64,000 nt of DNA, from assembly GCA_964450345.1 (NCBI GenBank), contig CAYVEL010000001.1, positions 16,671 to 80,670 on the forward strand, in the 5' to 3' direction. The DNA is from an uncultured Candidatus Saccharibacteria bacterium. Its GTDB lineage: Bacteria; Patescibacteriota; Minisyncoccia; Phycocordibacterales; PALSA-1337. Positions 1 to 64,000 of this stretch are shown one piece after another. Positions within the stretch are counted from its first letter, which is position 1. Each line of letters starts with the position of its first letter. The translations under genes and the position numbers were made by a program. A model generated the notes under the pieces. That model ran no database searches. It was not told the DNA's origin and saw nothing but the letters and a program-made list of their open reading frames with translations.

Positions 1-101
1 TCTATTTTTACATCATTAAGCAAAGAGGTAAAGGCGATTTTTTGTTCAGCTGGAACATGTGTAAGCGCACATGCAACATAGATTTTTAGAGGAGTTTTCA
101 T
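1..101 (-). CDS. partial hypothetical protein (N-terminal ~33 codons; gene continues past window edge)
   Basis: ATG at 99-101 on minus strand opens frame MKTPLKIYVACALTHVPAEQKIAFTSLLNDVKI with no stop before coordinate 1. Confidence 0.3.
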   Translation of the reverse strand, partial: MKTPLKIYVACALTHVPAEQKIAFTSLLNDVKI

Positions 102-522
102 ATATAAAATCTATCCTAAACTACAACCCCAGATTACGCAATGATGAAACCAAAATAAGATATTTTAAATAGCTTTTGCTTATTGAGTAATTAATTCAAT
201 ATGATATATTCAAAGTACTACTTCCCTTGAGTAAGGAACAGAAGTAGTCGTAGTTACTCAATCACCTGTGTTTTAGACGAAAAAATGAAGATCTCCAAAG
301 TAGTGGCAAGCGAAAGGAAGTAATTGCGGATCCACAATGCCGCAACGAAAACAAAAGATCTAATTTCCCCAGAGGCGGGAAACTAATCAACGTCAAAAAA
401 CTATATCTTAAAGATGACAGGTGGTTTTTTATTTATATACCAATGATGAGAATCGATCGCGGGTTCTTTTTGCTTCACTCGGAGCGAGACTGCGATCAGA
501 CTTTCGATTCCTGCCGGGCAAA

Positions 523-552
523 TAAAAAAGCGACTTTCGTCGCTTTTTTATT
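523..552. terminator. hairpin AAAAAAGCGACGAAAGTCGCTTTTTT flanked by A/T runs (bidirectional-looking, directly downstream of tRNA-Arg on minus strand)
   Basis: perfect GCGAC/GTCGC stem with T-run; seen in sequence. Confidence 0.6.
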
Positions 553-556
553 TATG

Positions 557-628
557 TGCCCCCGGCAGGAATCGAACCCACATCAATGCCTTAGAAGAGC
601 ACTGCTCTATCCATTGAGCTACGAGGGC
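557..628 (-). tRNA. tRNA-Arg (anticodon TCT)
   Basis: minus-strand cloverleaf GCCCTCG acceptor / D-arm GCTC-AATGGATA-GAGC / anticodon loop CTTCTAA (U33, TCT, A37) / T-loop GGTTCGATTCC; 7-bp acceptor pairs with CGGGGGC, discriminator A. Confidence 0.85.
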
Positions 629-713
629 ATATTGGCACAGGAATAAATCATAAATCATTTAGACTGTTTTGTAAAGTTCAGAGAAAACTTAGGGGCCTGT
701 ATAACACTTAAGT

Positions 714-1034
714 CTAAAGAGAAGGATCCGGTATCTTAGAATTCTTACCAGAAACAACATCAGTATATATCTGATTTTTAATAACCTGCCTAGATAACAC
801 ATCATCCATCCCCTTCTTATTTAGAGAGACATTATCTACTTGAACACTCTCAACACTTATTCTATCTTCTGACACAGAATTAAATAAACTTACAGAATAA
901 ATAATACAAGGAATTAAAATTAAAATGCAGGCATTAACTAAAATTATCCAATCTAAATCTGGATTTAGTCCAATATCAGAAAGGTTTATTTTTCTTGAGC
1001 TTCCTATTTTTTGTACAGAAAAATGTAATTTCAT
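714..1034 (-). CDS. small bitopic membrane protein, last gene of pilM/N/O-like operon (function unknown)
   Basis: 106-aa ORF with single central hydrophobic helix (WIILVNACILILIPCIIYSVSLF); 3-nt gap to upstream pilO-like gene. Confidence 0.45.
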   Translation of the reverse strand: MKLHFSVQKIGSSRKINLSDIGLNPDLDWIILVNACILILIPCIIYSVSLFNSVSEDRISVESVQVDNVSLNKKGMDDVLSRQVIKNQIYTDVVSGKNSKIPDPSL

Positions 1035-1037
1035 AAA

Positions 1038-1592
1038 TTATTTGCTTTTAGTTAGCACAGAGAAACTAATACCAGCACGCCACATCTGAACTTCATTTGG
1101 TTTAATTATTTCTGATCCAGTCTTATTGAATTGAACATTATTTAAAACAATCTTATAAGGAAGACTCTCTAGAGTTAAAACGAATCTGGTAACCTTATCC
1201 CAAGAACCAATAATATTTACATTGAAATCTAATTGTCCGACCAAAGCCTGCTGTTCATCTTTTTTAGTATTATCAGAAAGATTACCTATATCTAGCTTTA
1301 CCCCTACTAGGTCTGCCGTCTTTTCGATCTGCTCAATAAATTTAACAGTGTCGTTATAATCAACAAAAGACTGGTCAATTTTCTCTCTATCTCCCTTTGA
1401 ACTTAAACTCAAATTCTTAACACCTTTATAGTATTCAGACATTTTCTGCTTAGAAATCACATTGGTTATATTCGTATCAGCCTCAACTTTCATTGAAGAA
1501 ACCCTGTCTAAAAGAATGTAATTAAGAAATATAGATACTCCGAAGATACCTATTGATAAGACCAGTATTAATATGTATTTATTATTATTCAT
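1038..1592 (-). CDS. pilO: PilO-like type IV pilus assembly protein (bitopic, coiled-coil)
   Basis: N-terminal TM helix (YILILVLSIGIFGVSIFLNYIL) then periplasmic domain; position immediately after PilN-like gene in pilM-N-O order. Confidence 0.5.
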   Translation of the reverse strand: MNNNKYILILVLSIGIFGVSIFLNYILLDRVSSMKVEADTNITNVISKQKMSEYYKGVKNLSLSSKGDREKIDQSFVDYNDTVKFIEQIEKTADLVGVKLDIGNLSDNTKKDEQQALVGQLDFNVNIIGSWDKVTRFVLTLESLPYKIVLNNVQFNKTGSEIIKPNEVQMWRAGISFSVLTKSK

Positions 1593-1593
1593 A

Positions 1594-2127
1594 TTAGTAG
1601 TTTGTCTTTATTGTAAAAGAGAAGTTAATATTAGAGCTCTTAACAAAACCAGAAATGGGAACTGCTGGATCTCCGAACCTAGAATCAGCCTTCAATTTCT
1701 TAACAAAAGAATCTAAATCCTCTCTACTAGGAGCTAGAGCATCTCCAGAAATCACTATCTTTCCATCTGTGTCTCTTTTAGCAGAGACAGACTTAATCAC
1801 AATATTTTTCTTAAGAAGAATTAGATCCTTAATTGGTGCTGTTATAGAAATATCTTCCTTAACATTCAATTTATCTATTAATTCATTCGCATTTTTAATC
1901 TCAGAAATATACTTCTCCTCTTCTTCCCCAAGATTGTCTTTATCAGATTGTTTAAGTCTATTTTTTGCTTCATCCACCTTAACACTGCCATAAAAATAAG
2001 CTGGTAAATTAGAGAAAAAGAAAATTAGAGAAACAGCAGTAAGAGCAAAAAAACAAAGTGATACAAGCCTTAATCTGTATTGCGAAGTAATTATTTTCTT
2101 TTGTTGTTCTGGAATAAATGAAAACAT
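1594..2127 (-). CDS. pilN: PilN-like type IV pilus assembly protein
   Basis: N-terminal basic segment + single TM (LVSLCFFALTAVSLIFFFSNL) followed by coiled-coil; immediately downstream of pilM. Confidence 0.5.
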   Translation of the reverse strand: MFSFIPEQQKKIITSQYRLRLVSLCFFALTAVSLIFFFSNLPAYFYGSVKVDEAKNRLKQSDKDNLGEEEEKYISEIKNANELIDKLNVKEDISITAPIKDLILLKKNIVIKSVSAKRDTDGKIVISGDALAPSREDLDSFVKKLKADSRFGDPAVPISGFVKSSNINFSFTIKTNY

Positions 2128-2132
2128 ATATT

Positions 2133-3116
2133 TTATCTTCCTTTAATAGCTAAACCTATAGCTGTCGCAAACTTTAAAGATTCTTCCCTATTTATTTCTG
2201 GAGCCTGATGAGCGGTATCACAAATATTTACCCAGACATTCGCTACCTCTACAGTGGGTTTAGATACTTTTCTAAGTTTATCTACGAATTCACGATTATC
2301 AGCATTTCTACCACAAATAATTATAGTATCTATTTCCTTTGCTGGCTCTTTGCTATACCAATAAGATTCCACCATTTCAATCTCTCTAAACAAATAAGCT
2401 AGAGTATCTGGTTTTCCATCTATCATAAAGTTATCTGGAATTTCTTTATCTACTAAATTAATAGTAGAAGTGTATCGAACTATTCCGTCTGAAACTAAAA
2501 ATAGTCCGGCTGCGCGTTCGTTATAATCCACCACCACCTTATGACCCTTATCACCTCTATGGACTACTGCTCTAACTAGAGGTCTACCCTCCACTTCCAT
2601 GGAATGTGTAACGAAACCAGCCTCATTAATTACAGAACTGTAATCTTCTACTATTCTAGAATGCATAGCTGTTACTGATACGAAAACTTTTTCAGAATCC
2701 TTACCTCTCGTTTCGATAATATCAAATTCAAATAATGTCTCTGCGGGAGAAATTGGAATATTTTCTTCTAAAATAAATTCAATGTTTCTTTTTATTGTTT
2801 TATCATCTCCATTACCCACCTCAGCAGTGAAAAGAAAACTCTTTTCTTCAGGAAGAGATGCGTTTACATAGGGAGTAGGACTAATTTTTCTAAGCTTTTT
2901 TAAAGCTTCTACCATTTTTTGTCTATCTAAAATCTGTCCGGAATCCATGACACCCTTAGGGATTGGTACTTCTGCGTATTTACCTAAAACTAAACGTCCC
3001 CCCTTCTCTTTTATCTCTGTTAAAAACAAAGCTTCGTCGGTAATATCTAAACCGACCCAACTAATTTTCAGAAAATGTGGTGGAGGAAAAATTTTAGTTA
3101 GTGTATCTACGAGCAT
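2133..3116 (-). CDS. pilM: type IV pilus assembly ATPase-fold protein PilM
   Basis: 327 aa; N-terminal actin-like motif ISWVGLDITDEALFLTEIK...GKYAEVPIPKGVMDSGQI typical of PilM; followed by PilN/PilO-like bitopic genes. Confidence 0.7.
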   Translation of the reverse strand: MLVDTLTKIFPPPHFLKISWVGLDITDEALFLTEIKEKGGRLVLGKYAEVPIPKGVMDSGQILDRQKMVEALKKLRKISPTPYVNASLPEEKSFLFTAEVGNGDDKTIKRNIEFILEENIPISPAETLFEFDIIETRGKDSEKVFVSVTAMHSRIVEDYSSVINEAGFVTHSMEVEGRPLVRAVVHRGDKGHKVVVDYNERAAGLFLVSDGIVRYTSTINLVDKEIPDNFMIDGKPDTLAYLFREIEMVESYWYSKEPAKEIDTIIICGRNADNREFVDKLRKVSKPTVEVANVWVNICDTAHQAPEINREESLKFATAIGLAIKGR

Positions 3117-3133
3117 TGTAAATTAATTATACA

Positions 3134-3742
3134 CTACTTTACTGCTCTTTTTTCTTTGATTATGTGGAATATTGGAGGGAGTATCGAAAGCAATATAATT
3201 AGCGCGATTATCGGTAATAAATATTTATCAATATCCGGAATCATTCTACCGAGTGTAAATCCAGCCATTGTCACACCCACAATCCATATAAAACCACCGA
3301 CAATATTGTATCTTAAGAAGACACTATAATTCATTTTTCCTATACCAGCTAAAATCGGTGCGAAAGTTCTGACCACAGGCACGAATCTGGCTAATATTAT
3401 GGTCTTTTTACCATGTTTATCATAAAACTTCTGAGCTTGTTCTACGCGTTTTTTACTAAAAAATAATGATTCTTCTTTAGTGAAAAATTTCTGTCCCATC
3501 TTCCTACCGAAAGCATATCCAGTCGAATCTCCTAAAACAGCAGCGACAAAACCTACTATTAGCAAAACAGTTAAATCCAAATAACCCTTAGAAGCAAAAA
3601 GTCCGGCTGTGAACAAAAGAGAATCCCCGGGTAAGAAAAAACCAATAAGTAATCCAGACTCTGCAAAAATAGCAACTATAACCCCTACCAGACCGAGAGA
3701 TGAAATAATAAATTTTGGATCAAGTAAATCTGTAAGGTTCAT
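3134..3742 (-). CDS. dedA: DedA/VTT-family membrane protein
   Basis: motif FAESGLLIGFFLPGDSLLFTAG and polytopic hydrophobic profile characteristic of DedA/SNARE-associated family. Confidence 0.8.
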   Translation of the reverse strand: MNLTDLLDPKFIISSLGLVGVIVAIFAESGLLIGFFLPGDSLLFTAGLFASKGYLDLTVLLIVGFVAAVLGDSTGYAFGRKMGQKFFTKEESLFFSKKRVEQAQKFYDKHGKKTIILARFVPVVRTFAPILAGIGKMNYSVFLRYNIVGGFIWIVGVTMAGFTLGRMIPDIDKYLLPIIALIILLSILPPIFHIIKEKRAVK

Positions 3743-3782
3743 AAAGTTCTTTATCTATATTTTGTTTATTTTTTACTAAACT

Positions 3783-4151
3783 TTATTTAGCCTTAGTTCC
3801 TGCTGGAATATTAGAAGGTTCAAGTAAAGAAAAGGCACCCTCTGGAGTAGATACAGCCAGAATCATTCCGTTACTCTCTAGCCCTCTAATAGTACGAGGC
3901 TCTAGGTTAGTGACGAACATGCATGTTTTACCTACAAGCACTAGAGGATCAGGATAATATAGAGAAATTCCAGAAACTATCTGACGAGGAGCAGGAACTG
4001 TGCTTTTCTCCCCTGTTTCAGAAATCACCTCTTTAGTTTCATTAAAATCCACCACCAATCTAAGTAGCTTATCTGCATTAAGAACCTTTTCAGCACTCAA
4101 TATTTTACCGGCTGTAATTTCTACTTTAGAAAATTCGTCGTAATTAATCAT
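3783..4151 (-). CDS. tRNA-binding domain protein (CsaA/Trbp111/MetG C-terminal-like)
   Basis: 122 aa; FSKVEITAGKILSAEKV..ADKLLRLVVDFNE...RQIVSGISLYYPDPLVLVGKTCMFVTNLEPRTIRGLESNGMILA matches OB-fold tRNA-binding domain pattern. Confidence 0.7.
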   Translation of the reverse strand: MINYDEFSKVEITAGKILSAEKVLNADKLLRLVVDFNETKEVISETGEKSTVPAPRQIVSGISLYYPDPLVLVGKTCMFVTNLEPRTIRGLESNGMILAVSTPEGAFSLLEPSNIPAGTKAK

Positions 4152-4194
4152 ATTTATTTTATTTATTCTTTATATATTAAATTTAAATTTAAAT

Positions 4195-4593
4195 TTATTT
4201 CTTACCATTGTGATTATTAACTGTATCCATATAACTCTGAAGAATAATCGCGGCGGCGGAAGCATCAAGCATATGATTCTTTCCCTGCAATCTTTCAGCT
4301 TGCATACTAGTTAGAAATTCTGGATGAAAAACTGTTTTTAATTTTAAATCATTTTCGAGTTTAGCCTTAAAGTCTTTAACTTGTCCCATTATCTTATTCT
4401 CTTTTCCTGAATAATCGCGAGATTCACCAATAACTACAAGTTCAATATCATGATCAGAACAAAGCTCTCCTACTCTACTAACTAAACTCTTATTATTTTC
4501 AAAAACCTCGAAAGGAAAAGCTATAGTCTTAGCCTCATCTGAAAAAGCGAGCCCCACCCTCTTCTCTCCGAAATCTATACCTAAATATTTCAT
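4195..4593 (-). CDS. ruvX: Holliday-junction resolvase-like RNase YqgF/RuvX
   Basis: N-terminus MKYLGIDFGEKRVGLAFSDE and ~130-aa length typical of YqgF/RuvX. Confidence 0.85.
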   Translation of the reverse strand: MKYLGIDFGEKRVGLAFSDEAKTIAFPFEVFENNKSLVSRVGELCSDHDIELVVIGESRDYSGKENKIMGQVKDFKAKLENDLKLKTVFHPEFLTSMQAERLQGKNHMLDASAAAIILQSYMDTVNNHNGKK

Positions 4594-4715
4594 ATATTTC
4601 TATTATAACCGTAATGCTATCTAAAGGCTAAACCCCTAAAACCACGCCGTTCTAAAATCTAGCTTAACTCTTCCATTTTAAATAAAATATGATAATATAA
4701 CTTTCCATAAGATAT

Positions 4716-4805
4716 GGAGGAGTGCCAGAGTGGTCTAATGGAACAGTCTTGAAAACTGTCGCCTTCGCAAGGGGGCCGTGAGTTCGAATCTCACCTCCTC
4801 CGCCA
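4716..4805 (+). tRNA. tRNA-Ser (anticodon TGA), CCA encoded
   Basis: GGAGGAG acceptor, anticodon stem ACAGT/ACTGT with loop CTTGAAA, long variable arm, T-loop GAGTTCGAATCTC, 3' CTCCTCC-G-CCA. Confidence 0.85.
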
Positions 4806-5009
4806 AATTAAAAACAACTGACTTCTGTCAGTTGTTTTTAATTTCGGAGAATAGGTATGATGAGAAAGGCGGAGGTATATTGCGAGCAGAAGCGAGCAAT
4901 ACCGAGCCGGGACCGCGGAAATTTTCAAGCGGCAGCGAGAAAATTATCCGTGGTCGAATCTCACCACCAAACCCTAGACTTCCTCCCCATTAAGCGCGAC
5001 AATACACTA

Positions 5010-5477
5010 ATGAAAAAAGCCACCATAACCTTCTGTGTGAAAGACGACCAGGTCTTACTAGCCATGAAAAAAATCAGCTTCGGATCAGGAAAGCTTAATG
5101 GTTATGGAGGAAAAATCGAACTAAACGAAACTCCAGTAAACGCAGCAGTCCGTGAATTAAGAGAAGAATCTGGACTCATCGCTGACCCTAAAGACTTAAG
5201 ACAAGTAGCTCTAATTAATTTTTATTTTGCTGGAGAAGCTATTTTTGAATGCTATATTTTTATAACAAATAAATGGACTGGTGAAGCAATAGAAACTGAA
5301 GAGATGTCACTACCAAAATATTATCCAATCTCTAATCTCCCCTTCGACCAAATGTGGGCTGCTGATACAAAGTGGATTCCTCTGATCTTAAATGGCGAAA
5401 CAATAGCCGCTGATATAGACTTCAGTAAGGATGGAAAAGTCGTAAATAGGTTTGAATATAAGGCTAAAATCTTCTAA
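5010..5477 (+). CDS. NUDIX hydrolase (MutT-like)
   Basis: Nudix box GGKIELNETPVNAAVRELREESGL; start moved to internal MKKATITF (ORF-track start 4857 would overlap tRNA-Ser terminator region). Confidence 0.8.
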   Translation: MKKATITFCVKDDQVLLAMKKISFGSGKLNGYGGKIELNETPVNAAVRELREESGLIADPKDLRQVALINFYFAGEAIFECYIFITNKWTGEAIETEEMSLPKYYPISNLPFDQMWAADTKWIPLILNGETIAADIDFSKDGKVVNRFEYKAKIF

Positions 5478-5543
5478 TTTTATCCCTATAAATAAAGCAC
5501 TTTATATAGTATCATTGATATAAATTAAATTCATATCAAATCG

Positions 5544-8500
5544 ATGACTAAAAACATTGTGTACTGTTTTATAGCCGTGCTAGCAATACTAACTATTTCC
5601 AAAGCTAATATTGCGATGGCTTATGACACAGTCATGCCTCCTTGTTATGTATATAATTCATCCCTATATACTAGTGGTACACAAAACATAACTCTTTTCT
5701 TAAAAGACGGAACTACAAAATCTGCAACAATAGCAAATCAGTCTACTCCCACAATATTAAGTAAAATCGGTTTTACAGCTAATAAAACATATTCCAATGG
5801 ACAGACAACTACATGTGCTACAGAAGCTTGGTGGTCATATTATCCAAACTACTGGTTAGCCAACACATGGATAAATAAAGAAATAACTCTATCAAACAAT
5901 ACAAGCGTTACATTTGATGGCTTCCCTGTCTGGATTAAAGATATAGTTAACGAAATACCAACAAACAGTTACAGCACAGACGGATATGGTTCTTACTGGT
6001 TCGACATTGACCCTTTTGTATATAACGGAATCGGAGATTTAAAAAATATAGCCGATGAAGATGCCGTTATTAAAGATATCGACACCAATAAAAAAATAAA
6101 CTTCAAACTAGGAAGTTCTGTTTCATATGATGTATCTAATTACACAGTAGATCAATCTGTATGGCCAAATAAAGAATATGACTTAATGTCAGCCCCTGCT
6201 ACCAACTGTGCCCTACTATCGGGAAACGCATCTAGTGATTCAATCAAAGTGGTATTCATGAGAAATGATGACACCGACGGAGTTTCTGATTTCCTAGACC
6301 AGGCATTAAAAATGAGAGACGGTATGGTCTCGAGAGTAGAAAATCCAGCTATATATACTTTTTACGCAGACTTAAAAAAGTGGCCAAAATCTAGTTCGAT
6401 AAGTTCAAGCTGTGGAACTGCTAATCAGTATATTTATATACCAAATGAAACTTATGTAATCACAGTTGCTGGTGGAATAACAAAGACAGTAAATGATCCA
6501 ATATTCTCTTGGGTTGATGCGAATATTACTAAGCCAAACGGTTTCGATCCTACAATAAGAATTCCTTCTTGGGGACACAGCGTGGCTCACAATACAAATC
6601 TTCTTCGTAAATATATTGAGTTAGGATTAGCTAGTGGTAAAAAAGTATTAGTCTTAGGTCATTCTATGGGTTCCCTAATCGCATACAATGTAATTACTAA
6701 AGAATATCAGGGTCAACCAGTAGTTGGAGTATATATTGATCCACCATACGCAGAAGATATATACAATGTAGTATTTTCAAGAATGATACCTGGAGTTTCT
6801 ACATTATTTAACAATGCATTAGCTGGAGGTATAGCTACTGACCCTGGATCAGAAATATGGACTCAAGGTAGAGGTCTAGTAAAAATGTGGACTCATGACC
6901 CATTCGGTCACGCTACATGGGACTCTACGATCATAGCCAACCTTCAACATCTAGCTAATTTCGTAAACGGACCTAGACTAATTGCTTTAAATAATTCCAC
7001 AATATCCCCTACTATACCAAGTGCACAAACAGCAATGGTAGACGCTCCTATTATTAAAAATTATTCTGCTGACTATGTAGACGGAGGAACTCTTGCGCCG
7101 GGTAAAAATCTAAAAATATATGCCGACAATCTAAGTCAGTATGGTAATAATATCTACATAGAAAATAAAATAGACCCTTCTATATCGTATTCTTTCTACG
7201 GACTACTACCTACTGATAATTACCTAAACATCACGCTTCCAGATATGCCGGATATAACCACAGAAACAGAACCAGGAGATTACTATGTTTACATAAGCGG
7301 ACGTGATAGCGAATTTTCAACACCAATCACAATTACAATAGATAGCGAGACCACTATTCCAGCTCCTACTATTTCAACAATATCAGGTACAACAGTACAA
7401 GGTGGTACAGTTACAGTGACAGGATCTGGATTTAATATTGGTAAAAATAACGTACGATTAGTAGTAGCCAACCCATCTGGAACAGTGAACAGTTTCAGTC
7501 ATCAAGTAGCGAACGCGCTAAGTGCATTTTGGGAAATGACAAAATCATTCTTCACCACCTCAAAAGCTCATAGCCAGACAGCATCAGTAGTACCTTACTA
7601 TGTCACAACAGCAGATTCTATAGACGGAAGATCTATAACATTTTCAATTCCTAATGACATAGCTCCAGGAAAATATACTGTTCAAGTTTCTCAACCAAAT
7701 GGAACATGGAGTGACGGATCTGTTATATCAATAGAAAAATCTTCATCTGGAAATACAGGAAGTGGTAGCGGAACAGTCATAGATGCTTCAACACCTACAA
7801 TGATATATAGATGTGACAGTACTTATGGATATTCTTTCAGAGACGAGAACCCAAACAAGGCTAACAACTACTCATTATTTAAAGATAAATATCTTTGTTA
7901 CAAAGCGAATGGTCAATCTGAAAACCCCCTTGAAGTAGGTTTAATATGTACAGATAACGGATACACCCTATATAGAAATAACAAAACTTGTTTATCAACA
8001 AAAACAGGTATAGATATACCTGTAACAGGAGCTAAAGCAACATATACATGTTCTTTAAATTGGTCGAAAACAGCTGTTCCAAACTTCTGTGTTAATTACT
8101 TAGGAAAGTGGGACTATGCCAATGAAACTCTATCCTGTCCTATTGGATACAACCTACAAAACAACAAGTGTTATATAAATAACATTAAAGGTCTAACAGC
8201 AAAATCAACAGAACTAGGAAAAGTATCCATCAGCTGGGATAAAAATATAATTCTTTTTGCAAAGTCATTTGTCATAGAAAGAGCAATATCTTCAACTAGC
8301 CCATTTTCATCTATTGCAACAATAAACGCTTCTTCAACAAGCTATATTGATATCAATCTTCCATATGACACTTCGTATGCATACAGAGCAAAAGTAATCA
8401 GAACAAACGATCAATATTCTTCATCTTCAAATATCGCGAGCGTAACAGTAAAAGGATACTCTGCACCTGTAGTATCAAAAGGATCCACAGCAATAACCGC

Positions 8501-9434
8501 AACATCAATTCCTATAATCATTAAAAGCACCGAAAAAGTTCCTTACTTTAATGTGTACACCTCATCATCTACAACCCTAGTAGCCAAAGCTACATCAACA
8601 CTAACAATTAGTAATCTAAGCCCAACTACAAAATACTGCTTCGTAGCATCAGGATATGTAAATGATAATTACTCAACAAAACTATCAGCACCATATTGTG
8701 CAACAACCCTATCTCCTATTGCGCCCGTATCTCTATCAATCGCAAGCAATAGTAGCGGTAAAATAAAACTGGCTTGGAGTAATAATAACGCAAAAAGTTT
8801 CAATTATATTTCTATAGAAAGAAGTATTGGAACAACAACTAACTTCTCAGAAATAGGAAACTCAACATCAACATACTATATAGATTCAACAGTTAGTCCA
8901 AAAACAAATTACTACTATAGAGTAAGAATTTCATATCCTTTTGGTTTTAGTGCATATTCAAATATCAAGCCAGTAACAACAGGAAGCTGGACTGTAACAA
9001 CTAATACTGCTACAACATCAACAGTTGTATCTAAATTAGTAACCAAAACAGCAACATCAACAGACAGTACTCAAACTAATACGATCAATGAATCGAAAAC
9101 ATCAGTAACCACAGAAAACAACATAACAGTAACGCCTACCCCAACTCCTACTTCTACTCCTGTTCCAACATCAACCCCTACTCCAACCCCTACACCTACA
9201 ACAAGCTCAACAATAATTAAAAAAGCCACAATAAGCGGCTATACATGTCCCATTGGTTATACATATAACACCGTATCCAAAACATGTAAAACAAATAGCA
9301 CTCGTACAAACACTGAGAGCACAAACCACGCAACACCCACACAAGCGCCAACAATAGTAAGCCCTATTCCTATATACTCTTGTCCTTCTGGATACACACT
9401 AAATACAGTTACAGCAACCTGTAGTAAGCATTAA
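5544..9434 (+). CDS. giant secreted/surface protein: signal peptide + lipase-like alpha/beta-hydrolase segment (GHSMG) + 3 FN3-like repeats + Thr/Pro linker + repeated Cys motifs
   Basis: N-terminal signal peptide (MTKNIVYCFIAVLAILTISKANIAMA); WGHS...KKVLVLGHSMGSLIAY nucleophile-elbow motif near nt 6560-6680; FN3-like W...Y.Y repeats at ~8190-8990; TPTPTPTSTPVPTSTPTPTPTPTT linker ~9130-9215; CPxGY(T/N)xN..C motifs x3. Confidence 0.75.
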   Translation: MTKNIVYCFIAVLAILTISKANIAMAYDTVMPPCYVYNSSLYTSGTQNITLFLKDGTTKSATIANQSTPTILSKIGFTANKTYSNGQTTTCATEAWWSYYPNYWLANTWINKEITLSNNTSVTFDGFPVWIKDIVNEIPTNSYSTDGYGSYWFDIDPFVYNGIGDLKNIADEDAVIKDIDTNKKINFKLGSSVSYDVSNYTVDQSVWPNKEYDLMSAPATNCALLSGNASSDSIKVVFMRNDDTDGVSDFLDQALKMRDGMVSRVENPAIYTFYADLKKWPKSSSISSSCGTANQYIYIPNETYVITVAGGITKTVNDPIFSWVDANITKPNGFDPTIRIPSWGHSVAHNTNLLRKYIELGLASGKKVLVLGHSMGSLIAYNVITKEYQGQPVVGVYIDPPYAEDIYNVVFSRMIPGVSTLFNNALAGGIATDPGSEIWTQGRGLVKMWTHDPFGHATWDSTIIANLQHLANFVNGPRLIALNNSTISPTIPSAQTAMVDAPIIKNYSADYVDGGTLAPGKNLKIYADNLSQYGNNIYIENKIDPSISYSFYGLLPTDNYLNITLPDMPDITTETEPGDYYVYISGRDSEFSTPITITIDSETTIPAPTISTISGTTVQGGTVTVTGSGFNIGKNNVRLVVANPSGTVNSFSHQVANALSAFWEMTKSFFTTSKAHSQTASVVPYYVTTADSIDGRSITFSIPNDIAPGKYTVQVSQPNGTWSDGSVISIEKSSSGNTGSGSGTVIDASTPTMIYRCDSTYGYSFRDENPNKANNYSLFKDKYLCYKANGQSENPLEVGLICTDNGYTLYRNNKTCLSTKTGIDIPVTGAKATYTCSLNWSKTAVPNFCVNYLGKWDYANETLSCPIGYNLQNNKCYINNIKGLTAKSTELGKVSISWDKNIILFAKSFVIERAISSTSPFSSIATINASSTSYIDINLPYDTSYAYRAKVIRTNDQYSSSSNIASVTVKGYSAPVVSKGSTAITATSIPIIIKSTEKVPYFNVYTSSSTTLVAKATSTLTISNLSPTTKYCFVASGYVNDNYSTKLSAPYCATTLSPIAPVSLSIASNSSGKIKLAWSNNNAKSFNYISIERSIGTTTNFSEIGNSTSTYYIDSTVSPKTNYYYRVRISYPFGFSAYSNIKPVTTGSWTVTTNTATTSTVVSKLVTKTATSTDSTQTNTINESKTSVTTENNITVTPTPTPTSTPVPTSTPTPTPTPTTSSTIIKKATISGYTCPIGYTYNTVSKTCKTNSTRTNTESTNHATPTQAPTIVSPIPIYSCPSGYTLNTVTATCSKH

Positions 9435-9766
9435 TTTTTAAGGTATTTTTCTCCGTACTTCCTCATAACATCCACCACCCCAGCGAGATGTTTACCTTTC
9501 TCTGTCATTTTATATTCTACTTTTGGTGGCATGCCTCCAAAATCGTTTCTGTTAATTAAACCTTCTTCTTCCATAACCTTCAGTTTATTAGAAAGAGTTC
9601 TAGAACTGATTCCATCTAACCCACTAAGCAAATCACCAAAACGCTTTGATCCACCAAGCAGATCTCTGACAATCAAAATAATCCAGGTATCACCAATAAG
9701 TGATGCTACCCTGGCAATTGGACATGGAGCACAGAGCTTTTTGTATGTCTTTTCGCTTCTTAACAT
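9431..9766 (-). CDS. HxlR-family winged-helix transcriptional regulator
   Basis: CPIARVASLIGDTWIILIVRDLLGGSKRFGDLLSGLDGISSRTLSNKLKVMEEEGLINR...PPKVEYKMTEKG matches HxlR/MarR-like DUF24 pattern; divergent from nitroreductase. Confidence 0.85.
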   Translation of the reverse strand: MLRSEKTYKKLCAPCPIARVASLIGDTWIILIVRDLLGGSKRFGDLLSGLDGISSRTLSNKLKVMEEEGLINRNDFGGMPPKVEYKMTEKGKHLAGVVDVMRKYGEKYLKN

Positions 9767-9795
9767 AATTGATTATAAGATAACATATATCTCAA

Positions 9796-9814
9796 TACTT
9801 TACAAAGTAAAGTA
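9796..9814. promoter_or_regulatory. candidate operator: inverted repeat TACTTTAC-AAA-GTAAAGTA in HxlR/nitroreductase divergent promoter
   Basis: perfect 8-bp inverted repeat with 3-nt spacer seen in sequence. Confidence 0.35.
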
Positions 9815-9860
9815 AATAGAGGTATACTTACTCCATTGTTAATAATTAATTTTTATAAAT

Positions 9861-10493
9861 ATGCAAAAAATCATAGAATCTCTTAACTGGAGATACGCCA
9901 CAAAGAAATACGATTCATCAAAGAAGGTTTCTAAAGAAAATCTAGAAACCATTTTAGAATCTGCTCGCCTATCAGCTACGTCTTACGGATTACAACCTTT
10001 TAGAATGTTAGTAATCGAGGATCCTAAAGTAAGAGCAAAATTATCAGAACCAGCATATGGTCAGCCACAGATAACAGATGCCTCTAATCTAGTAGTGTTC
10101 GCAATCAGAAAGGATATCGATGCGAAGTATATAGAAAACTTTGTAAAAACAGTAGCTGAAACAAGAGGAATTCCAGTAGAATCTCTAGCTGGATATTCAG
10201 ATATGATGAAAGGATCATTACTTGGTCTTACACCAGAACAGAGAGACGCTTGGTCTGCTAAACAGGCATATATAGCTTTAGGCACTGCCCTATTAACCGC
10301 TGCTGACCTTAAAATAGACGCAACACCTATGGAAGGATTCGATCCAGCAAAAGTAGATGAGGTTTTAGGATTAAAAGAAAAAAATCTTGGCTCAGTGGTT
10401 ATCCTAGCTCTAGGATACAGATCTACAGAAGACGCTACAGCTAACTATAAAAAAGTTAGATTTAGCAAAGAAGAGATGATTCAGACAATCTAA
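9861..10493 (+). CDS. NAD(P)H nitroreductase family protein
   Basis: N-terminus LNWRYATKKYD, SATSYGLQPFRMLVIEDPKVRAKL and overall 210 aa typical of NfsB/nitroreductase fold. Confidence 0.85.
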   Translation: MQKIIESLNWRYATKKYDSSKKVSKENLETILESARLSATSYGLQPFRMLVIEDPKVRAKLSEPAYGQPQITDASNLVVFAIRKDIDAKYIENFVKTVAETRGIPVESLAGYSDMMKGSLLGLTPEQRDAWSAKQAYIALGTALLTAADLKIDATPMEGFDPAKVDEVLGLKEKNLGSVVILALGYRSTEDATANYKKVRFSKEEMIQTI

Positions 10494-10604
10494 ACAGTCA
10501 CAAAATAAAGACAGATAAAAACACTGGGAACTTCGCTTCTCAGTGTTTTTAGATATCAACGTCCTAAACCTGACATACATTGATAGTGTGTTAAAATATT
10601 AGAT

Positions 10605-11093
10605 ATGAATCCACATATTGAATGGGAAACACTAGAACTACACCCTGGTCCAAAAAACAACGACTGGTTCTGGGCCCTTGGAATTATTGCTGGAACAATA
10701 GCAATTCTCGCTTTTGTTTTTAATAATATTATTTTCGGAATTTTCGTAATAATAGCCGCTTTTAGTTTGGGTTTAATGATTAACGCTAGACCAAAAGCTC
10801 AATATTTAGCAATCACAAAAGAAGGAATGGTGGTGGAAGATAGACTCTATGCCTATGACAATCTAAGTCACTTTTATATAGAAGATTTCAGAGATGTTGA
10901 AAATGCACACCCCCTACTCCGTTCAAAGATATTAATCAGAACAAAATCAATAATGTATCCGGTACTCTACATTCCAATCCACGAAGAAATAGAATTAGAA
11001 AAGATCAGAAGCCTACTAAGTAAACATATTCCAGAAAAAAAGATCAGCGAACCACTATTAGTTAAACTATTTAAGAGATACATACTGTCATAA
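10605..11093 (+). CDS. hypothetical membrane protein (two TM helices, C-terminal soluble domain)
   Basis: ORF with hydrophobic segments WFWALGIIAGTIAILAFVF / IFGIFVIIAAFSLGLMI; followed by terminator. Confidence 0.5.
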   Translation: MNPHIEWETLELHPGPKNNDWFWALGIIAGTIAILAFVFNNIIFGIFVIIAAFSLGLMINARPKAQYLAITKEGMVVEDRLYAYDNLSHFYIEDFRDVENAHPLLRSKILIRTKSIMYPVLYIPIHEEIELEKIRSLLSKHIPEKKISEPLLVKLFKRYILS

Positions 11094-11096
11094 ACT

Positions 11097-11126
11097 AAAA
11101 GCCCTTAACAAAAGGGCTTTTTTCTG
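11097..11126 (+). terminator. rho-independent terminator AAAAGCCCTT-loop-AAGGGCTTTTTT
   Basis: GC stem + T-run immediately after stop of 10605-11093. Confidence 0.7.
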
Positions 11127-11144
11127 TTATGGTTATGTGCATTC

Positions 11145-11216
11145 GCACCCATCGTTCAATGGATAGGACAAAAGTTTGCGGAACTTTAAATCTAGGTTCG
11201 ATTCCTAGTGGGTGCA
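11145..11216 (+). tRNA. tRNA-Arg (anticodon GCG) - not covered by any ORF
   Basis: hand-folded cloverleaf: acceptor GCACCCA/TGGGTGC (7 bp), D-arm GTTC-AATGGATA-GGAC, anticodon stem AAAGT/ACTTT with loop TTGCGGA (U33, GCG, G37), T-arm CTAGG-TTCGATT-CCTAG, discriminator A; followed by hairpin terminator. Confidence 0.7.
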
Positions 11217-11230
11217 CCCGATAAAACAAA

Positions 11231-11258
11231 AAACACGCGCAAGCGTGTTTTTTGTTTT
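11231..11258 (+). terminator. hairpin ACACGCGCAAGCGTGT + T-run after tRNA-Arg(GCG)
   Basis: seen in sequence. Confidence 0.6.
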
Positions 11259-11383
11259 GTACATACTCAATCTAGGAATCGAAAGCCGGACTGAAGTCTC
11301 GATGTGAACGTAGTGAACAAGAGACGAGGGAGGCGGGGTCGCAGGGCTTTTTGCGGAGCAAAAAGAACCTGTGACCGATTCTC

Positions 11384-11422
11384 AAAAAAAACAAAACCCC
11401 AGTTAATTGGGGTTTTGTTTTT
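11384..11422 (-). terminator. rpsT terminator AAAACCCCAGTTAATTGGGGTTTT (palindromic, bidirectional)
   Basis: perfect CCCCA/TGGGG stem flanked by A/T runs just downstream of rpsT stop. Confidence 0.7.
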
Positions 11423-11439
11423 AAAATTTATTTAAAAGA

Positions 11440-11703
11440 TTACTTACTCTTCTTTATTAGAGCAGCTAATCTAGACTTCTTTCTTGAAGCATTTCCTGCC
11501 TTAATGAAATTTGTCTTAACAGCCTTGTCGAATGCTTTCTGAACTGTTGGGAAAAAAGCTTCAGCTTCTTTAACCTTCTTTTCAGATAGAAGTTTCTTTA
11601 GCTTCTTTTCTGCATTATCAATAGCCTTCTTTCTAGCAAGGTTAAACTCTTTCTTGCGTAAAGATGCTCTTAGGGCTTTCTTTGCTGATGATGTAATTGG
11701 CAT
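11440..11703 (-). CDS. rpsT: 30S ribosomal protein S20
   Basis: 87 aa Lys/Ala-rich MPITSSAKKALRASLRKK...IKAGNASRKKSRLAALIKK matching S20. Confidence 0.9.
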   Translation of the reverse strand: MPITSSAKKALRASLRKKEFNLARKKAIDNAEKKLKKLLSEKKVKEAEAFFPTVQKAFDKAVKTNFIKAGNASRKKSRLAALIKKSK

Positions 11704-11841
11704 ATGTTTAAGTTATGACAGATTAACATGATATTTAGAAAAGCACAAGCCAAAAGCACAAAATAACCTAGTCCTATCATATTAGATTAACTAAAATGCC
11801 CGAATTATGTTCATTTATTCATAAAGTGCTAAAATAACCAT

Positions 11842-12414
11842 ATGATTTCATACATAGAAGGAAAAGTTATCCGACAAGACGAAAAGAGCCTAGTGGTATT
11901 ATCTGGTGGCATTGGTTATAAGGTATTCACCACAAATGACACAATTATGTCTAACCCCGAGGGTAAATCTGTTTCTTTCTGGACTCACTTTGTGGTTAGA
12001 GAAGATACTCAGGATTTATATGGATTCTCTACTCAGGCTGATTTAGATACTTTCTCTATACTTTTAAATGTCTCTGGTATTGGACCTCGTACCGCTCTTA
12101 ATATATTATCCCTCGCCTCTCGTGAACTTATTGAACAGGCTATTATCACAGGTGAATCTGGACCTCTAGTAAAAATTGCTGGTGTTAGTAAGAAAAATGC
12201 GGAAAAAATTGTAATAGAACTTAAGGGTAAAGTTATTGGTGATGCTAAAAATAGAGGTGGTAATTTCGACAGTGCGGACGGCGACGTTATCGAGGCACTT
12301 AAATCTCTCGGCTACTCTCCTAATCAGGCACGTGATGCGTTGAAAGAAATTCCGAAGACTATTAAAGGCGCGAACGCTCGTATAAAAGAAGCTCTGAAAT
12401 TCTTAGGAAAATAA
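11842..12414 (+). CDS. ruvA: Holliday junction branch-migration complex subunit RuvA
   Basis: MISYIEGKV..GGIGYKVF...LYGFSTQADLDTFSILLNVSGIGPRTALNILS (HhH motifs) ...KIAGVSKKNAEKIVIELKGK and C-terminal domain III. Confidence 0.9.
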   Translation: MISYIEGKVIRQDEKSLVVLSGGIGYKVFTTNDTIMSNPEGKSVSFWTHFVVREDTQDLYGFSTQADLDTFSILLNVSGIGPRTALNILSLASRELIEQAIITGESGPLVKIAGVSKKNAEKIVIELKGKVIGDAKNRGGNFDSADGDVIEALKSLGYSPNQARDALKEIPKTIKGANARIKEALKFLGK

Positions 12415-12439
12415 TCCCGATAAATTTTAATAAAAAAAT

Positions 12440-12476
12440 AGGGCCCCGAGTTCTGCAACTCGTGGGCCTTATTTGC
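12440..12476 (+). terminator. rho-independent terminator after ruvA (GGGCCCCGAGTT..AACTCGTGGGCC + TTATTTG)
   Basis: seen in sequence. Confidence 0.55.
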
Positions 12477-12493
12477 GAAACCGCTGACGCCGA

Positions 12494-12895
12494 CTAATCG
12501 ACGTCTAGAGAAAAACCCAGCCGGAAATAGGCGGTATTTGGATCCACGACCACTTTAATAAAGATGTGATTGTCCGGTTCGTCACCAGCACCAATAACCA
12601 AACCCTCTTCGACGAAAAAACCATCTCCCTTAACCACTTCTGAGCCTGTTAAAACATGTATCATTTTGTATCCGGCAAGAATTACATAACTTGTAGCGAG
12701 CGCCAGTGCCCAACCACGCTCCTTACTCCCCCTGAAACGACAAGACAACATAGTTTCTTCGTTTTGATGCACATCCTTGTTGTCTTTTAACCCCGAAGGA
12801 TTGATGATTTCTACTTTACCGGCTTTTTCACGGATCAAAAAATCAAAAAGTGTTAAATCCTTAGTTGATTTTGCAACTTGCTTTCTTTTCGACAT
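12494..12895 (-). CDS. hypothetical protein (134 aa; start trimmed to MSKRKQ)
   Basis: ORF with no family I can assign; internal Met preferred over 169-aa extension. Confidence 0.45.
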   Translation of the reverse strand: MSKRKQVAKSTKDLTLFDFLIREKAGKVEIINPSGLKDNKDVHQNEETMLSCRFRGSKERGWALALATSYVILAGYKMIHVLTGSEVVKGDGFFVEEGLVIGAGDEPDNHIFIKVVVDPNTAYFRLGFSLDVD

Positions 12896-12905
12896 AAATA
12901 GAATT

Positions 12906-13094
12906 TTACTTTGGAGCAGTAGGTGCCGAGATCTGACTAACCGTCTTGTTCTCGACGTTTTGATTACTGCCGGCACGAATAACCGTGCAAATAAGTAAAA
13001 CAAAAAAGCAGATGACGAATGTAACTACCAAGAAAATAACAACGGCTTTAGTGTTGTCTTCTTTTTTCTCTACAGGAATACTCATAATGTTCAA
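12906..13094 (-). CDS. possible small single-pass membrane protein (62 aa)
   Basis: hydrophobic helix AVVIFLVVTFVICFFVLLICTVI; immediately upstream of 12494-12895 on same strand. Confidence 0.3.
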   Translation of the reverse strand: MNIMSIPVEKKEDNTKAVVIFLVVTFVICFFVLLICTVIRAGSNQNVENKTVSQISAPTAPK

Positions 13095-13267
13095 TTGAGT
13101 TTTTCTTTAGCTTTAAAAGTTCAATCGTCTCACCAGAGAAGATCTAGATTTTAGAGCCTCTGAAGTTTGATTTTGTTTCGTTTCAAACTATACAACGATA
13201 TACCGAGATACGTCAATAGATTAAAGCCTTATGATTTAAGCTAAAATTAATCTTATAAACACATAAA

Positions 13268-14554
13268 ATGAATAATTTAATAGAAAATACCCTGCGTTCT
13301 ACAGAAAAATTGATACCTAAAAAACTCTTCAATTTTTTTAACCCTACATATCACTATCTTATGGCTTTAACTGGGGCTATAATATACCGCTTCCCTTCTA
13401 AAAAGATCAGACTCATTGGTGTAACAGGAACAAAAGGTAAAAGTTCTACAGTAGAAATCCTGAGCGCAATACTAGAAGAAGCTGGTTATAAGACAGCTAT
13501 TACGAATACTATTCGTTTCAAGGTTGGAGACGAGAGCGAAGATAACATGTATAAAATGTCTATGCCTGGACGTTTTACCATGCAGAGATTCCTACGTAAG
13601 GCGGTGAATGCAAAATGTGATTTCGCTATAATCGAAATGACCAGCCAAGGTTCTATTACTTTCCGTCATAGGTTTATGGAAATGAGTGGTCTTATTTTTA
13701 CAAACATTTCTCCTGAACATATAGAGGCACACGGCTCATATGAGAATTATCGTGAAGCTAAATTAAATATTGCCAGACATATAAGCAGAACAAAGAAGAA
13801 AAGTACTACCCTCGTAGTGAACTCCGACGATAAAGAAGCTCCCCTATTTCTAGATGTTAAAGCTGATAAAAAAATAACATTTTCAATTAAAGACGCTTCT
13901 CCATATAATTTACTAAAGGAAGGTTCTGACTATAATTATTCAGGTCTTTTCATACATACTCAGTTATCTGGTCTGTTTAATCTATACAATATACTCGCTG
14001 CTTCTACTATGGCAGAATCACTAGGTGTTAAAGCAGATATTATTAAGAGAGCTGTAGAAAAGTTTAACGGTATCAGAGGAAGACTAGAGAAAGTTGATGC
14101 TGGTCAAGATTTCAATGTAATCGTGGACTATGCCCACACCGCTGATTCTCTAGAAAAAGTTTATCAGGTATACCAGAACACTAGAAAAATTTGTTTGCTT
14201 GGAAATACAGGTGGAGGAAGAGATAAATGGAAGAGAAAAGTTATGGCTCAAATAGCAGATAAGTATTGCGACGAGATAATTCTAGCCAATGAAGATCCAT
14301 ATGATGAGGATCCAATGAGTATTCTAAATGATATGAAAAATGCAGTACCAGATGGAGATGCTAAAATCATACTAGATAGAAGAGAGGCTATAAATAAGGC
14401 TATAAGCCTCGCCCACACCGGAGACACTGTTATTATCACAGGTAAAGGAACGGACCCATATATCATGGGACCAAATGGAACGAAGACTCCATGGAGCGAT
14501 GCGAGAGTAGCTAAGGAAGAGTTGGAAAAAGTTTTAAATAAGAAGAACAATTAA
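13268..14554 (+). CDS. murE: Mur ligase family protein, MurE-like (UDP-MurNAc-L-Ala-D-Glu:diamino-acid ligase), lacking long N-terminal domain
   Basis: P-loop IGVTGTKGKSST; IEMTSQGS...FTNISPEHIEAHGSYENYREAKLNI; DYAHTADSLEKVY; NEDPYDEDP (DNPR-like) motifs. Confidence 0.7.
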   Translation: MNNLIENTLRSTEKLIPKKLFNFFNPTYHYLMALTGAIIYRFPSKKIRLIGVTGTKGKSSTVEILSAILEEAGYKTAITNTIRFKVGDESEDNMYKMSMPGRFTMQRFLRKAVNAKCDFAIIEMTSQGSITFRHRFMEMSGLIFTNISPEHIEAHGSYENYREAKLNIARHISRTKKKSTTLVVNSDDKEAPLFLDVKADKKITFSIKDASPYNLLKEGSDYNYSGLFIHTQLSGLFNLYNILAASTMAESLGVKADIIKRAVEKFNGIRGRLEKVDAGQDFNVIVDYAHTADSLEKVYQVYQNTRKICLLGNTGGGRDKWKRKVMAQIADKYCDEIILANEDPYDEDPMSILNDMKNAVPDGDAKIILDRREAINKAISLAHTGDTVIITGKGTDPYIMGPNGTKTPWSDARVAKEELEKVLNKKNN

Positions 14555-14563
14555 TCAAAATAA

Positions 14564-14598
14564 TAAAATCCCAGAATTTTCTGGGGTTTTATTATTTT
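14564..14598 (+). terminator. rho-independent terminator AAAATCCCAGAATTTTCTGGGGTTTTATT
   Basis: seen in sequence after murE stop. Confidence 0.7.
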
Positions 14599-14608
14599 GA
14601 TTTAAAGA

Positions 14609-15595
14609 TTAATTTGATTTTAAAGTTTTAGTTGAATTCAAACGGCTCTCGAAAAAATTTACCAGACCTGCATAAGTCGAGCTAGCCATATTAGTTATAT
14701 ACTCGTCTCTAGTTTTAGGGTTAAGCATTAATGGTTCATAAATGTACGCATACTCAATAAGCACACCAAGTGAGTCTAAAGTATTATATCTGCCAATCGC
14801 TATTAGATCCTGATCTTCTACTACCCCGTCTTTTTCCTGTAAGTGATTACTTGTACTAGCTATTTTAGAAAGCTCTATCATTAAATCCTTACCTAGAGCC
14901 ACGCTTGCTTCAGAGTTAGAATATTGCTTCTCTGGTACGTATATAACAAAACCTTTAAATTTAGGCTTACCTGCTATCTTAGGATTATCATTAAAATGCA
15001 CATGTAGAACTAAGTCGTAATTATTCTCACTCGCCCATTTATTTATTCCATAAAGCTTAGTTGCCGAAGCAGATGGTGCTACACCATGAGCAGGACCATC
15101 TGTAATTATTTTTACTTTACCAGTTTGAGATAAAGCAATCATTTGAGAATTCATTAACTTTCTCCAAACATTAATCTCATCCCATTTATTAGTAAAATAA
15201 TTCTGAATCTCTGGAGCCCACTCTTTATCATCACGAGCAAGCTTAACATCAAAATGTCTATCTAAATCAAGATAAGAAAAAAGTCTCTTGGCTAGAACAA
15301 CGTTTAGTTCTCTTTCCTTCAAACCAGAATATTCTGTACCTCCGAAATTAGGTTCATGTCCTGGAACTATCAATACTTTTATTTTAGGAATCTTCTTAGG
15401 GTCTATTGGGAAAATATTTCTATCTACTGTTTTGTACTTAGAGATTAAATCGCTCGTTTTTGGCTTAACAGCAAAGAAAACAGAAGCTAAGTTCCCCCAC
15501 CCTCCGTCATGTGGTATATTCCTATTTGTAAGGTAAATAGAAAGCAAAAGAGCTATTACAGCAATAACAGTCAGGATCCAGTGCTTTAATTTCAT
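14609..15595 (-). CDS. membrane-anchored N-acetylmuramoyl-L-alanine amidase (Amidase_3-like)
   Basis: N-terminal TM; KVLIVPGHEPNFGGTEYSGLKERELNVVLAKRL...DVKLARDD resembles Amidase_3 Zn-site region. Confidence 0.6.
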   Translation of the reverse strand: MKLKHWILTVIAVIALLLSIYLTNRNIPHDGGWGNLASVFFAVKPKTSDLISKYKTVDRNIFPIDPKKIPKIKVLIVPGHEPNFGGTEYSGLKERELNVVLAKRLFSYLDLDRHFDVKLARDDKEWAPEIQNYFTNKWDEINVWRKLMNSQMIALSQTGKVKIITDGPAHGVAPSASATKLYGINKWASENNYDLVLHVHFNDNPKIAGKPKFKGFVIYVPEKQYSNSEASVALGKDLMIELSKIASTSNHLQEKDGVVEDQDLIAIGRYNTLDSLGVLIEYAYIYEPLMLNPKTRDEYITNMASSTYAGLVNFFESRLNSTKTLKSN

Positions 15596-15606
15596 TACTA
15601 TATTTT

Positions 15607-16554
15607 ATGCCAGAATTACCAGAAGTCCAAACTACAGTTAACGGTCTAAAGAGACTAATAGGAGAAAAAATCTCTGATATTTGGTCTGCTTATAATTCTA
15701 AATACTATAAAGGTAAGAAAACGGTTAAAGACCCAGCGTATTTTGAAATCTTTAAAAAATCTGTAATTGGTTCAAAAATTACGAATGTCGAGAGAAGAGC
15801 AAAATATATTTTAATAGAACTAGATAGTGACCAGACTATTGTTTGTCATATGAAAATGACTGGCCATTTTCTTTTAGGAAAATATATACGCTCCGATTCA
15901 GGCTGGACCGCTATCTCTCCAGCACCGCTCCGCGACCCCTTCAACCGCCATGTCAGGATGATGTTCACTTTTACTAAAAGTAAAAAGTTTCCGAATGATT
16001 CCGAAAATTTCGGAGCACAGCTCGCTTTCTGTGACACTAGAAAGTTCGGAAACTTCTTTTTAACTAAAGGCTCCATAGAAGATGCGAAAAATATCATAGA
16101 ATTTAAGAAAATCGGACCGGAACCACTCGATAAGAGTTTTACATTCGCTAAGTTCTCCGAAGCTTTGGAGGCTAAACCTAAGGGTAAAATAAAACCTACT
16201 CTTATGAATCAGGAGGTTATAGCTGGTATTGGAAATATCTATGCCGATGAAATACTATGGCGTGCCGGTGTACACCCAGAATCGACCACAGAGAAGATTA
16301 AGTCTGATAAATTAAAACTCATTTTCGAGGCAATGAAAGAAACCCTAGCCCATGGAATCTCTCTAGGCGGAGACTCTATGTCAGACTATAGAAACATCGA
16401 TGGAGAAAAAGGAGGATTTCAAGAGACTCATAAAGCCTATAGAAAAACCGGAGATAAATGCTCTAAGAAAAATTGTAGCGGTACAATAACCCGCAAAGTC
16501 ATAGCCACCAGAAGCTCTCACTTCTGTAATGTCCATCAAAAGTTATTTATCTAA
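15607..16554 (+). CDS. mutM: formamidopyrimidine-DNA glycosylase Fpg/MutM (Fpg/Nei family)
   Basis: N-terminal MPELPEV (catalytic Pro2/Glu3), C-terminal zinc finger CSKKNCSG...CNVHQ. Confidence 0.85.
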   Translation: MPELPEVQTTVNGLKRLIGEKISDIWSAYNSKYYKGKKTVKDPAYFEIFKKSVIGSKITNVERRAKYILIELDSDQTIVCHMKMTGHFLLGKYIRSDSGWTAISPAPLRDPFNRHVRMMFTFTKSKKFPNDSENFGAQLAFCDTRKFGNFFLTKGSIEDAKNIIEFKKIGPEPLDKSFTFAKFSEALEAKPKGKIKPTLMNQEVIAGIGNIYADEILWRAGVHPESTTEKIKSDKLKLIFEAMKETLAHGISLGGDSMSDYRNIDGEKGGFQETHKAYRKTGDKCSKKNCSGTITRKVIATRSSHFCNVHQKLFI

Positions 16555-17051
16555 ACATTCAAAATTCTAAACAGAGCAATTCCGAAAGAGACTGAAACAT
16601 TTAGCGACTCCTTCTTCCCCTTCATTGGTATTTCAGCGATTATGTCTGAGAGTTTTAACATATCCTTATCTACCCCCTCTACTTCATTTCCGAAAATAAT
16701 CAGAACTGGACTATCTATTTTTTCTAAATCAATATCTTTATAATCTACAGAATTTTCAGCCTGTTCGATTGCTATAATCTTATATCCTTCCTTCTTTAAT
16801 TTCTTAATTAATTTAATATTATCCTCCGCCACGGTCCAAGAAACATTATTCTCCGCTCCGAGCGCCACTTTCGCCAAGTCACTTCTCTTTCTATTAAACC
16901 TATCTAAAGGAGATGGAGTATATCCAGAAAGGTAAATCTTAGAAATACCAAGAGCGTCAGATGTTCTAAACATTGATCCGACATTGTGCACACTTCTTAT
17001 ATTATGAAGTAGTATTTCTACCGCCTTCTCTGTTTTCTCTATATTTTTCAC
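16551..17051 (-). CDS. SpoU/TrmH-family (SPOUT) RNA 2'-O-methyltransferase
   Basis: NVGSMFRTSDALGI...IFGNEVEGVDKDML...EIPMKGKKESLNVSVSFGIALFRIL SPOUT motifs. Confidence 0.85.
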   Translation of the reverse strand: MKNIEKTEKAVEILLHNIRSVHNVGSMFRTSDALGISKIYLSGYTPSPLDRFNRKRSDLAKVALGAENNVSWTVAEDNIKLIKKLKKEGYKIIAIEQAENSVDYKDIDLEKIDSPVLIIFGNEVEGVDKDMLKLSDIIAEIPMKGKKESLNVSVSFGIALFRILNV

Positions 17052-17126
17052 CCCGTCATAATAGCAGAAATTGAATTTTTAGCCATTTATGGTATGATTT
17101 TTCTCACCGTTCGTGAAAAGTGTTAT

Positions 17127-17202
17127 GCGCCCATAGCTCAGGCGGTAGAGCACCTGCCTTTTAAGCAGAGGGTCGCAGGTTCGAGTCCTGCTGGGCGCAC
17201 CA
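17127..17202 (+). tRNA. tRNA-Lys (anticodon TTT), CCA encoded
   Basis: GCGCCCA acceptor, D-arm GCTC-AGGCGGTA-GAGC, anticodon loop CTTTTAA, T-loop GGTTCGAGTCC, TGGGCGC-A-CCA. Confidence 0.85.
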
Positions 17203-17211
17203 AACAAAACT

Positions 17212-17266
17212 AAAAAGGCTGTTTTCTAGAGACTTATAATCGTCTCAAGAAAACAGCCTTTTTAGT
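17212..17266 (+). terminator. long hairpin AAAAAGGCTGTTTTC...GAAAACAGCCTTTTTAGTTTTTT
   Basis: seen in sequence downstream of tRNA-Lys; also lies downstream of minus-strand holA-like gene. Confidence 0.65.
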
Positions 17267-17282
17267 TTTTTGGAAAAATCGT

Positions 17283-18023
17283 TTAAATCTTTAGAATAAA
17301 ATTCTCAAGCGCCAGACTAAGCTCCACCCCCTCTTTTCTAGACTCATGATAATTCATTAGTAATTCAGTGAGTTTGTTTTTAATGTCTTTTGCTGGCCAT
17401 TTCTTTAAAGCGTTTTTTGATTTACTAAAGACGAATGGATTAAGTCCTGACTCTCCTGCTGTATTACAGCTTTCAGCTAGAGCCAGGGCTTTAAACTGCC
17501 AGAAGATAATTCCAGAAAGCTGTTCTGGTTCACTTCCCCTCTCAAGAGCTTCTCGATAAAGCATCCAAGCGCCAATATTATCTCTATTTAAAATTTTCTC
17601 AGTTAAACTAAAAACATTAAACTCATCCTTCTTAGCAGATTTCTCTTTGGATAATTCCTGGGTTTTTTCTGAATGCTTCTCAATTTTTGTTAAATCCTTC
17701 GCAGACAAATCTCCTTCTCTAACTATAAATATATTTTTTGATTCAGCGATTTTCTTAAGTTCTGAAGCACCAGATAGATCAGATTCTTTATGGAAAAGCA
17801 CCCCGTCCAGAAGCACGATAAACTTATTTTCAAAAAGACCCTGCCCTCCCACATATTCATCTATATTTAAACCAGCTAAATTCTCAGCATCAATACGCAC
17901 AAAAGCGCTATCAGGCTTCTTCAGTCTAAGTGTCTCAATAATTCCGTTAGTCTTCTCGACTATTTTCTCTCTGTCTGTTCCGTAAAATAAATAAATCACC
18001 CTTTGATTATATACCCAAAACAA
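17283..18023 (-). CDS. holA: DNA polymerase III delta subunit (HolA-like, short)
   Basis: IYLFYGTDREKI N-terminus and FSLTEKILNRDNIGAWMLYREALERGSEPEQLSGIIFWQFKAL resembling HolA domain III. Confidence 0.6.
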   Translation of the reverse strand: MFWVYNQRVIYLFYGTDREKIVEKTNGIIETLRLKKPDSAFVRIDAENLAGLNIDEYVGGQGLFENKFIVLLDGVLFHKESDLSGASELKKIAESKNIFIVREGDLSAKDLTKIEKHSEKTQELSKEKSAKKDEFNVFSLTEKILNRDNIGAWMLYREALERGSEPEQLSGIIFWQFKALALAESCNTAGESGLNPFVFSKSKNALKKWPAKDIKNKLTELLMNYHESRKEGVELSLALENFILKI

Positions 18024-18081
18024 AACACCAGGAACTCTGGTGTTTTGTCATTTATATTGTGTTTTAAAAACTACCCCAACT

Positions 18082-18831
18082 CTATTTCTTAACCTTCCCT
18101 TGATTAGCCACCGCTTCCATAGCCTTCTTAACAGTCTCTTCGTCTCCTATGAAATACTTCTTAATAAAGTTTAAATTATCATCTAGTTCGTAAACCATTG
18201 GAATTCCTGTTGGCATATTAAATTCTAGAATATCAGCCTCTGACATATTTTCGATATATTTAACAAGTGAACGAAGACTGTTTCCGTGTGCTGCAACAAT
18301 AATATTTTTTCCGGCTTCAAGTTCAGGTACTATCTCCTCTTTCCAGTAAGGTAGTGTTCTGGCAAGAGTATCTTTTAATGATTCTGATAGTGGAATTTCT
18401 TCTTTCTTTAAATCTTGATATAGAGGATCTTTTCCAGGATACATCTCATCGCTCTCACTTAGCTTTGGTGGTGGTACATCATAACTTCTTCTCCAAATTT
18501 TTACTTGATCTTCACCATACTTAACAGCTGTTTCTGCTTTATTTAGACCCTGAAGTGCACCATAGTGTCTCTCATTAAGCTTCCAAGATTTTCTAACTTC
18601 AATATTTTTCTCTCCTAATTCTTCGAGAACAATATCAAGAGTATGATTAGCTCTTAAAAGAACTGAAGTAAAAGCTAAATCAAAAGAATAACCGGCATTC
18701 TTTAAAGCCTTTCCTGCTTCATGAGCCTCCTTAATTCCTTTTTCTGATAAGTCGACATTCACCCAGCCACAGAATCTATTTTCCTGATTCCAAGCGCTTT
18801 CACCGTGTCTAATAAAAACTATTTTTTTCAT
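18082..18831 (-). CDS. gpmA: 2,3-bisphosphoglycerate-dependent phosphoglycerate mutase
   Basis: [25 protein letters not shown]...[12 protein letters not shown] histidine-phosphatase motifs. Confidence 0.9.
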
Positions 18832-18889
18832 ATTTTTAAAATTAATATTCGAATTATACCTAAAAAAGGCTTTTTAAAACAAGTCCTTT

Positions 18890-21307
18890 CTACATTTCTC
18901 CCCAACTATTCCCTATTTCATATTCTGCTTTACAAACTACCCCTTTAGTTAAATCTTTAGAAACTGTATTTTCCATAATATCTTTAATTTCCTTTGCTAT
19001 CTTTTCAGCAATATTTTCTTTAACCTCTAAAACTAGTTCGTCGTGCACTTGCATTAGTATCTTTACATCATCACTTAACTTTTCCTTAACTAGATACTCA
19101 TATATTTTAACCATAGCAAGCTTAACAATATCAGCCTCTGTTCCCTGTATTGGAGCATTAATAGCCATTCTCTCTGACATTGCTCTAATAAAAGGCACTT
19201 TGGAATTAATACCTTCGAAATATCTTCTGCGGCCGAATAAAGTTACCGCGTAACCTGTTCTGGCCGTCTCTGCTTTAACTTTTTCTAAATAATTAGCTAG
19301 ACCGTTAAATGTCTCGAAATAATTATTATAGAATTCCTGCGCCGCTTTTCTGTCTCCCCCAATATTCTGTTTCAAAGCATTAACACCCATTCCATACATC
19401 ACACCGAAGTTAATAACCTTTGCTTTATTTCTCATCTCTTTGGTAACTTCGCTTGCTGGAATTTTAAATACTCTCGCAGCTACTTCTGTATGAACGTCTC
19501 TATCTTCCCTAAAAATCTCTAACATGTTTTCGTCTTCAGAAAGAAAAGCTGCTACTCGAATCTCTATTTGTGAATAATCTAGGGAAACTATTTTAAAACC
19601 CTTTTCAGCAATAAACGCATTTCTAATTTTTCTACCCGCTTCGCTCTTAATAGGTATATTCTGTAAATTAGGATTAGAAGACGACATTCTACCAGTAGTA
19701 GTTCCTGTCTGTTCAAAATGAGCATGAATTCTGCCATCCAGAGTAACTAGAGTTGGTAATGTGTCTATATATGTATTAACAAGCTTTGATAGCTCTCTGT
19801 GATCTAAAATAAGGGAGATTATAGGATGCGAATCCTTCATCTTTTGTAATTCTGATTCTTTTGTAGACTTTGCGCCTGTAGCGGTTTTCTTTACCTTTGT
19901 ACCACCGAGCATCATCTTATCGAAAAGCACTTCCCCGAGCTGTTTAGGTGAAGCAATATTAAATTCTACTCCAGCCATTTCCCAGATCTTTTTCTCTAGA
20001 TTTTTAATTTCTGCGTGATATTCCTCTCCGAGTTTTTTTAAATATTCTGTGTCTACCTTAACCCCGTTCTTTTCCATTACTTCTACTACGGGAATGAGAG
20101 GAATTTCTATATCTTCATATACCTTAGAAATTCCTCTCGTCTTTATTTCTTCATTAATTACTCTTTCAGCTTCTTTAATATTTTCTGTGGCTGTAATTTT
20201 TAAAATATCCTCTGCTGTTGGATTTGTGTAGTTTGAATCCAGAAGCCATGCGCCGATCTGAAGTCTTTTAAAATCAGCTGTTGATATAGCTGAAATATCT
20301 ACATTAGCAGAAGTAATGCCGTCGGGAGATTCTATTCCTTCAGAATCTTTAGAGGATTTTTTAGCACTTTTCGGAGCAGGTTCTCCTTTTACAAAAGCTT
20401 TAACACGATCAATAAGAGAGCGAAATTCTAAGTCTCTGTATAGATTTTCTGTCTCTTCTACATTTACTGCTTCTCTCCAATTTTTTTCTGGAAGAACGAA
20501 GTCTATTGGTGCATCTCTTCTTATAGTAGCGAGAACTTTTGAGAACATTGCCTCATCCTCTCCCTTTTCTAGAAGCTCAATTACTCTATCTTTAAAACCA
20601 GCGTCTTTAAATTCTTTTCTATTCTTTTTTAATTTTCTATAAATATTATCTAGATCTCCAAACTTTAATATCAAATCAGTAGCGGTCTTTTCACCAATAC
20701 CAGAAATTCCAATAATATTATCAGAAGTATCTCCGCGTAGACCTTTATAATCCACTAAAAGTTTAGGTTCAAATCCGAAACGCTCTTTCACTCCATCTTC
20801 GTCATACAGAGTGGTTTCTTTAATCCCTTTTTTAGGTGTGTAAACCTGAATCCTCTTTCCTTCAATAAGCTGAAGAGTATCCATATCACCCGAAGCAATA
20901 ATAATATCTACATCAGGATATTTTTCCTTTACCTGTTCAACAATAGTTCCGAGCATATCATCAGCCTCAAATCCGGGCTTATCATATTCGGGAATTCCCC
21001 AAGCATGAAAAACATCTCTCGAACGCTTAATCTGAGAAATTAATTCTGGATCAGCTTTCTTTCTGCCCGCTTTGTATTCCTTATACACCTCATGTCTGTG
21101 AGTAGGCTGTGGAAGATCGTAACAAGCGACAATATAATCTGGATGAAGCTTATCTATAATATTCATTATCATCAGAGACAGACCATAGAGAGCACCAGTA
21201 GCCTCGCCTTTACTTGAGGCAAAATCTGGAAGCGCATGATAAGCACGATGAAGAATCGCGTGAGTATCTAAAAGCACCAGCTTTTTTCTGTTCTGTTCTT
21301 TAGCCAT
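18890..21307 (-). CDS. polA: DNA polymerase I (5'-3' exonuclease + polymerase domains)
   Basis: N-terminal LLDTHAILHRAYHALP 5'-3' exo; KVINFGVMYGMG and QVHDELVLEV polymerase motifs B/C. Confidence 0.95.
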   Translation of the reverse strand: MAKEQNRKKLVLLDTHAILHRAYHALPDFASSKGEATGALYGLSLMIMNIIDKLHPDYIVACYDLPQPTHRHEVYKEYKAGRKKADPELISQIKRSRDVFHAWGIPEYDKPGFEADDMLGTIVEQVKEKYPDVDIIIASGDMDTLQLIEGKRIQVYTPKKGIKETTLYDEDGVKERFGFEPKLLVDYKGLRGDTSDNIIGISGIGEKTATDLILKFGDLDNIYRKLKKNRKEFKDAGFKDRVIELLEKGEDEAMFSKVLATIRRDAPIDFVLPEKNWREAVNVEETENLYRDLEFRSLIDRVKAFVKGEPAPKSAKKSSKDSEGIESPDGITSANVDISAISTADFKRLQIGAWLLDSNYTNPTAEDILKITATENIKEAERVINEEIKTRGISKVYEDIEIPLIPVVEVMEKNGVKVDTEYLKKLGEEYHAEIKNLEKKIWEMAGVEFNIASPKQLGEVLFDKMMLGGTKVKKTATGAKSTKESELQKMKDSHPIISLILDHRELSKLVNTYIDTLPTLVTLDGRIHAHFEQTGTTTGRMSSSNPNLQNIPIKSEAGRKIRNAFIAEKGFKIVSLDYSQIEIRVAAFLSEDENMLEIFREDRDVHTEVAARVFKIPASEVTKEMRNKAKVINFGVMYGMGVNALKQNIGGDRKAAQEFYNNYFETFNGLANYLEKVKAETARTGYAVTLFGRRRYFEGINSKVPFIRAMSERMAINAPIQGTEADIVKLAMVKIYEYLVKEKLSDDVKILMQVHDELVLEVKENIAEKIAKEIKDIMENTVSKDLTKGVVCKAEYEIGNSWGEM

Positions 21308-21328
21308 AATTAGGCTAAGTATATCAGA

Positions 21329-21775
21329 CTAGTAATTTACTTCCCTCTTGTCTGTTTCCAGATGTTTAAACGTAATTTTATAAGCGTTTTTAGGAATTGA
21401 TAGAGCCACTTTCTCAGGCCATTCAATAAAAATAATGTTCTTTGAATCTTTAATTAAATCGTTCCATTTCAAAGCTTCCATTTCTGTATCACTGTTTAAT
21501 CTATAAGCATCAATATGAATCATTCTCTCCCATCTCTCATGATTTAATGAATGAATTCTTTCAATAATAAAAGTCGGACTAATCACTCGTCCTTCTGCTT
21601 TTAATTCTTTTGCAATATTCTGAACGAAAGTGGTTTTACCTGCACCCAAATCACCAGAAAGCGCCACCACTAAAGCACCCCTGTCTTCTGTTTTTAAATT
21701 ATTTTCTAGGAATGTTAAATACTCTGTAGCAAAATCCGCCATTTCTGAAGCGCTATTTATAACTTTCGAAATCAT
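21329..21775 (-). CDS. tsaE: tRNA threonylcarbamoyladenosine biosynthesis ATPase TsaE
   Basis: LSGDLGAGKTTFVQ Walker A, SPTF, HIDAYRL, IEWPE motifs. Confidence 0.85.
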   Translation of the reverse strand: MISKVINSASEMADFATEYLTFLENNLKTEDRGALVVALSGDLGAGKTTFVQNIAKELKAEGRVISPTFIIERIHSLNHERWERMIHIDAYRLNSDTEMEALKWNDLIKDSKNIIFIEWPEKVALSIPKNAYKITFKHLETDKREVNY

Positions 21776-21804
21776 ATTTATATACTAAAGGATTATAGAC
21801 AAAA

Positions 21805-21840
21805 AGAAAGCCCCGCGAACATGAAGTTCGCGGGGCCCAC
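21805..21840. terminator. GC-rich hairpin AAAGCCCCGCGAAC-ATGAA-GTTCGCGGGGCCC between convergent/tandem genes
   Basis: seen in sequence. Confidence 0.6.
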
Positions 21841-21860
21841 TATGAAACCAACATTAAACA

Positions 21861-22886
21861 TCAATTCGGATCGTGCAAATATGCGCCGTCCGTTGAGTTG
21901 AAACCATCACCGAGCTGCCACCGTTTTTTATACACCACAGGACGTTCATCCACGGATGTATTATTTTCGGTAACTTCTTCAGTGATAGTCGAAGAGTTCG
22001 AGCGGGGATCATAAGTCACACTCGTATTTCCATATCCCCCTTTTTCCCTGTAGATGTATCTTCCAGATGAACCATCATAAAAGGTGAAACTGCTTTGAGG
22101 AGGCTGAGGGGCCAGTTCGTTCCCACCAAGTTCACGAACCTGTCCAGAAACCACACGAGTCCTTGTGTGGGTGGATGATGAGTAAGAATTTTTATTTTCC
22201 TCCACCACCCCATTACCACGAACCACGGGCTCGTAATAATTTCCGCGACCGTCAGAATAACCAACAGTAACGCTCGCACTCGCAGAAACACCACCAGAGA
22301 AGCGAGATCCGCCGCTGCCACTCCAAGTGTATGGGGTCGTGCTACTCCAAGAGTAGTTACCACTTCCCCTCGACTCATAGTGATCACCACGACGATGTCC
22401 GCGAGGTGCCGGTTGGCTATTGTTTTCGTAAGCATCCGGATTACCCTGCACCACATAAACAATCTGCGGAGGCGGCGCCTGAGGAGGAACCTGCAAAGCT
22501 TCACCAGCACTGATCCGGCGAACCGCCTCAGCCCTTCCGTAGTTCCCAGAATTAACCGAAACATTGTTTGACGGAGCTAAAGCAGAAGCAGAATTGGTTT
22601 CAGAAACCACCGCCGGCGCAGAATTAGAAACGGGTGCCTGAACGGGTGCTGGAGCTTGTGTAGGCGTAGGTTTTGGAGCCGATACCGGAACAACAGGAGT
22701 CTGCATTCCTTCATGTGCCGAAGTCACAGGGACATCGGGACGCGTAGGAGGAGCCACTTGTTTCGTTCCAGTAAACTCCGATGGACGGTTACTAGAAAAC
22801 TTAACCGCCCGACCACCATCACCAATACAACCAACTAAAGTAATCGAGCAAACGATTACCACTGAATTAATGAATATTGTTTTCAT
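21861..22886 (-). CDS. Pro/Ala/Gly/Ser-rich lipoprotein (lipobox LVGC), conspicuously GC-rich
   Basis: signal peptide MKTIFINSVVIVCSITLVGC; low-complexity PTPTQAPAPVQAPV, GSGNYSWSS.. repeats; local GC clearly higher than neighbours. Confidence 0.6.
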   Translation of the reverse strand: MKTIFINSVVIVCSITLVGCIGDGGRAVKFSSNRPSEFTGTKQVAPPTRPDVPVTSAHEGMQTPVVPVSAPKPTPTQAPAPVQAPVSNSAPAVVSETNSASALAPSNNVSVNSGNYGRAEAVRRISAGEALQVPPQAPPPQIVYVVQGNPDAYENNSQPAPRGHRRGDHYESRGSGNYSWSSTTPYTWSGSGGSRFSGGVSASASVTVGYSDGRGNYYEPVVRGNGVVEENKNSYSSSTHTRTRVVSGQVRELGGNELAPQPPQSSFTFYDGSSGRYIYREKGGYGNTSVTYDPRSNSSTITEEVTENNTSVDERPVVYKKRWQLGDGFNSTDGAYLHDPN

Positions 22887-23101
22887 ATTTTAAAGACCAT
22901 TCGTTTCAATCATTTTTGGGTATCTTTTTCTGTTTTCACACACCAACAGGGTGTGTGAACTAACCGTGAATACCCCTTTTCTTATTTACTCATATTATAC
23001 CATATATATTAAAATAAATCAATAGGTTAAAACCCCTTAAAATAAGGGTAATTTCCACTAATTAACTGCCTATTCTATTCATAGTGTGATAAAATTTAGA
23101 C

Positions 23102-24769
23102 ATGTTAAATTTCGATGAGGATAAGCATAATAGTAGACTTAAAGATTTAAGAAAAAAGGAAGAGGAAGACCTAGCACAGATAATCGCTTCTAGGCATGGT
23201 CTTGGTTATGCTGATCTATCTAGCGTATCTATATCTGGAGACGCTCTAAAAACAGTGGACGAAAAAGATGCAAGAGAGGCAAACATTGCGCCCTTTACCC
23301 TAAAAGACAACAGATTAAAAGTAGCTATACTATCCCCCGCTGACGAAAAGACACAGATGGCATTAAAAGAATTAGAGAGAAAAGGTTACATAAACGAATT
23401 ATACGTCGCATCTACATTAAGCTTAGCTAGAGCTTGGGAAACATATAAAGAATTGAACAGCACACACGCAACATCCGCAGGATCTGTAAGTATTTCAAAT
23501 GATGAAATCGTTAAAGTTATCGATTCAAAACCTCACATAGAAGACATCCAGAAAAGCATCGCTGAGTTATTAGAAAACAAAAGTGGATACAGAACTTCTA
23601 GAATTCTTGAATATATTATCGCTGGAGCATTAGCTACAGAAGCATCAGACATACACATCGAACCAGAAGAAGGATACACTCGTGTTAGATATAGATTGGA
23701 TGGTGTACTTAACGATGTGGTACAGATTGATTTAATTACATATAACCTAATTCTTTCCAGAATTAAGCTTATTTCTGGCCTTAAACTAAACATTAAAAAA
23801 GATTCTCAGGACGGTCGTTTCAGTATTAAACTTCAAACAAAAAGCATAGAAGTGAGAACATCTATTCTTCCTGGTGCATACAGTGAATCAATCGTGATGA
23901 GAATTCTAAATCCAGATTCTATTGCTGTACCTTTCGAATCTCTTGGTATTGAACCGAAATTGATGGAAGTTTTCCTAAGAGAAATAGCTAGACCAGAAGG
24001 TATGATTCTTACCACAGGTCCAACAGGTTCTGGTAAGACCACCACTCTTTATGCTTTCCTAAGAAAGATTCATTCTCCTGATGTAAAAATAATCACCATC
24101 GAAGACCCTATTGAATATCACCTACCAGGAATAGTGCAGACACAAGTTAACGAGGAAGGTTACACATTCCTAGATGGTCTACGTGCAGCATTAAGACAAG
24201 ACCCTGAAATAATCATGGTCGGTGAAATTCGAGATTCAGAAACAGCAAAAATTGCTATTAACTCTGCCCAAACAGGTCACTTGGTTTTCTCAACACTACA
24301 CACGAATAGCGCCGCTGGTGCCTTCCCTCGTCTAATCGACCTAGGAGTTAACCCAAACGTTATTACTTCATCTATTAACTTAGTTATTGGTCAGAGACTA
24401 GTGAGATGTTTATGTAAATTCTGTAAAAAAGAAGTCCCTATCGAAGGTGAAACAAAAGCTCTTATAGATAGAATATATGCGAGAATCCCGGAAGATTTCA
24501 AAGGAGTTCAAACAGAAAAAATGTGGATGGCTGTAGGATGCTTAAAATGTAATAAAACAGGATACAAGAGCAGAACAGGAATACACGAAGTAATACTAAC
24601 AAAAGATTCTGCCGTAGAAGCCCAAATCGTAAGACAGGCCAGCGCTCGTGAAATAGCAGAAACCGCTAGATCACAAAAAATCCCCAACCTAGCTGAAGAT
24701 GGAATACTTAAAGTATTAAGTGGTACCACTTCCCTAGATGAGGTTCAAAGAGTAGTTGATATACAATAG
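23102..24769 (+). CDS. pilB: type IV pilus assembly ATPase PilB (GspE family)
   Basis: ASDIHIEPEE, Walker A LTTGPTGSGKTTTLYAFL, His box HLVFSTLHTNSAAGAF, C-terminal Cys4 CLCKFC..CLKCN. Confidence 0.9.
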   Translation: MLNFDEDKHNSRLKDLRKKEEEDLAQIIASRHGLGYADLSSVSISGDALKTVDEKDAREANIAPFTLKDNRLKVAILSPADEKTQMALKELERKGYINELYVASTLSLARAWETYKELNSTHATSAGSVSISNDEIVKVIDSKPHIEDIQKSIAELLENKSGYRTSRILEYIIAGALATEASDIHIEPEEGYTRVRYRLDGVLNDVVQIDLITYNLILSRIKLISGLKLNIKKDSQDGRFSIKLQTKSIEVRTSILPGAYSESIVMRILNPDSIAVPFESLGIEPKLMEVFLREIARPEGMILTTGPTGSGKTTTLYAFLRKIHSPDVKIITIEDPIEYHLPGIVQTQVNEEGYTFLDGLRAALRQDPEIIMVGEIRDSETAKIAINSAQTGHLVFSTLHTNSAAGAFPRLIDLGVNPNVITSSINLVIGQRLVRCLCKFCKKEVPIEGETKALIDRIYARIPEDFKGVQTEKMWMAVGCLKCNKTGYKSRTGIHEVILTKDSAVEAQIVRQASAREIAETARSQKIPNLAEDGILKVLSGTTSLDEVQRVVDIQ

Positions 24770-25080
24770 ATATTTACTACAGTGTCAATTGAAATATATC
24801 CTTAAAAGGTTATAGTTATAAGTAAGAGTTTGTTGAAAATAACAAAGCACATAAATCTCCAGGCAATACTTTAGAAGTGATCATCAAAAGTTGGGAAAAA
24901 GCCCGAGGATAACCCCAGTCACTCTGTCGAAACAGAAACCAGAACGTCCTTAAGTTAGTTCCTTAATACGCCTCTTACGAGGCGGAATCGTCTGGAGATT
25001 TATACGCTTGTTAATACTTGTTAACTAGCTTTTTATATTGTTAAGTGTTTCGTAGATTAGTTTAGCATAAACCCACATCA

Positions 25081-26121
25081 ATGTCAACCCCTAAAGGCCA
25101 AGAGAAGAGTTCCTCTCCCAAAGATGAAAATAACGGCCAAGAATATGGCTTTTTAGACCAGACACTACGACCATCGAAATGGGATGAATATATTGGTCAA
25201 GAAAACATAAAGAAGAATTTACATATTTTATTAACTGCAGCAAAACAGAGAAATCACCCTCCAGAACACATATTATTTTACGGTCCACCAGGTTTAGGTA
25301 AGACCACCCTCGCCCATTTGATAGCAAAAGAGACAGGAGCACAGATGAAAGTAACTTCTGGTCCTGCAATTTTAAAAGTTGGAGACCTTGCTTCAATTTT
25401 AACGAATTTATCTAACGGTGATATTTTATTTATTGATGAAATTCATAGACTAAACAAAACCATTGAAGAGGTTTTATATCCTGCTATGGAGTCTGGTGCT
25501 ATTGATATTATTATTGGTAAGGGTCCTTCTGCTAGAACTATCCAGCTCGAGCTTCCTAAATTCACACTTATCGCAGCCACCACTAGAATAGCGATGATTT
25601 CCTCCCCTCTTCGTTCTAGATTCTCTGGAGGAACATTTAGACTTGAATTTTATAATCAGAAAGAGATAGAGAGAATCATCGAAAGATCTGCAAAGATTCT
25701 TGGTGTTAAAATCGAACCAGAAGCTATGGAAGAAATCTCGAAAAGAAGCCGTTTTACACCTAGAACAGCAAACTATTTTCTAAAGAGATGCAGAGATTAT
25801 GCTCAAGTTAACGATAGACAGCTTGATAAAAAGTCTGTTGAAGAAGCTTTATCACTACTGCAAGTAGACCACAAAGGTTTAACAGAGAATGACAGAAAAC
25901 TACTACTAACCATGATAGAAAAATTTAAAGGTGGACCAGTAGGACTTAATACTATTGCGGCAGCACTATCAGAAGAAGAGGCTACTATTGAAGAATATAA
26001 TGAACCATATCTAATTCAGATCGGATTAATAGAGAGAACCCCACGCGGAAGAACTGTTACAGAACTTGGATACGCACACTTAAATATAGACGCTGATAAA
26101 TATATAAATAAAAAGAAATAA
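25081..26121 (+). CDS. ruvB: Holliday junction ATP-dependent helicase RuvB
   Basis: LRPSKWDEYIGQE, Walker A GPPGLGKTTLA, DEIHRL. Confidence 0.95.
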   Translation: MSTPKGQEKSSSPKDENNGQEYGFLDQTLRPSKWDEYIGQENIKKNLHILLTAAKQRNHPPEHILFYGPPGLGKTTLAHLIAKETGAQMKVTSGPAILKVGDLASILTNLSNGDILFIDEIHRLNKTIEEVLYPAMESGAIDIIIGKGPSARTIQLELPKFTLIAATTRIAMISSPLRSRFSGGTFRLEFYNQKEIERIIERSAKILGVKIEPEAMEEISKRSRFTPRTANYFLKRCRDYAQVNDRQLDKKSVEEALSLLQVDHKGLTENDRKLLLTMIEKFKGGPVGLNTIAAALSEEEATIEEYNEPYLIQIGLIERTPRGRTVTELGYAHLNIDADKYINKKK

Positions 26122-26176
26122 GCGAGAACAGTGGTTTATTTTAATAAGATAAAAACTTTAGTTTAAAAATAAAAAC

Positions 26177-26704
26177 ATGTCAGGACATAATAAATTTTCA
26201 AAAATTAAACACATAAAAGCTAAGACCGACGCTCAAAAAAGTAAGGCTTTCGCAAAGATCTCTAAACTTATTTCTGCTGAAGCAAAAAAATCTAATGGAA
26301 ACGTTAATTCTCCAGGTCTAAAAACAGCTATTGAAAAAGGACGTGCTGTTAATATGCCCAACGATACTATTGAGAGAGCTATTAAAAAAGCTACTGATAC
26401 AAACGTAGAAATGGAATCAGTGCAGTACGAAACATACGGACCAGGTGGTGTGGCTATTATTATTGAAGGACTAACAGACAACAGAAATAGAACTGCGCCT
26501 GAAATAAAGAATATTCTTAAGAATCACGGATTAGAATTAAGTAACCCAGGAAGCGCTTCATGGGCATTTACTAAAATAGACAATGTTCTAACACCACAGA
26601 CCACTATCCCCCTAGGAGAGGAAGATTCTAATAAACTTCTAGAAATAATCGAAGCACTAGAAGAACATGATGATGTTCAAGAAATCTACACAAACGCTGA
26701 ATAA
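26177..26704 (+). CDS. yebC: YebC/PmpR-family probable transcriptional regulator (short form)
   Basis: MSGHNKFSKIKHIKAKTDAQKSKAFAKI N-terminus and C-terminal DDVQEIYTNAE. Confidence 0.8.
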   Translation: MSGHNKFSKIKHIKAKTDAQKSKAFAKISKLISAEAKKSNGNVNSPGLKTAIEKGRAVNMPNDTIERAIKKATDTNVEMESVQYETYGPGGVAIIIEGLTDNRNRTAPEIKNILKNHGLELSNPGSASWAFTKIDNVLTPQTTIPLGEEDSNKLLEIIEALEEHDDVQEIYTNAE

Positions 26705-26709
26705 TTTCT

Positions 26710-27237
26710 ATGTTAAGAGATTCTAAAAATAATAATTTAGAAATAAGTAAATCTGAAAAACACTCTGTCGTACTAGGAATAGATCCTGGATATGAGAGGC
26801 TTGGAATTTGTATTGTCGAAAAAGATAAAGGCAAAAAAGAAACCTTGACCTTCTCTGACTGTATAAGAACAAACCCTAAAATGTCTTTCTCTGACAGGCT
26901 TTTAGAAATTGGTAATGCAATAGAAAGTATCATCGAAGAATTTGGTCCCACAGAGTTAGCTACAGAAAACCTATTCTTATCGATGAACCAAAAGACCGCA
27001 ATGAGAGTAGCTGAAACTCGTGGAGTTATATTATTTCTATCTAGAAAATACGGGCTAAGTATTAACGAATATACCCCAATGCAGATTAAACTAGCCATAA
27101 CCAGCTATGGTAAATCAGACAAAAAACAAATGATTAGTATGGTTCAAAAGCTAATAAAGATAGATAAGCCGGACGCTTTAGATGACGAATATGACGCTAT
27201 AGCGGTAGCACTCACCCACCTCGCAATTAAAAAATAG
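26710..27237 (+). CDS. ruvC: crossover junction endodeoxyribonuclease RuvC
   Basis: VLGIDPGYERLGICIV...ATENLFLSMNQKTAMRVAETRGVI...EYTPMQIKLAITSYGKSDKKQM...DDEYDAIAVALTH. Confidence 0.9.
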   Translation: MLRDSKNNNLEISKSEKHSVVLGIDPGYERLGICIVEKDKGKKETLTFSDCIRTNPKMSFSDRLLEIGNAIESIIEEFGPTELATENLFLSMNQKTAMRVAETRGVILFLSRKYGLSINEYTPMQIKLAITSYGKSDKKQMISMVQKLIKIDKPDALDDEYDAIAVALTHLAIKK

Positions 27238-27321
27238 TTTTCCACAATTAGACTGTGTTGCAAGACGTTTTCTCTTTTGGTACAAATAGCGCAATAATTA
27301 TTTAAATAATTTTTAGAGATT

Positions 27322-27543
27322 ATGCCAACAAAGAAAAAAGAGGTGACGAACAAAAAAGTTGCTGACAAAAATAAAAATGTAAAAAATTCAAAGGATTTGA
27401 AGAAGAAGCCTGCAGTAGTAACTCCAGAGGATGAGGAAGAAACTGATGCTGACACAAACCTTAATGTTATAGATCCGGAAGTATATGAGGAAGGAATGTT
27501 AGATGACGACATAGATCCTTTTGGAGACAAATACGAAGAATAA
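27322..27543 (+). CDS. small charged protein (Lys-rich N-terminus, acidic C-terminus), unknown function
   Basis: 73-aa ORF followed directly by strong terminator. Confidence 0.4.
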   Translation: MPTKKKEVTNKKVADKNKNVKNSKDLKKKPAVVTPEDEEETDADTNLNVIDPEVYEEGMLDDDIDPFGDKYEE

Positions 27544-27546
27544 TTA

Positions 27547-27585
27547 AAAGCGCTCGGCCTATACTTAGGCCGAGCGCTTTTAATT
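27547..27585. terminator. perfect hairpin AAAAGCGCTCGGCCTATACTTAGGCCGAGCGCTTTT (bidirectional; also downstream of tyrS)
   Basis: seen in sequence. Confidence 0.75.
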
Positions 27586-27604
27586 TTAAAACAAATTTTA
27601 GATT

Positions 27605-28858
27605 TTAATTTATATCTATCTTTATAAATCTTCTCTTACCAATCTTCCAGACTGCTGTTTTTTCTACTTTATAATCAAAAGACTTTATTGGCTCTCCCCC
27701 TATTTCTGAAACCGCACCCTCCTCTACCAATCTCTTAAATTCTCCTTTTGATTTAACTAGTCCTGACTCAGAAATTATATCTATTAATAATTTTCCTTTT
27801 GAGGACTTAATCACATCTATATTTTCTGGGGTCTCACCCTTTGAGAAAGTTCTCTCGAAAGCAGCAGATGCTTTATTAGCTTCTTCATTACCATGATAAA
27901 CAGATACTATTTCTTTTGCTAAATGAACCTTGTGAGCTTTTGGATTATCACCTTTCTTAAGTGATTCTTTTATTCTTTCAATTTCTTCTTCTGAAACATA
28001 GGTGCATAATTCAAAACCTGGAATAATTAGATTATCTCCCCAACTCATAACCTTGCCAAACATATCTGTAGGAGTCTGATCTAAACTAACCATATTACCT
28101 TCTGTCTTACCCATTTTTGCACCAGAAGAATCTGTAAGAAGCTTTGAAGTTATTACGAATTTGTCTTTATTTTTTAACATCTTAATAAGATCACGACCCA
28201 TTAACATATTAAAAGTCTGATCATTGCCTCCTATCTCTCCATCAACATCCATGGCCACAGAATCATAACCCTGCATTAGAGGATACATAAACTCATGAAT
28301 ATATACAGGTTTTCCTTCAGACACTCTCTTTTCGAACATATCTCTCTTCAACATTTGTTCAACAGTAACTAGAGAACTTAATTCTAGAACATCTGCGAAA
28401 GTCAGCTTTGCTAACCATTTTGAGTTATATTGTAATATAGCTGGATTTTCACCATCAAACTTAAGAAAGGCTTCCGCTTGTTTCTTATAGTGTCTAGCAT
28501 TTTCTAAAACCTGCTCTCTGGTTAATTTCTTTCTGGTAGCTTTCTTATCTGTAGGGTCACCGATCATTCCGGTAAAGTCACCGATAAGTAGAATAACCTT
28601 ATGACCAAGATCTTGAAATTCTTTAAGCTTCTTAAGCACAATAGCGTGCCCCAAGTGTAGTGTTGGTCCTGTTGGATCAACTCCTAAATATATTGTTTGA
28701 ATCTTACCAGACAAAAGTTTGGATTTTAAATAATCCTTACTAGGGTAAATATTCTCGACTCCCCTGTTTAGGAATCTATCTATTACTGCGGGGTCTGTAT
28801 TGACCACTGATTTTTTATTAAACCAAAACATATAGTAATAAATTACCATATTAGACAT
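27605..28858 (-). CDS. tyrS: tyrosine--tRNA ligase
   Basis: HIGH motif (PTLHLGH), KMSKS-type AKMGKT, C-terminal S4-like domain; ~417 aa. Confidence 0.85.
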   Translation of the reverse strand: MSNMVIYYYMFWFNKKSVVNTDPAVIDRFLNRGVENIYPSKDYLKSKLLSGKIQTIYLGVDPTGPTLHLGHAIVLKKLKEFQDLGHKVILLIGDFTGMIGDPTDKKATRKKLTREQVLENARHYKKQAEAFLKFDGENPAILQYNSKWLAKLTFADVLELSSLVTVEQMLKRDMFEKRVSEGKPVYIHEFMYPLMQGYDSVAMDVDGEIGGNDQTFNMLMGRDLIKMLKNKDKFVITSKLLTDSSGAKMGKTEGNMVSLDQTPTDMFGKVMSWGDNLIIPGFELCTYVSEEEIERIKESLKKGDNPKAHKVHLAKEIVSVYHGNEEANKASAAFERTFSKGETPENIDVIKSSKGKLLIDIISESGLVKSKGEFKRLVEEGAVSEIGGEPIKSFDYKVEKTAVWKIGKRRFIKIDIN

Positions 28859-28876
28859 ATATGGTAAAATTATAGA

Positions 28877-31420
28877 ATGAAACTGTTAACCAAAATCAAA
28901 CGTCGTTTTAAGGCACATTGGATAAGAAATGCCATTTTCTTAATCTTGTCCTTATTCGCTATTTTAGGTGGAATAGTCGCTTTATGGGCCACCACAATAG
29001 AAATACCAGACCTATCTTCTTTTAATGACAGACGTGTGGAACAATCAACTAAAATTTTCGATAAAACAGGAAAAGTGCTTTTGTACGATATTCATGCAAA
29101 CGCAAAAAGAACACTAGTAACATCTGAAAACATATCTGATAACGTTAAAAAAGCCACTGTAGCCATAGAAGACGATCAATTCTATTCGCACATAGGATTC
29201 AGACCAACCTCTATTATAAGAGCCTTCCTTAAAAATCTAACTTCTGGTGGCCTAGCTCAAGGAGGATCTACTATTACTCAACAAGTAATTAAAAATACAG
29301 TATTAACAACAGACAAGACTTTTACCAGAAAAATAAAAGAGATTATCCTTGCTCTTAAACTCGAAAAAGCTTTAACAAAAGATCAAATACTAACAACATA
29401 TCTAAACGAAACTCCTTATGGAGGTAACATTTATGGTATCGAGGAGGCTTCTAGACAGTTTTTTGGAAAAACAGCCAAAGAAGTTGATCTAGCTGAAGCT
29501 GCTTATTTAGCAGCTTTACCACAAGCGCCTTCATATTTCTCCCCTTTCGGAAAACATAAAGACAAATTAGATGATAGACAAAAACTTGTTCTATCTAGAA
29601 TGCTTGAAACCAAAGTTATAACTCAAAAAGAATACGACGAGGCTAAAAAAGAAGTTGTAAAATTTGAAACAAAAGCAGAAGGAAATATTCGAGCACCACA
29701 TTTCTCAATGATGGTACGTGATTATCTAATAGATAAATACGGCGAAGATAAGCTAATGAACAGTGGTCTTAAAGTAACCACCACTCTAGATTATGATCTG
29801 CAACAAAAAGCTGAAAAAATAGTTACAGACTACTCGAAATCATTAGAAGAAAACTTTAATGCCAGCAACACAGCAATGATTGCTATAGATCCTAAAAAAG
29901 GAGACATCTTGATGCTTGTTGGTTCTAAGGATTATTTCGATCAATCAATAGACGGTAACGTTAATATTGTTACAGCTCTAAGACAACCAGGTTCAACATT
30001 TAAACCTTTCGTATATGCTACAGCATGGTCAAAAGGATATACACCGGAAACAGTATTATTCGATGTTGAAACAGAATTCTCTTCAGAATGTAAACCTGAT
30101 GGAACACCTAAAAAAGAAGGCGACGACCCTACTAAAATATGTTACTCCCCTGTTAACTACGACGACATATTCGAGGGACCGATGCAAATGCGTAAAGCTC
30201 TAGCACAATCCAGAAACATACCTGCTGTTAAAACTCTTTATTTAGCAGGAACATATGATTCTATTAAATTAGCTAGAAAAATGGGAATCGATTCCCTAGG
30301 AGATCCTAATAGATACGGTCTAACATTAGTTCTAGGAGGAGGAGAAGTCTCTCTACTTCAATTAACAAATGCTTACGGAACATTCGCTAATGAAGGAGAT
30401 TATATTCCTTCTAGATACATATTAAAGGTTGAGGATTCTAATGGAAATATATTAGAAGAAGCGAAAGATGCTAAGCCAGAAAAAGTTCTTGATACTAATA
30501 TTGCCAGAGAAATATCAGATGCTTTATCAGATAAGAAAATAAGACTTGATTCTCTAAATAATTTATTAGGAAACGTATCCCAGCCACTCGCTGTTAAAAC
30601 AGGTACCACAAATGACTATAAAGATGTTTGGATTGTAGGATATTCTCCAAATATAGTTGTGGGAGCTTGGGCTGGTAAAAACGATAATACTCCTATGCAG
30701 AGAAAAGTAGCTGGAGTTATTATCTCCCCTGTTTGGTCCGCCTTCATGCACGAAGCTTTAAAAGACAAACCTGTAGTTAGCTTTAAATCTCCAGAAAAAA
30801 ATCCCGATGATCTAAAAGCAGTGCTAAGAGGTGTTTGGCAGGGTGGAATATCTTACTTTATAGATAAAATTTCTAAAAAAGTAGCCACTGAATATACTCC
30901 TGATTTAGCAAAACAAGAAGTTGTGTTTAACGGAATACACTCAATCCTATATTGGGTAGATAAAGATAATCCTAGAGGTGATATTCCTAAAGACCCATCT
31001 AAAGATTCACAGTTTGAAAACTGGGAATACGGTGTGAGAAATTGGGCTAAACAGTATATGGAAGAAAATCCTAGTTTTAAAGAAGCAAAATCAATATCTG
31101 TTCCTGAAGAAAAAGACGATGTTCATACAGCTGAAAATACACCTTCTGTTAAATTAGTAATAAAAGACAAAAAAGAATCTTACATTGCAAAAGATTCTCT
31201 GGAACTATCTATAGATGGTAAATTCCCAAATAAAATAGAAAAAGTTGAGTTTTATTTAAACAATGTATTACTTGGAAAAATATACAATGAGAAGGATACG
31301 TTAAAGATTAACCTATCTGACATACTGTCTACCCAAGAAAATAGTGAGCTAGGTGTAAGAATATATGATTCATTACTAAATACAGCTCAAGATTCAGTAG
31401 AAATTAAGATTAGCGACTAA
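28877..31420 (+). CDS. class A penicillin-binding protein (glycosyltransferase GT51 + transpeptidase)
   Basis: N-terminal TM; EDDQFYSHIGF and GGSTITQQ (GT51); STFKPF, SRN, KTGTT (transpeptidase). Confidence 0.9.
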   Translation: MKLLTKIKRRFKAHWIRNAIFLILSLFAILGGIVALWATTIEIPDLSSFNDRRVEQSTKIFDKTGKVLLYDIHANAKRTLVTSENISDNVKKATVAIEDDQFYSHIGFRPTSIIRAFLKNLTSGGLAQGGSTITQQVIKNTVLTTDKTFTRKIKEIILALKLEKALTKDQILTTYLNETPYGGNIYGIEEASRQFFGKTAKEVDLAEAAYLAALPQAPSYFSPFGKHKDKLDDRQKLVLSRMLETKVITQKEYDEAKKEVVKFETKAEGNIRAPHFSMMVRDYLIDKYGEDKLMNSGLKVTTTLDYDLQQKAEKIVTDYSKSLEENFNASNTAMIAIDPKKGDILMLVGSKDYFDQSIDGNVNIVTALRQPGSTFKPFVYATAWSKGYTPETVLFDVETEFSSECKPDGTPKKEGDDPTKICYSPVNYDDIFEGPMQMRKALAQSRNIPAVKTLYLAGTYDSIKLARKMGIDSLGDPNRYGLTLVLGGGEVSLLQLTNAYGTFANEGDYIPSRYILKVEDSNGNILEEAKDAKPEKVLDTNIAREISDALSDKKIRLDSLNNLLGNVSQPLAVKTGTTNDYKDVWIVGYSPNIVVGAWAGKNDNTPMQRKVAGVIISPVWSAFMHEALKDKPVVSFKSPEKNPDDLKAVLRGVWQGGISYFIDKISKKVATEYTPDLAKQEVVFNGIHSILYWVDKDNPRGDIPKDPSKDSQFENWEYGVRNWAKQYMEENPSFKEAKSISVPEEKDDVHTAENTPSVKLVIKDKKESYIAKDSLELSIDGKFPNKIEKVEFYLNNVLLGKIYNEKDTLKINLSDILSTQENSELGVRIYDSLLNTAQDSVEIKISD

Positions 31421-31670
31421 GTTTTATATCTATAATATCGAATCCTCCTTCTTTAATAGCCTCCATAATCTTATCTTTCTTTAAAATAACAGTATTTTTT
31501 TCAGCGCTTCTAATATTTAGGAGTGCTGTTTTTTGTTTTATGTTTATTTTGTCTGAATCTATATTTATCTTACAGATTTTTCTGAGAATAGCAGATAAAC
31601 CTATTCTGTTTATGTCAGCATCGTCTGTTATCTTCCTATACTTCTTTAGAAACCCCTCTATTTTCTGCAT
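31410..31670 (-). CDS. small protein downstream of dnaN, DUF721/DciA-like (tentative)
   Basis: 86 aa; LLNIRSAEKNTVILKKDKIMEAI...IIDIKL resembles DUF721 core; position after dnaN; start overlaps dnaN stop. Confidence 0.3.
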   Translation of the reverse strand: MQKIEGFLKKYRKITDDADINRIGLSAILRKICKINIDSDKINIKQKTALLNIRSAEKNTVILKKDKIMEAIKEGGFDIIDIKLSR

Positions 31671-32770
31671 TAGCGATTCATAGGCATTACCAAATAGAGA
31701 AAGCTAGTATCTCCATTACTTCTTAGGATAACAGGCCTCTGAGGTCCATTAAACGATAAATAGACACTGTCCGCATAAATAGATTGAAAAACATCTGATA
31801 AATATTTTTGATTGAAGTTCGCTGAGTAGTCCTCTCCTTCTACACTGGCACTTATTACGGTTTTATTCTCACCAACATCACTATTTTTTGTTGTCAGAGT
31901 AATTGTTTTATTTTTTACTGAAATAGATATGTTTGCTTGATTAAACTTATCTGTAAATAAAGTAGATACTTTTAAAGCATTTATCAAATCATGCTTTAGA
32001 GCCACAACTTCAGAAGATGTAGACTTCGGAATAATCTGTTTATAATCCGGGAATGAGCCGTTAATCAATCTTGAGACTAGATAAACACCTTCTTTTTCAA
32101 AGGTTATTTGGTTTTTATCAAAAGAAATATTAATATCCTGGTTTCCATTATCAAAAACCTTTATTATTTCGGGAACATTTTTAAAAGGTATTAACAAAGA
32201 AAGCTCTCCTTCTATGTCCACTGCCTTAAATCTCTTTTCTGATAATCTAAATGAATCTGTAGCAACAAACACTATATCGTTCTGGTCTTTATATATATAA
32301 ACACTAGAAAGTTCTGGTTTTATAGATGAAACAGAAGCTGAAAACCATACTGACTTAAAGCCAAGTGTTAATTCTTTAGAATTTATCTTAAAAGATGATC
32401 CTTCTGTAATTCTAGGGATAGCTGGGTAATCGTCTTTAGGATATGTCTTAATAACTGCATTGTTCTTATTTCCTTCTATTTTTAAATTACCATTATCTTC
32501 TTCTAGAATAATTGTTTTGTCGGCTGCTATACCTGATATATATGAATTAAAGATAGCTGAAGGAACTACCACCTCACCTTCTTTAATAACTTTTACTGGA
32601 ATATCGAGTTCTATTCCTATGTCTAGGTTTGTAGATTTAATCTTCAAAGAGTTTCCTGTCGCACTCAAATGTAAACCAGAGAGTATCGGTAGATTTAGAT
32701 TCTTACCGGTCATACGTTCACTTAGGCTAATCGCCTCTTGAAGTTTTTCTCTAACGCATTCGATTTTCAT
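31670..32770 (-). CDS. dnaN: DNA polymerase III beta sliding clamp
   Basis: 366 aa, MKIECVREKLQEAISLSERMTGKNLNLPILSGLHL N-terminus, three-domain length, downstream of dnaA. Confidence 0.9.
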   Translation of the reverse strand: MKIECVREKLQEAISLSERMTGKNLNLPILSGLHLSATGNSLKIKSTNLDIGIELDIPVKVIKEGEVVVPSAIFNSYISGIAADKTIILEEDNGNLKIEGNKNNAVIKTYPKDDYPAIPRITEGSSFKINSKELTLGFKSVWFSASVSSIKPELSSVYIYKDQNDIVFVATDSFRLSEKRFKAVDIEGELSLLIPFKNVPEIIKVFDNGNQDINISFDKNQITFEKEGVYLVSRLINGSFPDYKQIIPKSTSSEVVALKHDLINALKVSTLFTDKFNQANISISVKNKTITLTTKNSDVGENKTVISASVEGEDYSANFNQKYLSDVFQSIYADSVYLSFNGPQRPVILRSNGDTSFLYLVMPMNR

Positions 32771-33007
32771 ATTCTTTATATATAAGAGAATTATTTTTAA
32801 TTAATAGAAGTGTGGATATGTGGAGAACTTTTTATATCTTTATTTATTAAGGGTTTTTTCTTTATAAGTTTTTAACATTTTGTTGATAACTACTTTATAA
32901 AATTTGATAACTTTTGCTTTTTTGTTTTTATACACTTTTTATTAGTAGTTTTTCAGTAGGTTTTCCCATACTTTTCCACAAGGATTCTAACAGGTTACCA
33001 ACAGGTT
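32771..33007. promoter_or_regulatory. dnaA-dnaN intergenic AT-rich region with DnaA boxes (candidate oriC/DUE)
   Basis: TGTGGATAT at ~32811 and TTTTCCACA at ~32975 (1-mismatch DnaA boxes), long A/T tracts. Confidence 0.55.
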
Positions 33008-34363
33008 TTAAACATTCATCATCGCTCTAAGCTGGCCGATCTCCTTACTTAACTCCGTATCTGTTTTAATATCGTTTTTAATTTTCTCACAAGAATGGAT
33101 GACTGTAGTATGGTCTCTTCCACCAAGCTTCTCTCCTATTGAAGGGAATGAAACATTAAAATCTTCTCTTAGAATATACATAACTACTTGGCGAGGTTTA
33201 ACCACTTCTTTCTTTCTGGTTTTATCGTAAATACTTTCTTCTTCTATATTATAAAACTGAGCAACGGTCTTAACAATCTCTTTAATAGCAACGTTTTTCC
33301 TAGGTCTAGCTGTGTCTCTTACGATGTTTTTAATATCAATAATACTCAAAGGGCGACCCTTAATCTGTGTTTGTATGACAATACTATTTAAAACACCTTC
33401 AAGCTCTCTTATATTCCCTGTAACTGTTTCAGAAAGGTAATCAATAACATCTTGGTTTAATATTAGATTGTAAGTTTTTGCCTTTGATTGAAGGATGGCT
33501 GATCTAGACTGAGCGTCTGGTGAAGGAATATCAATAATCATTCCAGCTCCGAATCTAGACTTTAGACGGTCTTCCAGATTCTGAATATAGTTAGGATGTT
33601 TATCTGAAGAAAAGATAATCTGCTTAAAATTGTCGTATAAATGATTAAACAAATGGAAAAGCTCTTCCTGGAATTTATCCTTTCCAGAGAAAAATTGAAT
33701 ATCATCTACAATTAAAAGATCATATTTTCTATACTTTTCTTTAAACTGGGCCATTCTACTGTTTTGAATAGCATCCCAACACTCAGTTCCGAATTTTTCA
33801 GAGGTTAAATAGAATACTTTCTTATTTGGAAAATGTTTTTTAACATGATTACCTATAGCTTGGGTTAAATGGGTCTTCCCTATTCCGGTATTACCGTAAA
33901 TAAATAGAGGGTTATAAACTTTTCCTGGATTTTTAATAACAGCTTGAGCTGCTGCGTGGGCAATTTCATTAAAAGGACCAATAACAAAGTTTTCAAATGT
34001 ATATCTAGGGTTTAGATTGTCTTCTTTATTAACATAAAGCTCGTTTAGAGGTAGTTCATTATACATATGAGCCTTTATCGCTGCAGCAGATGTTTCGCAC
34101 TTCTTGGGGTCTTTTTGCTCGTTGATGACATATTCTAGACCACGAACAGCATCATTGTGATTTCTTAGTATTCTTAAGATTGAATTATGAAACTTCTTCC
34201 AAAGCCACTCTTTTATGAATGTGCTTGGAACATTCAGATAAACTATACCGTCTTCTACTCTGTGGATGTTGGTGTCTTTAAACCACATCAAATAATCACT
34301 CTTAGAAAGGGTTAGTTCTATTTCTGTGCGAACATTTTCCCATAGTTTATTGTGGTCGTGCAT
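33008..34363 (-). CDS. dnaA: chromosomal replication initiator DnaA
   Basis: Walker A IYGNTGIGKTHL, box VII, C-terminal DnaA signature GGRDHTTVIHS; start set at MHDHNKLWENV (ORF-track 501-aa version runs into rpmH and DnaA-box cluster). Confidence 0.9.
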   Translation of the reverse strand: MHDHNKLWENVRTEIELTLSKSDYLMWFKDTNIHRVEDGIVYLNVPSTFIKEWLWKKFHNSILRILRNHNDAVRGLEYVINEQKDPKKCETSAAAIKAHMYNELPLNELYVNKEDNLNPRYTFENFVIGPFNEIAHAAAQAVIKNPGKVYNPLFIYGNTGIGKTHLTQAIGNHVKKHFPNKKVFYLTSEKFGTECWDAIQNSRMAQFKEKYRKYDLLIVDDIQFFSGKDKFQEELFHLFNHLYDNFKQIIFSSDKHPNYIQNLEDRLKSRFGAGMIIDIPSPDAQSRSAILQSKAKTYNLILNQDVIDYLSETVTGNIRELEGVLNSIVIQTQIKGRPLSIIDIKNIVRDTARPRKNVAIKEIVKTVAQFYNIEEESIYDKTRKKEVVKPRQVVMYILREDFNVSFPSIGEKLGGRDHTTVIHSCEKIKNDIKTDTELSKEIGQLRAMMNV

Positions 34364-34511
34364 TTGTTTTGTAAGTTGGAAATAATTATATACCTGTGGA
34401 TAGAATTTAGAACTTGTGGAATACTTAAAAATATGTTGAGAAGCTGTTAATAACCTGTGGACACAAGAAAATTTGATTTTTTGCAAATAATGTTCTAAAC
34501 TCTTATTCATC
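34364..34511. promoter_or_regulatory. dnaA upstream region with three DnaA-box-like TGTGGA elements
   Basis: TGTGGATAG, TGTGGAATA, TGTGGACAC within ~90 bp. Confidence 0.55.
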
Positions 34512-34658
34512 ATGTCGTTTACTTATAGTCCAAACAAAAAGAAGAGAGCACAGGCACACGGTTTTCTAATGAGAACAAGAACAAGCAAGGGTAGAAAGGT
34601 TCTCGCAAGAAGACGTGCTAAGGGAAGAAAGTCCCTTACTGTTTCTGCTGGTAGATAA
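34512..34658 (+). CDS. rpmH: 50S ribosomal protein L34 (not in ORF track, <60 aa)
   Basis: translation [48 protein letters not shown]; TAATG overlap with rnpA. Confidence 0.85.
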
Positions 34659-35011
34659 TGTTAAAATCCTCAAAAAGGCTTAGTAGAGCGTCTTTTGAGA
34701 AGGTTTTTACCGGAGGAAAGATAGTTAGAACTAAAAATTTTAATTTTCGAATTCTAAAAGACCCTACCCTACAGGGTCTTTTCGCGGTATCTGTCTCTAA
34801 GAAAGACTTTAAGACAGCTGTGTCCAGAAATAAAAACAAAAGAAGAGTTTACTCTATTATTAGAGAAATTAATAAAGAAAACAGAGAATGTTCTGTAATG
34901 AGTAAAAACAACACTACACAATCAATATCAGCAATAGTCTTTGTAAAAAAGACTGCGGAGTTAGAAAAATACTCCTTATTAAAGACTGAAATAGCTGATA
35001 TACTTAAATAA
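34658..35011 (+). CDS. rnpA: ribonuclease P protein component
   Basis: basic 117-aa protein LKSSKRLSRASFEKVFTGGKIV...AVSRNKNKRRV; rpmH-rnpA-yidC synteny. Confidence 0.8.
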   Translation: MLKSSKRLSRASFEKVFTGGKIVRTKNFNFRILKDPTLQGLFAVSVSKKDFKTAVSRNKNKRRVYSIIREINKENRECSVMSKNNTTQSISAIVFVKKTAELEKYSLLKTEIADILK

Positions 35012-35016
35012 CTAAC

Positions 35017-35751
35017 ATGTACACAACATATATATATAAACCACTATACAATGGCTTTATTTACTTAATGGACGCTTTTCCTTGGATGGATGCCGGTATT
35101 GCTATTATAGTATTTACTTTAATTATTAAGTTTGTTCTATTCCCTCTTTCTAAGAAAGCTATCGTTACGCAGTTAATGTTAAAGAAGGTGGAACCTGAAA
35201 TTAAGGCAATTAAAGATAAGAATAAGGGTAATAACCAGGCTGTGGCCGTTGAAACAATGGCTCTTTATAAGAAATATGGAATAAATCCACTGGCGAATTT
35301 CTTTTTGTTACTTATTCAGCTACCTATTTTGTTTGCTTTATACTCTGTGTTTATGAAGGCTGGTTTACCTGATATAAAAATTGATTTTCTATATAGTTTC
35401 GTAAGTGTTCCTACTGTTAATATGAATTTTCTAGGATTTCTAGACATAGGAAAACCAAATGTCATTGCTGCTATCATTGCTTCTGTATGTCAGTATATTC
35501 AGATAAATATTTCATTACCTAAGATTGATAAGAAGAATTATGATCCTAGTGATATGTCACAGGCTATAGCAAAAGGAATGAATACCAATATGAAGTACTT
35601 CTTCCCTGTTATTATTCTTCTGATATCTATTAAACTTGCATCAGCTATCGCTTTATATTGGATTGTAAGTAGCTTGTTTATGATTGGTCAGGAGCTTTTG
35701 GTTAAGAGAAGACTAGAAAAGCAGTTAGCAGAGAATGGAAATTTAAAATAA
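35017..35751 (+). CDS. yidC: membrane protein insertase YidC/Oxa1 (short, monoderm type)
   Basis: polytopic; position after rnpA; 244 aa. Confidence 0.8.
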   Translation: MYTTYIYKPLYNGFIYLMDAFPWMDAGIAIIVFTLIIKFVLFPLSKKAIVTQLMLKKVEPEIKAIKDKNKGNNQAVAVETMALYKKYGINPLANFFLLLIQLPILFALYSVFMKAGLPDIKIDFLYSFVSVPTVNMNFLGFLDIGKPNVIAAIIASVCQYIQINISLPKIDKKNYDPSDMSQAIAKGMNTNMKYFFPVIILLISIKLASAIALYWIVSSLFMIGQELLVKRRLEKQLAENGNLK

Positions 35752-35771
35752 TTAAATAAGACTTAAAATAA

Positions 35772-35806
35772 TAAAACCCCACAAATTTGTGGGGTTTTAT
35801 TATTTT
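35772..35806. terminator. hairpin AAAACCCCACAAATTTGTGGGGTTTT (bidirectional)
   Basis: seen in sequence. Confidence 0.7.
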
Positions 35807-35814
35807 AGTTAAAT

Positions 35815-37062
35815 CTATTTAATTTCCAATGACCAGAGAGATAGGTCGTTTTTGTTTTGGAAAATAAGATACTGTTCTTTAGGGTCTGTGAATATATTGA
35901 TTACGTCTATTGTTACTCCAGCTAAAGCGGTTGGATTTCCTAGTTCTTTTACTGAATCGTCTTTGGTGTCATAGCTCCATAGTCTATCATCTAATGAAAT
36001 TAAACCCTTGAACCATTCTTCTGGATATATACCCGATTTAAATTCTACAGGTATACCACAATATAGAACATTCTGATCTCTACTTCCCCAAGTACATTTT
36101 TCTGCCATTGTTCTAATAGGGGTATCTGTTATTTTTGATGTCTTTACATCATAGATTTTTACTTCGTATGTGCCATTGTTTATTGAAGAGAATGCGATCT
36201 TTGTATAATTTTTGTTTGGAAGTGTTTCAAGAGAGACTCCTTTTTGTATTAACTTTAAACCAGAGTTTGAACCTATTGTGTATAAATAAGATGATCCTGA
36301 TCCATAAGCACTAGCTTTTGTTGTTAGGATTAGAGTATTTTTTTCTGGCCAAGTTATATTCCAATATTTGTAAGGGTCTTTTAGTAAGGTCTCTGTTTTG
36401 TTTGTTTTTATATTCTTTTTATATACAGTTATTCCTTCGTCAGATACTATACTGTAAACAAATGATGGATCTTTAAGGTCTGGAGATGCTATAACAGTGT
36501 CAGAGTTATTCTCTATATTAATCATTTTAGACAAAAATGGAGATTCGTCGCTAGTAGATGAAGAAGTGTTTTTTGTTAAAGATATAACCCTATCAGCTAT
36601 AGTATTTTTATTTTCTAGATATTTTATAAAATAAGTCATTCCGTCTGGTGACCAGATAGCCTCGTATAAATCTGGTATTGTTTTGTTTAATATTTTAACA
36701 ACAGAAGCACCGTCTGTTTTTGTTTCGTAAACATGTCCTCTTCCCCTTTCCACATATCTGATTATTGTTGAACTCGCTGATGTTGTGGCGATTGTTCCTG
36801 CTACGGGATCAGCAGATATTAATCTTAGTCTTGGTAAATTTGCCTGGATAGGGTCATCTATTGGTATTGTGCTTGTTGATACGGGTCTTTTTCCTCCATT
36901 AACAGAACTTATAGGAAATGGAGAGAAGCCATTTTTTTTACCACCGTTATTTTCTTCGGTTGTTGGAAGTGTTTTTATGAACGAGAAGTATATAACTATT
37001 GCAATTGTTATTATTGCAAGTATTGCTCCTAGTATTAGTATGTTTTTGGCTTTTTTATCCAT
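35815..37062 (-). CDS. membrane-anchored beta-propeller (TolB/WD40-like) protein; last gene of T4SS-like operon
   Basis: N-terminal TM, repeated beta-strand-rich blocks (YSIVSDEGITVY, WSPDGMTYF, LYCGIPV) suggestive of propeller; 27-nt gap to upstream gene. Confidence 0.4.
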   Translation of the reverse strand: MDKKAKNILILGAILAIITIAIVIYFSFIKTLPTTEENNGGKKNGFSPFPISSVNGGKRPVSTSTIPIDDPIQANLPRLRLISADPVAGTIATTSASSTIIRYVERGRGHVYETKTDGASVVKILNKTIPDLYEAIWSPDGMTYFIKYLENKNTIADRVISLTKNTSSSTSDESPFLSKMINIENNSDTVIASPDLKDPSFVYSIVSDEGITVYKKNIKTNKTETLLKDPYKYWNITWPEKNTLILTTKASAYGSGSSYLYTIGSNSGLKLIQKGVSLETLPNKNYTKIAFSSINNGTYEVKIYDVKTSKITDTPIRTMAEKCTWGSRDQNVLYCGIPVEFKSGIYPEEWFKGLISLDDRLWSYDTKDDSVKELGNPTALAGVTIDVINIFTDPKEQYLIFQNKNDLSLWSLEIK

Positions 37063-37089
37063 TTTGATTTTAAAACTTTTCTTTAAAGA

Positions 37090-38115
37090 TTATTTTGTTG
37101 TCGATGCGGTATTAGTTTTTGTTGTCAGTATGTCTCGCATTCTTTTTGCGTCACTCGCAATCTTTTCTTCTATCGCCTTTTGAGTGAAAGCAACAATCTC
37201 ATCTTCAGCGTCTTTGATCGCTTTTATTTGTGCTGCGTCTAAGGCTTGAGATTGTGTGGCGTTTTCCATTTTTGCTTTTACCATATCGCTAAATCCGTTG
37301 TTCTTACTATTAAATGTTTCTAGTACTTGGGAAGCTAATTTTCCCTGATTTGAAGCATATGTTAGTTCAAGATTTGTAGAATTAATTGTTTGTAGAGCGA
37401 AGGTTTTTTGTGCGTCTAGTTGAGCATTGTAAGCATTTTGAAACAATTGAGAATTCAATTCAGTTAGTTGTTTTTCTATTTCTGTTGCTTTAGAGTAGTC
37501 GCCACTTTTTATTGCCGCTTCCTTCTCTGCTGCTAGACTGCTGTACTCTGTTTTTAGGGCATTGAAATCTTTATTGTAAGACTGAATATTTGAAATTAGC
37601 TGTGCTTGTGATGTAGAGAAATTACCTTCGTAATCATAGGCTTTTAGATATTGTGGCATTGCTAATGTGTCGAAATTCGCTTTGAAATTAACATACCTTG
37701 GGTCTATGTAGTAAAGAACTATGTAAGAACATAGAACCATTAATAGTCCGTATATAGCGTTCTGTACGTAGGCTCTTCCCTCAGATGTTCCACTGAATGA
37801 GTCTGTTGTGGCTAGTTTAAAACCTCCCCAAGATATCATGATTACTGCTAGAGCGATTCCAATTCCAATTCCTAATCTGTAAATCTGTACTAAGTAAGCC
37901 CCGAACTGGTCCTGTTTATATGAGGTCACATTTGTTCCGTCAGTACATGATCCATTGGTTACCTCCCCTGAATTTCCTGCACATGGTAGTGGTTCTAGAA
38001 GTTTATATTCTATTCTAGAGTCTGTTGTCTCTGCTTTAACATCACTACTGATGAAAGCTACAGACATTAAAATCATAAAGCTTAGAATTATGATTGTATA
38101 TATATTTCTATTCAT
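37090..38115 (-). CDS. VirB2/TrbC-like pilin-domain protein fused to long coiled-coil
   Basis: signal peptide, then two closely spaced hydrophobic helices (LGIGIGIALAVIMISWGGF / AIYGLLMVLCSYIVLYYI) as in TrbC/VirB2, then ~200-aa Q/A/K-rich coiled-coil. Confidence 0.4.
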   Translation of the reverse strand: MNRNIYTIIILSFMILMSVAFISSDVKAETTDSRIEYKLLEPLPCAGNSGEVTNGSCTDGTNVTSYKQDQFGAYLVQIYRLGIGIGIALAVIMISWGGFKLATTDSFSGTSEGRAYVQNAIYGLLMVLCSYIVLYYIDPRYVNFKANFDTLAMPQYLKAYDYEGNFSTSQAQLISNIQSYNKDFNALKTEYSSLAAEKEAAIKSGDYSKATEIEKQLTELNSQLFQNAYNAQLDAQKTFALQTINSTNLELTYASNQGKLASQVLETFNSKNNGFSDMVKAKMENATQSQALDAAQIKAIKDAEDEIVAFTQKAIEEKIASDAKRMRDILTTKTNTASTTK

Positions 38116-38116
38116 T

Positions 38117-39133
38117 CTATTGGTTTAGATTAATCCCTACTCCAGCATGTGCTTCTTGTAATAGATGGCCAGAGTTATTAATAGTTACAGATACTTGAGT
38201 CTGTCCTGTGTCGCTGGTTTTTGGTTTTAGAACAATTATTTTTTTTGTTTTTAATTCTGGATATTCTGTATAACCTATATTCCAATTGTATGATAGAAGA
38301 TTATTTAGAAAATCATTTTTATTAAAATAGAAAGGCTCTGCTTCTACTGCTACCTCATTAGCCTTTATTGATAATAAATTCGGTATTGCTTTGTTCCACA
38401 TTGTTCCGAAAATTGGATTCTTTTCATATAAGATAACTTGTGATTCCATTGGTTCAAATACAAGAGATTCTGTTCCTGTCATACCATGGTCTGGAGAAGT
38501 TACTTCTACTGAGACCTCCATATCTCTTCCTAGAAAATTTCCTGGTACTGATACCGAGGACTTCCCTCTTCCTGATTGATCTTGCAAGACCTCAGAGTTC
38601 TTCTTCCATTTAAAGACTAGGTCTTTAGAAGGAATAGCCTTTCCTTCAACGATGAAAGATGGGACAGCCACTAATTCAATATTATTTTGCTGAGTATATA
38701 GTGGAATTCCTTTATAAAATGGTGGAACTGTAGAGTTTGATGACCATAGAAGACTAACGTCTGCTGGTGTAATTTTATATACTCTTTCTACGTTCACACC
38801 TGCACTTGTTGTAATTGATATTTTTATTACACTAGTTTTTCCAGCTTGAGGAGCATTAAAAGTAAATTCTCTTAATCCTTTACCGCTCTTAATAAGCGCT
38901 CCGTTATTAAAGATTTTTACATCAGAGCTGTTTATGTCTAAGGGTGTGTAACTTGTAAGCTTAACAGTAACTAATTGCTCTGGTTTAGGAAGTTCTGGAT
39001 CAATATCTACCTGCAATGAGCCAGCTATACCTTGGTTTATATAGTCTGTTTCTGCTTTAGAGATTGAGAAATTTATGAAAAATAAAACAACTAAAGCTAT
39101 ATAAAAAAACGCTTTTTTATAGTTCGTTACCAT
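38117..39133 (-). CDS. secreted/anchored beta-rich protein of T4SS-like operon, unknown function
   Basis: N-terminal hydrophobic leader FFYIALVVLFFINFSISKA; no recognisable motif. Confidence 0.45.
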   Translation of the reverse strand: MVTNYKKAFFYIALVVLFFINFSISKAETDYINQGIAGSLQVDIDPELPKPEQLVTVKLTSYTPLDINSSDVKIFNNGALIKSGKGLREFTFNAPQAGKTSVIKISITTSAGVNVERVYKITPADVSLLWSSNSTVPPFYKGIPLYTQQNNIELVAVPSFIVEGKAIPSKDLVFKWKKNSEVLQDQSGRGKSSVSVPGNFLGRDMEVSVEVTSPDHGMTGTESLVFEPMESQVILYEKNPIFGTMWNKAIPNLLSIKANEVAVEAEPFYFNKNDFLNNLLSYNWNIGYTEYPELKTKKIIVLKPKTSDTGQTQVSVTINNSGHLLQEAHAGVGINLNQ

Positions 39134-39202
39134 TAAGTAATTCTAGCACAAAAATATGGTTATAAGGCCATTAAAATTCATATTTTTGTGGATATTTAAT
39201 GC

Positions 39203-39544
39203 CTATTTAGGCGATATGCTAGGTTTAATAGAAGCGGTTGTTGGTATTTTAACACCAAGCTTGTCTTCAGCTTTCACAAACATAATTATGGCTATTATTC
39301 CTACTGTTGTTTCTGGTAGAACTTCTAATACTGGTATCAGACCAATAGTAATAGACGCTAGATTTGTTGCTAATTTTTTTCCACTGAATACAGAGATTCC
39401 TTTTAGATAGAAAAATACATTTAGAGCCACCCATCCGATTGCGGTTACAATACTTCCTATTGCGGGTATCCAGTTTAATAAATCCATTATCACCGCTACG
39501 GTCACTAGTCCTCCAATAGCCATTTTACTCAGACGGTCATTCAT
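39203..39544 (-). CDS. small polytopic membrane protein (3 TM) of T4SS-like operon
   Basis: hydrophobic segments; stop overlaps nothing, start overlaps VirB4 stop (39544). Confidence 0.45.
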   Translation of the reverse strand: MNDRLSKMAIGGLVTVAVIMDLLNWIPAIGSIVTAIGWVALNVFFYLKGISVFSGKKLATNLASITIGLIPVLEVLPETTVGIIAIIMFVKAEDKLGVKIPTTASIKPSISPK

Positions 39545-41358
39545 TATCTTGATGATTGAGCGAAATCGTCCTTCGCCTGTTTAATAGCTAACATCTGTTC
39601 TGGTTTTGTAGATATTAGCTGATCTTCCGCATAAGAAGCCTCGATTTTAATAGCTACGTGCTTCATTCCTACGAAGAAGATGCCCTCTCCTACTCCTGAT
39701 TCTAGAAGTAAGTATTTCTCTTCGTCTGTTAGGTTAAAGATTGTTTGAATCTTATCTACTGCGGTCGGAGATTGTTTAAGTAGAATCTGAATAGAAGAGT
39801 TTGTAACAATAGGTGTTCCATATGGTGACTTTAGGAAGTCGTCCACGTCTTGTGTGATTGTAGCCATTCCTAGCCAGTACTTTCTACCTCTCTTAGCAAT
39901 CATAAGAAGGAATGAAGCTGTATCTTCAGTTTTCATCATCCACCATGCCTCGTCGATAACAAGTAATCTCTTCTTTTTAACTCTCTTAACAGCATTCCAG
40001 ATGTGGTGTGTAACTATATACATGGCTACAGGTTTAAGCTCCTCCTCCATGTCTTTAATACAGAAGACTACGAATTTCTTGTTTATATCAATGTTTGAAG
40101 GTTTGTTTACGAAACCAGACCATGTACCACGAGTGAACTTAGATAGTCTTTGTACTAATGATTCAGCACCCTCCATTCCAGCTAGTACAAGTTCAAAGTC
40201 AGAAAGTAGAGGTGGTTCTATATTAACGAAATCAGATTCAGGTGTAATATCCTTAAGAGCGTAAGTCTCTGTTATTGCTCGGTCGATGATAGCATCTTCT
40301 TCCTTTGTTAGACCTCCGAACATAATTCTAAATAGTCCTACAAGGTTAATGATGTGTGATCTTAGAACATCTGATCTAGCTTCGTCTGGAGCAGGAGCTG
40401 GTAAGTCGAATGGATTAATATGGTTATCAGAGTTAAGAGATATGTTTATGAATCTACCTCCTGTAGTTTCTGCCATGTCTCTATACTCACCTTCTGGATC
40501 CACTACTATTACCTCTGTATCGAACATCAGTGTTCTAAGGATTTCTAGTTTTGTACAATATGATTTACCAGAACCAGATTTAGCGAATGTTACAGAGTTG
40601 TAGTTTTCTAGACTGAATCTGTCGAATAGAACAAGGCTGGAATTGTGTCTGTTTATACCATATAGAATACCTTTTTCGTCAGTAAGGTCGAATGATACGA
40701 ATGGGAATATGCTAGATAGAGGTGAAGAGTTTAGTTTTGAATGAATATTTAGTTCATCACTACAGATAGGTAGAATACTCTTATAACCTTGTTCTTGCTG
40801 GAATAAAGCAGGTTTAACATACACTAGTTTAGCCTCAAGAATAGACTTAATTTCAGACTCCATTTTATCAAGTTCAGATTCGTTGCTTGCGTATAGTGTT
40901 ATGTAAACTCCTACTTCAAACATTTTTTCTTGAGCCTGCATTAAACTGTCTCTAAGATTTTCTAGATCTTGGTATGCAGTGTCTAGCATTGGGTCACGAA
41001 CCAGTCCCCTCTTCTCTCTGTCACCTATCTGGCTTTGTACCTCAGCTACTTTCTTTTGGAAATTTTTAAGTATCGAAGCTGTGTCGATTGGATGTATAAA
41101 AATAGAAACGTTAAAAACTTTATCTAGATTTATTATTGGAGCGAACCAGCTATCTGTTAGGAATCTTGGGTATGAGATTACGAAGAAAGTTCTAGCTACT
41201 TTTTCTCCGAGATGTAATTCCTTTGGTGTTATCTTTAAAGCTGAAGGAGCAATAATGTCCTGCAGTTCAAGCATTCCAGAATTATATATTTCATCAGGTA
41301 AAACAGCTGTTATGGCTGTGTTATTTTTTTTACCAAATAAGTTTGAAAAAAATCCCAT
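39544..41358 (-). CDS. VirB4/TrbE/TraE-family conjugation-type ATPase (ATPase portion)
   Basis: Walker A FAKSGSGKSY; Walker B RLLVIDEAWWMM; ...RKYWLGMATITQDVDDF... arrangement typical of VirB4. Confidence 0.8.
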   Translation of the reverse strand: MGFFSNLFGKKNNTAITAVLPDEIYNSGMLELQDIIAPSALKITPKELHLGEKVARTFFVISYPRFLTDSWFAPIINLDKVFNVSIFIHPIDTASILKNFQKKVAEVQSQIGDREKRGLVRDPMLDTAYQDLENLRDSLMQAQEKMFEVGVYITLYASNESELDKMESEIKSILEAKLVYVKPALFQQEQGYKSILPICSDELNIHSKLNSSPLSSIFPFVSFDLTDEKGILYGINRHNSSLVLFDRFSLENYNSVTFAKSGSGKSYCTKLEILRTLMFDTEVIVVDPEGEYRDMAETTGGRFINISLNSDNHINPFDLPAPAPDEARSDVLRSHIINLVGLFRIMFGGLTKEEDAIIDRAITETYALKDITPESDFVNIEPPLLSDFELVLAGMEGAESLVQRLSKFTRGTWSGFVNKPSNIDINKKFVVFCIKDMEEELKPVAMYIVTHHIWNAVKRVKKKRLLVIDEAWWMMKTEDTASFLLMIAKRGRKYWLGMATITQDVDDFLKSPYGTPIVTNSSIQILLKQSPTAVDKIQTIFNLTDEEKYLLLESGVGEGIFFVGMKHVAIKIEASYAEDQLISTKPEQMLAIKQAKDDFAQSSR

Positions 41359-41362
41359 ATTA

Positions 41363-41998
41363 TTATAATTGAATTGGCTTCTCTGTTTCGCCGGGGTTAA
41401 ATATCTTATAGAACAGTTCTACTACTTCTTCTGTTCCTAGTTGAGCAACTTTAAGTCCGCTTCTTGTAAGTCCTTGCACAACCACGTTTGCTCTTTGTTC
41501 TAGCTGACTTCTATTCTCTTCAAAAATGTCTATTTTTGCACTAGCGTCATCTTTATTAGAGTGGGGAAACATCTTAAGAATTGAGCTACCACCCTCTCCT
41601 AATGCTGGTGGTGTATAAGGAACTATAATAAAGAAACTCTTACTCATGATGCTTGTCTGTTCGGTGAAGGCCTTTATGAATTCAACATATTCTCTAACTT
41701 GAATTTTCATTAATTCAGAAGTTTGCTCTTTATAACGCTCTTCAAGTAGTGCTAAATATGGCCTAATATCTAGTTTTTTTGACTGAACTAGTATCTGTAC
41801 AGAAAAATCTAAAGAGTTTAGAAAATTTTGGAATTGTGAGATTATACCGTTTTGTTCGTCAGTAGATTTAAGAGCAAAGTTTAGAGAAGATCCCATAAGA
41901 ACTAATCTCATGGCACCATCTTTAAGTATTACAATACCATCTCTAACTTCTTTGATGGGTACGAAACTTTGTGAGCTGTTAACGTTTACTGTAGACAT
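41363..41998 (-). CDS. VirB4 N-terminal-like domain protein (CagE_TrbE_VirB-like), separate ORF 4 nt upstream of ATPase ORF
   Basis: VPIKEVRDGIVILKDGAMRLVLMGSSLNFALKSTDEQNGIISQFQNFLNSL pattern like N-terminal region of VirB4 proteins. Confidence 0.4.
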   Translation of the reverse strand: MSTVNVNSSQSFVPIKEVRDGIVILKDGAMRLVLMGSSLNFALKSTDEQNGIISQFQNFLNSLDFSVQILVQSKKLDIRPYLALLEERYKEQTSELMKIQVREYVEFIKAFTEQTSIMSKSFFIIVPYTPPALGEGGSSILKMFPHSNKDDASAKIDIFEENRSQLEQRANVVVQGLTRSGLKVAQLGTEEVVELFYKIFNPGETEKPIQL

Positions 41999-42438
41999 TA
42001 TCTTGTTTGGTTTTTATTTTGATCTTTATTTATTCCTTCGTGTATATCTAGACTCCAAGCAAGGTCTCTTAGCTTGCTTTCAGAAAGTCTAGGTACATTT
42101 AATGGATTTGATGAACTTATATTTCCCACTGATTTAACTGGCGTTTTAACTACTTTGTCTACTTTCTTCCAAAGATATAATTTGCTTCCTTTGTAATAAT
42201 TGAATGCTGCTTCTAGAGTAAAAATCATGGGTCTCTTATTTACCTGATAGAAGGCTATAGCAAAAGAAAAAGCTACTACAAATATTATCAAAGGTAATGA
42301 TATTATTTTGTAAGGTATAAATAAATATAATATAAAAGATAAACCAGCACCTCCTGCTAAGTATATTCCTTGCTTAAGGGTAAAATAACTAAAAAGCTTA
42401 TCCTCTACTTCTATGAATTGAGGAACCTGATAGTTCAT
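41998..42438 (-). CDS. VirB3-like small membrane protein (two TM hairpin)
   Basis: 146 aa, hairpin GIYLAGGAGLSFILYLFIPY / ISLPLIIFVVAFSFAIAFY, located immediately upstream of VirB4 genes. Confidence 0.4.
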   Translation of the reverse strand: MNYQVPQFIEVEDKLFSYFTLKQGIYLAGGAGLSFILYLFIPYKIISLPLIIFVVAFSFAIAFYQVNKRPMIFTLEAAFNYYKGSKLYLWKKVDKVVKTPVKSVGNISSSNPLNVPRLSESKLRDLAWSLDIHEGINKDQNKNQTR

Positions 42439-42452
42439 GAGTATATTTTACA

Positions 42453-43049
42453 CTAATTTAATGGTTCGCGATACGGATCAACTGTGTAATTTGTGTTTTT
42501 AACTGTACTTACTGTGGATTCCTTCAGATTTGATTCCACAACAGTTAGATTATGTTCCGTTTGATTTGCTATAGGGGTAACTATCGGAGCACTATTTATA
42601 GGTGTTTCTATTGTTTTAACAGGAGTTTGGGTTGGTGTTGTTGCGGTATTTACTGGAGTATTATTTATTACAGGGGCTACTGGTGCTTGGGTAGTATTTG
42701 GGTCTTTTGCCAAATTTGGTATTTCTGCGTCTGTTTTCTCACCCTCACCCATTTCGTAGTTGTAAGACATTAGAATTCTAGTTTTAAGAGGTTCTAGAAT
42801 CGCTGTATTAATGTCGGGGAGCATTTTAATAACGGTCTCCTCATCTACTTCTACTGATTCTATTATGTTTCCAACTAATTCAGACTTCTGAATATTTCCA
42901 TACACATAATTCTTTATAATCGCAATTAAGTTTCCTATCTGATTTATGTTTAAGTTGAATTTTTCTCCAACCTTAACAACGGTGTCATTAAATTCACTAG
43001 ACACTAAGTATTGTATTACTTCTGGTTTTATTATAGTTCTTGTATCCAT
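42453..43049 (-). CDS. hypothetical soluble protein with Thr/Pro/Val-rich C-terminus
   Basis: ORF in operon; no family assigned. Confidence 0.4.
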   Translation of the reverse strand: MDTRTIIKPEVIQYLVSSEFNDTVVKVGEKFNLNINQIGNLIAIIKNYVYGNIQKSELVGNIIESVEVDEETVIKMLPDINTAILEPLKTRILMSYNYEMGEGEKTDAEIPNLAKDPNTTQAPVAPVINNTPVNTATTPTQTPVKTIETPINSAPIVTPIANQTEHNLTVVESNLKESTVSTVKNTNYTVDPYREPLN

Positions 43050-43055
43050 ATTTTT

Positions 43056-45188
43056 TTAAATTCCCCAGTTTGCCTTATTTTTTGGATCTGAGACGTACTG
43101 ATATCCTGGTATTGGAACAGGTGGATTTCCAGCTTCAAATGCTGCTAACTGAGTACCTATGTCTTTAGCTTGCTCGGTACCACCTATTGCCTGCTCTAGT
43201 TTCTTTAATGAATTAGTATCAAGTAATTTAGCAATCTTAGCTTCCTTGTAGTATGGTTTTCCATTAGAGTCATTTGTAAATAATAGATCTCTTAACTCTT
43301 CTCCTTCTAGTGCTTTGAAGTTGTCGACTATTTCTTTATGTGGTTTACCGCTTACACCAGATAAGCCCTCAGCAATACCCTTGATTCTAGCTTCTTGTGC
43401 AGCAACAAAATCCTTGTAATCTGTCTTCTCGTCTTTTTCTTTATTATTAAAGTATTTCTTACCTATAATAGCTGCTAGTGTAGGGTTATCCTTAACATCA
43501 CTTAACTTAATTTCAGAACGTTCTTTTTCTGATAATGCACCAATTCTATCTGATAGACCCTTACTTAGTTTATCCATCTCAGATTGAATTCCATTATTTT
43601 CAGCTGTTTGATATGCAGCTAAGAAGTCTTTAGCGGTCTCTTTTGCGGCATTAATATTCTCAGCGCGCTCTCTATCGTTTTTAATATTTTTCTCTAGTTC
43701 TGCTTCAGACTTAGAATCTTTATATATTCCCTTCTGTTCGTAAGATTTCTTTAATGAGTCAGCAATAGGTCTAACTGTTTCAGCAAAAGCACCATTGTAT
43801 TTTGTTGCGCTGTCGATTTTTCCAGATATAGTCTGGTTTACAGCTCTAGAAGCACCTTTTGTTAATAATGCATTAGTAAATGATTTTTTATCTGTTGCTG
43901 CCTTTCCAAATCTTGTCTTAGCTAAGTCTGCCATAATACCTGTACCGCCCGCAGAATTTTCAAGTCTTGTAGCGAATTTCTGACCCGCTGCTTGGCCTGT
44001 TTCACTAGCAAGGGTTCCGAGGCTACGATTAACAAATCTAGCATTGTTACCCATACTGAATCTTTCTTTACCAGACTCTGCCATTTTTATAATTCTATCT
44101 CCACCCCACTCTCCTAGTGACGTACCTTTCTTTAGTGCTGCCATATAGAAACCCATCACTATTGCATATGTAACTATTGTAGAAACTAGTTCTCTTATTA
44201 CTTTTTCGAATTCTGATCCACTACTCTTTCCTGTGATTAGAGCTAATTGTTTTGATAATGCACTGTCTGTTCCGGATCCTACTAGTATTGCTAGACCTAC
44301 GTAAAGTAGAAGCATGAACATTGGAGCAAATAGAGCCGCATTTATAAATTTATTCCAAAGACTTCTTCCTTCTTTTGTAAGATCCCCAAGGAATTCTAAG
44401 TTTATGAAATTAAATGCAAGTACTGGGCTAGCAGCTAACATTCCAATCAATACTAATGTTCTAATCATGAATAGTGCTGCACCTGCAAAAAATAATACGG
44501 CTGTAATTAATTGTATTGAACCATTGAAAATTGCTAAGGTGTATTGCTGGAAACCTGTAGATAGAATTTTTGCAGCAGACCAACCACCAGAAGACTTTAA
44601 TGCGTCACCATTCATCTTTGTTAAGTTCATTAGCACATCAGATAAACCTCCACTAAAAGTGGAGTTGGCAGGGATAATTGCATTATATATACCTAATGCG
44701 AACATATTTGTGGCATCTATTATTAATTTCACTATAACGAAGCTGAAGTTAATAAAAAAGCCGGCAATTATAATGCCAATAATAAGTTCCCCGACCTGAC
44801 TCATTTTTGCCTTACCAATGATAACTTTAATTGAAGTAAATAAGAGCAAGAATATAAAGAACATTGATATAACATCTCTTATTACTACCCACGCCTGCCC
44901 TATTCCACTCATTCCATTTATTATCGTAGAGATTCTAAGACTGAAATCTATAGCCATGTTAAGAGCATAACCAGCTATTGAAAGTATGAAAGAAGTTATT
45001 GCTAAATATAAACCTAGTATAAACTGTATTAGTGCATCTGGTCTGAAAAATGTTGTCCAACTGACTTCTGTGGCTTGACTGGTAGCTGCTATAGCAGAAT
45101 TCGCAAAGAAAAATACAGCTAAAATAGCTATTGAAGTTAAAGCTATTTTAATTGATAGGTTTTTCTTATTAATAATTCTGCTAAACAT
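43056..45188 (-). CDS. VirB6/TrbL-like large polytopic membrane protein with long hydrophilic C-terminal domain
   Basis: signal-like N-terminus, >=6 hydrophobic helices in first ~380 aa, then charged coiled-coil-rich region ending in NPPVPIPGYQY. Confidence 0.45.
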   Translation of the reverse strand: MFSRIINKKNLSIKIALTSIAILAVFFFANSAIAATSQATEVSWTTFFRPDALIQFILGLYLAITSFILSIAGYALNMAIDFSLRISTIINGMSGIGQAWVVIRDVISMFFIFLLLFTSIKVIIGKAKMSQVGELIIGIIIAGFFINFSFVIVKLIIDATNMFALGIYNAIIPANSTFSGGLSDVLMNLTKMNGDALKSSGGWSAAKILSTGFQQYTLAIFNGSIQLITAVLFFAGAALFMIRTLVLIGMLAASPVLAFNFINLEFLGDLTKEGRSLWNKFINAALFAPMFMLLLYVGLAILVGSGTDSALSKQLALITGKSSGSEFEKVIRELVSTIVTYAIVMGFYMAALKKGTSLGEWGGDRIIKMAESGKERFSMGNNARFVNRSLGTLASETGQAAGQKFATRLENSAGGTGIMADLAKTRFGKAATDKKSFTNALLTKGASRAVNQTISGKIDSATKYNGAFAETVRPIADSLKKSYEQKGIYKDSKSEAELEKNIKNDRERAENINAAKETAKDFLAAYQTAENNGIQSEMDKLSKGLSDRIGALSEKERSEIKLSDVKDNPTLAAIIGKKYFNNKEKDEKTDYKDFVAAQEARIKGIAEGLSGVSGKPHKEIVDNFKALEGEELRDLLFTNDSNGKPYYKEAKIAKLLDTNSLKKLEQAIGGTEQAKDIGTQLAAFEAGNPPVPIPGYQYVSDPKNKANWGI

Positions 45189-45231
45189 TGGTTTTTATAT
45201 TATCTCACCTTTCCGAACTTTTTTGTACTAT

Positions 45232-46758
45232 TTAATTCTGTAAACAAGCCGAATTGTAATTTGAAAGCAGTCTTCTATATCCGATTATTTTATCTGTTAC
45301 TTCTTTCGATAATGCTTGGGCTTTAGTTACATCGTTTGGTGAATGTAGTGAATATGAGAATGATGTAGCTTGCTGAGCAATATACTTAAAGTCTTCAATA
45401 GTCTTCTTTGAATCTACTTGAACGTAATAATTATCTATCTGATCCATTAGTGCGGCTGTTGAATTATAAGATGCGCTAATTTGTGTGAAGTATGTAGATA
45501 TCTCGTTATCTAAAGTAGATTTTATCTGAGAGTATACAGTGTTGTAGTTTAGAGCTCTTGTTTTACAATTTTCTAATATAGTAAGAGCGTTTTCATAGTC
45601 TGATTTTATAGCAAATAGAGAGTTATACATTTGCATGTATTCATTGTAGTATTTCTCCTCACCTGCCTTAATCATATCTAAGAATTCGTACATCGACTCT
45701 TTGTTTGCGTACGTAGATTCATTTAACTGCTGTTCTTCTAATTGAGCACCTCTACTATTCCAGTAGTTATTTTGATCAGAAGTACCACTACCGCTTACTG
45801 AAGAAACTCCGGCAGTAACGACTTGTTGTATTAATTGTGATACAGCTGCATTTATAATTTCGTCGAATTCATCAGCTAATTCTAATTGTCTGAAACCACT
45901 ACCTAGAGATGTAGAAAGGGTATCGTTAACAACTGCTCCTGGTGTTGTGATAGAACAGTCTGAAGCTGATCTTGTTGTTGCTGCTGAGCTGCTAGATGTT
46001 ATTGGACTTATGTAAGATGTTGCTCCTGTAGAACTGTTTTTACATTTCTCAATTGATAAGAAACCTTTTCCTTGTCCTAGTTCATTATTTTTCTTAACAA
46101 TTTTATTAGCTACTCTAGCATCAAGTTCTGTTTTTGCGGTTAGGAATGCTCCGTAAGTATTATTTTGAGGATATTGTGATACCTGAATAAAATTACTCCA
46201 TCCTCCTCCCTGTTCGAATGAGCCACCTAATGATTTTACATTTTGTCCGTTTATACTGATGTTATTTGGTATGTTCTGAATATTATTAACAACCTGACTC
46301 AATGTACAAGAAACTTTTCTCTTGAATGGTGAATAAGATAGCTGTAATGCTAGACGAATATCTATACCCATTGAGCTACATAGAAAGTTTAGGTCTGGGT
46401 CGTTTTCAATAAATGAACCAATTTGCTCATCTATCATGTCAGTGAAGAATTGACTTGGATTTGATAGGAATGTTGGACTGCCTTTGAAACCGGAGTTTAT
46501 CCAGTCAACAATGCTTTGGGTCATGTACTTAAGCATCATCTTCATTGCTGCTGTACCTATAGAGTTTAGTGTTATTGGAGTACACTGACCAAACATGGAC
46601 ATCACACCACAAGTCTTTTTATCGTGTGCTGAACCTGTTGGTATGCTTTGTGCTGCTTGGGCGTATATTATTGTCGGCGATGCTGTAAAACCTAAAATGC
46701 TTACGAGCATGGTAATCGCAAAAAGTTTTTTTGTGATTGAATTACTAAAATATTTCAT
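45232..46758 (-). CDS. secreted Cys-containing protein of T4SS-like operon, unknown function
   Basis: signal peptide KLFAITMLVSILGFTASPTIIYAQA; 508 aa. Confidence 0.45.
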   Translation of the reverse strand: MKYFSNSITKKLFAITMLVSILGFTASPTIIYAQAAQSIPTGSAHDKKTCGVMSMFGQCTPITLNSIGTAAMKMMLKYMTQSIVDWINSGFKGSPTFLSNPSQFFTDMIDEQIGSFIENDPDLNFLCSSMGIDIRLALQLSYSPFKRKVSCTLSQVVNNIQNIPNNISINGQNVKSLGGSFEQGGGWSNFIQVSQYPQNNTYGAFLTAKTELDARVANKIVKKNNELGQGKGFLSIEKCKNSSTGATSYISPITSSSSAATTRSASDCSITTPGAVVNDTLSTSLGSGFRQLELADEFDEIINAAVSQLIQQVVTAGVSSVSGSGTSDQNNYWNSRGAQLEEQQLNESTYANKESMYEFLDMIKAGEEKYYNEYMQMYNSLFAIKSDYENALTILENCKTRALNYNTVYSQIKSTLDNEISTYFTQISASYNSTAALMDQIDNYYVQVDSKKTIEDFKYIAQQATSFSYSLHSPNDVTKAQALSKEVTDKIIGYRRLLSNYNSACLQN

Positions 46759-47735
46759 ATATTTTTATACCAAAAAAATCCGGCATCTGTTGTTTTAAAA
46801 CTAATGTTTTTACTGAATAATTTCTTAGCTATTTCATTTAAAATTCCGTTCTGTTTTTCTGTTATCGCCCCCTGATTTTTCATAGCGGTCAGTGCTTTAA
46901 GGGGATCTTTATCTAAGGCACTTAATTTAACCATCGACTGTCTATTTTCATAAAGATTATTAAGGAAATCTACATGTGAAGATACTAATGATTCAGGAAC
47001 TGTGACAGCGAGTACATCCCTCTCCATTCTAGAGTATATACTGATAGCATTTTTTGCTGCAGATGAAAAAGCAATGACATCGTTTTCAGAATTCATTACA
47101 TTGGGAAATGGATTTTTTATATATTCGTTTTGGTATTTAATATATATTTGAGCTAGTATATTTCCGTATATTTGGAAAGATAACTCCGAATCAGGTATTG
47201 ATTTTACGGAAGATTTTTTATACATCTCTACTGGTATAGAAGCGCTATTTACTTCTACGCTGTAAAGTAATTCATTAATTAAATCTTGTTGACTTGCTTT
47301 ATCTCCAGATAAATTAGCCTGTTTTAATTCAATAAATTTAGCGAAAAAGTTTCTTGAGAATTGTTCGGTGTCTGTTAAGTTTTCAGATTCTTTATTTGTG
47401 CTAGATGCTGTTTTTGAATCCGAAACTACTTTGTCATTTGGTCCTTTTTTAAGTGGATCTCTGTTTGCTTGGACTTCATCATAGTCACTGGTTCCATCTC
47501 CATCTGTATCTACGAGTTTTTTATCAGTACCACGGACATCTTCTTCCCAATCTTTAAGTCCATCTCCGTCAGTATCAACAGAATCTGATTCTGTTTGTAT
47601 TAATGATGAACCCGCAAGAATTTGTGTATTGGTATAAGAGTATTCTTTCTGTCTAGAAATCAATACGGTAATAGCTACTAGTACAATTACTATCGAGAAA
47701 ATAATAGAAAATGTAATTTTTTTGTTAATTTTCAT
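46755..47735 (-). CDS. membrane-anchored protein with thrombospondin type-3-like Ca-binding repeats; first gene of operon
   Basis: N-terminal TM; DTDGDGLKDWEED...DTDGDGTSDYDE DxDxDG repeats. Confidence 0.5.
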   Translation of the reverse strand: MKINKKITFSIIFSIVIVLVAITVLISRQKEYSYTNTQILAGSSLIQTESDSVDTDGDGLKDWEEDVRGTDKKLVDTDGDGTSDYDEVQANRDPLKKGPNDKVVSDSKTASSTNKESENLTDTEQFSRNFFAKFIELKQANLSGDKASQQDLINELLYSVEVNSASIPVEMYKKSSVKSIPDSELSFQIYGNILAQIYIKYQNEYIKNPFPNVMNSENDVIAFSSAAKNAISIYSRMERDVLAVTVPESLVSSHVDFLNNLYENRQSMVKLSALDKDPLKALTAMKNQGAITEKQNGILNEIAKKLFSKNISFKTTDAGFFWYKNI

Positions 47736-47806
47736 TAAGGTGATTATATTCTATCAGAATTTATCTGCTATGTTTTATTTTTTGTGAATAAGTTAGAATA
47801 TAGGTA

Positions 47807-48190
47807 ATGAGAAAATATCTTATTATATTTTTTATAGCAACTACCCTATTTTTAGCTAGTCCATCAAAATCGATGGCGCAGTTAGCTAAGTATTTCGGAG
47901 GACATGTATATGTACAGTTGTACTGTACCTGTTCAGCAAATTATTGGCTGTTTATGATGCCTTTATATCTTAACTCGTCCGTTTCTACAGCCGGAGCTTT
48001 GCTTTGGGTTCCTGGACAAAGTATGGCTTATGCAAACAATATTAATCCTCCAACACCTATGACATGGCTACTTGGTGAATATCAAGAGAATAATGGTAAT
48101 GGTTGTAAAATGGTTTCTGGACCAACCTGTGTTGAAATACCATCGATGGGAACCATAAAGAGAGCCGGAATCAGTTATCCAGGGATGTAA
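47807..48190 (+). CDS. small secreted Cys-rich protein (127 aa)
   Basis: signal peptide MRKYLIIFFIATTLFLASPSKSMA; 6 Cys; own terminator. Confidence 0.45.
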   Translation: MRKYLIIFFIATTLFLASPSKSMAQLAKYFGGHVYVQLYCTCSANYWLFMMPLYLNSSVSTAGALLWVPGQSMAYANNINPPTPMTWLLGEYQENNGNGCKMVSGPTCVEIPSMGTIKRAGISYPGM

Positions 48191-48213
48191 TTTTAGTTTT
48201 CGATAGATTTTAA

Positions 48214-48246
48214 ACAAAAAGCCTTATTAAATAAGGCTTTTTGTTA
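48214..48246. terminator. hairpin AAAAAGCCTTATTAAATAAGGCTTTTT shared by convergent genes
   Basis: seen in sequence; overlaps rsmA stop. Confidence 0.65.
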
Positions 48247-49012
48247 TTTCGATCCATTTTTCTAGAGGTATATTTTCGGATCTCTCTTTCGGATTAAGAC
48301 CGATTTCTAGCCATTTTTTAGCTAAGTTGCTGTTATTAAAGCCTTTCTGAACATTATTTATGGCAAACTTTCTCTTACTAGAAAAGGCTAATTTTATTAC
48401 TTCAAAAAATACTTTTTCTTCGTTTTCGTCTTTAAAATTGGCCTTGTTTATGTTTTTTATGGATAAAATAGCACTATCTACATCTGGTGCTGGGTTAAAT
48501 GCCCCAGCTTTTACAATTCTCTCAAGTTTAGGTAAACCAAATGCTTTGACGCTCAGTGACAAAATGCTTTCTTTTGTATCTGTAACTCTTTTTGCTACTT
48601 CTTTCTGAACCATAATCACAATGTTTATAGGTTGATGCTTTGATTCCAGGAATTTTCTGATTATTTGACCAGTTATATAGTATGGAATGTTTGCGATTAA
48701 CTTATAAGGTCTATTCCCTACTATTGATGTAATATCTGTTTCTAAAATATCTGCTTCTGTAATACTAAACATTTTCATATTTAATTTTTCAGAAAACTTT
48801 TCACGAAGAGGTTCTATTAATCTACTATCTTTTTCTATGGCGATAACTAGCGCTCCAGCATTTAGAAGTTTTTCTGTAAGATTTCCTGTTCCTGGTCCTA
48901 TCTCCACCACTATATCTCCAGGTTTTATTTCTCCAGCAATAATAATATCGTTAAGGGCCTTCTCTTCTACAAGAAAGTTTTGTCCTAAAGATTTTTTTGC
49001 TTGGATTTTCAT
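48227..49012 (-). CDS. rsmA: 16S rRNA (adenine1518/1519-N6)-dimethyltransferase RsmA/KsgA
   Basis: LGQNFL, EIGPGTGNLT, NIPYYIT motifs. Confidence 0.9.
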   Translation of the reverse strand: MKIQAKKSLGQNFLVEEKALNDIIIAGEIKPGDIVVEIGPGTGNLTEKLLNAGALVIAIEKDSRLIEPLREKFSEKLNMKMFSITEADILETDITSIVGNRPYKLIANIPYYITGQIIRKFLESKHQPINIVIMVQKEVAKRVTDTKESILSLSVKAFGLPKLERIVKAGAFNPAPDVDSAILSIKNINKANFKDENEEKVFFEVIKLAFSSKRKFAINNVQKGFNNSNLAKKWLEIGLNPKERSENIPLEKWIEITKSLI

Positions 49013-49022
49013 AATCTATTTT

Positions 49023-50966
49023 TTAGAAATCTATAAATATTGCTTTTACTCCTGTTGGTTCTTCTACCTCTTCTTTTTCTAACAATGCTCCGTCTAGATC
49101 TCCTATAAATTCTGACGGATCATTATATCTTTCAGATCCAAAGATAGTTCTAATTCTTGAGAAAAGCAAGAATACTTTTTTCTTTGCTCTCGTTATCGCT
49201 ACATAGAAGAGTCTACGTTCTTCTTCTGATTCTGCTTCACTCGTAGCATCGTCGCCTGTTCTATTATATGGGAATAAATCTTTTTCTAGTCCGGTTATGA
49301 ATACATAATCAAACTCTAGACCCTTAGAAGCATGAACGGTCATAATCTTTACAGCGTTTGAGGTCTCTTCCATTTCATCTTGATCTGTAGCTAGTGCAGC
49401 ATCTTCTATTAATTTCTCTATTCCGAATGGTGGCTTAATAGCATCGTACTTGCTGGCTAGGCTGGCTAACTCCCATACGTTTTCCAGAGCTTCTAAATCA
49501 TCCATCTTGCCCTGTCTTAAGAATGTTTCCATTCCAGATTCTCTAATAGCACTGGCTACTGCTTCGGAAGCTTTCTTTTCGTAAATAGAAGTTTTTATTC
49601 TTCTTAATATTTCGAAAAATTCATGAACTTTAATTTTTGCTGAATCGTTTAGATCGTTTTGGTTTCCTGCTATTAGTTTTGCGAGTGTTACCTTACCTAT
49701 TCCTCTTGTTGGGACGTTTATGATTCTGGTTATGTCAGATGTACTACTTTCATTCATTGATGCACGCAAGTAAGAGAGAATGTCCTTAACCTCTTTTCGT
49801 TCGAAGAATCTCGTGCCTAGAACTTGATACGGAACACTTTTTCTAATTAAAGATTCTTCTAGTAATCTTGACTGAAAATTTGCTCGATAAAGTATGGCGA
49901 TGTTTTTTGGTTCTACCCCCTTCTCGATCAAGTCATTTATTTTGTCTGCAACACTTCTCGCTTCATCTTTATCAGTAAGATTTTCTATCAAAGATATTTT
50001 TTCTCCGACAGTGTTTTGAGTGAATAATCTTTTTTCTTTTCTTAGTAAATTTTTAGAGATTATTTTATTTGCTGCCTCAAGAATATTTTTTGTTGAACGA
50101 TAGTTTTCTTCTAGTAAAACTACTTTTGCATCAGGATAATCTTTTTCGAAATCTAGTATATTTTGAAGGTTAGCTCCTCTCCAACTGTAAATAGTTTGGT
50201 CTGCATCACCTACAACACATATGTTTCTATTTTTTTGAGCTAATGCTCTAGCGATCTCATATTGGGTTTTATTGGTATCTTGGTACTCGTCTATGTGTAT
50301 GTACTTCCATATATTAGAGTAGTACTCTTTGACATTACTATTGTATTTAAGTAGAGAGGCTGTCTTTAGAAGTAAGTCGTCAAAATCTAAGCTGTTGTCT
50401 CTTTTTAAGATCTTTTCATATTCTGGCCAGACCTTTTTAGCTACTTGTCCTATTAAGTCTTTTCCGTCTGGATTATAGCCTGTCCATTCAAGCATCTCTC
50501 CTTTTGCACGGCTGATTGTATTCAGAATTGCGTTTGGTTCTATTTCTTTAACATTAGCGCCCACTATTTCCATGGCTTCTTTTACAGCTCTCTTTGAGTC
50601 TGCTCTATCAAATATTGAGTAATTTCTATTAAGACCTATTAATTGGGCGTTTTCTCTTAATATGTGCACTCCTAATGAGTGAAAAGTAGCCATAAAAGGC
50701 ATGCTTTGGTTAGAAACTGGGAAATTTAAACGTTTCTCGTTCTTAATTAATGAGGTTATTCTCTCCCTCATTTCTTTTGCTGACTTATTTGTGAATGTGA
50801 TAGCTAAAATAGACTCAGGATTAGCCCCTTTTAGGATTATTTCTAGTATTCTGTGTGAAATTGTCTTGGTTTTTCCAGCTCCTGCACCTGCTACGATTAA
50901 AAGTGGTCCGTCTATTGTAGAAACGGCTTCTTTCTGTCTTTCGTTTAGTGAATCTGTGTGTATCAT
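49023..50966 (-). CDS. pcrA: UvrD/PcrA-family ATP-dependent DNA helicase
   Basis: LNERQKEAV, Walker A AGAGAGKT, DEYQDTN, helicase motifs through C-terminus. Confidence 0.9.
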   Translation of the reverse strand: MIHTDSLNERQKEAVSTIDGPLLIVAGAGAGKTKTISHRILEIILKGANPESILAITFTNKSAKEMRERITSLIKNEKRLNFPVSNQSMPFMATFHSLGVHILRENAQLIGLNRNYSIFDRADSKRAVKEAMEIVGANVKEIEPNAILNTISRAKGEMLEWTGYNPDGKDLIGQVAKKVWPEYEKILKRDNSLDFDDLLLKTASLLKYNSNVKEYYSNIWKYIHIDEYQDTNKTQYEIARALAQKNRNICVVGDADQTIYSWRGANLQNILDFEKDYPDAKVVLLEENYRSTKNILEAANKIISKNLLRKEKRLFTQNTVGEKISLIENLTDKDEARSVADKINDLIEKGVEPKNIAILYRANFQSRLLEESLIRKSVPYQVLGTRFFERKEVKDILSYLRASMNESSTSDITRIINVPTRGIGKVTLAKLIAGNQNDLNDSAKIKVHEFFEILRRIKTSIYEKKASEAVASAIRESGMETFLRQGKMDDLEALENVWELASLASKYDAIKPPFGIEKLIEDAALATDQDEMEETSNAVKIMTVHASKGLEFDYVFITGLEKDLFPYNRTGDDATSEAESEEERRLFYVAITRAKKKVFLLFSRIRTIFGSERYNDPSEFIGDLDGALLEKEEVEEPTGVKAIFIDF

Positions 50967-51292
50967 TCGATAATTATAGCATTTTATAACTGTGGATTAC
51001 GTGTGGACTAGGGCTTAGATTTATAAAGTTTTTTGAGATGTTGGTTTTGATTTATTTTGCAATAAAGCACAAAACCTGACAAGGTTTGTGTTTGACAAAA
51101 AGTTTTAATTGTTGTTATCAACAGGATGTTAAGAATGCTTATTGACTTATCTGGTATACCGTATATCCTAAGAATATGTTCGCTAGGTCTTGCGAATGTG
51201 AATGGCTCAACTAGGCCCTAAAATATATAAAAAACAACAGAAAGACTAATTCCAGTGTTCTATTTCTGCACCCCGAAACGATTGACCAATTT

Positions 51293-52384
51293 ATGAAATT
51301 ATATTCTAATTCTACAGTAAAAAATAATAAAATTATTAGAGGTTTTCTGTCCCTTGTAGTTTTATCTGCTGTCTCTATTCCTACCACCGCTTCTGCTTCG
51401 GTGTTTTCTATTTTTGGTGATGTTTTTACTAATAAATCAGTAGGTGCTGCACAGATGTCATTAAATTCTCAGAACATACAGTTATTAGAGGCACCAATAA
51501 ACGCAGATCCTCTAGTTTTAACTAAGGAGGCTGATATTGTTATGACTAATTCGTCAGTACTAGATTCTGAAGCGGGTCCATCGGGTTCTAGTGCGGATGT
51601 GTTAGAGGCTAAGAGTATAAATGGACAGATTTCAGTATATACCGTTAAGAAAGGCGATAATATATCTAGTATTGCTAAATTATATGGTGTTTCAGTTAAT
51701 ACTATTCTTTGGGCAAATAACTTATCTAAGGGCGTTGCCTTAAAAGAGGGACAAGATCTAATTATCTTGCCTATTTCTGGTATAAACCATGTTGTTAAGA
51801 ACGGAGAGACTCTTTCTGGAATCGTTAAGAAGTATGGTGCTGATATGGATGAAGTTTTAGCTTATAACGATTTAACCGTTAATTCTGTTTTAAAGTTGGG
51901 AGATGAGATTTTGATGCCAGACGTTGATATCGCAGAGCCTACTGCCGTAGCTTCTAAAACAAATTCTTCAACAGCTGGTACATCTAGATATCTTGGTGGA
52001 AGTGGTCCTTATTATCCTGGATATTATGCAATGCCTATATACGGTGCTCATAAGACACAAGATACTCATGGATGGAATGGTATAGATTTCGGTGCTCCAA
52101 TAGGAACTTATATCTATGCTGCTGCTGATGGTGTTGTGACTGTTAGTACAATGAATGGAGGATGGAATAAGGGTTATGGTAACTATGTGGTTATTAATCA
52201 TCCAAATGGAACTCAGACTCTGTATGGTCATGCTACAGCTGTATTCGTAAAGTATGGTGACTCAGTGAAAAAGGGTCAGGTTATCGCATCGGTCGGTTCT
52301 ACTGGTAAGTCTACTGGTCCTCACCTACACTTTGAAGTTAGAGGAGCTGCAAACCCATTTAGTAAGAAGTATTTAGGATACTAA
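51293..52384 (+). CDS. LysM-LysM-M23 peptidoglycan endopeptidase
   Basis: two LysM (YTVKKGDNISSIAKLYGVSVNTILWAN; HVVKNGETLSGIVKKYGADMDEVLAYN) + M23 HxxxD..HLHFEV. Confidence 0.9.
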   Translation: MKLYSNSTVKNNKIIRGFLSLVVLSAVSIPTTASASVFSIFGDVFTNKSVGAAQMSLNSQNIQLLEAPINADPLVLTKEADIVMTNSSVLDSEAGPSGSSADVLEAKSINGQISVYTVKKGDNISSIAKLYGVSVNTILWANNLSKGVALKEGQDLIILPISGINHVVKNGETLSGIVKKYGADMDEVLAYNDLTVNSVLKLGDEILMPDVDIAEPTAVASKTNSSTAGTSRYLGGSGPYYPGYYAMPIYGAHKTQDTHGWNGIDFGAPIGTYIYAAADGVVTVSTMNGGWNKGYGNYVVINHPNGTQTLYGHATAVFVKYGDSVKKGQVIASVGSTGKSTGPHLHFEVRGAANPFSKKYLGY

Positions 52385-53847
52385 TTAAATTTATTTATAT
52401 TTTTACGATATTGTAACGCCTCTAGAATATGAGGTGTTTTTATTTCAATACTATTTTCTAGAGCTGCTATTGTTTTAGATACTGAAATTATATTTTTAAT
52501 CTCTCGTGTAGACATATTAAAAATTTGGCTAGCATCTAGTATTATTTTTTTAGAATTTTCGTTTAATGATATTTCTTTTCTTAGTCTTATTCTAGCTGAA
52601 TATATTTTATGTTTGATATCGTCTGTTGAGATTTCATTAGATGATTTACACTGTATGATTTTTTCATTATTAATATCATTCATTTCTACCCAAATAGATA
52701 TTCTATTTGATATCGGTCCAGATATTTTGTTCTTATATTCATTCAATGTTTTACTATCACATGTACATGTTCTATCTCTTGAACCGTAAAATCCACACTT
52801 ACAAGGATTCATTCCTGCAATTAATATGAAATCAGAAGGATATTTAAAGTTAAAGCTGGATCTATTAATCTCTATATATTTATCTTCCATCGGTTGTCTC
52901 AATGACTCTATAGATCTAGACTCAAACTCTAAAAATTCATCAAGAAATAAAATACCATTATGAGCTAAAGTTATAGCACCAATATTGTTTGCCCCTCCTA
53001 TTATCGAAGCGTATGAAGCAGAATGGTGCGGGGATATAAAAGGGATTTTTATTTTCTCGTCTTCTAGATTATTGATAGAGTTTATCTTCAGTATTTCTAG
53101 GCTTTCTTGATAGTTTGGTTCAGGTAGTAATTCTATAGATGATCTTGCTAACGTAGTCTTACCACTTCCCGATCTTCCCCATAAGGCCATATGATGTTTG
53201 CCTGTTAAAGATATAATTAAAGCTCTTTTTGCGAATTCATTTCCGATAATCTTTGAAAACATTTTTTCAGAATCAGGATCTTTATTTTTAACTATTTCAG
53301 TTAATTGTTCCGATGTTTTTAATATGTTTGTATTTAAGTATTCAACACACTCATTTAAAGAGCTTACTGGTATTATTTCTATATCTATATTTTTATAAAT
53401 CGTACTGTAGTTAGCTTTAGGGATTATTATCTTTTTGTAGTGTGATTCTTTTGCTTTTAAAACTGCTAAGAATACCCCTTTTGTTTTTATTAGCTCGCCA
53501 TTTAAATTAAGTTCACCTATAAATATAGCATCTTCGATATTTGTTTTAATAATATTCTTTGTAGCTAGATATGCTATCGCTATGGGCAAATCAAACAAAG
53601 ATCCTTCTTTTTTAATTGAAGCGGGTGATAATGATACTGTGATTTTATTATTAAATTGTTTTGGTGGTCCATACCCAGAATTTTTAATAGCAGAAGATAC
53701 TCGGTCTTTGGCTTCTTTAATGGATCTATCTGTCATGCCAACTATATTAAAAGAGTGAAAACCTTTTGAGATATCTATTTCTATTTTGATTAGCTCACCT
53801 AAATTGTTTAAGTTTGGTTGGATGCTTGCTACTTTAAAATAATTCAT
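52381..53847 (-). CDS. comM: YifB/ComM Mg-chelatase-like AAA+ ATPase
   Basis: N-terminal Lon-like domain SLFDLPIAIAYL, Walker A GRSGSGKTT, C-terminal domain; 488 aa. Confidence 0.85.
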   Translation of the reverse strand: MNYFKVASIQPNLNNLGELIKIEIDISKGFHSFNIVGMTDRSIKEAKDRVSSAIKNSGYGPPKQFNNKITVSLSPASIKKEGSLFDLPIAIAYLATKNIIKTNIEDAIFIGELNLNGELIKTKGVFLAVLKAKESHYKKIIIPKANYSTIYKNIDIEIIPVSSLNECVEYLNTNILKTSEQLTEIVKNKDPDSEKMFSKIIGNEFAKRALIISLTGKHHMALWGRSGSGKTTLARSSIELLPEPNYQESLEILKINSINNLEDEKIKIPFISPHHSASYASIIGGANNIGAITLAHNGILFLDEFLEFESRSIESLRQPMEDKYIEINRSSFNFKYPSDFILIAGMNPCKCGFYGSRDRTCTCDSKTLNEYKNKISGPISNRISIWVEMNDINNEKIIQCKSSNEISTDDIKHKIYSARIRLRKEISLNENSKKIILDASQIFNMSTREIKNIISVSKTIAALENSIEIKTPHILEALQYRKNINKFN

Positions 53848-53904
53848 TAGAAAATTATATTTCTTTATGGTTAAAGAAATATAGGAGAATTATAAAATCT
53901 AAAT

Positions 53905-53936
53905 AAAATAAAACCCCTTTAAGGGGTTTTATTTTA
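53905..53936. terminator. hairpin AAAACCCCTTTAAGGGGTTTTATTTT
   Basis: seen in sequence. Confidence 0.7.
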
Positions 53937-54311
53937 TTAAATTACTTTAGTGCTTACGCTATCTTTTTTACACAATTTAGCTGCTGGGTTCGCTATTAGT
54001 TTAGCTTCCTCTATTTTTCCTCCGCAAGCTTCACAAATACCGTAGGTTCCCTTATCTATTTTTAGTAGTGCACTCTTTACTTCGTTAAATTGAGTTTCTA
54101 ATTGCTTCAAGATACCACTATTACCTTCAAAATGCTCTATCTTATCTGCTAATTCATTGTCGTCGGCAGAATCAATATCCATATTCTCAGGAACTGGTTC
54201 CCAGTCAGATGGATTGTCGGGGTTAATTCTACCCACAGTTTTGAGTTCCTCTTCGAGGTTCTTTAACTCATCCTGTAACAGTTTTTTGAACTGTTCATTG
54301 CTCTTTTTCAT
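53937..54311 (-). CDS. DksA/TraR C4-type zinc-finger protein
   Basis: coiled-coil N-terminus and C-terminal CEACGGKIEEAKLIANPAAKLC zinc finger. Confidence 0.65.
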   Translation of the reverse strand: MKKSNEQFKKLLQDELKNLEEELKTVGRINPDNPSDWEPVPENMDIDSADDNELADKIEHFEGNSGILKQLETQFNEVKSALLKIDKGTYGICEACGGKIEEAKLIANPAAKLCKKDSVSTKVI

Positions 54312-54335
54312 GGGGCTATGCTATCACATTTTACA

Positions 54336-55667
54336 CTATCTTACAATCTTCCTTTTGTTGTATGAATTTACCACTGCTCTAAGGGTTTCTTCGTTTGTTG
54401 TGATGACTAAATTATCCTGATCTATAAAGCTATAAAGAATAATAGTGTCTTCCTCAGACGGTCCTTTTTTTAGTGCTCTTACATCCTTATTTTCTATCAA
54501 TTCATCTGTGAAATTTTTGAGACTGTATTCGCCTGTGTTTGATGAGCTTAGAATTCCACTTTCAGATACGAATAAAGGTGTAAATTCCATTCTCATATCA
54601 TTTTCGAAGCGAAGCATAGCGGCTAATGCACCTTGGAAAAAAGATACTTTAGATATTATGAATGGACTGTTTTTGACTCCATTACTATAAACTCCTAGCA
54701 TGAAGTCGCCTTTTAATGATGAATATAGTTGCTCGGGGATTTTAATATCAGACATCTCTAAAAAAGTCTGTATTGATATATCTGAACCACCATCTCTCAT
54801 TGAGCTGTCTTTTCTAAAGTAAATATTTCTAATTTTATCTTTTGCTAAAGTTGCTCCTATAGCAGAGATTAGTTTAGTGGTCTCTATTTTATCAGATATA
54901 CCTACGATAAATTTTTTGTTTTCATCAGCGGGTATTATTGTAGAAACATTTTCTACTGGTTCAATTTTTTTAGCTGGTTCATTATTAGCTAATGTACTTA
55001 TAGAATATAGATAGTATCCCCCATATCCACCGCCTGCCAGGAATAATAGGATGAATAATCCCATTAATAAATTTTTCCAAGGAAAAGAGAAGTTTTTAGG
55101 TATCTCTTCACTGTTTACTATTGTCTGATCATAGACTGCTTGCTCTAGTATTTGGTTTTGTGTTGGAATCTGGCTATTAAGTTCCTGTTCTCTTCTGTAT
55201 GTGCTACCATCTAGATTATTTTGGATCATTCTACCAATACCTATTTTATTTGGTTCGGTGTTTTGGGCTTCTGTTGCATTAATTTTGACTTGATTTTCTG
55301 ATATGTTTAATTTCGACTCAAAATTTTCTACACTAGAATTATTAAGATTACTAAATGGTTTGGCATCAGGAATTAAGCTACTTTTTATTACAGGTTCTAT
55401 CTTTGGACTTGGTTTATATTCCGATCTTGGTTGAAGTGGTCTTTGAATAGGTTTAGTAAAACCTTGGTTTCTTGGTGTATTTGATATTGATTGAGTTCCA
55501 GAATGAGCTTCGCTTTCAGCAATTGCAATCTTAATTTTAGACATGTTCTTAGATTGCATGGCGTCTCGCATGTCTTCTTCTAGTGTTCTTATAGGTCTAA
55601 TCTTAGGATCCTGTGGATTAGGAGTTATTGGGTTTGTGTTTGGGTTTTGTGGATTATTGGTATCCAT
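54336..55667 (-). CDS. hypothetical bitopic protein (Pro/Asn/Gln-rich cytoplasmic N-terminus, one TM, extracytoplasmic C-domain)
   Basis: TM LLMGLFILLFLAGGGYGGYYLY; no family assigned. Confidence 0.45.
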   Translation of the reverse strand: MDTNNPQNPNTNPITPNPQDPKIRPIRTLEEDMRDAMQSKNMSKIKIAIAESEAHSGTQSISNTPRNQGFTKPIQRPLQPRSEYKPSPKIEPVIKSSLIPDAKPFSNLNNSSVENFESKLNISENQVKINATEAQNTEPNKIGIGRMIQNNLDGSTYRREQELNSQIPTQNQILEQAVYDQTIVNSEEIPKNFSFPWKNLLMGLFILLFLAGGGYGGYYLYSISTLANNEPAKKIEPVENVSTIIPADENKKFIVGISDKIETTKLISAIGATLAKDKIRNIYFRKDSSMRDGGSDISIQTFLEMSDIKIPEQLYSSLKGDFMLGVYSNGVKNSPFIISKVSFFQGALAAMLRFENDMRMEFTPLFVSESGILSSSNTGEYSLKNFTDELIENKDVRALKKGPSEEDTIILYSFIDQDNLVITTNEETLRAVVNSYNKRKIVR

Positions 55668-55675
55668 TTATTTTT

Positions 55676-57889
55676 TTATAACTTAGGTGTGTTTTGAAGA
55701 TTGTTTTCACTTACTGCTGGCTGTGTTGGGGTTGGTGTACTCTGAGTTGGTCCTGTTACAGTTGCTACTGTTTTTGAAATTATTGGTTTAATAAAATCTT
55801 TATCGGCTTGCTTAATAGATAGACTATATCTTCCTCTCTCGTCCTTCTCCTTTATTATAACAGGAATTTTCTGTCCTACCTGTAAATATTTAGAAACAAC
55901 ATCTACTCTGAATGGTGCTATTTCTGAAATATGGACTAGACCTTCGGTGTCATAACCTATTTTAACGAATGCACCGAATTCCATAATCTTTGTAACTACT
56001 CCTTCGAATCTCTCTCCCGCCTTGTATTCTCTGGTCATTCCGTTAATTATTGTGTAAGCTTTTTCTGCTGTACCATTTTTACCTGTAATAAATACTGTTC
56101 CGTCATCGTTTATATCAATAGCCTCTACCCCTGTTTCCTCTTTGATTCCTTTAATCATTTTTCCTCCAGGACCGATAACTAGGCCAATCATATCCTGTTT
56201 GATTTTTAGAGTTAGAATCTTTGGAGCAAATACAGAAATATCTTTTCTTGCTTCTGGAATTGCTTTCTCTATTACGTCTAGAATTTGGAATCTTGCAGAT
56301 TTAGCTTTTTCAAAAGCTTCTCCTAGTATTGATACTGGAATTCCGTCTACTTTAACGTCCATCTGAATAGCTGTTACTCCTTCTCTTGTTCCTGCAACTT
56401 TGAAATCCATATCACCGTAATGATCTTCTGGACCCTGAATATCTGTTAGAACTTTATATTCTTTATCATTTCTAATCATTACTCCAGATGAAATTCCAGC
56501 TACAGGTCTCTTAATAGGAACACCTGCATCTAATAGAGCTAGTGTCGATCCACACACTGAACCCATTGAAGTAGAACCGTTTGATGAAACAGCTTCAGAT
56601 ACTACTCTTATTGTATAAGGGAATATTTCCTTTGCTGGAATCATTGGTGTTAAAGCCTTCTCAGCTAGAGCACCGTGACCAATTGATCTTCTACTTGGGT
56701 TTCCTGTTTTACCCGTCTCTCCTGTTGAGAATGGAGGGAAATTATACTGGTGTATATAGCGCTTTCCATCACCATTTTCTGTACCCTCTGTTACTTGAGC
56801 ATCTCCTGGAGCTCCTAGTGTTAGGATGGACATAATGTGAGTCTGGCCTCTATAGAATATTCCACTACCGTGTAGAAGTGATGATATACCACCTGCTTGT
56901 GCATACAATGGTCTAATTTCATCGAGCCTTCTACCATCAGCTCTTTTACCATTATCGATTGCTTGATCGTGAATGAATTGATTCACTTCTTCTTCAAAAA
57001 GTTCATCAGCTCTGATCTCGCTCTCTTCTGGAAGTTTTTCTGTTACTAGATTTGACCAAATTCTTCTAAGTTCTTCTATGCTATCTCCCCCAGGGATATT
57101 ACTTAATATGTATTTTTCAAACTGATTTTTAATTTCTGAAGTGAAAAGATTTTTAAGAGCATCACTTATTATTGGCTGAGGTATTGAGATTTTTGCTTTT
57201 CCAATTTCTTTAATTACTTGTTTTTGGAATGCTTGGATTTTTTCTATTTCACTAGAAGCGAATTCCATAGCAGAAATAATATCTGATTCTTTAGCTTCAT
57301 TACCACCAAGCTCAATCATGTTTATTTTTCCATCCTTACCACAGGCTACTAGTTCAAAATCAATGTCAGCAGATTCTCTAATTTCTTTTAGAGGATTTAC
57401 TATTAGTTCGTTCGAACCTTTCTTCTTTAGAATTCTAACAGCGGTTACTGGACCGTTCCAAGGAATATGAGATGTTCCTATAGCTAAAGATGCTCCTAGT
57501 ACACCCATGATATCAGGTGCCTCACTGTTTACTGCTACTGTGGATACTATTACCTGTATTTCATTTCTTATCCAATTATCAAATAATGGACGAATAGTTC
57601 TGTCGATTATTCTTCCAGAAAGTACAGCTTCTTCAGAAGGTTTACCTTCTCTTCTAGTGTATCTATTTCCTAGAATCTGACCTGAAGCATAGAATTTTTC
57701 TTCAAATTCAACAGTAAGAGGTAGAAAATCAGTCCCTTCTTTTGCTGATTGAGACATTACAGCGGTAGCTAAGATAACGCTTTCGCCATACTTCACCATT
57801 ACTGAACCATGAGCATTCCCTGCTAAATCACTAAAAACAGCGGTAAGCTCTTTGCCTCCGATAATTGTTTTAAATTCTTTCTTATTCAT
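55676..57889 (-). CDS. pnp: polyribonucleotide nucleotidyltransferase (PNPase)
   Basis: two RNase PH-like domains, KH (GPGGKMIKGIKEETG) and S1 domains; 737 aa. Confidence 0.95.
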   Translation of the reverse strand: MNKKEFKTIIGGKELTAVFSDLAGNAHGSVMVKYGESVILATAVMSQSAKEGTDFLPLTVEFEEKFYASGQILGNRYTRREGKPSEEAVLSGRIIDRTIRPLFDNWIRNEIQVIVSTVAVNSEAPDIMGVLGASLAIGTSHIPWNGPVTAVRILKKKGSNELIVNPLKEIRESADIDFELVACGKDGKINMIELGGNEAKESDIISAMEFASSEIEKIQAFQKQVIKEIGKAKISIPQPIISDALKNLFTSEIKNQFEKYILSNIPGGDSIEELRRIWSNLVTEKLPEESEIRADELFEEEVNQFIHDQAIDNGKRADGRRLDEIRPLYAQAGGISSLLHGSGIFYRGQTHIMSILTLGAPGDAQVTEGTENGDGKRYIHQYNFPPFSTGETGKTGNPSRRSIGHGALAEKALTPMIPAKEIFPYTIRVVSEAVSSNGSTSMGSVCGSTLALLDAGVPIKRPVAGISSGVMIRNDKEYKVLTDIQGPEDHYGDMDFKVAGTREGVTAIQMDVKVDGIPVSILGEAFEKAKSARFQILDVIEKAIPEARKDISVFAPKILTLKIKQDMIGLVIGPGGKMIKGIKEETGVEAIDINDDGTVFITGKNGTAEKAYTIINGMTREYKAGERFEGVVTKIMEFGAFVKIGYDTEGLVHISEIAPFRVDVVSKYLQVGQKIPVIIKEKDERGRYSLSIKQADKDFIKPIISKTVATVTGPTQSTPTPTQPAVSENNLQNTPKL

Positions 57890-58065
57890 TTTTTATTAGT
57901 CCTCCAAATGTTAGGTTTCAAAAGTATTTGGTACTATCGCAATAGCTTTTTGAGGCTTTTGTGATATTCCCTTCTATCACTTTTAAAAACTACATATTTG
58001 GAGGATGGTTAATTATTAACTTCTTGATTTTAACAGAAAAGTTAAATTAATTAAAGCTTTTTAAA

Positions 58066-58118
58066 TGGGAAATAAAAAGCGAAAATCGGCCAGTTTTAAG
58101 GGCCGATTTTCGCTTATC
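58066..58118 (-). terminator. hairpin GCGAAAATCGGCC...GGCCGATTTTCGC + T-run (minus orientation) between NYN gene and pnp
   Basis: seen in sequence. Confidence 0.6.
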
Positions 58119-58166
58119 TGATAATTAGACTTATCAGGATCTGTAAACTAAATTAAATTGTTGATT

Positions 58167-58778
58167 TTACTTATCCTTTCTATCTTTCTTATCTGTATTA
58201 TTTTGTATATTTGGTCTCTTTCTATTGTTCTTATTGATCGGGTTAAAGTTTCTGTTCTGAATATAAGGTTTCTGGCCAATTAGATAACGATCTGTATCAA
58301 GGTCTAAATCAAAGAATTCATCACAAGATTCTATTAATTTACTTGAAGTAGACTTACCAAATGAAACTACTTCTACCTGACATCCACTGTGCATCTGTAA
58401 GTATTCTACTAGTGGAACGAAGTCTCCGTCTCCTGTTAATAGAATTATTGTATCTAGTTTTGGAGCCATTTTAATAGCGTCTACTGCTAGACCGACATCC
58501 CAGTCTGCTTTTTTTGATCCTCCAGAAAATATCTGAAGATCTTTTGTCTTTGTTTCAATACCTACTTTTGCTAAAGCATCGAAAAAGTTCTGTTCCTCAC
58601 CACTTTCTGTTGAGATTACGTAAGCAATTGCACGTACTAATGCACGTTCTGCTACCGCATCTTTAACTATATCTCCGAAATTTACCTTTGAATTATAAAG
58701 GTTTCTAGCCGTATGATATAGATTTTGTGTATCGATGAAGACACCGACACGCTGTTCTTTATGTTTAATTATAGACAT
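58167..58778 (-). CDS. NYN-domain (LabA-like) predicted RNase
   Basis: VGVFIDTQNLY...DVGLAVDAIKMA...LLTGDGDFVPLV NYN/PIN-like acidic residues. Confidence 0.75.
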   Translation of the reverse strand: MSIIKHKEQRVGVFIDTQNLYHTARNLYNSKVNFGDIVKDAVAERALVRAIAYVISTESGEEQNFFDALAKVGIETKTKDLQIFSGGSKKADWDVGLAVDAIKMAPKLDTIILLTGDGDFVPLVEYLQMHSGCQVEVVSFGKSTSSKLIESCDEFFDLDLDTDRYLIGQKPYIQNRNFNPINKNNRKRPNIQNNTDKKDRKDK

Positions 58779-58989
58779 ATAAATATTAGATTAAAATTTA
58801 TGTAAAAATTCTGAAAACTCGCACTTCGCACATTGTTTATAAAAACCACGCTTATGAATAAAAATTCATTAAATTCTTTTTGACAAAGATAATTAAAATT
58901 TAAAAAATAAACTTAACTTAGAATTTAACTAATTTAGAGTTTTAAAAAATGTAACTCTATAACTAATTTAAATTATACTACTAATCCTC

Positions 58990-59022
58990 TCTAAAACAGA
59001 ACCGCCTAGTGGCGGTTCGTGT
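58990..59022 (-). terminator. hairpin GAACCGCCTAGTGGCGGTTC just downstream of rpsO (possible attenuator/processing site)
   Basis: seen in sequence. Confidence 0.5.
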
Positions 59023-59027
59023 AAAGA

Positions 59028-59306
59028 TTACTTTTTCTTAAGTTCAAGCTTCTTTGTGATAGCTTGGTATCTTTTTGGAGAATTTTTAAGTAAATAGTTA
59101 AGATGTGACTGTCTGTCTGCTACTAAACCTAGAAGACCTCTTCTTGAGTGGTTATCTGCAGCATGTTTCTTAAGATGACGAGTCAATTCCTCGATTCTTT
59201 CGGTGATTATAGCGATCTGAATCTCAGAAGATCCGGTATCTTTATCGTGAATACCGACGTTCTTTATGATCTTTGTTTTCTTTGTCTTTGAAAGCATGAT
59301 TGGCAC
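59028..59306 (-). CDS. rpsO: 30S ribosomal protein S15
   Basis: DTGSSEIQIAIITERIEELTRHLKKHAADNHSRRGLLGLV. Confidence 0.9.
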   Translation of the reverse strand: MPIMLSKTKKTKIIKNVGIHDKDTGSSEIQIAIITERIEELTRHLKKHAADNHSRRGLLGLVADRQSHLNYLLKNSPKRYQAITKKLELKKK

Positions 59307-59442
59307 ATAATAGCATAAAACGGTTTAACATGCAAGTAGCTTATCTATTCAGAGAGTATGGCTTATTAAATACATGATTAGATACACATTAAGCGACATA
59401 TATGACTCTTTCAAAACAGATTAAAAAGTATATACTTAAGTC

Positions 59443-60378
59443 ATGTCGCAAAACATAGAAGAAATGAAGAAACAGTTCTTAGAGTATGTTGAAATAGAAA
59501 AAGGACGTAGTCTAAAAACTGTTGAAAACTATGAGCATTATCTATCTGTTTTCCTAGATTTCGCCAAGATTAAGAGTCCAGAACAGATTACCGACTCCCT
59601 ATTAAGAGAGTATAGATTGTGGCTTAATAGAAGAGAATCTGGTTCAAAAAAAGACGGCATTAAAGAAACTTTAAAAAGAAAGACTCAAAATTATTATCTT
59701 ATTGCTCTAAGGTCTTTTCTTAAATATATGTCAAAACGTGGCTTAAATACTATGCCTGGTGAGCGAATTGAACTCGCTAAGGTTCCTGAAAGATCACTAG
59801 ATTTGATATCTCTACCAGAATTGGGTCGTATAATTGCTGCCCCAGATACTTCTAATCTTAGAGGTTTAAGAGATAGAGCTATTTTAGAGACCTTATTTTC
59901 TACTGGTTTACGTGTTTCTGAATTATGTGGTTTACCTAGAGAGCTTGATTTAAGTCATGATGAATTCTCTGTTCGCGGTAAAGGCGATAAAATTAGAGTA
60001 GTGTTCATGTCAGAAGATGCTAAAACTGCCATAAAAGCTTATTTAGCTAAACGAGATGATATGGATGATGCAATGTTTGTTCAAATAAACAACAAAAAAC
60101 TGGCTGAAGATAAGGATAAAACACTCAGATTGACTCCTAGATCAGTAGAGAGAATAGTAAAATATTATGCAATCAAAGCGGGTGTTTCAAAAAAGGTCAC
60201 TCCCCACGTTCTTAGACATTCGTTTGCTACTGATTTGCTTAGAAACGGTGCGGATCTACGCTCGGTACAAATGTTACTAGGTCACGCTAATATCGGAACA
60301 ACGCAGATATATACACATATAACAGACAGTGAACTTAGAGACGTGCATAAGAAGTTTCACGGGAAAAGTAAGATTTAA
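59443..60378 (+). CDS. tyrosine site-specific recombinase, XerC/XerD-like
   Basis: N-terminal SAM-like domain; RHSFATDLLRNGADLRSVQMLLGHANIGTTQIYTH catalytic region. Confidence 0.8.
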   Translation: MSQNIEEMKKQFLEYVEIEKGRSLKTVENYEHYLSVFLDFAKIKSPEQITDSLLREYRLWLNRRESGSKKDGIKETLKRKTQNYYLIALRSFLKYMSKRGLNTMPGERIELAKVPERSLDLISLPELGRIIAAPDTSNLRGLRDRAILETLFSTGLRVSELCGLPRELDLSHDEFSVRGKGDKIRVVFMSEDAKTAIKAYLAKRDDMDDAMFVQINNKKLAEDKDKTLRLTPRSVERIVKYYAIKAGVSKKVTPHVLRHSFATDLLRNGADLRSVQMLLGHANIGTTQIYTHITDSELRDVHKKFHGKSKI

Positions 60379-60454
60379 GCTATTAAAATATAAGCAAAAA
60401 TATAAAAATGGATTTAAAAATCCATTTTTATGTTTTTTGTGTTAAATTTAGTGT

Positions 60455-61249
60455 ATGAAAATCATTTGTTGGAATGTTAACGGAATTCGCGCTTTGGTAA
60501 AAAAGGGCGCATTTGATTGGTTAATTAACGAATCTCCAGACATTTTCTGCTTTCAGGAGACCAAAGCCCATCCAGAACAATTAGACGATTCCGTTAAGAA
60601 TTTAGAAGGTTACACATCATATTTTGACCATTCTAAGGTAAAAAAGGGATATAGTGGTGTAGCCGTATATACTAAAAGTAAACCAGAAAAGGTGGAATAT
60701 GGTATGGGTATTCCAGAATTTGATGAAGAAGGACGTATGCTTGCTTTATTTTTTGGTGGCGATGCCTTCTCTGGTCAGATGAGTAGTCCATTTTTGTTTG
60801 TTAACTGTTACTTCCCCAATGGTGGCGGTGGTCCAGAAAGATTAGATTATAAAATGCGTTTTTATGATGCATTCCTAAAATATGTTGAAAAATATACACA
60901 AAAAGGTATTCCTGTTATATTTTGTGGTGATGTTAATACTGCTCATAAAGAAATCGACTTAGCTAGACCGAAAGAGAATGAAAAAAATACCGGCTTCTTG
61001 CCTATGGAAAGAGCCTGGATTGATGAAGTTGTTAAGCTTGGTTATGTAGATACATTTAGAAAATTTTATCCGAATTTAGAAAATAAATTTTCTTGGTGGG
61101 ATATGAAAACTTTTGCACGAGAAAGAAATGTTGGTTGGAGAATTGATTACTTTTTTGCAAATAAGTTTGCTATAGATAAAATAAAAAATGCAAAAATTCA
61201 CGAAAAGATTTTAGGAAGTGATCATTGCCCTATTTCTATAGATATATAA
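60455..61249 (+). CDS. xthA: exodeoxyribonuclease III / AP endonuclease
   Basis: MKIICWNVNGIRA...FCFQETK...C-terminal SDHCP. Confidence 0.9.
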   Translation: MKIICWNVNGIRALVKKGAFDWLINESPDIFCFQETKAHPEQLDDSVKNLEGYTSYFDHSKVKKGYSGVAVYTKSKPEKVEYGMGIPEFDEEGRMLALFFGGDAFSGQMSSPFLFVNCYFPNGGGGPERLDYKMRFYDAFLKYVEKYTQKGIPVIFCGDVNTAHKEIDLARPKENEKNTGFLPMERAWIDEVVKLGYVDTFRKFYPNLENKFSWWDMKTFARERNVGWRIDYFFANKFAIDKIKNAKIHEKILGSDHCPISIDI

Positions 61250-61263
61250 AATATGGCTTATAA

Positions 61264-61283
61264 TAAAGACTTTTATGTCTTTT
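61264..61283 (+). terminator. short hairpin AAAGACTTTTATGTCTTT + T-rich tail after xthA
   Basis: seen in sequence. Confidence 0.4.
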
Positions 61284-61293
61284 AAATAGTAAG

Positions 61294-61325
61294 AACAAAA
61301 TGTCCTTTATAAAGGACATTTTGTT
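61294..61325. repeat. 32-bp perfect palindrome AACAAAATGTCCTTTATAAAGGACATTTTGTT
   Basis: seen in sequence; followed by perfect DnaA box TTATCCACA (61333-61341) and two direct TGTCCTTTA copies (61346-61364). Confidence 0.8.
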
Positions 61326-61747
61326 TACAGAGTTATCCACATAATTGTCCTTTACATGTCCTTTATATAAAAATATAATTATCTGCAGGTAAGACGGATT
61401 AGTGACATGTGGTCACTGAGGATGTCTCAGATCTTTAAATAATTTTTTTGAGGGTTAGTGGTTATCCCTCAATCTCAGTTCTAAAAGATTCGAGCTCTCA
61501 AGCGAGAATCGATGTAGAGATCTGTTCGGCAAATTGGACACAATGGCTTTCCCAATAATATTTTTTTGAAAGACCAGAATAGTGTCTCACGAATAGATTC
61601 TCGTAGTTTGAATCGTCCTGATGTTTAGGCTTAAATGCTTTAACTGCCTGATTGCCAGGAGGATTCCTTGTAAGTTTGCTAGCCCTTGCTAGCTGTTAGT
61701 TTAGTTCTTTTGATCTTTTGTTCCTTGTTCTTTTTGTTTCGACGCGT

Positions 61748-61782
61748 AAGGCCCTTCGAGAAGAAGGGCCTTTGTTATTTCT
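61748..61782 (+). terminator. strong plus-strand terminator GGCCCTTCGAGAAGAAGGGCC + TTTGTTATTT
   Basis: 8-bp GC-rich stem with T-run only in plus orientation; no upstream ORF. Confidence 0.65.
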
Positions 61783-61838
61783 AATATTTATTAAGCAATA
61801 AGCTTTTACTATGAGGGGGTGATTTAATAGTAAAAACC

Positions 61839-63323
61839 TTATTTTACCTTGAATTTTCCACGTATTTTAGCTATTTCCTCCTCCTCTTTTTCTTGTTTTT
61901 TAGCTTTTCCCTTATCTGATAGTTCTTTTAGGGTAGTTATGTCTAATGTATTGAGTTTTAAAGCTTTTCCTTCCAGGTACTCTGCTGTATTAAGATTCGG
62001 ATCTTCTAAAACTTCTTCCATTAACGCATTAAGTATTAAGCCTATTTTTGGTCCAGGTGTTTCCCGTGTAACCTCCATTATTCGGGAACCATCGATTTTC
62101 AGCATACCTACAGTAACAGGTGCTCTTAAAGCTTCTTCTATCATTGATTGATATTTTCTGAACCTATATGGTTCTTCTTTCGGTCTTCCTGTTCCTATTC
62201 TGTCACAGATTCTTACATACATAAGGTCCCAAATGTTTTCACGCCCAACATTTGCAACCATTCTTCTTACCGCGGATAGGGTTATTTGTTCTGGATCAGA
62301 GAAAAACATGTGCCATCTTACTAGCTTTGTTACCTTTTCGATTGTTTTCACGGGAAACTTAAGTCTATCAAGGACTTTCTTTGTTACACGTGAACCAACA
62401 ACTTCGTGACCGAAAAACGTATTTTCTCCTGTTTCATGTGAAAATCTCTTTGTTTCTGGCTTTGATATATCGTGAAATAGGGCAGTAAGTCTTATTTCTA
62501 AGCTATATTCCTTATCAGCAGCGTGTTGGAGGCTCTTAAGTAGATGTTCCCATACGCTATAAATATGAGCTCCTTTTTGCGTAACACCTATACCGGTCTC
62601 TAGTTCTGGTATGAAATACTTAAGTAATCCTGTTTCATGTGAAAGAATAAGGCCGTCCATAGGTCTTGGTGACATTATTATCTTTATGAACTCGTCCCTT
62701 ATTCTCTCTGCTGAAATCTTTGAAATAAGGCTAGAATTAGCAATTATGGCCTTTTTTGTATCGATGTTTAACGTGAAACCAAGTTCAGACGAGAATCTGA
62801 TAGCTCTTAGCATTCTTAAGGCGTCTTCTCTGAACCTATCCTCTGCTTTTCCTACGGTTCTTATAGTTTTGTCCATTAGATCTTTTCTTCCGTTATATAG
62901 ATCAGTTATTTCCGCGCTATTGTCCTTTATAGAGAGCGCTAGCGCATTCATGGTAAAATCCCTTCGTCCAAGATCATCTTCCAGCTTATCGCTAAATTTG
63001 ACGTCTTTAGGGTGTCTATAATCTTCGTACTGACCTTCGATTCTGAATGGAGTTACTTCTACAATATTTTTTTCATTGTTTTCATCTACTACTCCGACTG
63101 TTCCAAAAGTATTTTCATAGAATGTTCTAGGGAATAGGGCTACTATTTGTTCAGGTGTTGCGCTAGTTGTAATATCCCAGTCTTTTGGTTCTCTTTTAAT
63201 TAAGACATCTCTAACACAACCACCTACTAAGTAAGCTTTATAGCCATTTTTCTCTAAAGTATTTAAAACCTTTATAGACAGTTCTGGTATTGTTATTTTA
63301 CGTCCAAAAAGATCGATTTCCAT
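61839..63323 (-). CDS. cca: CCA-adding enzyme / tRNA nucleotidyltransferase with HD domain
   Basis: LVGGCVRDVLI...DWDITT head domain, HD domain; start trimmed to MEIDLFGRK because upstream extension is translation of tRNA-Arg gene. Confidence 0.85.
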   Translation of the reverse strand: MEIDLFGRKITIPELSIKVLNTLEKNGYKAYLVGGCVRDVLIKREPKDWDITTSATPEQIVALFPRTFYENTFGTVGVVDENNEKNIVEVTPFRIEGQYEDYRHPKDVKFSDKLEDDLGRRDFTMNALALSIKDNSAEITDLYNGRKDLMDKTIRTVGKAEDRFREDALRMLRAIRFSSELGFTLNIDTKKAIIANSSLISKISAERIRDEFIKIIMSPRPMDGLILSHETGLLKYFIPELETGIGVTQKGAHIYSVWEHLLKSLQHAADKEYSLEIRLTALFHDISKPETKRFSHETGENTFFGHEVVGSRVTKKVLDRLKFPVKTIEKVTKLVRWHMFFSDPEQITLSAVRRMVANVGRENIWDLMYVRICDRIGTGRPKEEPYRFRKYQSMIEEALRAPVTVGMLKIDGSRIMEVTRETPGPKIGLILNALMEEVLEDPNLNTAEYLEGKALKLNTLDITTLKELSDKGKAKKQEKEEEEIAKIRGKFKVK

Positions 63324-63354
63324 TGATTTTATTGTTATTTTAAGGGTTAAATTG

Positions 63355-63427
63355 TGCGCCCGGCAGGACTTGAACCTACAACCCCTTGGTCCGAAGCCAA
63401 GTGCTCTATCCATTGAGCCACGGGCGC
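63355..63427 (-). tRNA. tRNA-Arg (anticodon TCG)
   Basis: GCGCCCG acceptor, D-arm GCTC-AATGGATA-GAGC, anticodon stem CTTGG/CCAAG with loop CTTCGGA, T-loop GGTTCAAGTCC, CGGGCGC-A. Confidence 0.85.
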
Positions 63428-63623
63428 TTAATTAGAATAATAGCTTGATTTATTGTTTTTTTCTAGTGTAATTTTGTTTTGAGATACTACTCTTTTATAT
63501 TTAAAAATATGTTTAAGGTAAAATTTTGCCCAATAAAGTTTGCATTTGCTATTGTTTTGGTGCATAATATTCGGAGCCAGATTCTACTTTTGTAAGTTTG
63601 ATTTGGTTATATGTTAGATATAA

Positions 63624-63694
63624 GCGGGTATGGTTTAGTGGTAGCATGCGTCCTTGCCAAGGACGAGGTGGGAGTTCGATTCTCCCTACCCGCA
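63624..63694 (+). tRNA. tRNA-Gly (anticodon GCC)
   Basis: GCGGGTA acceptor, anticodon stem CGTCC/GGACG loop TTGCCAA, T-arm GGGAG-TTCGATT-CTCCC, TACCCGC-A. Confidence 0.85.
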
Positions 63695-63923
63695 CATTAT
63701 TTTGTTCGATAGTTTGGAATATTTCTTTTTCTTTATTAAACTCATTCTTTTGATTGTTTGAGTGGTTGTTTTTGTCTTAAACAAACCTTATCAGACCTAA
63801 GTTATACAAGTCTGGTCTTTGATATTGTTTTAAATAAAATACAATGTCTTTGAATTTATTTGAGCTAACAGGGAGGCTTCTGTCTAATTGAAAACTATAT
63901 TTTTCAACATTATTATGAATAAC

Positions 63924-63976
63924 TGTGGATAACTATGGGGATATTGTTTATAAAGGACATATTTTTATAAAGGAAA
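63924..63976. promoter_or_regulatory. perfect DnaA box TGTGGATAA plus ATAAAGGACA motifs (same motif family as 61294-61364)
   Basis: seen in sequence. Confidence 0.4.
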
Positions 63977-64000
63977 CTCAATTAGACCTTGAAAAATAAG

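Follow-up and report, generated by a model that had tools for sequence, protein, structure and literature searches.

The gene and its surroundings

The window (the whole stretch of DNA analysed, 64,000 nucleotides) carries an open reading frame for a modular protein in which a probable export signal is followed by a family-specific N-terminal region, a compact alpha/beta-hydrolase domain and a series of beta-sandwich and cysteine-hairpin modules (Table 1). The frame has exactly the coordinates, strand and length given in the initial annotation. The ATG at 5544 is its unambiguous start, since an in-frame stop lies five codons upstream. The convergent gene downstream is HxlR, whose stop overlaps the stop of the hydrolase-protein gene, and a RuvX gene is also among the neighbours. 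No conserved gene neighbourhood was found.

The protein begins with MTKNIVYCFIAVLAILTISKANIAMA, followed by YD. On direct reading, this N-terminus has the n-, h- and c-regions and the A-x-A site of a probable signal peptide, as had been proposed, and amino acids 4–24 are the only hydrophobic window in the protein by Kyte-Doolittle analysis. For the accompanying proposal of tethering no anchor was found: a motif search of all 1296 residues found no LP.T[GAS], the Kyte-Doolittle scan of the whole length found no C-terminal hydrophobic segment, and direct reading of the sequence found no lipobox, the context of Cys8 being unlike one. Threonine and serine make up 13% and 12% of the protein.

Table 1. 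Features of the hydrolase-protein gene, in nucleotide positions of the window
Feature	Residues	Position	Strand	Basis or remark
Open reading frame	1–1296	5544..9434	+	ATG start; stop codon at the 9434 end
Signal peptide or N-terminal anchor	1–25	5544..5618	+	sequence reading; probable cleavage after A-M-A
Family-specific N-terminal domain	26–~232	5619..6239	+	Cys34/91/222; common to relatives
Remnant of an M64-like metallopeptidase, N-terminal part (tentative)	~233–300	6240..6443	+	alignment with relatives
Alpha/beta-hydrolase domain	303–483 (about 303–485)	6450..6992	+	HMM match, predicted fold, residue conservation
Ser374, nucleophile elbow		6663–6665		G372-H-S374-M-G376
Asp399		6738–6740	+	in invariant DPPY motif
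His451		6894–6896	+	
IPT/TIG-like beta-sandwich 1	~500–600	7041..7343	+	model match
IPT/TIG domain 2	~603–732	7350..7739	+	Pfam TIG 23.2 bits, cut-off 20.9 (aa 608–720)
Cys-rich block	755–878	7806..8177	+	8 Cys (aa 757–876); two-Cys hairpins including C865-PIGYNLQNNK-C876
Three FN3 domains	883–970, 971–1056, 1057–1145	8190..8978	+	Pfam, PDB, internal repeats
Thr/Ser/Pro-rich linker		8979..9236	+	includes TPTPTPTSTPVPTSTPTPTPTPTT
Two C-terminal two-Cys hairpins	C1235–C1248, C1280–C1293	9237..9434	+	sequence

The alpha/beta-hydrolase domain

Residues ~303–485 form an alpha/beta-hydrolase domain, and its Ser-Asp-His set is conserved throughout the family. The Pfam model Abhydrolase_6 matches at 29.1 bits in the whole protein and at 33.8 bits in the fragment (cut-off 26.3), and the predicted model, a parallel beta-sheet with flanking helices, superposes on known alpha/beta-hydrolases. 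The predicted core, about 180 amino acids with five strands, is shorter than the small esterases and lipases compared, and its helical insert (aa 404–427) is modelled with lower confidence. A single-sequence AlphaFold model reached a pLDDT of only 35.7. Identity is only 10–16% to Lip_vut5 (6nkg, a rumen metagenome lipase), XCC1541 (2qjw), the feruloyl esterase 7ebo and the monoacylglycerol lipases 7e04 and 6qe2. Searches of PDB sequences with the hydrolase, or with a profile of its family, gave no significant match (best E 0.13, with the profile). Foldseek against the PDB and BFVD likewise gave none for the hydrolase, the significant local matches being limited to the Ig-like domain. NCBIfam yielded no family for the protein and PHROGs no match.

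The initial annotation had placed the hydrolase with class-2 lipases and PGAP1-like enzymes, and neither kinship was borne out. Lipase_2 gave no match at E<=5 or E<=1 (protein or fragment), nor at E<=0.01 in 22 family members. In hhalign, the family alignment A1 and a working sequence of Bacillus subtilis LipA were aligned over only 16 columns, at the elbow, with a probability of 27%. PGAP1 (PF07819) scored 15.5–17.4 bits, below its cut-off of 24.3, over profile positions 87–118 (about 30 residues), and matched 3 of the 22 members at E<0.01. What LipA (class-2, family I.4) and the PGAP1-like deacylases have in common with the present family is the (A/G)-H-S-M-G pentapeptide and small size, but not membership at the HMM level; the acid of LipA is also at a different position. 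PE-PPE (PF08237) reached 22.0–23.2 bits (cut-off 21), covering just profile positions 11–68 of 228. The elbow of PE-PPE, cutinase and mycobacteriophage LysB is G-Y-S-Q-G, whereas here it is G-H-S-x-G, and no evidence supporting a mycolyl or cutin substrate was found for the family.

Candidate catalytic residues

In the predicted model, a strand (367–373) leads into Ser374 and a helix (375–387) leaves it, with a pLDDT of 95; the GHSMG nucleophile elbow noticed originally thus appears as expected of such an elbow. Among 37 sequences of about 30% identity, Ser374 is kept in 36 (one has Cys instead), and Asp399 and His451 are kept in all. Around the serine of this motif, then, a hydrolase fold is predicted and a Ser-Asp-His set is conserved, in the sequence order nucleophile, acid, histidine. 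In the model, the invariant Asp399 comes straight after the next strand beyond the nucleophile helix. Also invariant is W439-T440-x-G442, and the glycine of the putative oxyanion loop is conserved (the Gly310-Gly311 loop comes after the first strand). GHSxG, DPPY, WTxG and H-D-P-F are diagnostic of the family, the DPPY and W-T-x-G motifs setting it apart from the small esterases and lipases compared. Other candidates were rejected. The second GHS (aa 344–346, within WGHS at 343–346) has an unconserved His345 and lies in a loop before a helix, not after a strand. As catalytic acids, Asp433 and Asp452 are kept in just 29 and 27 of the 37 homologues.

The N-terminal region

The N-terminal domain is also found in relatives P0004, P0007, P0010, P0020, P0039, P0041 and P0047. 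It has no Pfam match, and a PDB search with its profile A3 yielded no match at E<=10. The segment that follows (aa ~233–300), which went unmentioned in the initial annotation, carries the motifs KVVFMR..DFLDQ..FYADL..SSCG..YIYI and aligns with the N-terminal part of a domain of relatives that resembles the secreted metallopeptidases of Peptidase M64 (IgA peptidase-like). About a dozen relatives have an M64-like HExxH metallopeptidase directly N-terminal to the hydrolase, and HExxHxxxxLxDEY is present in P0008, P0010, P0019 and P0039. The HExxH..DEY core, about 170 amino acids, is a clean alignment gap in the present protein and in P0004, P0006 and P0007. Since this core is missing and the protein has no HExxH, it cannot be a metallopeptidase. 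We tentatively read the segment, from its alignment, as a decayed remnant of an M64-like domain; the assignment is tentative because the Pfam M64 scores of the relatives are all below the cut-off.

Modules downstream of the hydrolase

Two IPT/TIG domains, which the initial annotation did not mention, come after the hydrolase. The first is attached to it throughout the family, and the model of residues 503–600 matches the TIG domains of NFAT, NF-kB and EBF. The second contains an amphipathic loop insertion (about 40 amino acids, aa ~648–690) whose conservation was recognized by eye in the sequences of relatives. The Cys-rich block includes degenerate hairpin copies at residues 802–816 and 836–849, and its matches to EGF- and Sushi-type Pfam models are all below threshold. 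The three FN3-like repeats reported earlier are present: repeat 2 scores 26.9 bits with Pfam Interfer-bind/fn3 (cut-off 21), repeat 3 matches the FN3 domains of LAR and titin in the PDB (E 6e-4), and repeats 1 and 3 share 40% identity (E 7e-11). The TPTPTPTSTPVPTSTPTPTPTPTT linker is there as well.

Three copies of a CPxGY motif had been described after this linker. The count is right, with CP.GY...C motifs at residues 865, 1235 and 1280 (at least three copies occurred in 0 of 2000 shuffles), but only two of them follow the linker, the one at 865 preceding the FN3 domains. The motifs are separate units of 12–14 residues with two cysteines each, and a Thr/Pro spacer of 31 residues lies between the two C-terminal hairpins. 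Since they are isolated two-Cys hairpins, the earlier term "Cys-knot-like" is wrong, and no cystine-knot Pfam match was found in the protein. Relatives P0005 and P0007 have the same YSCP.GY..C hairpins near the C-terminus, and P0005 terminates in one.

A rare family

An exhaustive HMMER search found 46 family matches among 1.84 billion (1.84e9) representatives, none with a name, and no solved structure was found among the relatives. The exhaustive search was used in place of a word-indexed one, which with the full-length query returned the protein itself and two FN3-only matches, and with residues 201–520 or alignment A1 as the query returned nothing, the protein itself included. In the genome, metagenome and viral scans, 2, 3 and 0 loci were true relatives, the others being generic hydrolases matched at the elbow; the window's own genome was not among the loci of the genome scan, although the protein's VLVLGHSMGS fits the scan pattern. 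Relatives are fused or adjacent to secreted peptidases (M64-like and S8). These associations are with peptidases, not with lipid genes, and they fit a general exo-hydrolase arsenal and lipid scavenging equally well. Nothing relevant was found in the literature on lipases of Patescibacteria or CPR.

Proposed function

We favor the view, with a probability of roughly 70%, that the protein is a Sec-exported, disulfide-rich modular exoprotein whose sole intact enzyme module is a reduced serine alpha/beta-hydrolase of a rare family. As a secreted enzyme it would be genuine but of a rather ordinary kind, a small, divergent relative of esterases and lipases on an Ig-like stalk. The hydrolase would work by a covalent acyl-enzyme route in which His451, oriented by Asp399, activates Ser374. 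The oxyanion hole would be made up of the Gly310-Gly311 loop together with the main-chain NH of Met375, and the two helices at residues 404–427 would serve as a cap over the active site. Ester hydrolysis, of the carboxylesterase or lipase type, is probably the chemistry. The two IPT/TIG domains, the two-Cys hairpins, the three FN3 domains, the Thr/Pro linker and the terminal hairpins are non-catalytic and probably serve as a stalk for spacing and binding, on which the enzyme would be displayed extracellularly.

The nature of the substrate divides the readings. A less likely alternative is that the enzyme attacks proteins or the cell wall, either as a serine peptidase or amidase or by deacylating envelope polymers (O-acetyl, D-alanyl or LysB-like esters), and works in a secreted degradative set with M64-like and S8 peptidases. 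The fusions and neighbours fit such a set, but fusion or adjacency does not identify a substrate, and the M64-like core is lost from this very protein. No alpha/beta-fold peptidase family (S9, S33 and similar) matched above its Pfam cut-off, Hydrolase_4/S33 scoring 14.6–18.3 bits against a required 27. The initial idea of a true class-2 or PGAP1-like lipase, tethered to the cell of a lipid-auxotrophic episymbiont and taking fatty acids or lipids from the host, is doubtful. The lack of a Lipase_2 match, the sub-cut-off PGAP1 score, the short LipA alignment, the missing anchor and the company of peptidases in place of lipid genes all speak against it, and a general lipid-uptake device would not be as rare as this family is at its observed frequency. 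We consider it rather unlikely that the relatives make up a rare, undescribed family of modular exo-enzymes in probably episymbiotic ultra-small bacteria, in which a common TIG/Cys-hairpin/FN3 stalk carries an M64-like zinc peptidase head, a minimal Ser-Asp-His hydrolase head whose acid follows the sixth strand, or both, either head being exchangeable or dispensable, with only the serine hydrolase left here to open or harvest the host envelope (lipids or envelope esters).

Whether there is an active enzyme at all can be asked on two grounds. Ig-like, FN3 and hairpin repeats make up most of the protein, and in this lineage the M64-like domain next to the hydrolase is already in decay, as would suit a pseudo-enzyme that is purely an adhesin or a structural surface fibre. 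This is most improbable: nucleophile, acid and base are invariant at such low identity save for the one Ser to Cys change, and the oxyanion-loop glycine is conserved with them. The other ground is the motif. G-x-S-x-G is expected 0.49 times per shuffled protein and occurs at least once in 40% of shuffles, so it is the HMM match, together with fold and conservation, that gives GHSMG its significance, not the motif alone. These results refute the view that GHSMG arose by chance in a low-complexity surface protein devoid of a hydrolase fold, and we give it practically no weight.

The favored reading, a secreted serine hydrolase on a stalk, has parallels in modular bacterial exo-enzymes whose spacers are FN3, Ig-like or TIG domains. 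Chitinases and PHB depolymerases, for example, have FN3 linkers, and in such enzymes as in the present protein a catalytic head is joined to beta-sandwich spacers in tandem and to a Thr/Pro linker. The present protein differs in its two-Cys YxCPxGY...C hairpins, which resemble the central hairpin of Sushi/EGF modules, and, unlike the modular exo-enzymes, it has no recognized substrate-binding or wall-anchoring module.

The analysis delimits a small unnamed alpha/beta-hydrolase family, defined by its four motifs and currently annotated as "hypothetical protein". In a lipid-auxotrophic episymbiont, should the organism be one, nutrient acquisition could plausibly involve a secreted esterase or lipase, though not as a general solution given the rarity of the family. 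The protein offers a candidate enzyme with three named predicted catalytic residues in a soluble domain of about 190 amino acids, from a poorly sampled, probably Patescibacteria-like lineage. The proteins of the source lineage that were looked up are nearly all singleton clusters at 90% identity.

Reading frame, fold and predicted catalysis

The reading frame first proposed for this exported protein is borne out (5544..9434, +, ATG start, 1296 aa), and its start is fixed because an in-frame stop lies five codons 5′ of the ATG. The sole hydrophobic segment of the entire protein (aa 4-24) is followed by A-M-A/Y, which reads as a typical signal-peptidase I context. A motif search found no LPXTG-type motif in the protein.

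The GHSMG motif pointed out in the initial annotation is present at aa 372-376, and the segment around it is an alpha/beta-hydrolase. Pfam Abhydrolase_6 scores 29.1 bits with the whole protein and 33.8 bits with aa 301-490 (cut-off 26.3), and weaker matches centred on the elbow come from PE-PPE, LIDHydrolase, Hydrolase_4, PGAP1, LCAT and Thioesterase. An AlphaFold model made with a 22-sequence alignment of the module (pLDDT 87.3, pTM 0.81) has the strand-Ser374-helix elbow; single-sequence prediction reached a pLDDT of only 35.7. Because the significant local Foldseek matches were to the Ig-like domain alone, with none to the hydrolase, the latter is placed as a distant member of the fold.

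Conservation was counted over 37 aligned homologous modules of about 30-37% identity. Asp399 (within an invariant D-P-P-Y motif), His451 and W439-T440-x-G442 are present in all 37, Ser374 in 36 and Gly311 in 35. The sole exception at Ser374 is a Cys (GHCMG), found in relative P0016 (aa 377-381), which retains the Asp and the His. Asp433 and Asp452, considered as the catalytic acid, are not invariant (29/37 and 27/37). A second GHS (aa 344-346) does not qualify as an elbow: it sits in a loop that precedes a helix, and its His varies among the homologues. The nucleophile helix is succeeded by a strand and then, immediately, by Asp399, a less common placement of the acid that is reported for pancreatic-type lipases. 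The Ser-Asp-His order, the modelled elbow geometry and the conservation argue for a predicted active serine hydrolase.

Segments of the window protein, with the basis or context of each assignment
Feature	Residues (aa)	Window position	Basis or context
Family-specific N-terminal domain	26-232		common to relatives P0004, P0007, P0010, P0020, P0039 and others
M64-like remnant	~233-300	6240-6443	alignment with N-terminal part of the relatives' domain
Strand, then Gly310-Gly311 loop	303-308 (strand)		AlphaFold model
Strand	338-340		AlphaFold model
Helix	347-363		AlphaFold model
Strand, nucleophile, helix	367-373, Ser374, 375-387		AlphaFold model
Strand, acid	393-398, Asp399		AlphaFold model
Two lower-confidence helices	404-427		AlphaFold model
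Short strand after these helices	436-437		AlphaFold model
His451 segment	448-451		AlphaFold model
Long helix	461-483		AlphaFold model
Seven-stranded sandwich	503-600		AlphaFold model
TIG-like sandwich	500-600		after the hydrolase
Second TIG domain			after the TIG-like sandwich; Pfam TIG above cut-off
Cys block, three FN3 domains, Thr/Ser/Pro linker, two terminal hairpins			in that order, after the second TIG

We favor, at a probability of roughly 0.7, the reading that this is an exported serine hydrolase of the esterase/lipase type, displayed outside the cell on a stalk. Catalysis would proceed via Ser374, His451 and Asp399, with an oxyanion hole formed by the Gly310-Gly311 loop and the NH of residue 375, and aa 404-427 may serve as a cap. 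Built of beta-sandwich and hairpin modules, the stalk would display the enzyme outside the cell.

Affiliation and alternative readings

Kinship with class-2 lipases and with PGAP1, as first suggested, did not hold up. Lipase_2 gave no match at E≤5 or at E≤1, nor among 22 family members at E≤0.01, and hhalign of the family profile with B. subtilis LipA (an approximate LipA sequence) covered 16 columns at the elbow with a probability of 27%. The PGAP1 score is below cut-off and covers about 30 residues. The window protein has no NCBIfam family match, the best E among PDB sequences searched with the family profile is 0.13, and the only relative that has an accession, MDO8575125.1, is annotated "hypothetical protein." The hydrolase is a divergent unnamed family inside a very well known superfamily, and the protein that carries it is a modular exoprotein of a familiar type.

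The initial observation is confirmed, and its interpretation is supported in part only. A lipase that scavenges host lipids is possible but unsupported, and we consider it rather improbable. About as likely is that the enzyme acts on proteins or on the envelope in company with secreted peptidases, a tentative proposal to which relatives lend some weight through their M64 fusions and S8 adjacency. A pseudo-enzyme is very unlikely, given that the triad is invariant. As these three alternatives on substrate and activity refine or negate parts of the exported-hydrolase reading, the likelihoods need not sum to one. By itself G-x-S-x-G means nothing in this protein, being expected 0.49 times per shuffled sequence and occurring at least once in 40% of shuffles; for GHSMG in its present setting, a chance motif is excluded.

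A putative peptidase remnant and the stalk

The N-terminal domain has no Pfam or PDB match. The domain that aligns with the M64-like remnant runs on, in about 12 relatives (including P0008, P0010 and P0019), into HExxHxxxxLxDEY, about 205 residues upstream of the hydrolase elbow; Pfam assigns it weakly to Peptidase_M64, every score being below cut-off. From the window protein, P0004, P0006 and P0007 some 170 residues of this core are missing, and none of the four contains HExxH; in P0039 the N-domain and the M64-like domain occur without the hydrolase. Since the core is lost in some members and the hydrolase is absent from P0039, the family, as judged from its sequences, mixes two types of enzyme head on a common stalk, and the window protein is predicted to keep only the serine hydrolase intact. 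What interests us most in the protein is the vestigial peptidase, along with the swapping of heads among its relatives.

Inserted in a loop of the second TIG domain is a conserved amphipathic stretch of about 40 aa (aa ~648-690, window ~7485-7613, NSFSHQVANALSAFWEMTKSFFTTSKAHSQTAS). In relatives it consists of an amphipathic helix and then A-x-A-Q-T (P0007, ending IESLFGSKAHAQTAS; P0010, ending IRSLFSLNKASAQT), and it might serve to bind membranes or interfaces. The A-x-A-Q-T ending mimics the N-terminal signal-peptide cleavage region of the same proteins. P0004 has, at this loop, a far larger insert that contains Cys hairpins.

The three FN3-like repeats are genuine: for repeat 2 the Pfam score exceeds the cut-off, repeat 3 matches FN3 structures from LAR and titin, and repeats 1 and 3 are homologous (40% identity, E 7e-11). 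Three strict CP.GY...C motifs also exist (aa 865, 1235 and 1280), a number reached in 0 of 2000 shuffles. Just two of them follow the Thr/Pro linker, where all three had been placed; the one at aa 865 precedes the FN3 repeats, within an 8-Cys block and beside degenerate copies. The motifs are not Cys-knot-like: each is a separate hairpin of 12-14 residues with two Cys, and the only matches, all sub-threshold, are to EGF and Sushi-type half-motifs.

Distribution and genomic setting

The hydrolase family is rare. With aa 1-600 as query, exhaustive HMMER search across 1.84 billion cluster representatives gave 46 proteins at E<1e-3, 35 of them below 1e-10, sharing a conserved core at aa ~300-600. 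True relatives occur in two of 185,579 species genomes and on three JGI metagenome contigs; none were found in viral contigs. Word-indexed searches with the protein, a fragment or the family alignment returned nothing useful: a 320-aa fragment failed to recover the window protein although it is in the database, and the alignment also came back empty. Such negatives are not trustworthy for proteins of biased composition, rich in Thr, Ser and Asn.

The gene is solitary, with a NUDIX gene on one side and, on the other, a convergent gene for an HxlR-family regulator (9431-9766, -) whose stop overlaps its own at 9431-9434; a divergent nitroreductase gene comes after the regulator. The NUDIX ORF (4857-5477) begins about 50 nt past a tRNA-Ser (4716-4805), and its NUDIX domain starts from residue 59; translation probably begins at an internal Met, residue 52 (MKKATITF...). 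Around the relatives the neighboring genes are unrelated housekeeping ones, with two exceptions that hint at a secreted-hydrolase neighborhood. In L017 a family member adjoins genes (139-1527 and 6593-7993) for a peptidase that is M64-like, scoring below the Pfam cut-off, and for a T4SS-pilin-domain protein; in L018 one adjoins a gene (7495-9054) for an S8 subtilase that has a PKD domain.

The window (GC ~35%) is probably a chromosomal origin region, with genes for DnaA, DnaN, PBP1a, PilM, PilB, a VirB4/TraG-like ATPase, an M23-LysM peptidase and PolA. It spans the probable replication origin region because dnaN and dnaA are adjacent (31670-34513, -); PBP1a is next door (28877-31420). Nearly all window proteins looked up are singleton clusters at 90% identity. 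Such features would suit an organism of Patescibacteria/CPR-like type. Between 35815 and 47735 (-), large ORFs of 415, 341, 338, 710 and 508 aa without Pfam matches surround the VirB4/TraG-like ATPase (39544-41358) and a bacterial TSP3 repeat protein (46755-47735), and this run is possibly a cluster resembling type IV secretion loci. Genes of the type IV pilus, for PilM and the PilB-type ATPase, lie far apart, at 2133-3116 and 23102-24769.

Follow-up and report, generated by a model that had tools for sequence, protein, structure and literature searches.

The region spanning positions 32771 to 34511 of the window—the whole stretch of 64,000 nucleotides that was analyzed—is very probably the chromosomal replication origin (oriC), of bipartite Bacillus subtilis-type build, of a Patescibacteria genome (CPR, Paceibacteria/Parcubacteria). 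An oriC at dnaA is the known B. subtilis type and an ordinary bacterial origin; its presence at this locus is expected and holds no surprise. The case builds on features that can be observed directly, i.e., the sequence content of the locus, its enrichment in DnaA boxes, a switch in strand skew, conservation in related genomes and the start of dnaA. The two box clusters look like they differ in role: the one in the dnaA–dnaN spacer as an unwinding module, the one upstream of dnaA as an array of phased DnaA-binding sites that covers the putative dnaA promoter. The coordinates of all features are collected in Table 1.

Table 1. Genes, DnaA boxes and other elements of the dnaA locus (positions in the 64-kb window).
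Feature	Position	Strand	Remarks
dnaN	31670-32770	-	Beta clamp of DNA polymerase III, 366 aa; Pfam DNA_pol3_beta, DNA_pol3_beta_2, DNA_pol3_beta_3, E 1e-20 to 1e-24
dnaA–dnaN spacer	32771-33007		237 bp; carries predicted unwinding module
AT-rich stretch, predicted DNA unwinding element	32771-32798	.	Between trios and dnaN ATG
DnaA-trio-like array 3'-GAT-AAT-TAA-5'	32799-32807	+	dnaA-sense strand CTA TTA ATT
Spacer CTT, 3 nt	32808-32810	-	Between second box and trios
Tandem pair, trio-proximal box (A)TATCCACA (also given as TGTGGATAT)	32811-32819	-	1 mismatch to TTATCCACA
Tandem pair, upstream box TTCTCCACA (also given as TGTGGAGAA)	32819-32827	-	1 mismatch to TTATCCACA
Mid-spacer DnaA box TTATCAACA (also given as TGTTGATAA)	32881-32889	-	1 mismatch
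Distal DnaA box TTTTCCACA	32972-32980	+	1 mismatch; opposite orientation, 27 nt past dnaA stop
dnaA ORF, 501 aa	33008-34513	-	Pfam DnaA_N, Bac_DnaA, Bac_DnaA_C
dnaA, corrected, 451 aa, start MHDHNKLWENV	33008-34363	-	Pfam domains and N-terminal homolog alignment
rpmH–dnaA intergenic DNA	34364-34513	-	Non-coding; wrongly inside 501-aa ORF; holds conserved box array
TATAAT, -10-like hexamer, putative dnaA promoter	34385-34390	-	21 nt before dnaA ATG
Upstream box e CTATCCACA (also given as TGTGGATAG)	34395-34403	-	1 mismatch; ends 4 nt before TATAAT
Upstream box d TATTCCACA (also given as TGTGGAATA)	34415-34423	-	2 mismatches; inside conserved TCCACAAGTT motif
Upstream box c TTCTCAACA	34434-34442	-	2 mismatches; 11 bp past box b
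Upstream box b TTATTAACA	34445-34453	-	2 mismatches; 11 bp past box a
Upstream box a GTGTCCACA (also given as TGTGGACAC)	34456-34464	-	2 mismatches; head of 11-bp phased array
rpmH (ribosomal protein L34)	34512-34658	+	Pfam Ribosomal_L34, E 1.4e-18
rnpA (RNase P protein)	34658-35011	+	Pfam Ribonuclease_P, E 4e-11
yidC (short membrane insertase, 244 aa)	35017-35751	+	Pfam 60KD_IMP, E 7e-40

The initial annotation had placed a replication origin neighborhood at dnaA, with rpmH–rnpA–yidC divergent from dnaA–dnaN. The gene order was borne out by Pfam assignments for all five genes, and the origin neighborhood gained support from the third-position skew switch, the box enrichment and the conservation in relatives described below. 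This rpmH–dnaA–dnaN neighborhood is of the conserved type expected of an oriC: rpmH is divergent from dnaA in 65/65 related loci with the upstream flank included, dnaN lies 3' of dnaA in all 66 related loci reaching that far, and yidC and rnpA are found beyond rpmH wherever they are detectable by tblastn. Besides this synteny, about 65 related Paceibacteria/Parcubacteria genomes have two box arrangements in common, both of them fixed.

Judged from its domains and homologs, the true start of dnaA is the ATG at 34363, and the 501-codon frame is some 50 codons too long. The earlier suspicion of a mis-extended ORF, with a conventional DnaA N-terminus at this internal start, thus proved sound: within the 501-aa ORF, DnaA_N does not start until residue 55, and most homologs have their start aligned to M51. 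Fourteen homologs were aligned in addition to the genome's own record. A length of 445-450 aa and a start of M-x-x-x-(K/N/Q/E)-LW, aligned to M51, are shared by 11 of them; the other three have longer (P0043 and P0061) or short (P0101) N-termini, and none of these three extensions is conserved. The first 50 residues of the 501-aa ORF align to nothing conserved, while the 50 extra codons span a box array conserved at the DNA level and the promoter-like TATAAT. As had been noticed, the long ORF reads through the upstream boxes, and its ATG (34513-34511) overlaps the rpmH ATG (34512-34514) by 2 nt. The public protein record shows the identical 50-residue over-extension. Translation from 34363 yields an N-terminus beginning at domain I, which the 501-aa ORF does not, and the protein has the make-up of a DnaA initiator, with domain I, AAA+ domain III and helix-turn-helix domain IV.

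Third-codon-position skews change sign at this locus. On the plus strand, GC3 skew is negative in 32/32 ORFs called from 714 to 32770 and zero or positive in 22/26 ORFs to the right of 34.6 kb. Within the 64-kb window, cumulative GC3 skew reaches its minimum at 33056 (values within 5 counts span 32048-33911) and cumulative AT3 skew peaks at 35046; two-segment models gained 96 (GC3) and 123 (AT3) log-likelihood units. This sign change at 32-35 kb is resolved to about 2-3 kb, too coarse to separate the two intergenic regions. As G exceeds C and T exceeds A on the strand presumed to lead away from dnaA, the polarity is that of an origin and not of a terminus, as seen within the 64-kb window of one contig. 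Pooled over the relatives, GC3 skew passes from -0.069 to +0.068 across dnaA, with the expected direction in 46/58 loci. A general remark in the CPR/Patescibacteria literature also places the skew inflection usually near dnaA (PMC7111523).

The skew check suggested earlier held for third positions, with the minimum at dnaA, but not for the raw all-site cumulative GC skew, which has its window minimum at 59006. Coding DNA to the right of the origin lies to about 84% on the minus strand, and the replication skew is hidden in the raw curve because of a 23-kb minus-strand gene block (35.8-58.8 kb). Third-position skew removes this coding-strand confound and therefore replaces raw skew as the locator; the raw minimum at 59 kb was rejected as confounded by coding-strand bias. 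A more general caution is that raw GC skew misleads under lopsided gene orientation—a difficulty that third-codon-position skew resolves. As a separate observation, gene orientation rightward of the origin is 84% head-on, which is atypical beside an origin.

Autoregulation commonly works through DnaA boxes in dnaA promoters, and the boxes at this locus could conceivably serve transcriptional autoregulation of dnaA and dnaN only, the true origin lying elsewhere, as in Escherichia coli with its oriC apart from dnaA. The raw skew minimum would agree with this, as would perfect TTATCCACA boxes at 61333 and 63924. However, the latter are single and unclustered, the GC3 and AT3 skews switch at 32-35 kb and not at 59-64 kb, and the relatives show a matching skew switch across dnaA. 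Moreover, the combination of tandem box pair, trios and AT-rich element in the dnaA–dnaN spacer defines an unwinding system and has no known role in transcription; on these grounds, a remote origin is highly improbable. An Rfam search of the ORF-free stretch at 61.2-61.9 kb gave no credible match.

All five DnaA boxes named in the initial annotation (three upstream of dnaA, two in the dnaA–dnaN spacer) are present where it had placed them. Further boxes lie at 32819-32827 and 32881-32889, plus two weaker ones at 34434-34442 and 34445-34453. Boxes are indeed denser in the two intergenic regions than elsewhere in the 64-kb window, the enrichment on which the origin reading had been made to depend. 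Six of the window's 32 TGTGGA/TCCACA hexamers fall in these regions (385 bp), where 0.16-0.45 are expected; this corresponds to 15.6/kb against 1.17/kb in the window's other non-coding DNA, with Poisson P = 2e-8 at the whole-window rate and 8e-6 at the other non-coding rate. Likewise, of the 22 sites in the window that differ from TTATCCACA at one position or none, four lie in the 237-bp dnaA–dnaN spacer, the window's densest 500-bp stretch for such boxes. In the relatives, hexamers occur at 3.8/kb upstream and 6.3/kb downstream of dnaA against 0.65/kb overall—a 6-10 fold enrichment—and the upstream hexamers show an orientation bias of 38:2.

The boxes are thus clustered beyond chance, as expected of an oriC. 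That they arose by chance in AT-rich intergenic DNA might seem to follow from two of the counts: the matches with at most one mismatch to TTATCCACA are not enriched over the whole window (22 observed, 17.7 expected), and one hexamer triple inside 250 bp, with P ~0.18 under uniform placement, is not rare alone. Against this stand the hexamer excess in the 385 bp, the rarity of 7 hexamers inside 1.7 kb (P = 0.004) and, above all, the conservation of orientation, of 11-bp and 8-bp spacings and of positions in about 60 genomes at only 54-71% DnaA identity. Already contradicted by these conservation data, a chance origin of the clusters has a negligible probability.

Within the dnaA–dnaN spacer, the predicted module matches the arrangement of the B. 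subtilis "basal unwinding system" (BUS), for which we followed the criteria of Richardson 2016 and Pelliciari 2021. The published trio rule asks for a box, a 0-16 bp spacer and then (.A.){3,}, with a peak distance of 10-13 bp from the better box to the first trio (PMC8287927). Here, the box TTCTCCACA has one mismatch to TTATCCACA (up to two are allowed) and is joined at an 8 bp offset by a second, co-oriented tandem box, (A)TATCCACA, also with one mismatch (up to four are allowed). Counted to the first trio, the distance is 3 nt for the second box and 11 nt for the end of the first, inside the allowed 0-16 bp. Three consecutive middle-adenine trinucleotides, the required minimum, follow on the strand complementary to TTATCCACA (3'-GAT-AAT-TAA-5'). 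The box pair forms the 17-mer TTCTCCACATATCCACA, which shows one mismatch to the tandem-pair 17-mer and is the sole match at ≤3 mismatches in the 64 kb.

The same order of elements recurs in the relatives, where the dnaA–dnaN spacer carries a tandem pair of the type TTATCCACA-TATCCACA, then 3 nt of spacer, the DnaA-trios and AT-rich DNA. A tandem pair within 5/17 mismatches of TTATCCACATATCCACA was found in 57/66 relatives, its end lying a median of 45 nt from the dnaN ATG, and boxes in these spacers are most often offset by 8 bp (35 pairs). At the position of the CTT of the window, the relatives have 3 nt that are G+C-rich, GGA or CCC being commonest. In DNA as AT-rich as this (23% G+C), the trio rule (NAN x3 within 16 bp of a box) is easily satisfied; the trio evidence is carried by register-specific conservation: NTN trio runs occur in the relatives only in the register 3 nt past the second box (mean 3.26, against 0.16-0.28 out of frame), with at least three trios in 35/57. 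The three NAN trios of the window sit in this clade-conserved register, 3 nt past the second box, and its first trio, CTA/GAT, is that of 31/57 relatives. The column consensus of spacer and trios in the relatives reads GCC-CTA-ATA-(A/G)TA-(A/G)TA-ATA; at 3 trios, the window's array is short, most relatives having 4-5. By computed nearest-neighbor dG, the 30-mer at 32777-32806 ranks third among the least stable of the 64 kb, only 0.03% of positions being less stable, which places an easily melted AT-rich element (by computed stability) beside the boxes. Additionally, a TGTGGA(A/T)A box lies 3-45 nt past the dnaA stop in about half of the relatives, and many have a mid-spacer TTATC(A/C)ACA box in the same orientation as that of the window.

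Two other trio candidates were discarded. When TA(A/G) repeats are scored along the dnaA-sense strand, the window reaches 2/5 and seems an outlier, with at least 4/5 in 38/67 relatives; these repeats were rejected as being in the wrong register and on the wrong strand, since trios sit on the strand complementary to TTATCCACA (PMC8287927 Table S1). The TAT-TAG-TAG run at 32942-32950 is on the wrong side of the inverted box 32972-32980 and in the wrong orientation for a BUS, and it is not conserved in relatives.

From the sequence, we infer DnaA binding, an unwinding site and autoregulation at this locus; the unwinding mechanism is modeled on the B. subtilis system. Two DnaA-ATP molecules would dock through domain IV on the tandem boxes TTCTCCACA and TATCCACA (32827-32811), and the AAA+ domains of box-bound DnaA would nucleate an oligomer growing onto the trio strand. 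By capturing and stretching this strand, the DnaA oligomer would open the AT-rich stretch for helicase loading, and the two remaining spacer boxes, one at mid-spacer (32881-32889) and one distal and inverted (32972-32980), might feed or stabilize the complex.

The upstream cluster is organized differently. Its five boxes (34395-34464), which begin at intergenic positions 48, 59, 70, 89 and 109, are co-oriented, and three follow an 11-bp period. Same-strand boxes paired at exactly 11 bp occur in 62/64 relatives and triples in 34/64; in all, the relatives hold 87 exact 11-bp same-strand pairs versus 0.0 in shuffles. A (T/C)(C/T/A)ACAAGT motif corresponding to box d is conserved in relatives, and most of them have TATA(A/T)AT or TATATACT about equally far from the ATG. 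A generic sigma-70 promoter/terminator scan yielded no more hits than shuffles did and passed over the TATAAT; the dnaA promoter is therefore proposed from conservation. Most likely, the upstream cluster is a double-stranded platform for a DnaA oligomer that would autoregulate the dnaA promoter, and it may also act as an auxiliary aid to the origin.

Some bacteria unwind in the rpmH–dnaA or dnaA-upstream region. An origin at this locus might likewise open its strands in the rpmH–dnaA intergenic region (34364-34511), leaving the spacer boxes to regulate dnaN or to act as DnaA reservoirs. The five co-oriented boxes are compatible with this, as is the AT3 skew maximum on the rpmH side (35046); in addition, a formally BUS-like pattern is present at box e, where CTATCCACA is followed by 5 nt (ggtat) and ATA ATT ATT. 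Yet the least stable 30-mer in this region reaches only the 3.5th percentile, compared with 0.03% for the dnaA–dnaN spacer, and the relatives are without a conserved trio run here, their last box being followed by a conserved promoter-like TATATAAT/TATATACT. Many relatives have only 93-125 bp upstream of dnaA, and the 8-bp tandem pair with in-register trios is conserved downstream of dnaA only. Upstream opening is thus unlikely, and unwinding in the dnaA–dnaN spacer is the reading pursued here.

The likeness to B. subtilis oriC extends from gene order, with rpmH divergent from dnaA and dnaN 3' of dnaA, to the box clusters on both sides of dnaA. The B. subtilis origin is bipartite, with incA/B upstream of dnaA and, between dnaA and dnaN, incC with the BUS, which consists of DnaA-boxes #6/#7, DnaA-trios and an AT-rich element. 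Its unwinding sequence, given as the complementary strand, reads TTATCCACA-AATCCACA-GGCC-CTACTATTACTTCTACTA (PMC8287927 Table S1). In both cases, a 9-mer box is directly followed by an 8-mer box on the dnaA-sense strand, pointing to dnaN, and then by a short spacer, trios whose middle adenine, on the complementary strand, is conserved, and AT-rich DNA some 30-45 nt before the dnaN ATG; the AT-rich element of the window sits where that of incC does. The differences are of detail: the spacer is 3 nt in the window and its clade but 4 in B. subtilis, and the CTT of the window is not G+C-rich; from the second trio on, the clade mostly has 3'-TAT/CAT-5' where B. subtilis has GAT/AAT, and the window has only 3 trios.

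Two further origins share part of this design. In the bipartite oriC of Helicobacter pylori, two box clusters (oriC1 and oriC2) also flank dnaA; the neighboring genes differ, and supercoiling-sensitive boxes are a dependence of H. pylori. Accounts of that origin place unwinding downstream of dnaA, beside a box and trios (PMC8235120, PMC8287927). With E. coli oriC, the upstream cluster shares 9-mer boxes 2 bp apart, i.e., an 11-bp period, and a good TCCACA box followed by weaker TCAACA or TAAACA boxes. In E. coli, arrays of low-affinity DnaA sites 2 bp apart guide cooperative DnaA-ATP oligomerization. However, E. coli oriC is not beside dnaA, and the array of the window overlaps the putative dnaA promoter; it may therefore be purely regulatory.

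Our literature search gave nothing on oriC or DnaA boxes in CPR/Patescibacteria, and it found no description of an origin for this lineage. The present finding would fix the replication origin of this genome along with the correct start of its dnaA. Furthermore, the box-pair-plus-trio module, known from its definition in B. subtilis and from predictions for most cultured bacteria, keeps its position in an uncultured CPR lineage with reduced genomes as well, which supports the view of the module as ancestral. One could go further, and with considerable doubt, to propose that Paceibacteria have a rigidly conserved two-module origin—an 11-bp phased double-stranded-DNA box array over the dnaA promoter and, directly beside the dnaN start, a BUS resembling that of B. 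subtilis—that could serve as a compact reference oriC for CPR. In this speculative proposal, the trios of the present lineage would have shrunk to three, and a Trp at the single-stranded-DNA contact position of B. subtilis Ile190 would hint at co-evolution of the initiator's single-stranded-DNA-binding motif with the trios. The best solved relative of the window's DnaA is B. subtilis DnaA in the BUS complex (8btg, E 2.8e-100). The box-recognition motif of domain IV, GGRDHTTVIH, is identical to that of the B. subtilis 8btg chain and the residue aligned to B. subtilis Glu228 is conserved, whereas Asn187, Ile190 and Arg202 of the B. subtilis protein are replaced by Thr, Trp and Lys, respectively.

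The initial annotation placed a replication origin around dnaA, and this reading is supported by box enrichment, by skew at third codon positions and by the conservation of the arrangement. Beyond that proposal, we define an unwinding module and an upstream array, correct the start codon and caution against raw skew. No account of an origin in this lineage turned up in a literature search; the layout is what a specialist would expect. Gene calls bore out the order already proposed—rpmH-rnpA-yidC divergent from dnaA-dnaN—in a genome sequence of 35% G+C, and no Shine-Dalgarno-like purine run precedes the ATGs of dnaN, dnaA, rpmH or yidC (32771-32785, 34364-34380, 34495-34511 and 35002-35016, respectively). 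The closest DnaA relatives (54-71% identity) belong to Candidatus Taylorbacteria, Zambryskibacteria, Paceibacterota and Parcubacteria MAGs, which places the window in a Patescibacteria (CPR) genome. A scan with one genome per species yielded 70 related loci, among which rpmH and dnaA were divergent in all 65 reaching the upstream flank, dnaN followed dnaA in all 66 extending that far, and yidC and rnpA lay beyond rpmH wherever tblastn picked them up. The dnaN stop overlaps the start of an 86-aa ORF that has no Pfam family; tblastn located its homologue after dnaN in just three related genomes and an identical Logan contig.

Coordinates of features at and near the dnaA locus
Feature	Coordinates	Strand	Remark
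86-aa ORF	31410-31670	-	
dnaN	31670-32770	-	
Unstable 30-mer	32777-32806		between trios and dnaN ATG
Trios	32807-32799	+	3'-GAT-AAT-TAA-5'
Tandem box	32811-32819		TGTGGATAT
Tandem box	32819-32827		TGTGGAGAA
Mid-spacer box	32881-32889		TGTTGATAA
dnaA ORF	33008-34513	-	501 aa
TATAAT	34390-34385		
Upstream box e	34395-34403	-	CTATCCACA
Upstream box d	34415-34423	-	TATTCCACA
Upstream box c	34434-34442	-	TTCTCAACA
Upstream box b	34445-34453	-	TTATTAACA
Upstream box a	34456-34464	-	GTGTCCACA
rpmH	34512-34658	+	
rnpA	34658-35011	+	
yidC (short)	35017-35751	+	
VirB4/TraG-like P-loop ATPase	39544-41358		cluster 37090-47735
PrgI-like protein	41998-42438		cluster 37090-47735

Raw GC skew is negative to ~33 kb and around zero thereafter, and its cumulative curve reaches the window minimum at 59006 rather than at dnaA—a result that, taken alone, counts against an origin here by the skew check proposed in the initial annotation. 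Right of 34.5 kb, however, the minus strand carries 84% of the coding DNA, and this coding-strand bias cancels the replication bias there. At third codon positions, GC skew (GC3, plus strand) was negative in all 32 ORFs called from 714 to 32770 and at or above zero in 22 of the 26 right of 34.6 kb, regardless of gene strand. The cumulative GC3 minimum fell at 33056 (near-minimum values spanning 32048-33911) and the cumulative AT3 peak at 35046, with two-segment models outperforming one-segment models by 96 (GC3) and 123 (AT3) log-likelihood units. G and T are enriched on the would-be leading strand away from dnaA, and the polarity of third-position skew is that of an origin. Pooling GC3 skew (dnaA-sense strand) over the 58 related loci for which both flanks were available gave -0.069 upstream and +0.068 downstream, with a shift in the expected direction in 46. 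Directly right of the origin, ~23 kb of genes at 35815-58778 lie near-exclusively on the minus strand and hence head-on to a rightward fork (co-directional coding bp, 16% right of the origin vs 52% left); as GC3 skew there keeps its leading-strand sign, this segment is not a recent inversion. Local G+C rises to 0.42-0.43 at 21000-24000 (vs ~0.35 elsewhere), around ORF 21861-22886 (-) and the start of ORF 23102-24769 (+).

All five DnaA boxes quoted initially were recovered where they had been placed, and several overlooked ones were added: one forming a tandem with TGTGGATAT, one in mid-spacer and two weaker upstream boxes (b and c). The TGTGGA/TCCACA hexamer occurs 32 times in the window (19 expected), and six of these lie within the 385 bp of the rpmH-dnaA and dnaA-dnaN intergenic regions, a rate of 15.6/kb vs 1.17/kb in the remaining non-coding DNA (P = 2e-8 against the whole-window rate, 8e-6 against the other non-coding rate). 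While a single triple in 250 bp is unremarkable (P ~0.18), seven hexamers in 1.7 kb are remarkable (P = 0.004). Of the window's 22 sites that differ from TTATCCACA by no more than one base, four fall in the 237-bp dnaA-dnaN spacer, the densest 500-bp stretch of the window for such sites. In relatives, where the median intergenic length is 128 bp upstream of dnaA and 217 bp downstream, core hexamers reach 3.8/kb and 6.3/kb, respectively, vs 0.65/kb overall, with 38 of 40 upstream hexamers in one orientation.

The commonest box spacing in the relatives' dnaA-dnaN spacer is 8 bp (35 pairs), and a tandem pair within 5 of 17 mismatches from TTATCCACATATCCACA was found in 57 of 66 relatives, ending a median of 45 nt before the dnaN ATG. 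After the pair come a 3-nt G+C-rich spacer and CTA-ATA-(A/G)TA-(A/G)TA-ATA; NTN triplet runs are confined to the register starting 3 nt after the second box (mean run 3.26 vs 0.16-0.28 out-of-frame), with at least three triplets in 35 of the 57 relatives carrying the pair. In B. subtilis, the module is listed in Table S1 of Pelliciari et al. 2021 on the complementary strand as 3'-AATAGGTGT-TTAGGTGT-CCGG-GATGATAATGAAGATGAT-5', that is TTATCCACA-AATCCACA-GGCC-CTACTATTACTTCTACTA on the dnaA-sense strand, 39 nt before dnaN by its coordinates (PMC8287927). The clade consensus shares this layout of 9-mer box, 8-mer box, short spacer and trios—including the invariant middle adenine on the complementary strand—with identical orientation and position. 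The window's module reads TTCTCCACA-TATCCACA-CTT-CTA-TTA-ATT, and its 17-mer box pair occurs once in the window. It fits the published search rule for the basal unwinding system (BUS; up to 2 mismatches in one box and up to 4 in a second, spacer of 0-16 bp, at least three NAN trios; PMC8287927). Since DNA this AT-rich matches the rule easily (upstream box e, too, is followed by a formal match) and the window's array of three trio motifs is shorter than most relatives', the weight of the argument lies in conserved position and register rather than in the pattern by itself. The 30-mer between trios and dnaN is the third least stable of the 64 kb; the least stable 30-mer upstream of dnaA ranks only at the 3.5th percentile.

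From this arrangement we infer that two DnaA-ATP molecules would dock on the tandem boxes (32827-32811), their AAA+ domains seeding an oligomer onto the plus-strand trios toward dnaN; by stretching the strand and capturing its bases, the oligomer would open the AT-rich 32771-32798, where the helicase would be loaded. The two other spacer boxes, one mid-spacer and one distal and inverted, would be auxiliary sites; in B. subtilis, distal boxes function in either orientation, via looping (PMC6669920). The dnaA product carries DnaA_N, an AAA+ domain and a C-terminal helix-turn-helix (Pfam); among solved structures it comes closest to B. subtilis DnaA as resolved by cryo-EM in the BUS complex (8btg, E 2.8e-100). 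Both proteins have exactly the recognition motif GGRDHTTVIH, so canonical TTATCCACA specificity is expected. B. subtilis captures trio bases through Asn187, Ile190, Ile193, Arg202 and Glu228, positions that vary while keeping their general character (PMC10721633); in the present DnaA they align with Thr, Trp, Ile, Lys and Glu, and where it has Trp, at the ssDNA-contact (ISM) position corresponding to Ile190, relatives carry L, F, M, V or I. The genome with this Trp, and with the Thr and Lys, also has a shorter trio array than its relatives.

Upstream of dnaA in relatives, same-strand boxes (at most 2 mismatches) stand exactly 11 bp apart in 87 cases, a spacing for which shuffles gave 0.0, and 22 bp apart in 28 cases, with an 11-bp pair in 62 of 64 relatives and a triple in 34; after the array come a conserved ...ACAAGT... 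motif and, beyond it, TATATAAT or TATATACT. The window's boxes a-e start at 48, 59, 70, 89 and 109 within the 148-bp region, and TATAAT begins 4 nt beyond the end of box e, 21 nt before the ATG at 34363. Most likely, a DnaA oligomer assembles on the double-stranded array and spans the putative dnaA promoter, which would give autoregulation; the array may, like the incA/B clusters of B. subtilis, also contribute to origin function.

That ATG is the internal start initially proposed for a mis-extended dnaA ORF, and the proposal held. Pfam DnaA_N begins at residue 55 of the ORF; 11 of 14 aligned homologues (this genome's own record left out) are 445-450 aa long, with an N-terminus M-x-x-x-(K/N/Q/E)-LW aligned with M51 (MHDHNKLW); the 50 extra codons span the conserved array and promoter-like motif; and the ATG of the long ORF overlaps that of rpmH by 2 nt. 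We therefore place the start at 34363 (451 aa). The other three homologues, P0043 and P0061 with longer N-termini and P0101 with a short one, show no conservation there. The sole identical public protein, P0001 (NCBI, 500 aa, on a 92,656-bp contig), has the same over-extension, so the public annotation is probably wrong by ~49 residues.

Farther right, a cluster of genes mostly without a family (37090-47735) resembles an apparatus for type IV secretion or a conjugation-like process, adjoining the origin. Near-consensus box pairs occur at 50991-51007 (TAATCCACA plus one more TGTGGA, both between the divergent pcrA/uvrD-like and M23 peptidase genes) and at 55612-55656 (two TAATCCACA boxes 36 bp apart, within ORF 54336-55667). 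The window's sole two perfect TTATCCACA boxes (61333-61341 and 63924-63932) are non-coding, 27-30 kb from dnaA, and could be DnaA-regulated promoters or titration sites. A ~450-bp stretch (61380-61838) following a terminator-like hairpin (61301-61325) and a perfect box contains no ORF of at least 100 aa, and a comparison with Rfam yielded nothing up to E = 1; the stretch may encode an RNA not yet described or be what is left of a decayed gene. Finally, tRNA-Arg(tcg) (63354-63427, minus strand) overlaps the 5' end of ORF 61839-63413 (-), which is probably likewise over-extended.

Follow-up and report, generated by a model that had tools for sequence, protein, structure and literature searches.

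A Probable Patescibacteria-Clade Type IV Secretion Locus Beside the Chromosomal Replication Origin

Organization and Boundaries of the Locus

The window analyzed here is a stretch of DNA of 64,000 nucleotides (64 kb), within which 11 genes on the minus strand, spanning 47735 to 35815 according to ORF calls and their translations, form a putative type IV secretion system (T4SS) operon (Table 1). A preliminary description of this DNA had recognized a tight series of co-directional ORFs and placed eleven of them between 37090 and 47735. All are indeed on the minus strand and the unit does contain 11 genes, but only ten ORFs (326, 508, 710, 198, 146, 211, 604, 113, 338, and 341 aa) lie within those coordinates. 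The eleventh, of 415 aa, falls outside them and is assigned to the operon because it is found in 40 of 40 related loci and is directly followed by a terminator-like hairpin. From the first gene to the last, the intergenic distances are −4, 43, 6, 14, −1, 4, −1, 69, 1, and 27 nt. Most of these agree with the overlaps and gaps of 0–30 nt claimed earlier, while 43 and 69 nt exceed that range. The close spacing, together with the hairpin that likely marks the 3′ end, is consistent with a single operon.

Table 1. Features of the putative T4SS operon, with positions in the 64-kb window.
Feature	Length	Position	Strand	Basis
Gene 1, TSP3-repeat protein	326 aa	46755..47735	-	Pfam TSP3_bac
Gene 2, helical secreted or N-terminally anchored protein	508 aa	45232..46758	-	
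Gene 3, VirB6/TrbL-like polytopic membrane protein ("extended VirB6")	710 aa	43056..45188	-	Orthologues, topology
Gene 4, soluble protein with Thr/Pro-rich tail	198 aa	42453..43049	-	
Gene 5, PrgI-family (VirB3-like) two-TM membrane protein	146 aa	41998..42438	-	Pfam PrgI
Gene 6, TrsD-like protein	211 aa	41363..41998	-	Counterpart of N-terminal part of full-length monoderm VirB4
Gene 7, VirB4-family ATPase	604 aa	39544..41358	-	NCBIfam conju_CD1110, Pfam, motifs
Gene 8, small membrane protein, about 3 TM helices	113 aa	39203..39544	-	Hydropathy
Gene 9, signal/anchor helix and three tandem Ig/FnIII-like beta-sandwich domains (predicted)	338 aa	38117..39133	-	AF2, Foldseek
Gene 10, VirB2-like T4SS pilin with extension	341 aa	37090..38115	-	Pfam T4SS_pilin in orthologues
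Gene 11, N-terminal TM anchor (residues 8–26) and conserved extracytoplasmic domain	415 aa	35815..37062	-	
Bidirectional terminator-like hairpin		35764..35807	.	20-pair stem, then T-rich tail; separates yidC from the convergent 415-aa gene

Core genes border the operon on both sides, as had been proposed for yidC and rsmA. Translations and Pfam searches of flanking ORFs place yidC, rnpA, dnaA, and dnaN on one side, and rsmA (ksgA) and uvrD on the other. The G+C content of the cluster (0.346) is equal to that of its flanks (0.334 and 0.342). Synteny was compared in 40 related species-representative genomes having full flanks, the named members of which are Paceibacteria/Parcubacteria MAGs. The order uvrD, rsmA, the 11-gene cluster, yidC, (rnpA), dnaA, dnaN is kept in all 40 loci, and this collinearity of both the cluster and its position points to a conserved unit, not to unrelated insertions.

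Translations and Pfam searches of flanking ORFs revealed no relaxase, VirB11, or VirD4-type coupling protein in the 64-kb window, nor does an integrase in the window adjoin the cluster. This agrees with the preliminary description, and the relaxase, VirD4, or integrase immediately outside that would mark an ordinary ICE was likewise not found. The sole tyrosine recombinase is Xer-like; its gene, at 59443–60378, sits amid housekeeping genes at a distance of 11.7 kb. Beyond the window, the genome could still encode a coupling protein; in many Patescibacteria, VirD4 homologues lie far from virB4 (Quinonero-Coronel et al. 2025, PMC12102498). Other genes in the window include a LysM-M23 gene on the opposite strand, 3.5 kb from the operon; a PNPase gene at 55676–57889, 8 kb from the operon; and the type IV pilus genes pilMNO and pilB, which are apart from the T4SS operon.

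Core and Accessory Components

The 604-aa protein is a VirB4-family ATPase, as first described. It scores 382 bits against NCBIfam conju_CD1110 (profile positions 179–734 of 752), above the curated cutoff of 325, and also matches Pfam P-loop_TraG (95.5 bits) and AAA_10. This best VirB4 profile represents a monoderm VirB4 family, and a weak match to CedB (E 1.7e-8, 33.6 bits) is far under the cutoff of 700 bits. The DEAW motif of the Walker B region is present at residue 469 as reported, but the Walker A motif, at residue 259, reads AKSGSGKS and not GSGSGKS. Related genome contigs number at least 593, and in the best 80 of them the ATPase is 74–80% identical; named genomes among these 80 are Patescibacteria-lineage MAGs, the closest being Paceibacteria/Parcubacteria (VirB4 likewise 74–80% identical).

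A VirB3-like protein had been placed directly upstream of this ATPase. The family call stands, since the 146-aa protein has two hydrophobic segments and matches Pfam PrgI (PF12666) at 31.6 bits (GA 27), and its gene is found in 40 of 40 loci at a median identity of 49%. The adjacency does not, as the 211-aa ORF, and nothing else, intervenes. This ORF matches the NCBIfam profiles VirB4_plasma (E 3.5e-12, positions 101–233 of 894), conju_CD1110 (3–111 of 752), and TrsD (E 3.3e-4), in each case short of the family cutoff, and shows no similarity to the 604-aa ORF in direct comparison. A separate TrsD-like ORF of 202–272 aa occurs in 78 loci, with a median identity of 63% across related loci. On these matches, VirB4 is split into a TrsD-like N-terminal ORF and the 604-aa ATPase, an arrangement missed in the preliminary description.

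The earlier VirB6/TrbL-like and TrbC/VirB2-like calls hold at the level of orthologue families. For the 710-aa protein, the window copy falls under curated thresholds, with no Pfam or NCBIfam match, and a PDB profile search gave nothing relevant, while Pfam TrbL/VirB6 is matched by 7 of 45 orthologues (best 6e-5). Hydropathy indicates a signal-like segment and about 6–7 TM segments, followed by a hydrophilic C-terminal half of ~350 aa, a topology compatible with a VirB6-like protein. The gene is present in 40 of 40 loci, and invariant residues are concentrated in the TM region. Similarly, the window copy of the 341-aa protein scores 18.4 bits against Pfam T4SS_pilin (PF18895), below the GA of 26.6, while 43 of 46 orthologues match (best 3.8e-12) and one matches TrbC/VirB2, so that the protein appears VirB2-pilin-like through its orthologues. 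Hydropathy suggests a signal peptide, a two-TM pilin module, and an extracellular helical/coiled-coil extension of ~200 aa. A profile of this extension matched coiled-coil chains only in the PDB, and the extension varies among orthologues, with Peptidase_M15_4, VanY, or SLT in some.

The accessory proteins differ in how widely they are conserved. The 326-aa protein, whose gene is found in 30 of the 40 full related loci, has one N-terminal TM helix (hydrophobic residues 7–25), TSP3 repeats of the bacterial, calcium-binding type, and a C-terminal domain of ~200 aa. Pfam TSP3_bac is matched at 31.2 bits (GA 25) and also in 18 of 40 orthologues. A PDB profile search at E ≤ 0.01 gave one match, 7c7r (E 0.0011), which falls on the TSP3 repeats, and none in the C-terminal domain. 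The 508-aa family has a conserved N-terminal part of ~300 aa with four near-invariant Cys residues and a variable C-terminal part, which is a coiled coil in the window copy and is swappable among homologues, including for discoidin-like and Ig-like domains. A TrbJ-like N-terminus occurs in a few homologues only and is lacking in the window copy. The 198-aa protein has no family match in Pfam or NCBIfam and no TM segment by hydropathy; sequence orthologues are detectable in just 7 of 40 loci, and a soluble ORF of 121–599 aa fills the slot between the VirB6 and PrgI genes in 39 of 40. The 113-aa protein also has no family match in Pfam or NCBIfam, and its slot holds a membrane ORF with 1–4 predicted TM segments in about 30 of 40 loci.

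For the 338-aa protein, left unassigned in the preliminary description, structure prediction and Foldseek searching gave three Ig-like domains. The AF2 model (pLDDT 85, pTM 0.70) found phage Hoc 3shs as its best PDB match (1.6e-9), followed by many Ig/FnIII tandems. This gene is present in 40 of 40 loci and is the best conserved of those encoding unassigned proteins; its product may be a surface stalk or adhesin-like protein. As a VirB8/PrgL-like candidate it was rejected because the predicted domains are Ig/FnIII-like sandwiches and not NTF2-like. For the 326-aa protein in that role, the PDB profile search found nothing outside the TSP3-repeat region, and the operon as a whole yielded no identifiable VirB8-like or VirB1-like component. 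The 415-aa gene always lies between the pilin gene and yidC. An earlier beta-propeller call apparently concerned this ORF. The window copy has no Pfam match, and weak propeller matches come from TolB chains (PDB profile, E 0.005) and from DPPIV_N (5e-4) and PD40 (0.005), each in one orthologue; the extracytoplasmic domain is possibly a beta-propeller.

Relationship to Described Systems

Judged from profiles, gene content, and locus position, the cluster very probably (roughly 90%) represents the published Patescibacteria-clade T4SS, in its chromosomal, vertically inherited, Paceibacteria/Parcubacteria form. On the same explanation, this T4SS derives from monoderm conjugation machinery (MPF-FATA) that was repurposed. 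Papers of 2023–2025 already describe the same system, likewise free of conjugation genes and at the same site by the replication origin; the locus is therefore a good example and not a discovery. In PMC12102498, VirB4 is reported from 2,417 of 3,035 Patescibacteria genomes as a monophyletic clade nested in MPF-FATA, is accompanied by TrsD, PrgI, VirB6, and VirB2-like pilins, with relaxases rare, and is encoded in Paceibacteria near dnaA, dnaN, rnpA, and ksgA. A review ranks it as a new subgroup of T4SSs (PMC12857230). In the cultivated relative Ca. Southlakia epibionticum, epibiotic growth requires the T4SS genes (SEML1_0006–0019) and the pilin array (Wang et al. 2023, PMC10633639). Essentiality is known from Saccharimonadia only, in which the locus is organized differently.

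The operon resembles the published system (PMC12102498) in its monoderm-type VirB4, beside which TrsD-like and PrgI/VirB3-like proteins are encoded; in having, near virB4, genes for a VirB2-like pilin (PF18895; the published description also includes PF04956) and a candidate VirB6-like polytopic protein; in the lack of a nearby relaxase or coupling protein and of a recognizable VirB8; and in the chromosomal site. It differs in that its one pilin gene encodes a long extension at the C-terminus, whereas Saccharimonadia and Microgenomatia carry an array of 2–11 short pilins, and in lacking a lysozyme or peptidase gene, the LysM-M23 gene being outside the operon. No counterpart of the further five conserved accessory genes (326, 508, 113, 338, and 415 aa) appears among the T4SS components named in the consulted sections of that paper.

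Gram-positive MPF-FATA systems (pCF10 prg/pcf, pGO1 trs, C. difficile CTn, and Mollicutes ICEs) have in common with the window a CD1110-family VirB4 above cutoff, PrgI, a TrsD-like protein, the order VirB6-like ... VirB3-like - VirB4, and no outer-membrane core components. In contrast to them, the window yielded no relaxase, T4CP of the PcfC/TcpA type, PrgK-like hydrolase, PrgL/VirB8-like protein, or PrgB-type adhesin, and possesses a VirB2-like pilin and a fixed, vertically inherited chromosomal site that is not mobile.

Gram-negative VirB/Trb systems share the two-helix VirB2-like pilin module, but the window lacks VirB7, VirB9, VirB10, and VirB11. In the Agrobacterium virB operon, virB5 lies upstream of virB6, and here the gene for a secreted helical protein directly precedes the VirB6-like gene. 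This position and the TrbJ-like N-terminus of a few homologues are the likenesses by which the 508-aa protein is possibly a VirB5/TrbJ analogue, although it is twice as large as VirB5 and the window copy is without the TrbJ-like motif.

Possible Functions

The preliminary description had argued for a chromosomal, non-conjugative, VirB4-based apparatus possibly used for host contact in episymbiosis. Profiles, synteny, and the lack of flanking mobility genes support this, and use on a host is plausible. By homology, the split VirB4 ATPase would dock on the PrgI/VirB3-like and VirB6-like proteins to form a cytoplasmic-membrane translocon. The VirB2-like pilin and its extension may be extruded or displayed as a pilus-like or surface structure, and the 508-aa helical, 338-aa triple Ig-like, 415-aa anchored, and 326-aa TSP3 proteins would make up an envelope-spanning, host-contacting part. 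Gene content and the published genetics of a relative suggest that the machine does not conjugate, and that it would move proteins or other macromolecules between epibiont and host, or mediate intimate contact. The site by oriC may raise gene dosage. Tubular structures, possibly T4SS pili, have been seen at a parasite-host interface (2026 preprint 10.64898/2026.06.21.733656).

A somewhat unlikely alternative is that the T4SS runs inward, like archaeal Ced or Helicobacter ComB, and imports host DNA, RNA, or other macromolecules into a cell unable to make nucleotides. The CedB match is compatible with this but far under cutoff, and no CedA-like or ComB-specific component was identified. The relaxase and T4CP needed for DNA export are absent from the 64 kb, host-RNA feeding was proposed in the preprint just cited, uptake from the host is speculated on in PMC12857230, and the PNPase gene is only suggestive. 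Against import, the Southlakia T4SS is essential and ComEC DNA uptake is not (PMC10633639, as relayed in PMC12857230), so DNA import by the ComEC competence pathway would not be the cause of T4SS essentiality; sequence is also neutral as to the direction of transport.

An unlikely reading, of low probability, is an apparatus mainly for adhesion or pilus display, in which the VirB4 machine would do no more than assemble a pilin surface structure. The variable domains of that structure (coiled coils, cell-wall hydrolases, lectin-like) would attach to the host envelope or breach it, and there would be no substrate channel. Such an apparatus fits the variable pilin extensions, among which orthologues show hydrolase domains (M15/VanY and SLT), the swappable C-termini of the 508-aa family, and the Ig-like and TSP3-repeat accessory proteins. 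However, the machine keeps its channel parts, VirB6 and VirB3, with strong conservation, type IV pili, for which the window encodes pilMNO and pilB, are the established organelles of adhesion in these bacteria (PMC12206443), and the pilin is known here from its gene and not from a demonstrated filament.

That the cluster is an intact or decayed transfer module of a Gram-positive-type ICE, moving DNA between cells, is largely refuted and scarcely credible: the top profile matches of VirB4, TrsD, and PrgI are conjugation families of Firmicutes and Mollicutes ICEs and plasmids, but the 64 kb yielded no relaxase, coupling protein, or adjacent integrase and just the distant Xer-like recombinase, composition equals that of the flanks, the same context beside oriC, bordered by core genes, recurs in 40 of 40 species-level genomes, and, in PMC12102498, no more than 103 of 3,035 Patescibacteria genomes have relaxases, with just 15 of the 109 relaxase genes near virB4.

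For the Patescibacteria-clade T4SS as read here, a further and rather doubtful proposal is that the Paceibacteria version is a distinct 11-gene architecture that is modular on the outside. A VirB5-like tip (the 508-aa family) would carry interchangeable host-binding C-termini (coiled coil, discoidin-like, Ig-like) and the VirB2-like pilin interchangeable C-terminal cargo, including peptidoglycan hydrolases, yielding a pilus on which enzymes and adhesins are presented for recognizing and breaching the host envelope. If true, monoderm T4SSs would thereby gain their first VirB5 analogue and their first conjugative-type pilin that bears cargo.

The system class occurs almost throughout a huge radiation of bacteria, most of them uncultivated, and is essential for epibiotic growth in the single species tested. 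The window adds no new kind of system, but offers a clean and complete Paceibacteria-type example with well-defined boundaries. For structural and genetic studies of host engagement, its conserved, unassigned accessory proteins and the modular C-termini of the 508-aa family and the pilin make sensible subjects.

Operon layout and core components

The cluster is a run of minus-strand genes, listed in order of transcription in the table. Most intergenic distances are short (-4, 43, 6, 14, -1, 4, -1, 69, 1 and 27 nt from gene 1 to gene 11), and the 415-aa gene and yidC, which converge, are separated by a hairpin resembling a terminator (stem of 20 pairs). On the basis of this spacing and the position of the hairpin, the unit comprises eleven genes, extending from 47735 to 35815. 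The preliminary description had placed eleven co-directional ORFs within 37090-47735; the run itself is as described, but only ten genes fall inside that interval and the eleventh, the 415-aa gene, lies outside it. A scan for sigma-70 consensus sequences returned fewer matches than expected from shuffles (39 versus 49.6) and is uninformative on promoters.

Coordinates of the operon genes, numbered in order of transcription, and of other features in the window
Feature	Positions	Strand	Product
Gene 1	46755-47735	minus	326 aa
Gene 2	45232-46758	minus	508 aa
Gene 3	43056-45188	minus	710 aa
Gene 4	42453-43049	minus	198 aa
Gene 5	41998-42438	minus	146 aa
Gene 6	41363-41998	minus	211 aa
Gene 7	39544-41358	minus	604 aa
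Gene 8	39203-39544	minus	113 aa
Gene 9	38117-39133	minus	338 aa
Gene 10	37090-38115	minus	341 aa
Gene 11	35815-37062	minus	415 aa
Hairpin	35764-35807		
Type IV pilus genes	1038-3116	minus	
Type IV pilus genes	23102-24769	plus	
Secreted protein	5544-9434	plus	1296 aa
Origin-region set	31670-35751		dnaN-dnaA / rnpA-yidC
Divergent ORF	47807-48190	plus	127 aa
LysM-M23 gene	51293-52384	plus	LysM + Peptidase_M23
Gene adjoining PNPase	54336-55667	minus	443 aa
Xer-like recombinase	59443-60378	plus	Phage_integrase + SAM-like N-terminal domains

Sequence comparison places the 604-aa protein among the VirB4-family ATPases, as first proposed. It scores 382 bits against the NCBIfam family "VirB4-like conjugal transfer ATPase, CD1110 family" (curated cutoff 325), also matches Pfam P-loop_TraG and AAA_10, and carries the motifs AKSGSGKS and DEAW. 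The match covers only positions 179-734 of the 752-position CD1110 profile, while the 211-aa ORF directly upstream covers positions 3-111. This ORF also matches TrsD (E 3.3e-4) and the N-terminal region of a VirB4 family from Mollicutes (E 3.5e-12). It is not a duplicate of the start of the 604-aa gene, as the two share no similarity and match complementary parts of the VirB4 profile. Nor is it a frameshift product: since it stays a separate gene of ~211 aa in 78 related loci, it is considered a genuine TrsD-like gene. The VirB3-like membrane protein of the preliminary description corresponds to the 146-aa ORF, which passes the gathering threshold of Pfam PrgI, a VirB3-like family (31.6 bits versus 27).

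Two further components were recognized only through their orthologues. For the 710-aa polytopic protein, the window copy matches no family, and Pfam TrbL/VirB6 is matched by seven of 45 orthologues (best 6e-5). Similarly, the 341-aa window copy reaches 18.4 bits for Pfam T4SS_pilin, below the threshold of 26.6, and 43 of 46 orthologues match this family (best 3.8e-12). Profile searches of the PDB with both families gave coiled-coil or helical noise only, and the C-terminal extension of the 341-aa protein returned coiled-coil chains exclusively. Across the orthologues of loci L001-L077 the pilin module is conserved, but species differ in what follows it at the C-terminus: the window copy has a coiled coil, three orthologues have Peptidase_M15_4, one has VanY and one an SLT transglycosylase. 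Cell-wall hydrolases borne by the pilin may replace the absent VirB1.

Accessory proteins and neighboring genes

The 508-aa gene lies directly upstream of the VirB6-like gene. In its family (homologues P0001-P0120) the N-terminal part contains cysteines and is conserved, and the C-termini are interchangeable, with coiled-coil, F5/8 type C and bacterial Ig-like versions. Six homologues match Pfam DUF4141 and five of 88 match NCBIfam TrbJ (best 6.6e-7), in each case over no more than the first ~45 residues. This TrbJ/DUF4141-like segment occurs in a minority of homologues; the window copy and its nearest relatives lack it, and their subclade has a CG...C motif instead. A VirB5-like role is hypothesized for the protein.

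The 338-aa protein was considered as a candidate VirB8 and rejected, since it is modeled as three Ig/FnIII-like domains and not as an NTF2-like fold. The confident model (pLDDT 85, pTM 0.70) has an N-terminal helix followed by the three sandwiches; phage Hoc is its best match in Foldseek (1.6e-9), with many tandems of adhesin type next in rank. As modeled, the protein is a generic surface stalk. In the 326-aa protein, a single TM helix is accompanied by TSP3 repeats that score above the Pfam gathering threshold and recur in 18 of 40 orthologues; a PDB profile search gave one match in the repeat region (E 0.0011), otherwise noise, and nothing for the C-terminal domain. The 415-aa protein has an N-terminal anchor, and its family shows weak hints of a propeller, namely a TolB match in a PDB profile search (E 0.005), one orthologue with DPPIV_N and one with PD40. 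HMMs built from orthologues detected no paralogue of any cluster family in the rest of the window.

Several other genes in the window are of note. The LysM-M23 gene lies 3.5 kb from the operon and is found near the cluster in nine of 40 full-length loci (10 of 80 overall). M23 and LysM domains occur in Patescibacteria VirB1-like proteins, according to PMC12102498, and by analogy this protein may be a T4SS-associated wall hydrolase. Between rsmA and the operon, and divergent from the latter, the 127-aa ORF has a signal-like N-terminus and several cysteines; it matches no family and is kept in nine of the 80 related loci. The 443-aa protein matches no Pfam family; its N-terminal half is rich in Pro and Gln, and it has a single TM segment. 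A candidate surface adhesin is the 1296-aa protein, which combines repeated FnIII-like segments with Cys-rich repeats and a linker rich in Thr and Pro. Translations also revealed type IV pilus genes (pilM/pilN/pilO-like ORFs and a PilB-type ATPase). Since these share the window with the T4SS, the genome encodes both surface machines discussed in relation to epibiosis.

Genomic context and conservation

The cluster has core-gene flanks, as originally noted for yidC and rsmA. A classical origin-region set (dnaN, dnaA, rnpA and yidC) directly adjoins it on one side, and rsmA/ksgA, uvrD/pcrA and the LysM-M23 peptidase lie on the other. G+C content is ~35% across the window. Among species-representative genomes, at least 593 contigs encode a VirB4 relative. 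The best 80 share 74-80% identity, and those of them bearing a taxon name belong to MAGs labeled Parcubacteria, Paceibacterota, Taylor-, Zambryski- or Nomurabacteria, or generically Saccharibacteria or Patescibacteria. The order uvrD-rsmA-[326-508-710-(198)-146-211-604-(113)-338-341-415]-yidC-(rnpA)-dnaA-dnaN is retained in each of the 40 loci for which the 10-kb flanks are complete. The 508-, 710-, 146-, 211-, 604-, 338- and 415-aa genes were found in every one. The 198- and 113-aa genes evolve fast, and few loci have a copy recognizable from sequence; a soluble ORF occupies the position of the former in 39 of 40 loci, and a small membrane ORF that of the latter in ~30 of 40.

No relaxase, coupling protein or VirB11 was recognized within the 64 kb, in agreement with the preliminary description, and the sole recombinase is Xer-like and lies 11.7 kb away amid housekeeping genes, which rules out an ordinary ICE. 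This recombinase, located between an NYN-domain gene and exonuclease III, is most likely a chromosomal dimer-resolution enzyme rather than an element integrase. The conserved context and the lack of mobility genes in 64 kb show that the cluster is inherited vertically as a unit, next to the presumed replication origin.

Proposed function and published systems

Homology identifies the split VirB4, PrgI/VirB3 and VirB6-like proteins as a membrane translocon, joined by a VirB2-like pilin. An extracellular structure in contact with the host would be built from this pilin and from the accessory proteins, secreted or anchored, and instead of conjugating DNA the machine would move macromolecules either to the host or from it. 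Import, or a role purely in display or adhesion, is inseparable from export by sequence alone. The original observation is borne out with corrected boundaries, and its interpretation as a non-conjugative contact or secretion apparatus is supported.

Such systems are already known. In Quinonero-Coronel et al. 2025 (PMC12102498), VirB4 is reported in 2,417 of 3,035 Patescibacteria genomes and falls almost entirely into a monophyletic clade nested within MPF-FATA; virB4 is accompanied by TrsD, PrgI/VirB3, VirB6 and VirB2-like pilins (PF18895), VirB8 mostly escapes detection, relaxases are uncommon, and the cluster lies near dnaA, dnaN, rnpA, ksgA and rpmH in Paceibacteria and Microgenomatia. Using Tn-seq, Wang et al. 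2023 (PMC10633639) found T4SS genes and a pilin array to be essential for epibiotic growth of Ca. Southlakia epibionticum, and noted that coupling protein and relaxase are both lacking. A review from 2025 (PMC12857230) treats such systems as a new T4SS subgroup and speculates on a pilus conduit for host exchange, and a 2026 preprint (10.64898/2026.06.21.733656) describes tubular structures, possibly T4SS pili, and proposes feeding on host RNA.

All of the features initially found remarkable have therefore been described, including the chromosomal position, lack of mobility genes, presence of a pilin within a system of monoderm type, core-gene flanks and link to episymbiosis. The remaining novelty is limited to the uncharacterized accessory genes specific to Paceibacteria and to the C-terminal modularity seen in the pilin and 508-aa families.
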